Assembly: GCF_019464535.1 (NCBI RefSeq)
Contig: NZ_CP080507.1
Coordinates: forward strand, 1,560,001 to 1,592,000
Source of the DNA: Horticoccus luteus
GTDB lineage: Bacteria; Verrucomicrobiota; Verrucomicrobiia; Opitutales; Opitutaceae
Length of the DNA stretch: 32,000 nucleotides
Direction: 5' to 3'
Shown: positions 1-32,000 of the stretch, piece by piece
How positions within the stretch are numbered: position 1 is the first letter of the stretch
Layout of the letters: each line of letters opens with the position of its first letter
Notes under the pieces: model-generated
What the model was told of the DNA's origin: nothing
Database searches by the model: none
The model's input: the letters and a program-made list of their open reading frames with translations, nothing else
Made by a program: the position numbers and the translations under genes

Positions 1-409
1 GCACGCCGATCAATTTCGGTATCTGCTCGTCCGTGAGTCTCTCGATTTCGTCGCTGGCGAAAAGGTTGCGGGCAATGCCCCTCAGATAACTCGACTCACG
101 CCCGACATCGACGCCGATATGCAGGCTGAGGAAATGCATTCGAGCCGTCAATTTCACGAGCCGGAGGCGCGCCTGCTCGATCTGCCCGAGTTGCGCGTCG
201 AGATCGCCCGGCGCGCTCTCCGCTAGGAGCGCCCCGAGGACATCGTCAAATTCCTTCTGCGTGAAGTCTCTCGACGAGCACGCGCGCCCGATGGTGCGGC
301 GGTGCAGTTCGTAACGAGTGGCGTCATCGGCGGGCAGGCCACGCGCTGCGCGGGCTTTCATCCAGGCAGCGACGTGCACACGATATTTTTTGAGCTGGGG
401 GGCGGTCAT
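1..409 (-). CDS. GemA / Mu gp16-like protein (DUF1018-like); C-terminal end runs off the window
   Basis: The minus frame is open from ATG (409-407) to the window edge, so it is not in the ORF track (no stop in window). ATGA overlap with the stop (406-408) of the upstream gene. Translation MTAPQLKKYRVHVAAWMKARAARGLPADDATRYELHRRTIGRACSSRDFTQKEFDDVLGAL...YLRGIARNLFASDEIERLTDEQIPKLIGV resembles the Mu gp16 pattern as I remember it. Its position at the distal end of the early operon fits. Confidence 0.55.
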   Translation of the reverse strand, partial: MTAPQLKKYRVHVAAWMKARAARGLPADDATRYELHRRTIGRACSSRDFTQKEFDDVLGALLAESAPGDLDAQLGQIEQARLRLVKLTARMHFLSLHIGVDVGRESSYLRGIARNLFASDEIERLTDEQIPKLIGV

Positions 410-687
410 TTGATTATTTCCACCACGTAGGCGGAGGGAGTGTCGTCGGGATCGGTGATCCGTTGAGGCCCGCCGAAGCGCTCCGCGAACGCCACGGCCT
501 CGAAAAGCTGAAATCCCTTGTGGTGACGCTGCTCCAAACGGAGAAGCTCCGCCTCTGCCTGCTCACGCGACGACTGGAAAACGCTCGGCCGGTTTTCGGG
601 CGGGATAAACTGGCCGTGCAAAGCGTCACCGCCCCACTCAGTGGCGATGATCACCCAGCGCTTTGTTGTCGGAGACGTTTCGTCCAT
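406..687 (-). CDS. hypothetical early protein (93 aa)
   Basis: Track ORF in the early operon. It is 2 nt from the upstream stop and has an ATGA overlap with the downstream start. No motif recognised. Confidence 0.6.
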   Translation of the reverse strand: MDETSPTTKRWVIIATEWGGDALHGQFIPPENRPSVFQSSREQAEAELLRLEQRHHKGFQLFEAVAFAERFGGPQRITDPDDTPSAYVVEIIK

Positions 688-689
688 GA

Positions 690-968
690 TCAGAGGGTCG
701 GTGGCGGCGCGTTGCGCAAGCGGTAGGTGTTCGCGGAACGATCGAACTCGAAGTCGTAGCGCAGGCGGTCGCGCATGAATTCCATGTCGCGCACTACGGT
801 TTTACGGGCTACCTCGAAGCGCTGGGTCAGCCGCGTCGAATTGAACAGCACCCCGCGGCGCAGCAGGTCCGCGATGTGCATCATCCGCTCGATCGCGGGA
901 CGCTGGTTAGGCGTCGCCGTGTGCCAGCCGTTGACGGCAAAGTAGGTTTTGCGCTCGCCGGGAGTCAT
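690..968 (-). CDS. stand-alone winged-HTH DNA-binding protein (HTH_11/DeoR-N-like, as in N-termini of WYL-type regulators)
   Basis: 92 aa. IERMMHIADLLRRGVLFNSTRLTQRFEVARKTVVRDMEFMRDRLRYDFEFDRSANTYRL matches the wHTH pattern (name-of-locus ... VSrrTIyRDi..L...g.pi.yd...g.Y.l) by eye. 4-nt overlap with the upstream gene. Confidence 0.6.
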   Translation of the reverse strand: MTPGERKTYFAVNGWHTATPNQRPAIERMMHIADLLRRGVLFNSTRLTQRFEVARKTVVRDMEFMRDRLRYDFEFDRSANTYRLRNAPPPTL

Positions 969-1288
969 TGCGGTGAAGCATTCCTCCGCGCGATGGCGAG
1001 ATCATGCTGCAGTTGCGCGACCTTGTGCAGGAGACCGTCGAACTCTTCAGCAACCGCCCTGGCGCGCGCGGCCCTTTCCTGGTCGTCGGCCGAAGCGATC
1101 GACATGCGGATCGTGCCTTTGCCCAGCGTGGCGAGCGCCCGCTTCGATTTGATCAGCCGCCGCGCATGCAGGGCCAGCAGTCCACGCACGTTGACATCGA
1201 CATGGACGAGCACGATCTCCGCACCGGCGTCGACAAAGTGCATGCCGAGATTGGTGAAGACCGGAGATTTTTTCCCCTGCGGCGTCAT
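965..1288 (-). CDS. hypothetical early protein (107 aa)
   Basis: Start taken at ATG 1288-1286, which forms an ATGA overlap with the methyltransferase stop. The track ORF 965-1333 is 15 codons longer. No motif recognised. Confidence 0.5.
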   Translation of the reverse strand: MTPQGKKSPVFTNLGMHFVDAGAEIVLVHVDVNVRGLLALHARRLIKSKRALATLGKGTIRMSIASADDQERAARARAVAEEFDGLLHKVAQLQHDLAIARRNASPQ

Positions 1289-1779
1289 GACTTTAGGAAC
1301 ACGAGCCAGTGCGTACGGGCGGTCGTGCCGCACCGTTGACCGAAGAGCGGCTTCTCCGGAGTGAGAGCGAGCACGGTCGCGACCGGCACGCGGTGCTCAT
1401 TCCATTTGAAGATCAGCGTTCCGCGCGGGGCCAAGACCCGGAAGCACTCTGCGAAGCCGGCGCGGATTTCCTCGCGCCAGTCCGCTTTCAGCGTCCCGTA
1501 TTTTTTGGCGGTCCATCCGTTGGGACCGGCGAAAGTGTGAGGCGGATCGAACACCACGAGTGTGAATGTCGCGGACGCGAACGGAAGTGCCTTGAAGTCG
1601 GCGAGCACGTCAGGGTTCACGACGATTTCGCGACGTCCCTCGCGCGTGTCAGCGGCGCACGTCTCGCGGCGCTTGTCCACGAAGAGCGCGCGGCCATCAG
1701 CTTTATCGAACCAAAACATTTTAGAGCCGCAGCAGGCGTCGAGCACTGTAGGCCCGTCTGGGATAGGGTTGGGCATCAT
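1285..1779 (-). CDS. small SAM-dependent methyltransferase, probably DNA N6-A/N4-C type (DPPH motif)
   Basis: 164 aa. Motif I-like VLDACCGSKMF followed by motif IV-like VVFDPPH. Overlapping stop-start junctions on both sides. Very small, with no obvious target-recognition domain. Confidence 0.7.
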   Translation of the reverse strand: MMPNPIPDGPTVLDACCGSKMFWFDKADGRALFVDKRRETCAADTREGRREIVVNPDVLADFKALPFASATFTLVVFDPPHTFAGPNGWTAKKYGTLKADWREEIRAGFAECFRVLAPRGTLIFKWNEHRVPVATVLALTPEKPLFGQRCGTTARTHWLVFLKS

Positions 1780-2012
1780 GGCCGCGTGATTTTCTCCAGG
1801 ACGAAGTCGCGCTCGGCGGCGGTCGTGAACTCAGTCGCGCCCGTGGGCATCGCGATCGGATGGAAGACGCCCGTGTTGATGCTCTGCACTTCGATGGTGT
1901 TACCCGCGCCTGCCCGCACCGCGTGGCCTTCGCGCCGCGCGATCTCGCGCACGAGCGCGATCCACTCGGGCATGAGCGAGGCGGCGGTGACGGGTGGCGG
2001 GAGCGATTTCAT
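1776..2012 (-). CDS. hypothetical early protein (78 aa)
   Basis: Track ORF with 4-nt overlaps to both neighbours. No motif recognised. Confidence 0.55.
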   Translation of the reverse strand: MKSLPPPVTAASLMPEWIALVREIARREGHAVRAGAGNTIEVQSINTGVFHPIAMPTGATEFTTAAERDFVLEKITRP

Positions 2013-2215
2013 GAGTGCTGCTTTACCGCATCGCCCATCCGCTTGATTTGTTCGCTTGTGAGGCCGCCGACCTCCGAACTGTCATCGCGCTGATCCGCAG
2101 CGTCGCGATAAATGGTCCATGCCGGGCCTCTGCCGGTGGTCTCTGCGCGCACAAGGCGCACCGGTTGGCCGTGCACGTTGCTGCCGAGATCATACTCAAT
2201 GCGGGAGGGGGTCAT
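2009..2215 (-). CDS. hypothetical early protein (68 aa)
   Basis: Start taken at ATG 2215-2213, giving an ATGA overlap with the gam stop at 2212-2214. The track ORF 2009-2287 is 24 codons longer and would overlap gam. Confidence 0.5.
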   Translation of the reverse strand: MTPSRIEYDLGSNVHGQPVRLVRAETTGRGPAWTIYRDAADQRDDSSEVGGLTSEQIKRMGDAVKQHS

Positions 2216-2742
2216 GACGCCTTCGCCTCCGTGCTCGACTGCTCCTTCGGTTCGACGAAGAAGGTTTCGGCCTGATCGACACGACAACCCACGGCGGCCA
2301 GCTGTTCGGCGTCGAGTTGCTGCTTGAGCGCGTCTTTGTCTGGCTCACGCCGCATGCGGATGAAAGTCAGCAGATGCCGCGCATCGAGCACCTCGACCAC
2401 CTTCTCCCAAGTCCAGGAGCGATTGAGCAGCTTCAACGTGGGCTGGCCCAAACGAAAGCCGAAGAACGCGAGCGCCGTCTCCGCGCTCTTGGCTTTGCCT
2501 GGCAAGAGTTCGTCCCGATGCTCTTCAGCGTATTTCTCGACCAGGAGCGTGAGGGCTTCGACGCGGGCGCCGGCCTCGCGCACGCCCGGTTCCCATTCGG
2601 CGCGGACAGCTTGGATCTTTTCGTCACGTCGCGCTTCGAGTTTGCGGAGGGCGACAGTGGTGCGCGCGAGGTCGTCGACGCAGCGATCAAACTCGATGCG
2701 CGACGAGAGGGATGGTGCTTTGAGGCGGGAATTTTTAGTCAT
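2212..2742 (-). CDS. gam: Mu Gam-like host-nuclease inhibitor protein
   Basis: 176 aa (Mu Gam is about 174 aa). Coiled-coil N-half (VDDLARTTVALRKLEARRDEKIQAVRAEWEP...), then AKSAETALAFFGFRLGQPTLKLL and TFIRMRREPDKDALK, which match the Gam family pattern as I remember it. Lies in the early region downstream of A/B, as in Mu. Confidence 0.8.
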   Translation of the reverse strand: MTKNSRLKAPSLSSRIEFDRCVDDLARTTVALRKLEARRDEKIQAVRAEWEPGVREAGARVEALTLLVEKYAEEHRDELLPGKAKSAETALAFFGFRLGQPTLKLLNRSWTWEKVVEVLDARHLLTFIRMRREPDKDALKQQLDAEQLAAVGCRVDQAETFFVEPKEQSSTEAKAS

Positions 2743-2953
2743 GGGTGTGGCGTGAGTTGGGGGTGAACATAGAGAACGAGGCGGCGAGCTCTTCGAGCTG
2801 CGCGGTCCACAGGGTGTGTTGCGCTGCGCGGGCGCGCATGTGTTCGGCGCCGGGGATGAGGTCGTTCCGCAGAAGGACGACGGCGGCGCTGTCGCACGAT
2901 TCGACTTCGGCCTGGTGGTGCGTGATCAACGCGCGGAGATCGTCGATTGTCAT
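2735..2953 (-). CDS. hypothetical early protein (72 aa)
   Basis: Start taken at ATG 2953-2951 (MTIDDLRALITHHQAEVESCD...), giving an ATGA overlap with the stop of the upstream small ORF. The N-terminal 98 codons of track ORF 2735-3247 look like Arg/Ala-rich non-coding translation. Confidence 0.5.
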   Translation of the reverse strand: MTIDDLRALITHHQAEVESCDSAAVVLLRNDLIPGAEHMRARAAQHTLWTAQLEELAASFSMFTPNSRHTHD

Positions 2954-3117
2954 GGCAGGAGGCCGGCGACGTAGCCGGCGAGCGTCGCAGCGGAGAAAAA
3001 GCCGAGCACGAACCACACGCTGCAACGGTGGTGCAGCCGCACACCCACCTGCCGCCGCGTTGTGTGCGTAAGGCCCGAGAGCGGCGCGGGACCGCGCGTG
3101 GCGGGATAGTGTTTCAC
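2950..3117 (-). CDS. possible small membrane protein (55 aa, GTG start)
   Basis: GTG 3117-3115 forms a GTGA overlap with the upstream stop (3114-3116), and the stop at 2950-2952 overlaps the next ATG. C-terminal hydrophobic stretch VWFVLGFFSAATLAGYVAGLL. Supported only by the coupling geometry. Confidence 0.3.
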   Translation of the reverse strand: MKHYPATRGPAPLSGLTHTTRRQVGVRLHHRCSVWFVLGFFSAATLAGYVAGLLP

Positions 3118-3533
3118 GCGGCACCGCCTTTCGCGCCGCACGGGCGCGGCGCGCGGGGAAGTTCGGCCCAGGCGTGGACGTCTTTTGCAGGGTGGCCCGT
3201 CGCAAACTGCCAGGCTCCACGGACGCAAAAGCCCTCGCTTGCCTCATGTTCCCCGCGGCAGGCGATCAGCACGTCGCGGAGGGGTTCGGGTAGGCGCACG
3301 CGCGCGTCGATCCAGATGAGCGTCGACGAACCGACGGTGTCCGTTTCGTCCCACGCATCGGTGATCGCGCTGAAGGCCGCGTAGACTTCAGCCGACTCTT
3401 CGCGACCGTCGACGGCGAGGCACGCGCGCAGGGGCACATCATTGCGATCGCGTGCGACGACGGCCAGCGACGCGGCGCCGGTATTTTGGAGTGTCGCGAA
3501 TAAGTCCGCGACGCAGGGATTTTCGGTGCTCAT
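3114..3533 (-). CDS. hypothetical early protein (139 aa)
   Basis: Start taken at ATG 3533-3531 (MSTENPCVADLFATLQ...), giving an ATGA overlap with the MuB-like stop. The upstream part of track ORF 3114-3989 is antisense/out-of-frame to the MuB-like gene. Confidence 0.55.
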   Translation of the reverse strand: MSTENPCVADLFATLQNTGAASLAVVARDRNDVPLRACLAVDGREESAEVYAAFSAITDAWDETDTVGSSTLIWIDARVRLPEPLRDVLIACRGEHEASEGFCVRGAWQFATGHPAKDVHAWAELPRAPRPCGAKGGAA

Positions 3534-4762
3534 GCCGCCCTCCCTTCCGCCTTGTCCCAGCCTGTCTTCGGCGGGAGGGCTTGCTGCGCGATGGCGAAGT
3601 GCGCGACGATGAAATCGCGCCACGCAGGCTGGTCGCGCTGCTCGTCGGCGGCCAGCTCGTGCGCCATGCGGATGCGCTCCATGATGGCGGTGAGTCCTTC
3701 TTCCTCGCAGAGCTGCTTGAGCGCCGCCCAGGGCGTGTCGGCGAGGCCGCTGCCGAGGACGATCTGGTCGTGCCGCTCGGCCCACTCGAAGCCGTAGCCT
3801 TCGACGATCACCCGCACGTCTTCGACGAGCGGCTTGCTGCCGAGGTTCACGCGCAGCACACCGCGGCGGAAGATCTGCATCAGCTCGCGCTTGCGCTCCT
3901 TCGCGACCATGTCGTAACCCAGCTCCGTGAACGTGAGCACGAGGCCGAATTTCTTCGCGTCCCACAGCCGGCGAATCTGCTCCATGCACGCGAAGAACGA
4001 GCCCTTGCGATAGACGTTGGCGAGGAGATGCACCTCGTCGAGGATCAGCACCATGTCGCTCGTGAGCCCGGCCTTGATGCGCTTGATCAGCTCCGGGGTG
4101 TTGGCGTTGGGGCTGATGCCGAGCTTCACGGCGATCGCCTGGAGGAGACCCTTCAGGCCGTTCACCGCCTCGACTTCGACCAGGATCGTCTTCCCGTGGT
4201 TGAAATCGATCGTGTTCTGGAGGCAGGCCTCGGTCTTCCCGAGCTGCGAGCCGCCGAAAATCATCACGGGCCGGCCGCTCTTCCGCGCCTGCTCGATCGC
4301 CCAGTAGACGCGCTTCGCCGTGGCGGTGTGAAAGAAACGCTTGGCACCCATCTTCGCGCGGGAGATTTCGAGCTTACGGAAGGCGCGGATCGCCTTCACG
4401 AGCTTCTCCGGCGCGTCCATCAGCCGGCCCGTCTCCGGGTGTTTGTATTTCCCGGAGTAGAGCTTGTAGATCGTGTTGGTGTTGTAGCCGACGCGATCGC
4501 AGAACGACGCGAAGTCGATCGAATGCTCCTGGTCGATGCACCAGGTGAACGCCCAGACGAGGAGTTCCTTGGCCTCGGGCTCCATGTATTGGATGTTCGC
4601 CCGGAGCGTGTCCAAGGAGAAGCGCCAGGAGGCGCGGACCGTGTTGCCCTGGTTTGCGAGCGCGCGCTCGACGGCTTGGGCGTTCTCGCCTGGCGTCGAG
4701 ATTGGTGCGGGGATTTGGGGTTGTGCGCCCTCGGGCGCGGGGGTATCGGGATGTGCTGGCAT
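3530..4762 (-). CDS. MuB-like AAA+ ATPase (DNA transposition/target-capture protein B)
   Basis: 410 aa from ATG 4762-4760, with AGGAAA 5-6 nt upstream. Walker A MIFGGSQLGKTEA and Walker B MVLILDEVH. Immediately downstream of the transposase, as for Mu A-B. Confidence 0.8.
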   Translation of the reverse strand: MPAHPDTPAPEGAQPQIPAPISTPGENAQAVERALANQGNTVRASWRFSLDTLRANIQYMEPEAKELLVWAFTWCIDQEHSIDFASFCDRVGYNTNTIYKLYSGKYKHPETGRLMDAPEKLVKAIRAFRKLEISRAKMGAKRFFHTATAKRVYWAIEQARKSGRPVMIFGGSQLGKTEACLQNTIDFNHGKTILVEVEAVNGLKGLLQAIAVKLGISPNANTPELIKRIKAGLTSDMVLILDEVHLLANVYRKGSFFACMEQIRRLWDAKKFGLVLTFTELGYDMVAKERKRELMQIFRRGVLRVNLGSKPLVEDVRVIVEGYGFEWAERHDQIVLGSGLADTPWAALKQLCEEEGLTAIMERIRMAHELAADEQRDQPAWRDFIVAHFAIAQQALPPKTGWDKAEGRAA

Positions 4763-4835
4763 GATCGTTTCCTGATTACTGGTTGGGTTTCGGTTTTGCT
4801 CGGGCCGCAGCGTTCGCGCGCTGCGGCCCTCTGCG

Positions 4836-6956
4836 TTAAAAGAGCTTCGTCGCGTCGAGTTCCTGGGCGCCCTGCAGGGCCGCTGCACGGCGGTTGCTGG
4901 TCTCCTGCCGGTGCGCGTCGGCCGCGATCGCGGTGGCGAGGCTGCCGCCGGCCGCGGCGTGCTGTGGCTGCGCGCCGGGCGTCGCCTGAGCGAGCTGGGC
5001 GGTGATGCCGGCGCGCTTGCCGCCGTTCTGCGCGACGGTCGTGGCGCCCCAGGCGGCGAGCTTCGCGTCGTTCTCGGCGATCATCAGGGCGAGAGCCTTG
5101 TCTGCCTCGCCGTGGCGGGCGCGGACCGGCGCGAGCACGCACTTCGTGATCAGCCGCGTGATCTCGCCCTGCTCGATGGCGATCGCCTCGCGGTCGCGGA
5201 TATCGACCGCGCCGCGGCGGCGGACCTTGTCGACGAGGCGGCCGTCCGGGAGCGTCACCCAGAGTTGGTTCGGCTGCGCGGGGTCGAAGTAGCCGAGCAG
5301 CGCCGTGCCCTCGGGCAACGCCATCGCCTTCGAGTCGGCGTCGGCGAAGGTGTAGCCCTCGCCGAGGTGCGTGAACGTGATGCGGTGGTTCTCCAGCTTG
5401 CACTGCTTGGGCGTGAGGAGGAGGAGCGCGAGCACGTGCTCGGCGGGCTTCACGAAGGCGACGCCTTCGGTGATGCGGGCAAACTTCTCCAGGGGCGACT
5501 CCCGGCGCGGCACGGGCACGAGCGCCGTGATCTGCTCGCGCGTGAGAGCCTGGGCGGCGGCCAGCGTGATGGCGCCGGAGCCATCGGGCAGCGCGTAATC
5601 GCAGACCTCGCGGAAGCCTTCCATCCCGTGCCGGTCGCGCCGCTCCAGATAGTCGAACACGCGGTGATACGCCGTGAGCGCGTCGTCGAACATCCAGAAC
5701 CCGGTGTGCAGCTCCGCCTGCTGCTCGGGCGTGAGTGCCTCGATCGCGAGGAGTTTCTCGGCGTAGAGGAGCTTCGCCTCCAGGTCGCCGGGGCGCAGGT
5801 CGTAGGTCGCGCCGATCTGGCCGGCGAAGGCGCCCGCGTGATTCCACGCGATGTTGAACGTGCTTTCGATCCAGCCCTTTTCGTAGGGCTTGCCGCCGCG
5901 CTCCACGAAGCCGTTGGGCAGCACCTTGTCGGCGAGGAGGCCGGTGCGCGCGACCTGCACGCCGAGGAGTGCCTGGAGCATCGCGGCGACGTCGTCGGTG
6001 ATCGCGGCGGCGGCGTTTTCGCAGAGAATGGTCACGCCGTAGTCGCGCGGCAGGCCGAACTCGGTGAAGATCGAGAAGAGCAGGCCCTGCACGTCGGCGC
6101 GGGTGATCGCGATCTTCTTGCCGTCCTCATCCTTGAACCGCGGCTTGAGGCCGAGGCCGACGCGGCGGCGCGTGGCGACATCGAGCGCGAGCAGGCCCAC
6201 GCACTCGCAGATTTCGTAGCGGCCGGTGCGCGGGTTGCGCGCCTGGACGAGGATATCCGTGCGGAAGTCGTCGATCGTGATCAGCTCCATGAAGCGGAGC
6301 TGGCTCGTGTCGCGGATGAGATGAGGGAGGTAACGCTTAGCCGCGTGGAAGCCGCGCCGGGCGAGCCGCCGCTCCGCCTTCGACGACTGCTTCGTGTAGA
6401 GGTTGCTTTGCGACCACCCGCGCGGGAAGAAGCCGAAGGGATAACGCTCGGGCGTGTCGCGCTCCGGGTATTGCGTGGCGAAGTATTCGCGCCACGTCCC
6501 GTAGCCGGCGATGGCTTCACCGGCCGCCCACTCCGCCTTGATTTGCATCATGACCGCCCGCGCCGGGTTCTCGCGCTTGTTTTGCTCGACGCGGCGGCGG
6601 AAGAACTCGACGAATGCCGCGGGCACCGCCTCCGGCCCCTTCCACCGCGGGATGAGCACGCGCCAGTCGCGTGTCTTCGTGTAGGCGTAGTAGAGCGTCT
6701 TCAGGTTGCTCGCGCTAAACCCGCGACCCGGATGCTCCAAGGCGAGCCGGTAGCACGTGGCGACGACGCCGTCGGTCGACGAGCGGATATCGTCGAACAT
6801 CGAGATCAACGCCGCGATGCGCTGCCGCTGCTCCTCCGTCGTCTTGTTGTGAAACTCCTCGTGGTGGGCGAGTGGCACGATGGCGGCCACGGCGGCCGGA
6901 ATCGACGACCCGGCCGGGCTGGCCAGCGAAAGAGCGGAAGAATCGGCGGAAGGCAT
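4836..6956 (-). CDS. MuA-like DDE transposase
   Basis: 706 aa. Candidate DDE triad contexts are ITIDDFRTD, LLALDVATRRR and ILCENAAAAIT. HTH-like N-terminus. Size, and position upstream of an AAA+ partner, are as in Mu. Confidence 0.85.
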   Translation of the reverse strand: MPSADSSALSLASPAGSSIPAAVAAIVPLAHHEEFHNKTTEEQRQRIAALISMFDDIRSSTDGVVATCYRLALEHPGRGFSASNLKTLYYAYTKTRDWRVLIPRWKGPEAVPAAFVEFFRRRVEQNKRENPARAVMMQIKAEWAAGEAIAGYGTWREYFATQYPERDTPERYPFGFFPRGWSQSNLYTKQSSKAERRLARRGFHAAKRYLPHLIRDTSQLRFMELITIDDFRTDILVQARNPRTGRYEICECVGLLALDVATRRRVGLGLKPRFKDEDGKKIAITRADVQGLLFSIFTEFGLPRDYGVTILCENAAAAITDDVAAMLQALLGVQVARTGLLADKVLPNGFVERGGKPYEKGWIESTFNIAWNHAGAFAGQIGATYDLRPGDLEAKLLYAEKLLAIEALTPEQQAELHTGFWMFDDALTAYHRVFDYLERRDRHGMEGFREVCDYALPDGSGAITLAAAQALTREQITALVPVPRRESPLEKFARITEGVAFVKPAEHVLALLLLTPKQCKLENHRITFTHLGEGYTFADADSKAMALPEGTALLGYFDPAQPNQLWVTLPDGRLVDKVRRRGAVDIRDREAIAIEQGEITRLITKCVLAPVRARHGEADKALALMIAENDAKLAAWGATTVAQNGGKRAGITAQLAQATPGAQPQHAAAGGSLATAIAADAHRQETSNRRAAALQGAQELDATKLF

Positions 6957-6977
6957 GGCGGTGTCGTTGGGTGTTGG

Positions 6978-8087
6978 TTACACGGGCAGGGCGGATGTCT
7001 TGCCCTTGGCCTCGTCGTAGAGGCGGCGGAATTCGGCGACCGAGTCGGTCACCGTCTGGTGGAGGGTTTCCAGTTGCTGCGGCGTGAGCCGCGCGATGTT
7101 CTCGCGGGAGGTGACGAGTTGGCGGAAGCCGTAGACGCGCTCCGCGACCTCGGTGAAATAGTCTTCGGCCTGACCGGGCTGCGGCGCATCGTCCTCATCC
7201 TCCTTCGCCGTCTCCAGCTCGGTCTTGAGGCCGACGCCCTTGATGCCGTGCTTGATCAGCAGTTCATTGAGCGAAAGGCCGGCCGTGAACTTCTCCAGCT
7301 TGGCCCGGAGCTGCTGCCCGGCGTGGTTGTCGGCCAGATCGAGCGAGGTCTGATCGCCCGGCAGCGCGAGCAATTCCGGCTTCTGCGCCTTCGTCTTCTC
7401 CAGGAAGACCATCGCCAGGCGCATGTAATTGTTCGCCTGGCTTTTTTTGACCGTGCGGCAAATTTCCACCGCGGTGGAAATTTGCCCGATCCACTTGCCG
7501 AAATGCCCGTGGGGCAGCGAGGCCTTCACGCGGTGCAGCGTGAGGCCGGCCAGGATGCCGCCTTTGGCGGCGTTGCTCTCCATTTCGCCCACGGCCGCCA
7601 CTTGGGCGACCGCGAGCGATTGGAGCTTGGCGACACCGTCTTTGGCCACGGCGAGGTCCGGCGCGGCGAGGAGGGTGAGGGCGTGTTTCTTTGGAGAACT
7701 GGACATGTTGGGTTGAGAGTTGAGAGCGGAGGGTTGAGGGGCGGTGGCGGCCGTGCCGCGCTTGATCGCGAGATGCACGGCGGGGATGCTCAGCGGCTTG
7801 CCACCGCGCACTTCGCACCGGTGCGCCCGCAGCCCCTGCCGCGTGAAATTCCCCCGCGTGCAATACGGGCAGTGGAAGAGCGGATCGGGCGGCGTGGCCT
7901 GGCGGATCGCGGCATCCAGGAGGCGGCACTTCGTCGTGCCCTCGCGGAGGTTGCCCGCCAGTTCGCGGGCGCGCCGCAGCACGGCGAGGTCGGTGGCGCC
8001 GGCCGCGAGCGAGTTCTTCAGGTCGTCGATATTGCCGTAGACGATCCGGGCGGCGGCGAGATCGAGGGGCGATTGCGTCGGCTTCAT
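6978..8087 (-). CDS. early protein with an N-terminal C2HC/C2H2-like zinc finger and a DUF3102-like central region
   Basis: 369 aa. FHCPYCTRGNFTRQGLRAHRC (7815-7877) has C-x2-C-x12-H-x-C spacing. GGILAGLTLHRVKASLPHGHFGKWIGQ...ANNYMRLAMVF resembles DUF3102 as I remember it. Acidic helical C-terminus. ATGA overlap with the upstream gene. Confidence 0.55.
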   Translation of the reverse strand: MKPTQSPLDLAAARIVYGNIDDLKNSLAAGATDLAVLRRARELAGNLREGTTKCRLLDAAIRQATPPDPLFHCPYCTRGNFTRQGLRAHRCEVRGGKPLSIPAVHLAIKRGTAATAPQPSALNSQPNMSSSPKKHALTLLAAPDLAVAKDGVAKLQSLAVAQVAAVGEMESNAAKGGILAGLTLHRVKASLPHGHFGKWIGQISTAVEICRTVKKSQANNYMRLAMVFLEKTKAQKPELLALPGDQTSLDLADNHAGQQLRAKLEKFTAGLSLNELLIKHGIKGVGLKTELETAKEDEDDAPQPGQAEDYFTEVAERVYGFRQLVTSRENIARLTPQQLETLHQTVTDSVAEFRRLYDEAKGKTSALPV

Positions 8088-8404
8088 GAGGCGAGGAGGA
8101 CTTTGATCTCGCGCTGGAGCTCGATCAGGGTGGCGCGCGGCAGATCGCGCATGAGCCGGAGGCGGGCCGTCGCGTCGGTCACGGCGCGGACCACAAAGTC
8201 CCGATAGCTCTCGATCGGGATGCGATAGGTGGCGCGCGAAGAGCCCAGGCCGCGGACGTCGAGGGCGTTGATCTTCCCTTCCACGATGAGGTCGATCACG
8301 TGCTGCGGCGTGATACCCAGTTTCACCGCGACCTCCTCCACCCGGAGCGAGACGCGACCGGGAAAGTCGAGCGAGGCGAAGGGAAACTGGAGTTGCTCAG
8401 GCAT
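8084..8404 (-). CDS. excisionase/MerR-type HTH DNA-binding protein
   Basis: 106 aa. VSLRVEEVAVKLGITPQHVIDLIVEGKINALDV...YRIPIESYRDFV is a typical HTH_17/Xis-like pattern. Confidence 0.6.
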   Translation of the reverse strand: MPEQLQFPFASLDFPGRVSLRVEEVAVKLGITPQHVIDLIVEGKINALDVRGLGSSRATYRIPIESYRDFVVRAVTDATARLRLMRDLPRATLIELQREIKVLLAS

Positions 8405-8490
8405 CAGGGCGAGTGGGTGGTTTTAGCGGGGCGCGATAGTGGAAAAGCTGATAGGTGCGGGCGTGCGGAATGGAGGTGCGGCGATGGCGC

Positions 8491-8700
8491 TCAGCGGACG
8501 TCGGCAAACCCCATGACGCGTTGCCCGATTTTCTGCTCGGCGGCGGCGAGATCGTCGGCGCACTGGTGGAAATGCTCGGCGACGACCGCGCTGCTGGTGG
8601 TGTTCGCGATTGCTCGATAGGTGCGGATGCGAGCGTTCACGCATTGCAGGTGATCCTGCACGTGCCCGAGCCGAATCATCTCCTGCTCGGAAGCGGTCAC
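8491..8700 (-). CDS. hypothetical early protein (69 aa, GTG start)
   Basis: Track ORF. GTGA overlap with the stop of the Ner-like gene (8697-8699). Confidence 0.45.
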   Translation of the reverse strand: MTASEQEMIRLGHVQDHLQCVNARIRTYRAIANTTSSAVVAEHFHQCADDLAAAEQKIGQRVMGFADVR

Positions 8701-8888
8701 CGAAGCGCCTCCCCTTGGATGAGCCGCGACAGCGGACCATTACGCCGACCTTTGATCGCGGCATAAACGGTGCCTGCTTTGTGGCCGGTCTGGCGAATAT
8801 ACGCGGCGATAGTCCCGTGCTTCGCGATGAGGCCAGCTTTGACCTCATTTCCCATCGGGCTGCTTTTTTTCTTGTGGGGTTTGCGCAT
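8697..8888 (-). CDS. ner: Ner-like early transcriptional regulator (Cro analogue)
   Basis: 63 aa from ATG 8888-8886 (the track ORF is 16 codons longer). NEVKAGLIAKHGTIAAYIRQTGHKAGTVYAAIKGRRNGPLSRLI aligns by eye with Mu Ner DVIAGLKKRKLSLSALSRQFGYAPTTLANALERHWPKGEQII. It is the first gene of the early operon and divergent from the repressor. Confidence 0.65.
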   Translation of the reverse strand: MRKPHKKKSSPMGNEVKAGLIAKHGTIAAYIRQTGHKAGTVYAAIKGRRNGPLSRLIQGEALR

Positions 8889-8969
8889 GTTATGCGAATG
8901 TGTCGTAAATTTGTTACGAGCATTCCGCAAATGCAAGATTCAAATCGCAACTTTTACGAAGATTTCGGA
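8889..8969. promoter_or_regulatory. divergent early/repressor promoter-operator region
   Basis: An 81-nt AT-richer spacer between the Ner-like gene (-) and the repressor (+). Palindrome TCGTAA-ATTTG-TTACGA (8903-8919) is nested in the imperfect outer arms TGCGAATG (8893-8900) / CATTCCGCA (8921-8929). A third TTACGA half-site lies at 8954-8959. Confidence 0.5.
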
Positions 8970-9575
8970 ATGCGCCTCGCGTTCATTCGCAAAGCACGCG
9001 GGTTGACCCTCAGCGAGCTGAGCAGTGGATCAGCCTCCACCGCGAAGAGCTGGGAGGCTGGCAGCCGACCCCGATCGGATCAATGGGAGGCTGTGGCGGG
9101 CCGTCTCGGCCTTTCGGTCAGCTTCGTATTTCTGGGTGTGCCGAAGCTGCGGGAGGATTTCGATTTTATCGCAAAATTTGCTGACGAGGTCGGGAAGCCG
9201 CCTGACGCGTCCGCTGTCGTTGCGGCTGAGGATCGAGGCACCTATGGAACTCCGGCCTCACTGCGCACAGAGGCTCGCGCGGAATTGGAGCGTGCAATCA
9301 ACGCCGCTGGTGACGACATCACGCGGCTAGGTTGGATCGTCCATCAGATCCGGCTGCATCTTACGCCGGCCGGTCACGGGCAACCGGCCGCGCTCAGTCA
9401 GATTCGGGAGCGCGCTCAAGAGATGCGAGACCGCGCGGCCAAGCTGCCCGCTGGCAGCGAGCGGAACGTCCTGATCAACGCCGCCGCGTTGCTCGAGCAG
9501 AGCGAAGATAATCTGGAGCGTGATCGCGGGGCATTCCGGGCCAAGCGTGATCATACGGAAAGGAGCGCCAGTTAG
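8970..9575 (+). CDS. XRE/Cro-CI-type prophage repressor (Mu c analogue)
   Basis: 201 aa from ATG 8970. An in-frame ATG at 8931 is possible, but the 13 codons between have low GC3. MRLAFIRKARGLTLSELSS... is a canonical XRE HTH N-terminus, followed by a long helical C-terminal domain. Divergent from the early operon. Confidence 0.7.
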   Translation: MRLAFIRKARGLTLSELSSGSASTAKSWEAGSRPRSDQWEAVAGRLGLSVSFVFLGVPKLREDFDFIAKFADEVGKPPDASAVVAAEDRGTYGTPASLRTEARAELERAINAAGDDITRLGWIVHQIRLHLTPAGHGQPAALSQIRERAQEMRDRAAKLPAGSERNVLINAAALLEQSEDNLERDRGAFRAKRDHTERSAS

Positions 9576-9814
9576 TCATGAAGCATTCGTGCGATTCCCT
9601 CGGCCTTCGCCCTGAGTTCCTCGGTCAACACCCATGCGGAAAGACGCCGCGCATTGAGCCGCTCCAGCTCGAAATCGTAATCACGGATCATCTCCTCGGT
9701 GATCGCTCGCATCTCCGCAGCCGTGCGTGCCCGCGCCAAGCGGTGCCGGTAGTGGGCCGCGTTGGGTTTTTGGGGGAGATCAAGCGAAAGCTGAAACGAG
9801 ACGACTTTACCCAC
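9572..9814 (-). CDS. possible small helical protein (80 aa, GTG start), convergent with the repressor
   Basis: The C-terminal 60 aa (NAAHYRHRLARARTAAEMRAITEEMIRDYDFELERLNARRLSAWVLTEELRAKAEGIARMLHD) look protein-like with moderate GC3. The start is uncertain: GTG 9814 with AGGGGA 12 nt upstream, or ATG 9946. The stop codons of this ORF and the repressor overlap (TTAG, 9572-9575). Confidence 0.35.
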   Translation of the reverse strand: MGKVVSFQLSLDLPQKPNAAHYRHRLARARTAAEMRAITEEMIRDYDFELERLNARRLSAWVLTEELRAKAEGIARMLHD

Positions 9815-9916
9815 TGGACGGGTGTTTCCCCTAGTGACGCGGCGGCTCGTAGCGGCGTGCAATAGGAAAAATCGCTGCCGCTCATGAATCCTGCTTGCGC
9901 TCTCTTCCGCACCCGT

Positions 9917-9935
9917 TCCTGTCGGTTTTCGACAG
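9917..9935 (+). promoter_or_regulatory. 7-bp perfect inverted repeat (candidate operator for the RHH protein, or a small hairpin)
   Basis: CCTGTCG-GTTTT-CGACAGG followed by TTTG, ending 10 nt upstream of the ATG at 9945. Confidence 0.4.
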
Positions 9936-9944
9936 GTTTGCTGC

Positions 9945-10349
9945 ATGGCCGATTCCTTGGGCGGAGCGTTCCCTCGCCGGGTGGCTGCCGTATCGGGTTC
10001 GATCAACCTTCTCCCCACCGTTGCCAAATATGCCAAGGCGCGCGCCGAGCAGCTCGGCGTGACACCGTCCCTCCTTCTGCGGTTGCTCTTGCAGAACTAC
10101 CTCTACGGGCCACCGCTCGGCTTGCCTCCTCATCTGGGGAAGCGAGATCGATTAAAGCGGCAGCCGGTGCAGTGCTCGCTGCCGGGGAGCTTGCGGCGGG
10201 CCGGCAAGGCCGCTGCCAAGCGGTGGAAAATGTCGTTCAGCGAACTGATGGAATCGCTCCTGGCGGCCGATGCAGACCGGGGCGAAGACACGCTGCGCAT
10301 CTTTCCTCCCCACAAGAAACCGAAACCCGATACTGAAATCCAGCTATGA
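9945..10349 (+). CDS. tandem ribbon-helix-helix (CopG/Arc-type) DNA-binding protein
   Basis: 134 aa with two consecutive strand-helix-helix units: INLLPTVAKYAKARAEQLGVTPSLLLRLLLQNYL and VQCSLPGSLRRAGKAAAKRWKMSFSELMESLLAAD. ATGA overlap with the downstream lipoprotein gene. Confidence 0.6.
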   Translation: MADSLGGAFPRRVAAVSGSINLLPTVAKYAKARAEQLGVTPSLLLRLLLQNYLYGPPLGLPPHLGKRDRLKRQPVQCSLPGSLRRAGKAAAKRWKMSFSELMESLLAADADRGEDTLRIFPPHKKPKPDTEIQL

Positions 10350-10738
10350 TCCCCAAAGCCTGCCTCCTTGCCTTCATCCTCGCGTGCGCGCTGTTCGCCG
10401 GCTGCGCGTCGCCCACCTTCAGCACCGAGCAGATCGAGGCGAATGTGACGGAGCCCACGCCGTCCGCCGTCGAAACGAAGGTCCGCGACTTTATGGAGCT
10501 TCGCCTGAAAGACCCGGCCAGTGCGGAGTATAAAGTCGGAACGCCGGAAAAGACCGTGCTCACCACAGCGGGCAAGCCGACGTTCGGATGGAAAGTCTCA
10601 GTCCTGATTAATGGGAAGAACAGCTACGGTGGATACACCGGCTTCGAGGGATACGCATTCTTTTTCGTGCACGATCAGATCGTCAGCTACCAGGACCCGG
10701 AGATGGCGAAGATGGGCTGGTGGACCCCCGTGAAGTAA
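10346..10738 (+). CDS. prophage-encoded lipoprotein
   Basis: 130 aa. Signal peptide plus lipobox MIPKACLLAFILACALFAG|C. The mature part contains INGKNSYGGYTGFEGY. Confidence 0.7.
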   Translation: MIPKACLLAFILACALFAGCASPTFSTEQIEANVTEPTPSAVETKVRDFMELRLKDPASAEYKVGTPEKTVLTTAGKPTFGWKVSVLINGKNSYGGYTGFEGYAFFFVHDQIVSYQDPEMAKMGWWTPVK

Positions 10739-10752
10739 TATCTACACAACTG

Positions 10753-10914
10753 ATGCACACCCTCGGCTGGATTGTTGCGGCGGTGGTGGGATTGATCGCG
10801 AGCGTGGCAGTGCTCGTGTGGTGCCTCGACGCGGCGGGGCTCGGTCCGGAAGATCGCGAGGCGGAAGCGGCGCGGACGTTTGATCGCGAGCGGGATCTCC
10901 GATGCCTCAAATAA
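10753..10914 (+). CDS. small single-pass membrane protein (53 aa)
   Basis: Start taken at ATG 10753 (MHTLGWIVAAVVGLIASVAVLVWCL...), followed by a charged C-tail. The track ORF begins 11 codons earlier, inside the lipoprotein gene. Confidence 0.5.
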   Translation: MHTLGWIVAAVVGLIASVAVLVWCLDAAGLGPEDREAEAARTFDRERDLRCLK

Positions 10915-10933
10915 TCGATGCGTGGGACAGCAA

Positions 10934-10961
10934 TTGACCCACCCTTACCGTAGTTTAGTAT
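10934..10961 (+). promoter_or_regulatory. sigma70-like promoter candidate for the two-gene cassette
   Basis: TTGACC (10934-10939), a 16-nt spacer, then TAGTAT (10956-10961). It sits in a 47 % G+C spacer (hand count of 10921-10980). Confidence 0.35.
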
Positions 10962-11007
10962 TCCCTAATTATCCGAGCTTCAATAGTTGGAGCCCATCCA
11001 TTACCCC

Positions 11008-11958
11008 ATGAGCAACGTAAGCAAGCGGCTGATATATCAACGCACGGATTGGCAAATTCCCAGCACCGATCGGCTCCAGCAACTATTTCAGAGAGCACTC
11101 ACCCAACGTGCAGGTGATGCCCGTGCTCAGCCAATTAGTGAGGACGCTTCAGCGACCGCAGGGACGTGGCGAAAGATCACCTATGCCAGTGACAGGAATG
11201 GCTGCGCATTCGGCAAGCTGGTCCAGTTTACACACGGCTTGCGGCAGGAAACCGTGCGCGTGCGGCAAGATGGAGCGGAACCTCCGGAAGGTTCAGTCGC
11301 CGCGCCCGCTGGTGAAGAGTTTTCCGGCGGGGCACTCTACTTTTGCTTTGATGGCGATCACGTCGTCGTCGCCCAATCGCAGTCTTTGCGTATCAGTCAG
11401 CTTGAGGAATATCTCAATTGGCTCCTCAGAGAGCAGCTTCCAGCGGGGAACTTCGTCACGCTCCTCTCGCTTCCACCTGCGGCTGGTCGTCGCATTCTTG
11501 AGCGCACTCCCCCGACATCGGTGATGTTTTCCCGGCCAGTCGAACTTCCGAGCAATGATCAAACCGGCGCGGCGCAGTTTAATCGTGATGCGAAAATCGA
11601 TGCCCTTCAAACGTTCCTTGGAGTGGACGACCTCCGCACGATGATGCCACACGACGTCGCTGCGGGAGGGCGTGTCCAAACGTCCATACGATTATGGTGG
11701 ACGAAGAAGACGGGCGGCGTTCGCCCCGACGAGTTCTTGCAAGGTTTGGGGCGGGTGGGTTTGCGGATGCTCGACGAAGACCCCTCGGTCGACATTGCGG
11801 TCGATGTTGGGGCTACTACGCTCACCAGGCGCCAATTAAGCATGGCTGAGTCATGTTCGATCGCATTGGTCGAGGGGCGGGTTCCGCCGGAGACGGTCTG
11901 GGATAGGATGTTGCGATTTTTAGCGCGGTTGCGGGAACGCGGAGAGATCCTAGACTGA
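11008..11958 (+). CDS. 316-aa soluble protein of unknown function; candidate sensor of a RexAB-like two-gene exclusion cassette
   Basis: ATG 11008 (the track ORF begins at TTG 10987). No TM segment and no assignable catalytic motif. Atypical codon usage (ATA, TTA, CTA, AGT, CAA, GAT frequent) and lower G+C than the flanks. GGALYFCFDGDHVVVAQSQSLRISQLEEYLNWLL recalls lambda RexA FLFVEGDTIGFARTVFGPTTSDLTDFL and an RdgC segment, by eye only. Confidence 0.65.
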   Translation: MSNVSKRLIYQRTDWQIPSTDRLQQLFQRALTQRAGDARAQPISEDASATAGTWRKITYASDRNGCAFGKLVQFTHGLRQETVRVRQDGAEPPEGSVAAPAGEEFSGGALYFCFDGDHVVVAQSQSLRISQLEEYLNWLLREQLPAGNFVTLLSLPPAAGRRILERTPPTSVMFSRPVELPSNDQTGAAQFNRDAKIDALQTFLGVDDLRTMMPHDVAAGGRVQTSIRLWWTKKTGGVRPDEFLQGLGRVGLRMLDEDPSVDIAVDVGATTLTRRQLSMAESCSIALVEGRVPPETVWDRMLRFLARLRERGEILD

Positions 11959-11968
11959 CTCTGTGCGT

Positions 11969-12496
11969 ATGAAAAAGGAGAGCGGCTTTCTGGTCTTGAT
12001 TGGTCTGCTCGGAGCAGGGGCGGGTGGCTGGGCCGCGGACATTTTCGGCGCGAGAGCCGTGGGCAGCCTCCTGATGTACTCGGGCGGATTGGCCACCGCC
12101 TTCTTCTTTGTCGCACGAATGATAAACGCGGCCTTCAATGCAATGACTGAATTGCAAGCGTTTGATCGGCTGACGCGCGACAGGTATGAGCTCGCGATCC
12201 GCACGCTTCGGAGGCGCTTCATCGTGCGCTTGATAGTCGGACTCGCCCTTTCTTTCCTGACCGTGGGAGCAGGTGTGCTCCTGAAAGAGGCGGTGGCCCA
12301 ATCTACAAGGATGACTATGAGCCTCGCAGCTTTTGGAGGAGCGGCGCTGTTGGTGGCAGCCGTTATGGTTGGCGCACAGCTCTGGGCTGCCAGTTGGGCA
12401 GGCGATTACATTGCAGAGTGCAAGCGCATAGCTCGCGAGCAAAACTCTACGCGGGAACGTCTGGCTAATTATTCTCTAGGAAAGCTGCACACCTAA
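11969..12496 (+). CDS. 175-aa four-TM membrane protein; candidate effector partner
   Basis: ATG 11969 (GTG 11963 is an alternative), 10 nt after the upstream stop. Hydrophobic helices are FLVLIGLLGAGAGGWAADIF, AVGSLLMYSGGLATAFFFVARMI, IVRLIVGLALSFLTVGAGVLL and MSLAAFGGAALLVAAVMVGAQLW. Arg-rich central loop and charged C-tail. Tandem TAATAA stops. Confidence 0.7.
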   Translation: MKKESGFLVLIGLLGAGAGGWAADIFGARAVGSLLMYSGGLATAFFFVARMINAAFNAMTELQAFDRLTRDRYELAIRTLRRRFIVRLIVGLALSFLTVGAGVLLKEAVAQSTRMTMSLAAFGGAALLVAAVMVGAQLWAASWAGDYIAECKRIAREQNSTRERLANYSLGKLHT

Positions 12497-12509
12497 TAAA
12501 CAGTGACCC

Positions 12510-12540
12510 AGCCCCGGCTTGAACCGCCGGGGCTTTTTTG
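12510..12540 (+). terminator. rho-independent terminator closing the cassette
   Basis: AGCCCCGGC (12510-12518), loop TTGAACC, GCCGGGGCT (12526-12534), then a T-run to 12539. It begins 14 nt after the stop codon. Confidence 0.75.
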
Positions 12541-12555
12541 TGTCGGTGCGCCGGC

Positions 12556-12583
12556 CAAATTCGCACCGGTCAGTGCGAATTTG
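12556..12583. repeat. perfect 11-bp inverted repeat (candidate protein-binding site)
   Basis: CAAATTCGCAC-cggtca-GTGCGAATTTG with no following T-run. It is followed by three CCAA(T/C)G copies (12585-12608). Lies between the cassette terminator and the first late/lysis-side ORF. Confidence 0.4.
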
Positions 12584-12652
12584 CCCAATGCAGCCAACGG
12601 GGCCAATGGGCTCAGTGACTCGCTCGTGACCGGCTGATATTCTGCGGGGGCA

Positions 12653-12901
12653 ATGACCCCGCCTCGGCCCACGCCGCTTCTCGGATTTGAGACGCCTTAC
12701 GTCAAGGCAGGAGACGTCGTGCTCCCGGTTCTCGCGGGCGTAGGCAAGGACGCCGAGCTGTGCGCCACACCCGCGATGTGGCGGCGCATCTTCGACGTCC
12801 TGGAGCCGCTCGTGCGCGAGGCGCGCGGCGACGCGGGCTCCGCTGTTCCTGCTTCGGTCGGCCGCGCGCCGATCCTCAAGCCCAGCCGCCGCATCCTCTG
12901 A
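12653..12901 (+). CDS. hypothetical protein (82 aa)
   Basis: Track ORF with high GC3 and GGGGG 3 nt upstream of the ATG. No motif recognised. Confidence 0.5.
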   Translation: MTPPRPTPLLGFETPYVKAGDVVLPVLAGVGKDAELCATPAMWRRIFDVLEPLVREARGDAGSAVPASVGRAPILKPSRRIL

Positions 12902-12911
12902 TTTTTCCACC
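12898..12911 (+). promoter_or_regulatory. conserved intercistronic 14-mer CTGATTTTTCCACC (copy 1)
   Basis: Identical 14-mer at 25279-25292. Here its TGA is the stop of the upstream ORF, and the holin-like ATG follows 12 nt downstream. Confidence 0.35.
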
Positions 12912-12922
12912 CGTATCCAACC

Positions 12923-13117
12923 ATGAAAGACACCATCCTGTCCCTCATCCGTCACGGCCTCACCTTTGGCGGCGGCTTCCTCGCTGCCAAGGGTCTCATC
13001 ACCGAGCCCACGCTCGCGACCCTCGTGCCCGCCGTCGTCGCTGCCATCGGCGCGATCTGGGGCGCCAGCGACGAATACCTCGCCGCCAAGAAGGCGAAGG
13101 CGACGCCCGCCGCCTGA
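12923..13117 (+). CDS. holin-like small membrane protein
   Basis: 64 aa. Two hydrophobic segments (GLTFGGGFLAAKGLI and LATLVPAVVAAIGAIWGA) and a Lys-rich C-tail. It heads a block containing spanin-like genes. The call is compositional/positional. Confidence 0.5.
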   Translation: MKDTILSLIRHGLTFGGGFLAAKGLITEPTLATLVPAVVAAIGAIWGASDEYLAAKKAKATPAA

Positions 13118-13119
13118 CC

Positions 13120-13431
13120 ATGTGGGCCGCGGTCACCGCCATCTTCACCGCGCTCGCCGAGTGGCTGCGCCTGAAGCAGCTCACCGCGGCCTACGATCTC
13201 TCCCGTCGTATCGAAACCGACATCGAGGCCGATGAAACCGCGCTCCTCCTGCTCCGCCATCACACTGACGATGATGCTCAGCGTGCTGCTGACCGGCTGC
13301 GGCAGCGTATCATCCGGACCCAAGGCGTCGCCGTCTGCGCCGCTCAACATCTACCAGCCGCGGGTGCTCCTGCTCAAGGCGGGCCAGCCAATCCAGACGG
13401 CGGCGGGGATCTACACCCCGCAAACGGATGA
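13120..13431 (+). CDS. possible i-spanin-like / lysis-associated protein overlapping the next gene
   Basis: 103 aa. N-terminal hydrophobic WAAVTAIFTALAEWL, then a charged helix. GC3 is high only for the first ~45 codons, after which the +1 frame carries the codon bias. Confidence 0.4.
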   Translation: MWAAVTAIFTALAEWLRLKQLTAAYDLSRRIETDIEADETALLLLRHHTDDDAQRAADRLRQRIIRTQGVAVCAAQHLPAAGAPAQGGPANPDGGGDLHPANG

Positions 13432-13525
13432 GACCTGGCACAGCCCGGCCGCATTCGAAGCACTCGAACAGGAAACCCTGAACCTTTCGGCCGCGCTCGC
13501 CCAGGAGCGCGCCCGCACGAAATGA
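13232..13525 (+). CDS. lipoprotein (o-spanin-like), starts inside the preceding gene in the +1 frame
   Basis: 97 aa. MKPRSSCSAITLTMMLSVLLTG|C lipoprotein signal. GC3 about 85-90 % from 13232 onward. ATGA overlap with the next gene. Confidence 0.65.
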   Translation: MKPRSSCSAITLTMMLSVLLTGCGSVSSGPKASPSAPLNIYQPRVLLLKAGQPIQTAAGIYTPQTDETWHSPAAFEALEQETLNLSAALAQERARTK

Positions 13526-14001
13526 TCCCGCTCTTCGCCCAAACCACGCCGTCGCCCGCGGCCGTCGCCTCCTTCGTCAATGTCGTCGAGGTCGCGGCCT
13601 GGCTCGCGGTCGCCTTTGCCGCCGTCGTCGTCGCCTGGCGGCAGATGACGGGGAAGAGCGAGGAAACGCGCATCAGCCCATCGCCCCTCGAAGTGAAGCA
13701 ACACGCCCGCCTGGCGAAGTGGGAGGAGCTGGAGACGGTGAAGGCCGAGGCGCACGGCCGGATCAGCCGCGAGCGCAAGGAGATCGACGCCGCGATCGTC
13801 CGCGTGGAGCAGCAGCAGCGCGCGCTGGGCCTGCGCATCGACGACGACCTGCGCGAAATCCGCGACGCGATGCAGGCCAATAACGAGGCCGCGGAGAAGC
13901 GCGTCGAGCGGATCAACGCCCGGCTCGACAACCTCAACACCGTCGTGACCGACCTGCCCGGCCGGATCGTGGGCCTGATCGATGGCGCGAAGCACCTCTG
14001 A
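13522..14001 (+). CDS. membrane-anchored coiled-coil protein (Mu gp25/DUF2730-like or i-spanin-like)
   Basis: 159 aa. One TM (VVEVAAWLAVAFAAVVVAW), then a long charged helix (EELETVKAEAHGRISRERKEIDAAIVRVEQQQRALGLRIDDDLREIRD...). Confidence 0.55.
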   Translation: MIPLFAQTTPSPAAVASFVNVVEVAAWLAVAFAAVVVAWRQMTGKSEETRISPSPLEVKQHARLAKWEELETVKAEAHGRISRERKEIDAAIVRVEQQQRALGLRIDDDLREIRDAMQANNEAAEKRVERINARLDNLNTVVTDLPGRIVGLIDGAKHL

Positions 14002-14003
14002 CC

Positions 14004-14261
14004 ATGTCGCCGCTCGTCATTCGCAAAACCATTCTCGCCGAACTCGCCGCCGCGCCCGTCGAAGGGCTCACGCAGGCCGGGCTCCTCACGCTCGTCGCGC
14101 TGAAGCTGCCCGGTGTCACCATGGCCGATCTCGCCGACGAGCTGTCCTGGCTGCGCGATCACGCGCTCGCCGTCTTCACCGCGCATCCTCTCGACGAGGA
14201 CAACCGCGAACTGCGCACCTGGGCCGTGACCCAGCCCGGCCGCCTCGCTCTCAAGCAATGA
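14004..14261 (+). CDS. hypothetical protein (85 aa), possibly winged-helix
   Basis: Track ORF with high GC3. It is 2 nt after the upstream stop and has an ATGA overlap with the downstream ATG at 14258. Confidence 0.5.
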   Translation: MSPLVIRKTILAELAAAPVEGLTQAGLLTLVALKLPGVTMADLADELSWLRDHALAVFTAHPLDEDNRELRTWAVTQPGRLALKQ

Positions 14262-14725
14262 GTCCGCGCGTCGCCCTGACCATCATTCTGTCGCTCGTGC
14301 TCGTGCTCGCTCTCGCGATCGCGGGGCTTGTCTACGCCCTCGCAGTCCGTCCGGCGGTCAGCTTTCCGTTGCTGCCGCGCACCCCTTCATCCACCGCAGC
14401 CGCAGACGGCACCACCGTGTGGCGCTCGTGCGCCTTAATCTCGGCCGTAGTCCCTGCGCGTGGATTCTCTTTGCCCTCCTCCGCGGTCACCCGCGGCCCT
14501 GACCATGATCGACCCAACCTCCCGGCCGGTGCCCGTTCGCGCGGGCTTCGGGTTTTCGTAGTTGGCCTGGCAAGCAATACGGCGGCCGCGGCCGTCCACG
14601 CTGCCGGCCGGGAGAGAATTTCTATACCCACCCGTAAATGCACCGCAGCCGCCGCGTCGAGTGTGTCGACGCGTTTTCAACCTGCACCCGCGATGGCTGT
14701 GAGCGCGGGCACGCTCCTGGCATGA
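14258..14725 (+). CDS. possible membrane-anchored protein; 3' extent doubtful
   Basis: ATG 14258 overlaps the upstream stop. The N-terminus MSPRVALTIILSLVLVLALAIAGLVYAL is a convincing TM with high GC3. Beyond about codon 50 the GC3 and protein-likeness decay, although the frame stays open to 14725. Confidence 0.3.
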   Translation: MSPRVALTIILSLVLVLALAIAGLVYALAVRPAVSFPLLPRTPSSTAAADGTTVWRSCALISAVVPARGFSLPSSAVTRGPDHDRPNLPAGARSRGLRVFVVGLASNTAAAAVHAAGRERISIPTRKCTAAAASSVSTRFQPAPAMAVSAGTLLA

Positions 14726-15276
14726 GTCGCAAGCGCCGCAGCGACGCCAAACTCCACGCGCTCCCGGAGCCCGTGAAGGAGCAGCTCATCCGCTGGCTCA
14801 CGGAGGAAAACGTCTCCTATGAAAAGGCGAAGGAACGCCTGGAGATGGATTTCAACGTCCGGGTGTCGGTCGGCGCGCTCTGCGATTTCTACGCGACGGA
14901 ATGCTACCTCCAGACGTCGGCATCCGCGCAGGAGTTCGTGACGCGCGTCGAGGCCGAGGTGCGGGCCGACGGTCGTGCTTACGACGCGGCGACACTCGCG
15001 CTGATCCGCCAGCGCGCCTACCTGCTCGCGCGCACCCAGGGCGCCAGTGTCAACGACCTCGCGACGCTCGCGGGCATCATCGGCGACACGGCGCGGCTGG
15101 AGCTTCGGCAGCGCGAGCTGACGCTCTCCCTGGACAAGTTCCGCCATCAGGTGAAGAGCGACATCGAGAAGGGTCTCGATGCGTTGCACGCCGAGATCAA
15201 GGGCCATGCCGACGCGTTGCAGCTCTTTGAGCGCATGAAGGCGATCGTCATGCACAGCGTGGAGGGCACGTCGTGA
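14722..15276 (+). CDS. terminase small subunit, Mu gp27-like (DUF3486-like)
   Basis: 184 aa from ATG 14722. MSRKRRSDAKLHALPEPVKEQLIRWLTEENVSYEKAKERLEMDFNVRVSVGALCDFY matches the gp27/DUF3486 N-terminal pattern by eye. Its stop overlaps the TerL start. Confidence 0.65.
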   Translation: MSRKRRSDAKLHALPEPVKEQLIRWLTEENVSYEKAKERLEMDFNVRVSVGALCDFYATECYLQTSASAQEFVTRVEAEVRADGRAYDAATLALIRQRAYLLARTQGASVNDLATLAGIIGDTARLELRQRELTLSLDKFRHQVKSDIEKGLDALHAEIKGHADALQLFERMKAIVMHSVEGTS

Positions 15277-17300
15277 TGATGCACGCCAGTGCGGCGAACA
15301 ACGATCGCCGCCAATCCGCTTTCGGAGCGCTCGACGCGAAGCTGCACTCCAGTGACCAGCTCGCCGACGTGCCGCGCGCCGACAGCTTCAAGGCGTTTCT
15401 CCGCGACGACGCTCGCGTGAAGACGAAGGACGGCTCGGCGCCCTACAGTTTCACGGGCCGCGAGGCGATCGAGGGGATCGTCGATCGCATCGATCTCATC
15501 CTTGGCTCCGAGACCGGCAAGCCGCTCAAGGACGCGTCGCTCGCCGTGTGCGGCGGCGCGCAGTGGGGCAAGTCCGTCCTCGGGCTGAACTTCACGGCCT
15601 ACATGACCGGCCTGAAGTATCGCAACGTCGGATATTACCTCCCGGACGACGATCTGGTGCAGGGTGTCGTCGACGGCAAATTCCGTCCGGAAGTGCTCGA
15701 CCTGCTGCCGTGGTATGCCCGGCAAATCTCGGTCGGGAAGACCGTGAACGAGAGCGGCAAGGCGGTGAACCGCAAGGGCGCTTTCCTGGTCTCGCGCCCC
15801 GGCGGTTCTCCTGGCCTGGGCATGTTCATCGGCCTCAACAAGAAGGTGCCGACGACGTTCACGATGGACGCCGTCATCCAGGACGAGAAGGACGACATCA
15901 AGGCCGCGCGGGCGAAGTTCCTCCGTGGCCGCATGACGTCGAGCGATCTGCGTTTCTCGCTCGTGATCGGCACGCAACGCATCGCTGGTGCCGGCCAGAA
16001 TGCGGAGTTCGAGGCGGGCACCCAGGAAGTCTGGGAGCTGATTGATCCGGTCATCGCCGACGGCTTTTGCCCGGAGGAGCACTGGCCGCAGATCTGCCGC
16101 GTGGCGCTCGACGGCACGCCGAAGCCCGACGATCCGCAGCTCGGCTGGGAGGGCGTGTTCAAGCGGCCCGGCAGCGACGAGGTGATCGCGACCTTCGATC
16201 CGGAGGCGCACTACTACCTCGCCAACCCGCTCACGGGCACGCCGCTCGATCGGAAGCACGGCCGCTGGGTCTGCCGTCGGCCGGACCGAATGAAGGAGCG
16301 GAAATTCTCGATGCGCGTCTCTCAGTTTGGCATCGAGGCGATCGATCTCGTCCAGATCGTCGCGCATTGGCGCGACGCCGTCGCGGACCCGGAGCAGATG
16401 ATCGTCTTCGCCTGCGATCGTCAGGCCATGCCGCGCAGCACGCTGCAGCAGCTCGATCAGGCAATTCTCGATCGCGCCCGCACGACGGAGCGGTTTCCGC
16501 TCTCGCTCGCCGGGCTCGGCGAGGCGCCGTGCTACGGCGGACTGGATACGGGCGACCGCTGCTGGTTTACCGTGCGCGAGAGCGCGAGCCCGGTGGTGAA
16601 GCGCCTGCGTTACGCCGAGCAGATCGCCCTTGGCCGCGTGAAGGCGCGGGCAGTCGAGCTGTTTCATCGCTGCCACCTGTCGTGCCTTTTCATCGACGCG
16701 CGGCCGGCGGCCCAAGAGGCGCGGCACATCACCTGGGCCGTGCACAACCTCCTCGACTACGCGTGGCCGAAGATCGACGAGCCCGAAAAAGCCTACATCC
16801 AGTTTCCCGGCGACCTCGCCTGGGATGGCCCGTCGGGCAAGTGGAAGGGCCTTCGCGCCGCCGTCGTCGAGTTCGCGCTGAAGGATGGCCAGGGCGTGCG
16901 TCACAAGCTCGGCATCACCCAGGAGGGCAAGTTCTACCCGATCATCCAGTGCAATCGCGATGAATCGATCCAGGGCGTGATCAACGAGCTGCTGACGATC
17001 AAGGAAGGGCTGGTCCACGTGGTCGACGGCAAGTCGCGCGAGCTGCCGATCCTCCGGCTGCCGTTCACCGGCACGGGCGCGGCGCCCGCCGCCGAGCTGC
17101 TCAGCCAGCACTTTCTCGCGGGCTCGAAGAAAGACCGCCATGAGACGACGGCCGAGGAGCACTTCGTCGACAAAATCGAAAACCACTACCTGCTCTCGGC
17201 CACGTATGCCCGGCTGGCGGAGTCGATCGGCTGCTCCGCCATCGCCGCGCCGTTCGTTTACGAGCGCGTCGAGCCCGCCTCGTCCACCAGCGCCCTCTGA
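15273..17300 (+). CDS. terminase large subunit (lambda GpA-like)
   Basis: 675 aa (GTG 15273 or ATG 15276). Walker A-like CGGAQWGKSV and Walker B-like AVIQDEKDD. Size and N-terminal layout resemble GpA-type terminases. Lies upstream of the portal. Confidence 0.8.
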   Translation: MMMHASAANNDRRQSAFGALDAKLHSSDQLADVPRADSFKAFLRDDARVKTKDGSAPYSFTGREAIEGIVDRIDLILGSETGKPLKDASLAVCGGAQWGKSVLGLNFTAYMTGLKYRNVGYYLPDDDLVQGVVDGKFRPEVLDLLPWYARQISVGKTVNESGKAVNRKGAFLVSRPGGSPGLGMFIGLNKKVPTTFTMDAVIQDEKDDIKAARAKFLRGRMTSSDLRFSLVIGTQRIAGAGQNAEFEAGTQEVWELIDPVIADGFCPEEHWPQICRVALDGTPKPDDPQLGWEGVFKRPGSDEVIATFDPEAHYYLANPLTGTPLDRKHGRWVCRRPDRMKERKFSMRVSQFGIEAIDLVQIVAHWRDAVADPEQMIVFACDRQAMPRSTLQQLDQAILDRARTTERFPLSLAGLGEAPCYGGLDTGDRCWFTVRESASPVVKRLRYAEQIALGRVKARAVELFHRCHLSCLFIDARPAAQEARHITWAVHNLLDYAWPKIDEPEKAYIQFPGDLAWDGPSGKWKGLRAAVVEFALKDGQGVRHKLGITQEGKFYPIIQCNRDESIQGVINELLTIKEGLVHVVDGKSRELPILRLPFTGTGAAPAAELLSQHFLAGSKKDRHETTAEEHFVDKIENHYLLSATYARLAESIGCSAIAAPFVYERVEPASSTSAL

Positions 17301-17302
17301 TC

Positions 17303-18853
17303 ATGCCACGCGCAAAGAAGACCACGTCCCGCATCGACGCCGAGCGCGTCCGGCTCGCGCTGATGGGCAGCGAGAACATGATTCGCGGCCTCTCCGCGGA
17401 ACGCCTCGCGCGGGCGCTCGACGATTTCCGCCGCGGTTGGCTGCGCGAGGCCGCCGTCCTCTGGCAGATCATCCGCGAGCGGGATGACACGACGCTCGCC
17501 GTCACGGAAAAACGTGATCTCGACGCAGCGCTCCTGGATTACGAGATTCTGCCGGTCGACGATTCGCCGGAGGCGGAGAGAGACAAGCAGGCGCTCAAGG
17601 CTGCCTACAACGGGCTCACCGCCACCGATGCACTCGACCAGAACAAGCGCGGCGGCGTCGCGGCGCTGATCAAGATGATGATGCACGCCGTCGGTCACCG
17701 ATGGGCGGTGTTCGAGCTGATTTGGGACCCGAGCGGAGAAGACCTCACGGCAGAATTTCGTTTTGTGCCGCTGCAATTCTTCGAGCACACGGTCGGGCGG
17801 TTGCGCTTCCTGCCGGTCGAAGGCGCCTATCAGGGTGAGGACTTGGAGGACGGTGGCTGGATGGTCGTCTGCGGCCCCGGCCTCATGCAGGCCACCAGCA
17901 TTGCCTATTTTTTGAAGCGCTCGCCGCTCCGTGCGTGGGCGATCCTCTGCGACAAGTTTGCGGTTCCATATCTGCACGGCGAATCGTCGGCCCAGGTGGG
18001 CTCGAAGGAATGGAACGCGTTTCGCGATGCGCTCGCTTCGCTCGTCAACGACGGCGCGGTGCTCACGTCGCCGGGTGCGAAGATCACGCCGATCACCATC
18101 ACGGGCGCGGAAGCCCCGGCCGAGGCGCTCGTCGATCGTTGCGACCGCGGGATCACGCGCATCTGGCGCGGCGCCGATCTCGGGACGATGAGCAAGGACG
18201 GCGCGGCGGTCGGTTCGAATCCCCAAGCGAGCGAAACCGACATCTTGTCCGCGGCCGACGCGCAGAACATCAGCGAGACGCTCAACTACTATTTCGATCG
18301 TCAGGTGATCCGGTATCGGTTCGGCACCGAGCCGAAGGCGTATTTCAAGCTCAAGCCGCGGACGAAGATCAACCAGGACCTGCAGCTCAAGATCGACGAC
18401 CAGCTCATCAAGTGGGGCTGCAAGCTCGGGATCAAAGACCTGATGGAGCGTTACGGCCGCGCCGAGGCGGACGCCGGGGAGGAGGTCGCGATCGCCTCCG
18501 TGCCGCCGAGTCCGTTTGAAGCCCAGGCTTCTACGGCCGTCGTTCCGGCTGCCTTGGTCAACGAAGCCGCCAGCAATCGCGTGGCGCTCGTCGCCCGCGC
18601 GGCGGCCCAAGCCCGACCAGCCGAGCAGGCGATCCTTGATCCGATCCTTCGGCGCCTCGCGGCGATCGAGGCGATGCCCGATCCCGCCGCCCAGCGGGCC
18701 GCGCTCCAGGAGCTGCGCGCCGCGTGGCCGGTGCTCGGTCGCGCCGCGCTCCAGCAGGTGCCGGCCCTCGCCCAAGCCATCGAGCAGGCGATCGCGCCCG
18801 CCGTCGTCAGCGGCCTCGCCGAAGTCCCGAAATCGTCGCCCCAAAACGCATGA
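17303..18853 (+). CDS. portal protein, Mu gp29-like (DUF935-type)
   Basis: 516 aa, starting 2 nt after the TerL stop. The N-terminus LSAERLARALDDFRRGWLREAAVLWQIIRERDDTTLAVTEKRDLDAALLDYEILP matches the DUF935 pattern by eye. Confidence 0.8.
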   Translation: MPRAKKTTSRIDAERVRLALMGSENMIRGLSAERLARALDDFRRGWLREAAVLWQIIRERDDTTLAVTEKRDLDAALLDYEILPVDDSPEAERDKQALKAAYNGLTATDALDQNKRGGVAALIKMMMHAVGHRWAVFELIWDPSGEDLTAEFRFVPLQFFEHTVGRLRFLPVEGAYQGEDLEDGGWMVVCGPGLMQATSIAYFLKRSPLRAWAILCDKFAVPYLHGESSAQVGSKEWNAFRDALASLVNDGAVLTSPGAKITPITITGAEAPAEALVDRCDRGITRIWRGADLGTMSKDGAAVGSNPQASETDILSAADAQNISETLNYYFDRQVIRYRFGTEPKAYFKLKPRTKINQDLQLKIDDQLIKWGCKLGIKDLMERYGRAEADAGEEVAIASVPPSPFEAQASTAVVPAALVNEAASNRVALVARAAAQARPAEQAILDPILRRLAAIEAMPDPAAQRAALQELRAAWPVLGRAALQQVPALAQAIEQAIAPAVVSGLAEVPKSSPQNA

Positions 18854-20205
18854 AAAAGCCTGCTTCCGCGCATTTCGATTTTAACGGCCTTGCCGCCCAA
18901 TCCGCCCGTAGGCCCGCAGTGGGTCGGAAAATGGCGGGCAGGGCCATTGCAAGCGCTGCAATCGGCCTCCGTCAGCGCCATTGCAACGATGCGATAGTTT
19001 GGGATCTAGCCGCCTTGGCGAACGAAGCGCCGTTTGCGGGCGAGCCGATGGTCGGGCTCGGCAACGAAATCGCCGCTACGGATGGCGACGGCTGGGCCCG
19101 CATCCCCTACGGCGAGCACGAGCACGAGCTCGGCATCCAGCGCTTCGGGCGCGCGCAGGCGGAAGAGATGGTCTCCTATTTCAAGAACACTTGGAACCGC
19201 CTGAAGCGCGCTCTTTCCGGTCTTCCAATCTATAAGGGGCACCCCGATCTTGCCGACGTCCTGCGCAAGCAGCGCACGGCGCTCGCCAACGAAGCCCAGC
19301 GCGCCGCACTCGACCGCAAGATCGCCGAGCTGGAGCGCCAGTATCCCGATAAGAGGGAGTACGGCACCATCGCGGACATGGAGGCGCGCGACGACGGCCT
19401 CTACATCAAGCCCGTGCTCGGTCCCGCCGGCGTCGCCCTGGTCAACGAAGGGCGCGACCGGTTCTCCCCGCATTGGCTCGGCAAGATTCTCGGCGAGGAG
19501 CGCGGCCGCACCGTCTACGGCCCAGCGATGTTTCTGAGCATCGGCCTCACCGATCGGCCAAACATCGCCGGCACTTCTCTCGTTAATACGAAACCCGCAA
19601 CCATGAATAAAACCCTCCTCATCCAGCTCCTCGCGGCTCTCGGCCGCACGCCTCTCGCCAACGAGGCCACCGATGACCAGTTCAACGCCGAACTGACCGC
19701 CGCTCTGCCTATCGCCACCGCGCTCGCGCAGCGGCCCGAGGCCACCGCACTCGCCAACGAGCAGACTGCGCGCGGCACGGCGGAGACTCAGCTCAACGAG
19801 ACGAAAGCCAAGCTCAACACCACCGAGACGGCGCTCGCCAACGAAAAGAGCGCCCACGCCTCGACGATCAAGGCGCGCAATGAAGCGCTGGTCGCCGACG
19901 CGGTGAAGGCCGGCCGCATCCTCGAAGCGAACAGGACCGTATGGCTAGGCCGCCTTGAACGCGACTTCGCCGTCGAATCCGTCGCTCTCGCCAACGAAAG
20001 CGGCGCCCTCAAGACGACTTCGCGCACCAACGATCTCGGCAACCGGAAGGAACCTAATGCCGCTGCCGACCAATTCACGGCCCTTGTTAACGAGGCGATG
20101 CCGCAGCACGGCAACGACTGGGCCAAAGCTTGGAAAGCCGTGAAGGCGACCAAGCAGGGCAAGGAGCTCTTCGACAAGATGGACAAGCAGGAGTCCACCG
20201 ACTGA
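18850..20205 (+). CDS. prohead protease / scaffold fusion, Mu gpI(/Z)-like
   Basis: 451 aa if started at ATG 18850 (ATGA overlap with the portal stop). The first ~55 codons have low GC3 and contain DNA repeats, so ATG 18931 or ATG 19048 (MVGLGNEIAATDGDGWARIPYGEHEHELG...) may be the real start. The N-half is gpI-like; the C-half is Ala/Glu/Lys-rich coiled coil (scaffold). Confidence 0.7.
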   Translation: MKKPASAHFDFNGLAAQSARRPAVGRKMAGRAIASAAIGLRQRHCNDAIVWDLAALANEAPFAGEPMVGLGNEIAATDGDGWARIPYGEHEHELGIQRFGRAQAEEMVSYFKNTWNRLKRALSGLPIYKGHPDLADVLRKQRTALANEAQRAALDRKIAELERQYPDKREYGTIADMEARDDGLYIKPVLGPAGVALVNEGRDRFSPHWLGKILGEERGRTVYGPAMFLSIGLTDRPNIAGTSLVNTKPATMNKTLLIQLLAALGRTPLANEATDDQFNAELTAALPIATALAQRPEATALANEQTARGTAETQLNETKAKLNTTETALANEKSAHASTIKARNEALVADAVKAGRILEANRTVWLGRLERDFAVESVALANESGALKTTSRTNDLGNRKEPNAAADQFTALVNEAMPQHGNDWAKAWKAVKATKQGKELFDKMDKQESTD

Positions 20206-20278
20206 GCCGGCTCGCCCGTCTTTCCCCGTTCACCGCGTTTTCCGCCACCCTCACTCAGAACTCAAAACCCGAATCCAG

Positions 20279-20779
20279 ATGCACACCCTGCTTCTCATCA
20301 TGTCCGTCCTCGTCGCGATCGCGCTCCTCGTGAGCTGGATCGCCTCCCGCCCTCGCGGCGCCCAGTTCACTCCGCTCGCCAACGATGTCGCGGCGGGCAT
20401 TCACGACGATCTCCAGATCACCCTGGAGGCGGCGGTCGCCACGCGGCACCTGCTGCTGAAAGCTGGCGCCGCCGCCCGCGCAGCGCTGATCGGCACCGTC
20501 GCCGATCGTCCGATCGGCTTCGCCGAGGACGAGGGCGCGATCGGCGACAAGATCGCATTTTACCCGCTCGGCTTCGGCCGGCGCACCGTGCTCGGGCGCT
20601 CCGCGGCCGCGATTGTGTCCGGCGCACAGCTCACGTCAGCCGCAAACGGGAAGGTCATCACCACGCCCGGAGCGGCCGGCACTTACTGGGTGGTCGGCAC
20701 AGCCTGGGGCGATGCCGCCGGCGCCGACGAGGACATCGAGATCATCCCCTGCACGCCCTTCCAGGTCGTCGTGAGCTGA
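20279..20779 (+). CDS. head decoration/cement-like protein (DUF2190-like) with a hydrophobic N-terminus
   Basis: 166 aa, located between protease/scaffold and capsid. The Gly/Ala-rich beta-type C-part (ADRPIGFAEDEGAIGDKIAFYPLGF...GTYWVVGTAWGDA) recalls DUF2190. The N-terminal MHTLLLIMSVLVAIALLVSWIA has high GC3, so it is probably translated. Confidence 0.45.
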   Translation: MHTLLLIMSVLVAIALLVSWIASRPRGAQFTPLANDVAAGIHDDLQITLEAAVATRHLLLKAGAAARAALIGTVADRPIGFAEDEGAIGDKIAFYPLGFGRRTVLGRSAAAIVSGAQLTSAANGKVITTPGAAGTYWVVGTAWGDAAGADEDIEIIPCTPFQVVVS

Positions 20780-20838
20780 TCGGCCCGCCGCACCTGCTCC
20801 CACCTCTCAACCAACCTCTCTCAGTTTTTTTTATTTCC

Positions 20839-21873
20839 ATGAAAGCTCTCCGCACCACCACCGGCATCGCTCTCGCGAGCGGTGGTTTCTTCCCCCTCGT
20901 TTCCCTGGGCAACGAAGCTCGCGTCGTCACGGACGACGGCTCCGATCTGCGTCCCGGACTCGTCGCGCTCGCCAACGAGACGCGATTCAACGTCTCCCAC
21001 TTTTCCGAGTCGCTCACCCAGTTCAGCACTGGCTACCGCGACCCGGAAAACCTCCTGGCCGCCACCGACTACATCGCCCCTCCGGTGCAGGTTGGCCGTC
21101 GCTTCGACTGGAAGAACGCCGACCAGTCGAAGTATTTCCTGACGGAAATCGACGACGAGCGCCCGATCGGCGGCGGGTTCAAGAAAGTCGAGTTCGGCGG
21201 CGCCGAGCAGACCTCGAAGACGAAGAATCGCGGCCTCATGACCGTGATCGACGCCGACGAGTCCGGCGGTGTCATCGACGAGGAGGCGATCACCGCGAGC
21301 CTGCTGCAGCGGATCTTCCGCAACAAGTATCGCCGTGCGATCACGGCCCTGCTCGCGATCACGGCGGGCGACGGCGCGATCTTCGCCGCGAACACACAGC
21401 CGGACGAAATTCTGAAGGCCGCGCTCGAGGCCGCTCAGCTCGAGACCGGTGTGTATCCGAACCGCGGGCTCATTGGCCTGTCGGGGTGGAATCTCCGCAG
21501 CGCGGCCTACGCCGCGCAGAACACGGCCGGCGCCACGGCGCAGCTCACGAAGTCGCTTAGCCAGGTGGCGGGCGATCTGTTCCTCGACGAGCTGCGCGTC
21601 GACAAGTCGGTGTATCAGCAGACGAAGACCGCCAAGGGCCGGATCGTGCCGGCGAGCTTCATTGGCTTCCACGGTCGCGACGGGCTGACGAAAGACGATC
21701 CCTCGAACCTCAAGCAGTTCTGGACCCCCGTCGTGGGCGGCGGCCGCTACCGTGTCTACCGGCGTGTCTACGGGCCGGCCGACAAGTTCATCGAGATCAC
21801 CATCGAGCACTACGAGAATATCCTCGGGACCTCCTCGATCGGCGCCACGCGGAAGAATATCACGAACGCCTAA
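20839..21873 (+). CDS. major capsid protein
   Basis: 344 aa. Canonical position after protease/scaffold and decoration genes, and followed by a hairpin terminator. U-rich leader. Confidence 0.7.
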   Translation: MKALRTTTGIALASGGFFPLVSLGNEARVVTDDGSDLRPGLVALANETRFNVSHFSESLTQFSTGYRDPENLLAATDYIAPPVQVGRRFDWKNADQSKYFLTEIDDERPIGGGFKKVEFGGAEQTSKTKNRGLMTVIDADESGGVIDEEAITASLLQRIFRNKYRRAITALLAITAGDGAIFAANTQPDEILKAALEAAQLETGVYPNRGLIGLSGWNLRSAAYAAQNTAGATAQLTKSLSQVAGDLFLDELRVDKSVYQQTKTAKGRIVPASFIGFHGRDGLTKDDPSNLKQFWTPVVGGGRYRVYRRVYGPADKFIEITIEHYENILGTSSIGATRKNITNA

Positions 21874-21898
21874 ACCCTGACCGGCGTTTTCGCACGCT

Positions 21899-21927
21899 AA
21901 AGTCCCCGCCGACGGCGGCGGGGCTTT
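21899..21927 (+). terminator. GC-rich hairpin (partial terminator/attenuator) after the capsid gene
   Basis: CCCCGCCG (21904-21911), loop ACGG, CGGCGGGG (21916-21923), flanked by AAAG / CTTT. Confidence 0.55.
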
Positions 21928-21954
21928 AGCGAACTCATCCGCTCTGCACCTCTG

Positions 21955-22413
21955 ATGCCCGCTTGGATCGCACTCACCGCCGACGCGCTCAACGCGTATC
22001 TCGTCGCCGCGCAGCTCACTGCGCTGCGCACGAAAGCCCTCGCGCCTGGACAAGCCGATCCTTTCACCGAGATTGCGCCGGACATCATTCGGAAGGTCCG
22101 CAGCTACATCGCGTCCAACCCGGCGAACGCGGTCGACGCCGACGAGCTGACGATCCCGCCCGAGCTGAAGACGGACGTGTGCTATCTGATTCTCGGCCCG
22201 ATGCTCGGTCGGCTCGGCATCGGCCTGACCAAGGATCAGGCGCAGCAGGTCGAGGTCGCGCGCAGCACGCTTGTGGCGCTGCGGGATAAAAAGCTCCTCG
22301 TCACTCGCCCCGCTGATGCGGTGACGCCCGACGTCCAGGGCGAAGGCGGCGTGACGATCGTCAGCGCGCCTCCGCGCGAGATGACGCGCGAATCCCTGGG
22401 AGGGCTCTTTTGA
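21955..22413 (+). CDS. head-tail adaptor, Mu gp36-like (DUF1320-like)
   Basis: 152 aa. ITADALNAYLVAAQLTAL...IRKVRSYIAS...ELTIPPELKTDVCYLILGPMLGRL...ARSTLVALRDKKLLV fits the gp36/DUF1320 pattern by eye. First gene after the capsid. Confidence 0.5.
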   Translation: MPAWIALTADALNAYLVAAQLTALRTKALAPGQADPFTEIAPDIIRKVRSYIASNPANAVDADELTIPPELKTDVCYLILGPMLGRLGIGLTKDQAQQVEVARSTLVALRDKKLLVTRPADAVTPDVQGEGGVTIVSAPPREMTRESLGGLF

Positions 22414-23240
22414 TGACCGACGTATTTCCATCGCTCCCGCCGGCGCGCCCGGTGTTCAGCCGGCCCGGCGGAAAGACCAGGATGCTGAAATACATCCTGC
22501 CGCTGATCCCGCCGCACACGTGCTACTGCGAGCCGTTCTTCGGCGGCGGCGCCGTGTTCTTCGCGAAGCCGGAGAGCCCCGTCGAAGTCATCAACGATCG
22601 CGACGCGAGCCTGACCGCCCTCCTGCGCAACGCGAAATACCACCTCGACGCGCTGCTCGATGAGACGGACCTGATCCTGAACGCACGACGCGAGTTCGAG
22701 GACTTCGTCGAGCAGGAAGGACTCACGGAGATACAGCGCGCCGCGCGCTGGTTCGTCCGCAACAAGCTCTCGTTCGGCGGCAGCGGCGCGAATTACGCGA
22801 TCGTGCGCACGCAGCCGCTCCCGTCGCGCACGAACCGCATGGTCGCGCTCCGCTCGCTCTCCGCGCGCCTCGATCGCACGAGCGTCGAGCAACGCGACTG
22901 GGCGCAGATCGTCGGGGCTTACGATGCGCCGGGCACGTTCTTCTTTTTCGATCCGCCGTATTTCGACGACGGCAGCGCGGCCTACGTCGGTTGGACGGAG
23001 GACGAGCTGCGCGCGTTCTGCACCCGCATCCAGCAGCTCCAAGGCGCGTGGATGATGACGTTCCAGGACTGCGCGCAAATCCGCGAGATGCTCGCGGGCT
23101 ATCCGATCCAGGCGATCCAAAGGGCCAACGGCATTGGCAACCGCACCGGCAAGCGCGGTCGCACGTATGCCGAGGTGATCATCACTCACCGATGCAAGCC
23201 GGTCGCACGCAACGCGGCAAAGAAAGGGCGCACCGCATGA
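22413..23240 (+). CDS. dam: Dam-family DNA adenine methyltransferase (MethyltransfD12)
   Basis: 275 aa from ATG 22413 (TTG 22410 is an alternative). FSRPGGKTRML, EPFFGGGAVFF and FFFFDPPY are the hallmark D12-class motifs. Confidence 0.85.
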   Translation: MTDVFPSLPPARPVFSRPGGKTRMLKYILPLIPPHTCYCEPFFGGGAVFFAKPESPVEVINDRDASLTALLRNAKYHLDALLDETDLILNARREFEDFVEQEGLTEIQRAARWFVRNKLSFGGSGANYAIVRTQPLPSRTNRMVALRSLSARLDRTSVEQRDWAQIVGAYDAPGTFFFFDPPYFDDGSAAYVGWTEDELRAFCTRIQQLQGAWMMTFQDCAQIREMLAGYPIQAIQRANGIGNRTGKRGRTYAEVIITHRCKPVARNAAKKGRTA

Positions 23241-24061
23241 TCGTCAACCGCCCCATGCCTTTCGTCGAGGCGCTCGGCGCCGCGCACGCGCGATCGCTGT
23301 TGCCGACCACCGGCCGCACCGTCGATCTGCAGCAGCTCGACGGTGGCGTGAAGCGGCGGGCGATGATGTCGGCCACCGTCGACACGGTGCAGCGCCTGCA
23401 GGAATATGCCGATGGGGTCGACTCGCTCCTGGCCGGCAACAAAAGCGAGGCTGAGGTGCGCGCCTGGCTGAAGGAGCAGATCGCCGCCGCCGGCTACCAG
23501 CCTGACCCGGAGCAGCGCGGCGGTCTCCAAGACCTCGGCTCGTCGCCCCGGCTGAACCTCATCCTGGAGACCAACGTCGCCACGGCGGAGGGCTACGGCC
23601 GTTACGTGCAGGGCGTGCAGCCCGACGTCCTCGACGAGTTCCCGGCGCAGGAGCTGTTCGACGCCGCGCCCGGTGGCGAACACCGCCGCGACTGGGCCGC
23701 GCGGTGGCAGGCGTGTGGCGGCGAGTTCTTCGGCCGTCGCATGATCGCGCTCAAGTCCGACCCGGTCTGGTCGCGACTCGGCGATCCGGACCGTTTCCCG
23801 GATGGGCTTGGCAACCCGTATCCGCCGTTTGCGTTCAACTCGAAGTGGGACGTGCGCGACATCGATCGCGACGAGGCGATCGATCTCGGCCTCCTCGCGC
23901 CCGACGAGACGGTCCCGGCGCCGACCGTCGACGACTTTTCCGCCGACCTGCAGGCGCCGCCCGACGTGCGCTCGTCCTGGCTGCGCGAGGCGATCGTCGC
24001 GCAAGGGCTCGGGCAGTTCGACGCCGACGGCGTGCTGCATTTCGCGGGAGGTGGGGGATGA
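23237..24061 (+). CDS. MuF / SPP1 gp7-like minor head (head morphogenesis) protein
   Basis: 274 aa from ATG 23237 (ATGA overlap with the dam stop). PFVEALGAAHARSLLPTT...VKRRAMMSATV, LNLILETNVATAEGYGRY and NPYPPFAFNSKWDV match MuF-family landmarks by eye, although the usual Cys residues after PP.H.N are absent. Confidence 0.6.
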   Translation: MIVNRPMPFVEALGAAHARSLLPTTGRTVDLQQLDGGVKRRAMMSATVDTVQRLQEYADGVDSLLAGNKSEAEVRAWLKEQIAAAGYQPDPEQRGGLQDLGSSPRLNLILETNVATAEGYGRYVQGVQPDVLDEFPAQELFDAAPGGEHRRDWAARWQACGGEFFGRRMIALKSDPVWSRLGDPDRFPDGLGNPYPPFAFNSKWDVRDIDRDEAIDLGLLAPDETVPAPTVDDFSADLQAPPDVRSSWLREAIVAQGLGQFDADGVLHFAGGGG

Positions 24062-24732
24062 GCGTGGGCATCGTGATCGACACCGCGGCGCCGATGCTGG
24101 AACGGGTGCGCACCGCCGCCCAAGTGGCGGGCCTCGTGCTGGTCGGCGCGCGGGCCGGCGGCAACCTCGTGCGCGACCACCTCATCGAGCTCAACGCGGC
24201 GCGCCATCACAAGGGCCGCAACTTTTACCTGCAGGCAGCGCGCAGCGTGAACACCGCGATCACACCCGAAGGTGCGGTGATCAACATCCCGCACCGGGGC
24301 ATGCGCCAGCGTTTCCAGGGTGGCACGATCAAGCCGAAGCCCGGCCATCGCTTCGTCGCGTTTCCGGATGACAACGCGCCGGCCGAGGCGTTTCAGCTCA
24401 TGCCGCGCGAGTGGCCGCACCACGATTTGGATCTCACGCATGCGCTCAATCCCCGCACCGGGCATCTGCAGTGGGCGCTCGTCCGTCGCGCGAGCACGGC
24501 GGTCAAGCTCACGCGCCGCAAGACGAAGGACGGCACGATCAAGACGGCGTGGAAGGCCACTGAAATCCGCCAAGGCGGTCAGGTGATCTACTGGCTTACC
24601 ACCTCGGTCACGCAGCGGCCTGACCCGAGCGTGCTGCCCACGCCGCTCGATCTTGCGGCCGCCATCATCAGCCGGATGAACCAGCGCCTCGACCGCGCGG
24701 CCGGAGGCCAGGCGGCCCCGGCAGACAACTGA
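24058..24732 (+). CDS. virion morphogenesis / head-tail joining protein (Mu gpG- or HK97 gp10-like)
   Basis: 224 aa from ATG 24058 (ATGA overlap). The call rests on position between the MuF-like and neck genes plus weak pattern similarity. Confidence 0.4.
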   Translation: MSVGIVIDTAAPMLERVRTAAQVAGLVLVGARAGGNLVRDHLIELNAARHHKGRNFYLQAARSVNTAITPEGAVINIPHRGMRQRFQGGTIKPKPGHRFVAFPDDNAPAEAFQLMPREWPHHDLDLTHALNPRTGHLQWALVRRASTAVKLTRRKTKDGTIKTAWKATEIRQGGQVIYWLTTSVTQRPDPSVLPTPLDLAAAIISRMNQRLDRAAGGQAAPADN

Positions 24733-24736
24733 CGCC

Positions 24737-25282
24737 ATGCCCTTCCTCGCGACCACCGACCTCCTCAACGCCGTGAAGACGGCGCTCGCCTCGATCGGGC
24801 TGCCCGGCGGCCAGCCCGAGGAGAAGCTCTTCGAGCGCGTCGAGTTTCACGAAAACAAGCGCCTGAAGGAGGCGCTCACCCAGCTCGTCGTCACCGAGCA
24901 GCGCGTGGCGATCATCGTGCCCGGCGGCCACGCGTTCACGAACGTGAAGGAGGGCCGCACGATCCGGAGCATGCGGCGGTCGACCTTCGACATCCTGATC
25001 GCCGATCGCGACTGGGCCGACAACGGCCAGCAGGCGGTCTTCGGCGGTCCGGATGCAATTGGTGTCCTCACGATGGGCGACCTGGTCGTCGACCACTTCG
25101 CGCAAAACCCGCAGCTCGGTCTCGCCTACGTGGCGCTGCAGGTGGAGGACGGCGCCTCGATCACGCTCGCCGACGACGAGGTGAAAGACAGCCCCGGCCG
25201 CGAGTGCTTCGTCCTGGCTTACTCCACGCCGAGCGGCGAGCGCGTGATCCGCCCCACGCAGCCATGGGCCGAACCGGCCTGA
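24737..25282 (+). CDS. neck/tail-completion protein (Mu gp37/DUF1834-like)
   Basis: 181 aa. Position and weak pattern similarity only. Confidence 0.4.
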   Translation: MPFLATTDLLNAVKTALASIGLPGGQPEEKLFERVEFHENKRLKEALTQLVVTEQRVAIIVPGGHAFTNVKEGRTIRSMRRSTFDILIADRDWADNGQQAVFGGPDAIGVLTMGDLVVDHFAQNPQLGLAYVALQVEDGASITLADDEVKDSPGRECFVLAYSTPSGERVIRPTQPWAEPA

Positions 25283-25292
25283 TTTTTCCACC
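25279..25292 (+). promoter_or_regulatory. conserved intercistronic 14-mer CTGATTTTTCCACC (copy 2)
   Basis: Identical to 12898-12911. Its TGA is the stop of the upstream gene, and the tail-tube ATG follows at 25321. Confidence 0.35.
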
Positions 25293-25320
25293 GCATCCCG
25301 CAACCCAGCACATCCTCCCT

Positions 25321-25863
25321 ATGAACACAGCCCGAAAAGTCATTGGCTCGCACGCCTTCTTCTTCCCCGACGGCGCGGCGTTTACGGTCCCCAATCCCGG
25401 CGGCGTCTGCGGCCGCAACCTCAAGCCCGGAGCCACCGATACCGGTTGGTTCGATCTCGGCGTGTCGAAGTGGAAGCACTCGCCGACGCACAAGATCGAA
25501 GATTTCGATGCGCCATCGCCCGGCGCGCGGATGCTCTACGACCGCATCGTGACCCGCAAGGGCAAGAAGCTCTCCGGCACGCTCATGGAGATGAGCAACC
25601 TCACGTGGCAACTCTTGATGGCGAGCCAGGAGCTGCCGCTCACCGGCGCGGGCGGTCAGTATAATCCGCTCGCCGGCGATCCGCTCATCCGCGGCTGGCT
25701 GCAGCTCCAGGACTACGATCAGCACAACACGCTGATCGGCACGACCGATTACTTCGTGTCGCTGGAGTTGCCCGGCGATGTGGAGTTTGGCGACAGCGCG
25801 CTCGATATCGGCGTCGATGCCTACGTGCTCTTCAGCCCATTGATGACGGGCTCGCTGAGCTGA
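25321..25863 (+). CDS. major tail tube protein (non-contractile tail type)
   Basis: 180 aa from ATG 25321. Beta-rich composition, and size and position are typical of siphovirus tube proteins. No sheath-sized gene lies nearby. Confidence 0.55.
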   Translation: MNTARKVIGSHAFFFPDGAAFTVPNPGGVCGRNLKPGATDTGWFDLGVSKWKHSPTHKIEDFDAPSPGARMLYDRIVTRKGKKLSGTLMEMSNLTWQLLMASQELPLTGAGGQYNPLAGDPLIRGWLQLQDYDQHNTLIGTTDYFVSLELPGDVEFGDSALDIGVDAYVLFSPLMTGSLS

Positions 25864-25867
25864 CGCC

Positions 25868-26695
25868 ATGGCCGCGCCCACCACCGACGCTCCCGCCGCC
25901 ATCGCGCTGCCCGCCGCCGCCCCGGTGGAGGAGCAGCCCGCTGCGATCGCGCTTGCGGATGCCGCACCGACGGGCGCGGCGCCGGCGGCCGTGGCGCTCA
26001 CTCCGGCAGCTCTGATCGAAGATGCCCCCGTCGGCATCGCCGGTGCGGCTGCGGCGCCCGACGCCACACCGCCCGCCGGGATCGCCGTCAGCGGCAACGC
26101 GCCGGTTGAGGAGCCGCCGGAGGACATTGCGACCGCAATCGCTCCACCCACCGCCGCTGCGCCCACCGGCCACGCGTTGCCCGATACCACCCCCGCGGCC
26201 GGAGCGCCCGCTGCCGTGGCGCTGTCGGCCGCGGCACCCACGGCACTCGCCCCGGCCCGCGCACCGGTCGGCGTTTTTCGCCCCACCGCCGAGCCGCCCC
26301 GCGCGCGCGGCTACACCGTCACCACCTCCGATCCCACCGACCTCAACGTGAATACACCCATCCTCCGAATCGAAGGCGCTCTCGCCCTCAACGCCATCCG
26401 CGGCCAGACGCGCCTGCCTGCCGCCTCGATCCTCACACGCGTGCAGGTCGAGATCCAGGAGCCGCCCGTCGGCGCCGGCGCAGAGATCACGCTCGTGGAT
26501 GCCGACGGCGATCCCGTCGGCGTGCCGCCCGTCACCGTGGCCATCGCCGACGGCGAGACCTTTGGCGAGACCGTGCTCGCCACGCCGGTCTCGCTCCTGG
26601 CGGGAGCCAATCTCCGGGCGAAGGTCACCGGCATCGGGAGCGAACAGCCCGGCGGCTTCGCCACCCTCACACTCTTCACCCAGCTCGGCGCTTGA
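25868..26695 (+). CDS. Ala/Pro-rich repeat protein with a C-terminal beta-rich domain
   Basis: 275 aa. About 8 degenerate ~15-aa units (PAAIAL / PAAVAL / PVGIAG / PAGIAV ...) fill the first ~150 aa, followed by a ~120-aa non-repetitive domain. Starts 4 nt after the tail-tube stop. Confidence 0.6.
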   Translation: MAAPTTDAPAAIALPAAAPVEEQPAAIALADAAPTGAAPAAVALTPAALIEDAPVGIAGAAAAPDATPPAGIAVSGNAPVEEPPEDIATAIAPPTAAAPTGHALPDTTPAAGAPAAVALSAAAPTALAPARAPVGVFRPTAEPPRARGYTVTTSDPTDLNVNTPILRIEGALALNAIRGQTRLPAASILTRVQVEIQEPPVGAGAEITLVDADGDPVGVPPVTVAIADGETFGETVLATPVSLLAGANLRAKVTGIGSEQPGGFATLTLFTQLGA

Positions 26696-26717
26696 GCCGG
26701 CACCCCCTCCACTTCCT

Positions 26718-28694
26718 ATGAAACGCTTCCTCTTTCTTCTTTCGTTCCTGGCCGCCGCGCTCGGAAGCGCGATGGCGCAAACCGTCGCCATTCCGTGGCG
26801 CAACATCAGCCTCACGCCGACGACGCTCTCCGGCTACGGCATCACCGATGCGCAGCCGCTCGACAGCGACCTCACCTCGATCGCCGCGCTGTCGACCACG
26901 ACCTTCGGTCGCTCGCTCCTGGCCTTCGCCAGCGCGAATAGCTCCGTCCTTTACACCGATGGCTCCGGCAACTGGGTGCTCGGCACTACGCTTCCCGCCG
27001 TCTCCGGCGCGAATCTCACCGCGCTCAACGCATCGCAGCTCACCACCGGCACGCTCCCCGCCGCGCGTCTGCCGGCCTTCACGGGCGACGTGACGACGAG
27101 CGCGGGCAGCGCGGCGACCACGCTCGCGACGGTCAACAGCAACGTCGGCACCTTCGGCAGCGCGACGCAGTCGCTGACGCTCGCACTCGACGCCAAGGGC
27201 CGCATCACCTCCGCGGCCGCGCAGGCGATCACCCCCGCGTGGAGCGCGATCACGAGCAAGCCGACGACGCTAAGCGGCTATGGTATAACGGATGCGTATA
27301 CGTCGCCCACCGTCGACCAGATGGTGAGCGCGCGCGTTGTGCGAGATGCGCTTTATAGCGACGGTGCGACGAGCAACCGCGCGGTGGTGTGGACACCAGG
27401 CATTAGGGGCGCCGTCGCAGGCCAGTCGATCACGATCCCGTTCGAGTTCGACGTGCCGACGAGCAATCCATCGACCGCCTCGCGGATCGCCGCGTTCGTG
27501 CCCACCGCCACGACGGCGGTCTTTGCGGCCGCCAACTCGCTCGAGGTGCTGCTCTACACATCGGGCGGGCTACTCATCCGGCAACTGGGCACCACGACGT
27601 CGGATTACCGCCAGTTTGAATGGACTGGCTTCCGCGCAGCCTATTCCGGCGCCAAAGGGTTGCGCGGCGCGGTCGTGTTCACCGGCAACTCCACGAGCAC
27701 GCCCACCGTCTTTGTGCAGGGCGCGGACATATCGGCGAACTTCACCGCAGCGACCGGCGGCACGCCGCCCAATTGGATTCCGTCGGGCTTGGACACTACT
27801 GTCTTCCTCGTCGGCTTCAATTGGCCGTCCGGCCGATTGGTTCCGCATGCTCCCAGACTCGGCGCGTGGACCGCGAGTGAAGCGGCCGAGTGGAGTTCGA
27901 CGGGACGTGTGCCTGTGTGGGACGAGACCAATGCAGGCAATGCAGCGAAGCTCTCCAGCGACTTTGCGACCTCGACCGGCTGGGTGCTGACCGGCGCCAC
28001 GACGATCTCCGCCGGCAAGCTAAACCTCTCCGCCAGCGACAGCGCGTACATGTCAGGATCGCCCATTTTCGCCGGCACAAAATACACGTTCACGGTGAAC
28101 GTGGATTCGGTCACCGCGGGCTCGGTGAATTACTACAACGGGGCAAGCTATATCTCCTTCGCGACCGCGCCAGGCACCTACACGATCAGCTTCACGGCCG
28201 CTGCCACCTACCTGAGCGGTGCGGCCCTGCAATCGCAGGGAGGCAATGCGGTGTGCGACAACTACACACTCCGCGTTTTGGGGCCGCTCTTCCGGCCGGT
28301 AGTCCAGCCGATTGCGATCGTCGCCGACGCCACGACCAACGGCATCGCCGGTGTGCTGACCGGCATGACGCCGCTCACGACCCGCCGCGACTGGGTCATC
28401 CAGGCTAACACGAGCACCAACGGCAACCAGCAGCTCCTCGGCGCGTCGCCGTTCTTCGACTACACGCGCAACGTCATCGACGATTGGGTGGTGAACAACA
28501 AGGGCGGCAGTTCACGCACCATCTCCCTCGGGTCGGCTTCCGGCGGCTCGCAATACCTCTCGGGCGGCACGGCCGCCGGCGGCCGCAATGTGCCCACGCT
28601 CGCCACCCGCGTCATCGGCTCGTCCACGCTCTGGGTCAACAGCAACGGCACCGACTCCCTGCAGCACACCATTCGCGGCCACCTCGTCGACTGA
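26718..28694 (+). CDS. tail-fibre-like protein with an N-terminal Sec signal peptide and a CBM-like C-terminal region
   Basis: 658 aa from ATG 26718. MKRFLFLLSFLAAALGSAMA|Q (AxA site). Two copies of the tail-fibre motif PTTLSGYGITDA (about 26815-26852 and 27258-27296). A GDVTTSAGSAATTLATVNSNVGTFGS...LDAKGRIT fibre-type segment. The C-terminal half has a carbohydrate-binding-module-like composition. Confidence 0.7.
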   Translation: MKRFLFLLSFLAAALGSAMAQTVAIPWRNISLTPTTLSGYGITDAQPLDSDLTSIAALSTTTFGRSLLAFASANSSVLYTDGSGNWVLGTTLPAVSGANLTALNASQLTTGTLPAARLPAFTGDVTTSAGSAATTLATVNSNVGTFGSATQSLTLALDAKGRITSAAAQAITPAWSAITSKPTTLSGYGITDAYTSPTVDQMVSARVVRDALYSDGATSNRAVVWTPGIRGAVAGQSITIPFEFDVPTSNPSTASRIAAFVPTATTAVFAAANSLEVLLYTSGGLLIRQLGTTTSDYRQFEWTGFRAAYSGAKGLRGAVVFTGNSTSTPTVFVQGADISANFTAATGGTPPNWIPSGLDTTVFLVGFNWPSGRLVPHAPRLGAWTASEAAEWSSTGRVPVWDETNAGNAAKLSSDFATSTGWVLTGATTISAGKLNLSASDSAYMSGSPIFAGTKYTFTVNVDSVTAGSVNYYNGASYISFATAPGTYTISFTAAATYLSGAALQSQGGNAVCDNYTLRVLGPLFRPVVQPIAIVADATTNGIAGVLTGMTPLTTRRDWVIQANTSTNGNQQLLGASPFFDYTRNVIDDWVVNNKGGSSRTISLGSASGGSQYLSGGTAAGGRNVPTLATRVIGSSTLWVNSNGTDSLQHTIRGHLVD

Positions 28695-28703
28695 GCTCCA
28701 CCC

Positions 28704-29039
28704 ATGAAAATGTTACGCTTCCTCTCCCTCTGCCTACTCTCCGTCATCGCGTGCGGCAGCCTGTTCGCGCAAGACGACACGCCCGCGGAGCCCATCGCCT
28801 TCGACGTGACGTTCTCCGCGCCTGTCGACGCCACACATTTCACGGCGTCCTCCGCGCCGGCAGTCGGCGCGCACATCCTCGCGATCACCGCCGAGGGGTA
28901 TGTTTTCCAACTCGTCGCCGAGGATGGGCATCTGCTCAACAAAGGCGCCGTCTTCGGCGTCAACGTCGCGGCGCCGAGCGAAGCCGCGGCCCCGGCCGAC
29001 ATCCGCGCCGCCATCGCAGCGACCATCCCCGCACCATGA
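28704..29039 (+). CDS. small exported protein / possible lipoprotein (111 aa)
   Basis: MKMLRFLSLCLLSVIA|CGSLFAQ is a signal peptide with a possible lipobox. ATGA overlap with the tail chaperone gene. Confidence 0.6.
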   Translation: MKMLRFLSLCLLSVIACGSLFAQDDTPAEPIAFDVTFSAPVDATHFTASSAPAVGAHILAITAEGYVFQLVAEDGHLLNKGAVFGVNVAAPSEAAAPADIRAAIAATIPAP

Positions 29040-29542
29040 CCGCGATCACCGACACCCCTCCGGCCCGCACAGCGATGGTCTTTGCGGGCGAAATCTTCGA
29101 TGGCGCCACCTCCGACCATCCCCTGATCCGCAACACCGCCGGTGAGACTTTCGCCGTGCGCGTGCGTGCCATGCCAGCGCGCCACCTGGGCCGCATTCTG
29201 CAGCTCTGTATCGACGAGGCCGCGACCGTCGAGTTCGTCACCCAGATCGCCGTCGTCGATCCCTCGACGGGTGTGCTCGCCGAGTGGAGCGCGGCTTCGG
29301 CCGACTGGGTCGACACGCTCGACGACGCCTCCCACGTGCTTCTCTATGAGGCGGCGAAGCGCCTAAATTTTATCCGCGCGGCGGCCTGGGCGGAGAGGCA
29401 GATCGCCGCGAAGCAATTTCAGGGGCCTCTCCTGATGAAAGCGAACCAGGCACTGAGCCCGCTCATGGAGCAGATGGTTGGTTTGATTCTCTCATCGTTG
29501 AAGTCGCAAGGATTACTGGGCGCACCTTCGACGAAGTCTTAG
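29036..29542 (+). CDS. tail assembly chaperone (gpG-like)
   Basis: 168 aa from ATG 29036, immediately upstream of the tape-measure gene. A -1 frame extension follows. Confidence 0.6.
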   Translation: MTAITDTPPARTAMVFAGEIFDGATSDHPLIRNTAGETFAVRVRAMPARHLGRILQLCIDEAATVEFVTQIAVVDPSTGVLAEWSAASADWVDTLDDASHVLLYEAAKRLNFIRAAAWAERQIAAKQFQGPLLMKANQALSPLMEQMVGLILSSLKSQGLLGAPSTKS

Positions 29543-29880
29543 ACGGCTACACGCTCCACCAACTCCTGCTCGTGCGCCGTGCGGAACGTCAGGCCGAAGC
29601 CCGTGCCGCTCTCGCGCAACTGCACGCCGCCCGGCAGGCCATCCCCGCCAGCCTCAGCGACAAATCAGAACAGCAGCGCCCCTTCGCCCTCTACGAGACC
29701 TCACTCATCGCCCAGGCCAACGGCACGTCCGCCAAGCCCAAACGCCGCTGGGCACCGAGCCAGAAGCGCCGGCCTCAGCCTGGGCCAAACGGCGGCGCCC
29801 ACGGCCCGGAGAAAGCCCAGACCGTGACGAGCGCCAGCAGCAGCACAAGCAGACCCACGATAATCACGCCCACACCGTAA
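29036..29880 (+). CDS. putative -1 frameshift product of the tail chaperone (gpGT-like)
   Basis: The -1 frame is open across the gpG-like stop and gains high GC3 from about 29518 (…ITGRTFDEVLDGYTLHQLLLVRRAERQAEARAALAQL…). There is no start codon before GTG 29572. It ends at 29880, 10 nt before the tape-measure ATG. The slip site is not identified with certainty. Confidence 0.45.
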
Positions 29881-29890
29881 CCCGATCCCG

Positions 29891-32000
29891 ATGGCCGATC
29901 AAGACTCCACGCTCCAAATCCTCATCGACGTGCGCGCCCGCCTCGCCGCGATCGACGATTCGTTGCGCGGTCTCGGGCAGGTGGAAAAGGCCGCCGCCAA
30001 ATCCGGCGACGCGCTGCTGGAGCAGGGCAAAGCCGCCGCGGAGACCGGCGGCAAACTGCTCGACGCGGCCCAGCAGCAGACCGCGCTGGCGGAGGCATCG
30101 CGCGAGGCGACGAAGGGCGCCGAGGCGCAGCGCGATGCGCTGCACCAAACGACGCAACAGATCGCCGAAACGGCGGAGAAGATCGCGCAGACCGCGCACG
30201 AGCAAGTCGTGCTGCAGGGGGCGACGAAGGAGGCCGCCCAGGCGACCGCGGCGCAGGGTGCGGCGATCCAGCAGACCACCGCCCAGATCGCCACCACGAG
30301 CGAGCGCACGGCTGTGCTCACCGACAAGCTCCTGGAATCGCAGGAGGCTTTCCGCGTCGTGAAGGATGCCAGCACCTCCTTCACCGGGATGCTGCGCACC
30401 GGTCTCGGGATCGACCTCGCGCGGCGCGGTCTCGACCTGCTCGTTGGCACGCTCAAGGAAGCCGCCACGCACAGCTTCGAGGTGGCCGCCCAGCTCAAGG
30501 ACACCGCGACCAACATCGGAATATCGGTCGAAAGTTTCCAAGTGCTGCGCGACATGACGGTGAACGCGGGCGGCAGCGTGGAGGCCCTCACCGGTGCGCT
30601 CAACGACCAGCAGCGCAGCCTCGTGCAGGCCCGCAACGTCAACAGCGGCGCGGCCGCCGCCTATCGCCAGTTGAACCTCGATGCCGCGCGTCTCGCGAAC
30701 CTCCCGGTGGAGCGGCAATTCGAGCAGATCGCCTTCGCGATCTCACACGCGACCGATAAGCAGGCCGCCTATGCCGCGGCGTCGCAAATTCTCGGCACGC
30801 GCAATCTGCCGCAACTGCGGCAGGCGCTGCGCGACCTCGCGGTCGAAGGCTACGACAAGGTCAAGGAGAGCGCCGAGGGTGCGGGCCGCTTCATGTCGGC
30901 CGAGACCATCGCCCGGCTCGCGGCCGCCAAACAAGGGCTTGCCAATGGCAAAGACATCCTGACCGCCAAGATCGGCGAGGACTTCGCCTCGGCCCTGAAA
31001 TTCTTTGGCCAGGAAGTGACCGTGCCCCAGCCGGAGACGAAATCAGCCAAGGAAATCGATGCCGCCAAAAAGCAGGCGGAGCAGCGCGAGGCGCTGGCGG
31101 AGGCCACCGCCAAGCTCGCCAGCAACGAGCGCTCCCTCGCCGTCGCGCAGGCCGATGGCACTGCCGGCACCGCGGAGAAAGACTTCACGATTCTCGCGCA
31201 CCTCGCGCAGCAGAAGACGCTCCTCGAACAGATCGTGGCACTGCGCGAGGCCATGCCGCTGGCCATCGAGGATGCCGAGACCGAACCGAAGCGCGCCGAC
31301 GAAATCGACGCCTTGCGTGCGCGCATCCGCGCCCTCCAAAACGAAATTCAGGCGCGCAATGGCGTCGGACCGACGGCCTTCGACCAGCGCAAAGAAAAAT
31401 TTCGCGCCTTCAACGAACCGACCCCGTTTACGACGGCCACGAATCGGGACCCGCGACTCAACGCCAGCGAAGGCGTGGCAGCCGGCGCGATGGACTGGGT
31501 GTCCTCGCTCGGTTCGCAGGGCGATCAGGTGGCAGCCGCCATGCAGTCGAGCATCGGCGCCACGGTGCAGAGCATCAGCGAAGGCATTTACGGCTGGATC
31601 ACGGGGACCGAAAGCTTTGGCGATGCGATGATGAATCTGGGCAGCACGATCCTGCAAACGATGCTGCAGACGATCATCCAGATGGGGGTGCAATGGCTGA
31701 TCAACGCCGTGCTCATCAAGACGGGGATGATCTCGATCGAGGCGACGGGCGATGCGTTGCGCACCGCGCGCGTGGTCAAGGAAAATGCCGCTGAAGTGGC
31801 CACGCTGCCGGCCAAAACGGCCGGCGCGGCGGCCTCCGGCATCTCCAGCTACGGCGTGGCGCTGGCTTTTGGCGCACTGGCGATCGCCGTCGTGCTCGGA
31901 GCGATGAGCATGTTCGATACGGGCGGCTACACCGGCGATGGTGGCGTGAAGGAGATCGCGGGTATCGCGCACAGAGGTGAGGTGATTTTCTCCCAAGACG
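29891..32000 (+). CDS. tail tape-measure protein, C-terminal end beyond the window
   Basis: The frame is open from ATG 29891 to the window end (703 codons), so it is missing from the ORF track. Ala/Gln/Glu-rich helical N-part, hydrophobic segments (IIQMGVQWLINAVLI and GVALAFGALAIAVVLGAM) and GIAHRGEVIFSQ typical of TMPs. Directly follows the chaperone pair. Confidence 0.85.
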   Translation, partial: MADQDSTLQILIDVRARLAAIDDSLRGLGQVEKAAAKSGDALLEQGKAAAETGGKLLDAAQQQTALAEASREATKGAEAQRDALHQTTQQIAETAEKIAQTAHEQVVLQGATKEAAQATAAQGAAIQQTTAQIATTSERTAVLTDKLLESQEAFRVVKDASTSFTGMLRTGLGIDLARRGLDLLVGTLKEAATHSFEVAAQLKDTATNIGISVESFQVLRDMTVNAGGSVEALTGALNDQQRSLVQARNVNSGAAAAYRQLNLDAARLANLPVERQFEQIAFAISHATDKQAAYAAASQILGTRNLPQLRQALRDLAVEGYDKVKESAEGAGRFMSAETIARLAAAKQGLANGKDILTAKIGEDFASALKFFGQEVTVPQPETKSAKEIDAAKKQAEQREALAEATAKLASNERSLAVAQADGTAGTAEKDFTILAHLAQQKTLLEQIVALREAMPLAIEDAETEPKRADEIDALRARIRALQNEIQARNGVGPTAFDQRKEKFRAFNEPTPFTTATNRDPRLNASEGVAAGAMDWVSSLGSQGDQVAAAMQSSIGATVQSISEGIYGWITGTESFGDAMMNLGSTILQTMLQTIIQMGVQWLINAVLIKTGMISIEATGDALRTARVVKENAAEVATLPAKTAGAAASGISSYGVALAFGALAIAVVLGAMSMFDTGGYTGDGGVKEIAGIAHRGEVIFSQD

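Follow-up and report, generated by a model that had tools for sequence, protein, structure and literature searches.

Organization of the locus

Positions 25868-29039 of the window, the 32,000-nucleotide stretch of Horticoccus luteus DNA that was analysed, belong to a prophage and contain three closely spaced genes (ORF-A, ORF-B and ORF-C). They are bordered on one side by a gene whose product has a tail-tube fold and on the other by the genes for the G/GT chaperone and the tape measure protein (TMP; Table 1). The gaps of 4, 22 and 9 nt and the ATGA overlap into the chaperone gene given in a preliminary description of this DNA agree with the ORF coordinates. Neighbouring genes are separated by only 4-40 nt, and neither a sigma-70-like promoter nor an internal terminator could be detected within the cassette; its expression is therefore taken to be late and coupled to that of the tail genes, and the co-transcription proposed earlier is thus borne out.

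Table 1. Features of the cassette and of the flanking tail genes, in window positions (a slash marks predicted cleavage)
Feature	Position	Strand	Remarks
Tail tube protein, 180 aa	25321..25863	+	Left border of cassette; upstream of G/GT and TMP
ORF-A, 275 aa	25868..26695	+	No signal peptide; spacer and Ig-like domain
ORF-B, 658 aa	26718..28694	+	Signal peptide, fibre shaft, C-terminal sandwiches
ORF-B signal peptide, aa 1-20	26718..26777	+	MKRFLFLLSFLAAALGSAMA; predicted SPase I site AMA/Q
ORF-B fibre-repeat (shaft), aa 21 to ~209	26778..27344	+	PHROG matches; repeat units
ORF-B C-terminal receptor-binding region, aa ~210-658	27345..28694	+	AlphaFold2 and Foldseek: three beta-sandwich/jelly-roll domains
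ORF-C, 111 aa	28704..29039	+	Signal peptide and small beta-rich domain
Tail assembly chaperone G, 168 aa	29036..29542	+	Right border; start overlaps ORF-C (ATGA)
-1 frame (T) ORF overlapping 3' end of G	29350..29880	+	Presumed GT frameshift product
Tape measure protein	29891..32000	+	Runs off window; N-terminal 700 aa inside

The 180-aa protein upstream of the cassette has no Pfam or PHROG match and a weak NCBIfam match (tail_tube_6XGR, E 0.12), and none of its 48 homologues carries a Pfam domain. Its AlphaFold2 model (pLDDT 74, built with 34 homologues) was compared with the PDB by Foldseek, and the top matches were almost all phage tail-tube proteins, including those of Bxb1, Douge, YSD1 (6xgr) and lambda (gpV), with a probability of ~1, E values of 1e-3 to 1e-1 and TM scores of 0.4-0.55. 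On the other side of the cassette, the T frame has an in-frame AAATTTT heptamer at 29365 and a peptide, TGRT.DEVLDG(Y/F)TLHQLL, that is kept in one relative (L007), and chaperone G lies directly upstream of the TMP gene in all relatives. The tape-measure ORF is long and rich in Ala, Glu and Gln, has C-terminal hydrophobic segments and is syntenic with relatives' TMPs of 800-1070 aa. Lysis genes form a cassette of their own elsewhere in the window, which includes a PF23987 holin at 12923-13117.

Signal peptides of ORF-B and ORF-C

Signal peptides were called by a simple n/h-region heuristic together with conservation across relatives. The heuristic flagged two lipoproteins, ORF-B and ORF-C (4 of 29 genes in the window), and it agrees with the relatives in supporting the earlier assignment of textbook Sec-type signal peptides to the 658-aa and 111-aa products. 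The three-gene unit as a whole had been said to encode Sec-exported proteins, but ORF-A has no signal peptide and is not exported. The N-terminus of ORF-C, MKMLRFLSLCLLSVIACGSLFA/Q, includes a signal peptide of aa 1-22 with its site at SLFA/Q. The alternative lipobox suggested previously, VIA/C at aa 14-17, finds no counterpart in the only clear homologue, L001-C, which has ALA/G and no Cys.

The n-h-c architecture of the ORF-B signal was found in 17 further proteins of the same slot at low sequence identity, and nearly all of the relatives' slot fibres have a signal peptide of conserved character and unconserved sequence. These 18 diverged N-termini share a basic n-region, a hydrophobic core of 10-15 residues (mean Kyte-Doolittle >2.2) and a small-x-small site, and no conserved alternative start after the ORF-B signal peptide was found among the slot proteins compared. 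Gln occupies position +1 in 17 of the 18 fibres, across different N-terminal module types, which only makes sense if cleavage occurs at the predicted position, and the ORF-B cleavage site looks genuine. Most ORF-C proteins lack Gln at +1. Because ORF-B contains a single Cys, a need for disulfide formation does not explain its export.

An alternative to export is that ORF-B is an ordinary fibre, assembled in the cytoplasm, whose hydrophobic N-terminus either stays uncleaved and serves as a helix for assembly or trimerisation, or tethers the protein transiently to the membrane. The locus is otherwise tail-fibre-like in every respect, and to our knowledge cytoplasmic assembly is the only route for tailed-phage fibres. 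However, the 18 N-termini keep the n-region, core and site with Gln without conservation of sequence, which argues for a signal peptide and against a protein-protein docking helix. Furthermore, the partner protein independently has the same kind of signal, signal-less fibre homologues have a normal N-terminal domain where the signal peptide would sit, and so hydrophobic a segment would not escape SRP or SecA. We therefore regard an uncleaved N-terminus as improbable.

Domain content of the three products

The fibre-like character described earlier for ORF-B is supported by PHROG tail-fibre and head-fibre family matches on aa 92-229 (phrog_3018, E 5e-13; phrog_7389 tail fiber, E 1e-5), and a tblastn search with ORF-B matched the tail fibre of Acinetobacter phage ME3. 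The shaft contains two W..I..(K/T)PTTLSGYGITDA units at 26814-26858 and 27258-27302, consistent with the earlier report of PTTLSGYGITDA twice in this protein (aa 36 and 184); the codons reported for the second copy (CTA AGC GGC TAT GGT ATA ACG GAT GCG TAT) read as described, and the GDVT..AGS..LDAKGRIT motif is likewise in ORF-B. Shaft pLDDT was low, as expected when a trimeric shaft is modelled as a monomer. The CBM-like C-terminal region that had been proposed was resolved in the AlphaFold2 model into three confident lectin/CBM-like beta-sandwiches (pLDDT 85-97): a ConA/LamG-like, a CBM-like and a distal sandwich. Foldseek matches to this region were Vip3 CBM-like domains, GH101 CBMs and CBM22 in the PDB, and a ConA-like lectin, CBM-cenC and minor tail or baseplate proteins in BFVD; no catalytic domain was found. 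Mature ORF-B has no recognisable virion-attachment domain and begins directly with the generic shaft repeat IPW..I..TP.

In ORF-A, a repetitive spacer rich in Pro and Ala (aa 1 to ~140) precedes an Ig-like beta-sandwich at the C-terminus (prealbumin/SpaA/Big_1-like; aa ~150-275), and the gene directly follows the tube gene in L003, L007-L010, L013, L014, L023, L025 and L026. Its reading frame is +1 relative to the tube gene, with a stop 10 nt upstream of the ORF-A ATG. The short N-terminal motif of the relatives, MPxPNF..NTxP, has diverged in the ORF-A of the window. Matches to the C-domain came from 61 protein clusters, among them giant adhesin-like proteins in which the domain is repeated 5-15 times in tandem, and Pfam assigned SpaA, SdrD_B, CarboxypepD_reg, Big_1 and invasin to those checked (P0141, P0167). 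The largest of the matches is P0128. ORF-A is cytoplasmic and probably tail-associated, and it is a candidate tail-borne adaptor or decoration. The adaptor role is what we infer from position and co-variation, and decoration of the tube would be just as compatible with an Ig-like domain carried on a flexible spacer.

ORF-C is homologous to L001-C (E 5e-8), which also bears a signal peptide. A long-type C family comprises versions with and without a signal peptide, mostly matching the state of the fibre; against this family the window ORF-C gave E 0.06, so its homology to the long type is only suggestive. ORF-C is absent in L013 and L021. Where present, it may serve the fibre as a partner or chaperone in the periplasm.

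Conservation of the cassette among relatives

The relatives are uncultured Mu-like siphophages in Verrucomicrobiota/Opitutaceae genomes and metagenomes. Five were found through ORF-B (L001, L003, L010, L011, L012), and ~12 lineages were sampled via the tube protein alone (L007-L009, L013, L014, L017, L018-20, L021/22, L023-L026). Because the latter were found without ORF-B, they are unbiased as to its presence. The order tube, ORF-A, signal-peptide fibre, small signal-peptide protein, G/GT and TMP was observed to recur in all recovered relatives (~18 lineages), and wherever a relative's DNA could be read, a large gene resembling a fibre or spike lies between those for tube and G. Tube identity among relatives with the cassette ranges from 100% down to ~30%, and the comparison indicates that the cassette is core to this phage group, not accessory. 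The preliminary description had viewed the three genes as an insertion of mosaic origin, with fibre genes out of place upstream of the tape measure. However, the cassette occupies the same position in every relative examined, and its composition is native: GC3 is 0.83-0.85 in the three genes and 0.79-0.92 in the genes around them, a match that gives no compositional sign of recent acquisition. Together, these findings make a fibre upstream of the tape measure the norm for the group. Finding this gene order as the norm in a well-characterised phage group, with the proteins as structural components, had earlier been named as evidence that would speak against the first reading; the order does hold in every relative, but in a group that is itself uncharacterised.

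These observations bear on the idea that the cassette is a lysogenic-conversion moron in which ORF-B, a fibre-derived secreted lectin or adhesin, aids the lysogen through adhesion, biofilm formation or polysaccharide capture. Exported or membrane proteins do occur within tail operons (lambda lom and bor, HK97 gp15), which, like the cassette genes, lie mid tail-gene cluster; ORF-B has lectin/CBM-like domains and ORF-A a domain common to bacterial adhesins. Three traits mark morons: they have a promoter and terminator of their own, they deviate in composition and they are distributed patchily. When all three were checked, none was found: gaps of 4-22 nt leave the genes without a detected promoter or terminator of their own, composition is native, and the cassette is in all relatives, not sporadic. 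Signal-less versions at the same locus also count against this idea, and we regard moron identity as very improbable.

Within the slot, bodies differ between relatives while the N-terminal part tracks lineage, suggesting that the slot behaves like a host-range locus. Lectin sandwiches occur in the window, L003 and L001, a phrog_11393 fibre tip in L007 and L009, and a Peptidase_S74 fibre in L024; from motif reading, the L021 slot holds a probable pectate-lyase-like spike. The L024 tube is 71% identical to that of L023 (A-type architecture) and only 30% to that of L001, and L024 has L001's A'-type C-domain (58% identical) with a QN-type fibre N-terminus. The upstream-gene C-domain and the fibre N-terminus would thus appear to transfer jointly, which could be plain genetic linkage.

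Signal state varies within the same slot. A signal-bearing fibre is followed by a small signal-bearing protein in 11 lineages (window, L001, L003, L006-L010, L023-L025), and both lack a signal in L004, L005 and L018-20; L012 is an exception (fibre with, partner without), and L011 is ambiguous. Fibre and partner states therefore largely co-vary in the lineages compared. The signal-less fibres, in a sister lineage (L018-20) and a second phage type (L004, L005), lie at the same position. In L006, also of the second type, a 285-aa gene of its own encodes the usual fibre N-terminal domain, and a fibre with a signal peptide comes next.

Relation to known phage systems

ORF-B resembles side fibres with a downstream assembly partner (lambda Stf/Tfa, Mu S/U, P2 H/G, T5 pb1) in its repeat shaft and exchangeable carbohydrate-binding C-terminus, and the likeness to Stf/Tfa-type fibres extends to the small gene directly downstream and to mosaic evolution with a lineage-specific N-terminal part. 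Relative L024 has an S74 intramolecular chaperone, as does the L-shaped fibre pb1 of T5 (Peptidase_S74 chaperone). In contrast to ORF-B, the Stf, Mu S, P2 H and pb1 fibres lack a signal peptide and are assembled in the cytoplasm. The genes of known side fibres come after those for the tape measure and baseplate, whereas here the fibre gene lies between tube and G/GT, and no homology of ORF-C to Tfa-type chaperones was detectable.

ORF-A, with its Ig-like/prealbumin-like sandwich encoded right after the tube gene, recalls the tail-tube Ig-like domains of lambda gpV (C-domain), SPP1 gp17.1* and T5 pb6. Ig-like domains displayed on tail tubes are said to have been described by Fraser and colleagues in 2006. 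Unlike these domains, ORF-A is encoded as a polypeptide of its own that includes a long repetitive spacer, and it is neither a C-terminal extension nor a frameshift product of the tube protein.

The Sec-dependent/SAR lysis proteins fOg44 Lys44 and P1 Lyz are made late, exported by Sec and then retained in the envelope up to the moment of holin triggering. They provide a precedent for pre-positioning in the periplasm, but they are muralytic enzymes, neither structural nor receptor-binding. Porphyromonas gingivalis phages encode Sec/SPI substrates with Gln at +1, which have been read as an adaptation to the host secretion pathway (PMC10367356). These proteins obey the Bacteroidetes Q-rule (PMC10367356; PMC5837995) and have Gln at +1 in common with ORF-B, but their function is unknown and they are not reported as fibres. 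The rule is described as Bacteroidetes-specific, and Verrucomicrobiota, the hosts in the present case, go unmentioned in the Q-rule paper.

Receptor masking or virion fibre

Following the T5 Llp/Cor logic of the preliminary description, ORF-B and ORF-C would be late, exported, non-virion proteins that bind the glycan receptor of the infected cell, or in relatives with a spike module degrade it, so that progeny would escape loss on debris, or late superinfecting phages would be shut out; in that case only the central tail-tip protein would serve the virion for adsorption. Phage-encoded exported receptor blockers are well established, and ORF-B, as a predicted Sec-exported phage product, shares these properties with T5 Llp, T1/phi80/N15 Cor and P1 Sim, which act in the envelope of infected or lysogenic cells and whose genes often adjoin receptor-binding genes. 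The signal peptides are textbook and conserved, and the partner usually has the fibre's signal state, which places the action of both in one compartment outside the cytoplasm. No virion-attachment domain is recognisable in mature ORF-B, the relatives' tail modules already include a large tail-tip protein of 890-980 aa, and an envelope-modifying role has been proposed for the Porphyromonas phage substrates with Gln at +1 (PMC10367356).

Against masking, Llp, Cor and Sim are small lipoproteins or periplasmic proteins without fibre architecture that are accessory and expressed early or in lysogeny, whereas ORF-B is a 658-aa fibre-type protein, core to its group and co-transcribed with late tail genes. 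The cassette is universal, not patchy. The L018-20 and L004/L005 fibres at the same locus can only be cytoplasmic because they lack signals, and are presumably virion-borne. In L006, with its split fibre, masking would imply that the virion carries a stub without function. ORF-B is not a copy of a virion receptor-binding protein, since no domain in common with other proteins of the same locus was detected, and classical superinfection exclusion in lysogens is unlikely because there is no room for a lysogeny promoter. We take a non-virion role as the main rival reading, held in some doubt but nearly as probable as the one proposed below. A genuine virion fibre fits at least as well, given the signal-less fibres at the same locus, the L006 split fibre, the joint transfer of the upstream C-domain and fibre N-terminus, the universal cassette, and the failure to find any other side-fibre gene or fibre-like domain elsewhere in the same loci.

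A proposed route for the fibre

Our leaning, which is tentative, is that the three genes are the resident true side-fibre cassette of uncultured Mu-like Verrucomicrobiota siphophages, with periplasmic maturation and tail joining at lysis; ORF-B is the proposed receptor-binding fibre and ORF-C its candidate small partner. Gene order and its conservation, the domain content and the tracking of signal peptides between fibre and partner are what the comparison shows; the steps that follow are proposed. The prior for periplasmic fibre maturation is low because no case is known: the literature yielded no published precedent for such maturation or for attachment at lysis. Sequence and comparison suggest that late in infection ORF-B and ORF-C would be made with the tail genes as Sec/SPase I preproteins, enter the periplasm and be cleaved, leaving Gln as the fibre N-terminus. 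The fibre would then fold and trimerise in the periplasm, with ORF-C, and it would join the finished tail, probably via the upstream adaptor, no earlier than lysis, once the holin has opened the inner membrane. Before lysis, the fibre pool could be bound to the glycan receptor in the envelope of the very cell that produced it, and a fraction that is never incorporated could do so afterwards too. In these phages, a part that is normally assembled inside the cell appears to be sent out of the cytoplasm first.

Conservation of the tail cassette among related prophages

Three genes, encoding a repeat-containing protein (ORF-A), a fibre-like protein (ORF-B) and a small partner (ORF-C), lie between the tail-tube gene and the tail assembly chaperone genes (G/GT) of a 65% GC prophage on the 4.32-Mb contig of Horticoccus luteus. 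They are separated by gaps of 4, 22 and 9 nt, end in an ATGA overlap into the next gene, and belong to a plus-strand series, from 21955 to the window end, with almost no intergenic spacing. Coordinates of these and other features are collected in the table.

Coordinates of features in the window and in related prophage loci
Feature	Locus	Position	Strand	Size	Remark
Early block	window	3530-8404	-		divergent
Lysis cassette	window	12653-14261			upstream of terminase genes
PF23987 holin	window	12923-13117			lysis cassette
Lipoprotein	window	13232-13525			lysis cassette; LLTGC lipobox, possibly o-spanin
Coiled-coil protein	window	13522-14001			lysis cassette; possibly i-spanin
Portal_Mu domain	window	17303-18853			Mu-like head gene
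D12 adenine methyltransferase (Dam-like)	window	22410-23240			embedded between head-completion/connector genes
MuF-like protein	window	23237-24061			Mu-like head gene
Hairpin with T-run	window	25265-25281			terminator-like; end of gene preceding tube gene
Tail tube protein	window	25321-25863		180 aa	directly 5' of cassette
Cassette	window	25868-29039			ORF-A, ORF-B, ORF-C
ORF-A	window	25868-26695	+	275 aa	
ORF-A repeat region	window	25868-26290			N-terminal half
ORF-B	window	26718-28694	+	658 aa	
Predicted ORF-B cleavage site	window	26775-26780			aa 20/21
ORF-C	window	28704-29039		111 aa	
G chaperone	window	29036-29542		168 aa	ATGA overlap with ORF-C
Hairpin with T-run	window	29349-29371			terminator-like; inside G, just before AAATTTT, where the -1 frame opens
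T-frame ORF	window	29350-29880 (open)			-1 frame, overlaps G
AAATTTT heptamer	window	29365			
Tape-measure-like ORF	window	starts 29891			Ala/Glu-rich; runs off window
Slot-C coiled-coil protein	L007	3353-3847			
Second signal-peptide protein	L009	3475-3963			head-gene region
Out-of-frame slot-B signal	L024	8168-8290			
Extra signal-less protein	L014	10012-11994		660 aa	between signal-peptide fibre and G
Slot-C coiled-coil protein	L008	10656-11120			
Slot-C coiled-coil protein	L009	10968-11462			

Placement of the cassette between tube and chaperones, as proposed in the preliminary description, was correct. The tube protein had a weak tail_tube_6XGR match in NCBIfam (E 0.12), and its AlphaFold2 model, built with 34 homologues in the alignment (pLDDT 74), matched tail-tube proteins almost exclusively in a Foldseek comparison with the PDB, including those of Douge, Bxb1, Mycofy1, Sf11, YDC107, YSD1 and lambda gpV (probability about 1, E 1e-3 to 1e-1, TM 0.4-0.55). 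The top 27 matches were tube, tube-like or Hcp-like proteins from phages, tailocins or injection systems (modest E of 1e-3 to 4e-2, TM 0.33-0.55). The modelled protein is thus predicted to have the siphophage tail-tube fold. Downstream of the cassette, overlapping G and -1 ORFs precede the tape measure protein (TMP) gene, an arrangement also present in three related loci (L001, L003 and L007). The single in-frame XXXYYYZ heptamer, AAATTTT, lies ~130 nt upstream of the onset of T-frame conservation. Terminator-like hairpins with T-runs were seen at the end of the gene preceding the tube gene and inside G.

Searches against known phages gave little. Megablast with 12 kb found no match among cultured phages, tblastn with the tube protein, ORF-A and G as queries was likewise empty over 50,697 phage records, and Pfam, NCBIfam and PHROGs gave no family for these three proteins or ORF-C apart from the weak tube match. 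At sequence level the PDB yielded nothing useful for ORF-B, the tube protein or ORF-A, whether queried with single sequences or with profiles. All relatives collected are uncultured, and their hosts are those given by the labels of metagenome-assembled genomes (MAGs). L001, L003 and L010-L012 were reached through ORF-B homologues; L007-L009 (Verrucomicrobia/Opitutaceae MAGs), L013, L014-L022 and L023-L026 were reached with the tube protein as the sole query, without recourse to ORF-B.

Wherever the DNA downstream could be read, tube and G are separated by a large fibre- or spike-like gene (slot B), usually with an ORF-A-like gene before it and a small gene (slot C) after it. All ~18 related lineages have the cassette, including 12 that were reached by way of the tube protein alone; structural proteins of close relatives are 50-65% identical to those of the window, and the pattern persists down to ~30% tube identity (L001, L021). 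In lineage L018-20 (GC 57-60%) the gene order is the same at 36-37% tube identity. The cassette therefore appears to be the norm for this phage group rather than the insertion that had been proposed. Nor did the suggested mosaic acquisition hold up: GC3 of the three genes (0.83-0.85) equals that of their neighbours (0.79-0.92), and a sigma-70 promoter and terminator scan within the cassette gave nothing convincing, although verrucomicrobial promoters may depart from the sigma-70 consensus. Morons have their own promoter and terminator, deviant composition and patchy presence, whereas the cassette has none of the three. In L014, an extra signal-less protein, with C-terminal Ig-like and FN3-like repeats recognized by eye, follows the fibre.

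Elsewhere in the prophage, the early block encodes an HTH_17 protein (106 aa), an AAA_22 ATPase (452 aa) and two proteins of 369 and 706 aa, both without family match. This block and the Mu-like portal, protease and MuF genes are in keeping with a Mu-like, transposable phage, although a transposase domain was not detected. The D12 methyltransferase occupies the same place in L003, L010, L011, L012 and L023-L025, and in L026 acetyltransferase-like and formyltransferase genes are found there instead.

Architecture of ORF-B and exchange of its modules

ORF-B has the features of a tail fibre, as had been proposed. Residues 92-229 match phrog_7389 tail fiber and phrog_3018, both copies of the PTTLSGYGITDA motif are present as described, and many homologues are labelled tail fibre by their source or carry Peptidase_S74. 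In tblastn against phage records only a 68-aa shaft repeat was matched, by the tail fibre of Acinetobacter phage ME3. The AlphaFold2 model is confident over residues 210-658 (pLDDT 85-97), which form three beta-sandwiches resembling the CBM-like domains of Vip3 and GH101, CBM22, ConA-like lectin, CBM-cenC and phage minor-tail or baseplate proteins in Foldseek. ORF-B is accordingly modelled as bearing a distal domain of carbohydrate- or receptor-binding type, and no catalytic domain was seen. The unusual codons of the second GYGITDA copy are real; as a sign of transfer they are uninformative, local GC3 (0.82) being within the range of the gene.

The mature protein differs from signal-less homologues at its N-terminus. 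P0003 and P0011, which occupy the fibre position in L004 and L005, phages of a different type with a GP7-type capsid, begin with a ~150-aa domain; in mature ORF-B no N-terminal virion-attachment domain was found, the shaft repeat following directly after the signal peptide. In L006, an Opitutaceae MAG locus of the same phage type as L004 and L005, the fibre N-terminal domain has a 285-aa gene of its own, after which come a signal-peptide fibre and a small signal-peptide protein. The fibre of L018-20 (822 aa), which starts with MSWNIEKPGDQINGP, and the 107-aa protein encoded after it both lack a signal.

Slot-B bodies vary widely: lectin sandwiches in the window, L003 and L001, a phrog_11393 fibre tip in L007 and L009, Peptidase_S74 in L024 and, from sequence reading only, a pectate-lyase-like NYGAIGDGATDD motif in L021. 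They are probably exchangeable receptor-binding modules. A second exchange involves the gene upstream. The L024 tube is 71% identical to that of L023 and only 30% identical to that of L001; L023 combines an A-type Ig domain with a QVTVPW-type fibre, and L024 combines the A'-type C-domain of L001 (58% identical) with a QN-type fibre N-terminus. It thus appears that the fibre's N-terminal module travels with the C-domain encoded upstream.

ORF-A itself has no signal peptide by the heuristic used here and no direct Pfam match. Its N-terminal half is a Pro/Ala-rich repeat, and the last ~130 residues are kept in relatives. A word-indexed homologue search with this C-domain found nothing; homologues came only from an exhaustive HMMER search, which matched 61 clusters, mostly proteins of 100-350 aa with the domain at the C-terminus, together with giant proteins carrying 5-15 tandem copies. 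Because Pfam named SpaA (prealbumin-like), SdrD_B, CarboxypepD_reg and Big_1 in the giant proteins checked, the C-domain is most readily assigned as an Ig-like beta-sandwich. There is a parallel with the Ig-like decorations of tail tubes, from which ORF-A differs in being a free-standing protein. A frameshift fusion of tube and ORF-A is unlikely, with a stop 10 nt upstream of the ORF-A ATG in its frame and a spacing that differs among relatives. The ORF-A repeats and those of homologues are ~18-20 aa long, of (D)NTAPxAV type and variable in number. A motif, MPTPNFxHDNT, precedes them in most relatives, the window copy being the most degenerate, and motifs of this type also head upstream genes with other C-domains (A' in L017 and L024, a third type in L019).

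Signal peptides and the predicted cleavage site

The hydrophobic N-termini reported for ORF-B and ORF-C are as described and correspond to predicted Sec-type signals, in an architecture conserved among slot-B relatives. Signal peptides were called by an n/h-region heuristic, which flagged 4 of 29 window genes; the criteria were a basic n-region, a hydrophobic h-region of 7-15 residues and small uncharged residues at -3/-1. ORF-B begins M-KR-FLFLLSFLAAALG-SAMA, with predicted cleavage before Q. In 17 of 18 slot-B proteins all three elements (basic n-region, strongly hydrophobic core, small-x-small site) are intact, yet the signal sequences are barely alignable, so that the n-h-c pattern is kept with little identity. 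Among the best 120 ORF-B homologues, 22 have a signal-type N-terminus.

Furthermore, Gln occupies position +1 of the predicted cleavage site in 17 of 18 slot-B fibres (window, L001, L003, L006-L012, L014, L017, L021 and L023-L026), with L013 the exception, and is constant even where the downstream N-terminal modules are unrelated; among slot-C proteins it is found in 3 of 11. Since a fixed Gln across N-terminal module types would otherwise be hard to explain, cleavage probably does occur at the predicted site. The body of ORF-B very probably ends up outside the cytoplasm. Alongside this pattern, a non-functional ORF-B signal is an unlikely reading of the heuristic calls. A dual start giving a cytoplasmic isoform was rejected: codon 19 is an ATG in the window, whereas neither L003 nor L001 offers a start behind the signal. 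Disulfide-dependent folding was set aside as a cause of export, ORF-B having one Cys only. In L024 the slot-B signal MKKLLQLLLYVLCASVVQLRA, followed by QNTF, is 1 nt out of frame with the fibre body, which reflects either a MAG assembly error or recent inactivation of the gene.

A Gln at +1 characterises substrates that obey the Q-rule of Bacteroidetes, where the residue cyclises to pyroglutamate (PMC5837995, PMC10653852). The slot-B pattern mirrors this rule at the level of predicted sites; the rule is not described for Verrucomicrobiota, and the Q-rule paper makes no mention of Verrucomicrobia. The nearest literature report concerns unnamed Q-rule signal-peptide proteins of Porphyromonas phages (PMC10367356), and a literature search found no report of tail fibres bearing signal peptides.

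Partner proteins

ORF-C consists of a predicted signal peptide and a ~85-aa domain without family match. The lipobox-like V-I-A-C at residues 14-17 is accompanied by an SPase I-type site, LFA before Q; the homologue in L001 has no Cys and carries ALA followed by G, and other slot-C proteins have AxA-type sites. Homology of ORF-C to the long-type partner family is suggestive at most (E 0.06). Small slot-C proteins are partly homologous across signal states: the signal-bearing protein of L010 matches signal-less counterparts in L004, L005 and L011 (E 1e-7 to 1e-12), and that of L006 matches the N-terminal half of the signal-less L012 protein (E 5e-10). Signals are present on both fibre and partner in 11 lineages (window, L001, L003, L006-L010 and L023-L025) and absent from both in L004, L005 and L018-20, L012 being mixed and L011 ambiguous.

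Roles of ORF-B and ORF-C as lysis genes or spanins were rejected, as the window has a separate lysis cassette and ORF-C has no coiled coil. No endolysin was identified in that cassette. In L007-L009, slot C holds a signal or anchor followed by a 100-aa Ala-rich coiled coil; these proteins are i-spanin-like and unrelated to ORF-C. The second signal-peptide protein of L009 has the helical C-domain of long-type slot-C proteins (E 5e-9 to 2e-15) and appears to be a fibre-partner paralogue outside the cassette.

ORF-B as a possible virion fibre or exported envelope factor

The cassette resembles the side-fibre and chaperone pairs lambda Stf/Tfa, Mu S/U and T5 pb1, but those have an N-terminal virion-attachment domain that ORF-B does not, and the predicted Sec export of the cassette is absent from them. 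With Llp, Cor, Sim and Sec/SAR endolysins it shares an export logic, but not their architecture. ORF-B may quite possibly be a virion fibre matured in the periplasm, a reading that we prefer while placing it short of probable. In its favour were counted the cassette in every relative examined, the signal-less fibres at the equivalent position in other lineages, the split fibre of L006, the co-transfer of upstream C-domain and fibre N-terminus, the absence of another side-fibre gene and the absence of any domain common to ORF-B and the tail-tip proteins. A decoy copy of the receptor-binding domain of the tip protein was rejected, no intra-locus similarity being found in 9 loci at BLAST sensitivity.

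Somewhat doubtful, though a serious candidate, is a purely non-virion exported protein acting in receptor masking or against readsorption. It starts from a high prior, exported envelope factors being common among phages. In addition, mature ORF-B lacks an attachment domain, and the relatives already possess a large tail-tip protein; the observations counted for a virion fibre weigh on the other side. The two roles are not mutually exclusive. For either, tight late co-transcription disfavours classical exclusion expressed by the lysogen. A lysogenic-conversion adhesin, for which a predicted exported protein with lectin-like domains might be taken, is very improbable.

If ORF-B is a virion fibre, its attachment to the tail must await the opening of the inner membrane by the holin. 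This would be unprecedented, yet seems physically plausible by analogy, since in other systems fibres attach in vitro to fibre-less particles. A two-compartment virion assembly, in which lysis is the last step of morphogenesis and the fibre pool pre-occupies the receptor, is proposed tentatively. The side fibre and its chaperone would be exported by Sec, signal peptidase I processing would leave an N-terminal Gln, possibly as pyroglutamate, and the fibre would fold in the periplasm. A tail-borne adaptor would capture it only once the holin had breached the inner membrane, and on the dying cell the receptor would already be taken up by fibres from the same pool.

Tail fibres determine host range, and in all textbook assembly pathways known to us they are assembled in the cytoplasm. 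To our knowledge, almost no phages of Verrucomicrobiota have been characterised. Across this whole phage group the fibres, and usually their partners, have conserved predicted secretion signals. One of two things follows: virions can finish their assembly across the inner membrane when the cell lyses, or phages routinely turn receptor-binding proteins into secreted factors acting on the envelope. Neither would have a counterpart among tailed phages so far, and both bear on the recognition of fibre genes in metagenomes, where signal peptides have often argued against a structural role. If true, two-compartment assembly would be shared lineage-wide by verrucomicrobial phages belonging to at least two morphogenetic types.
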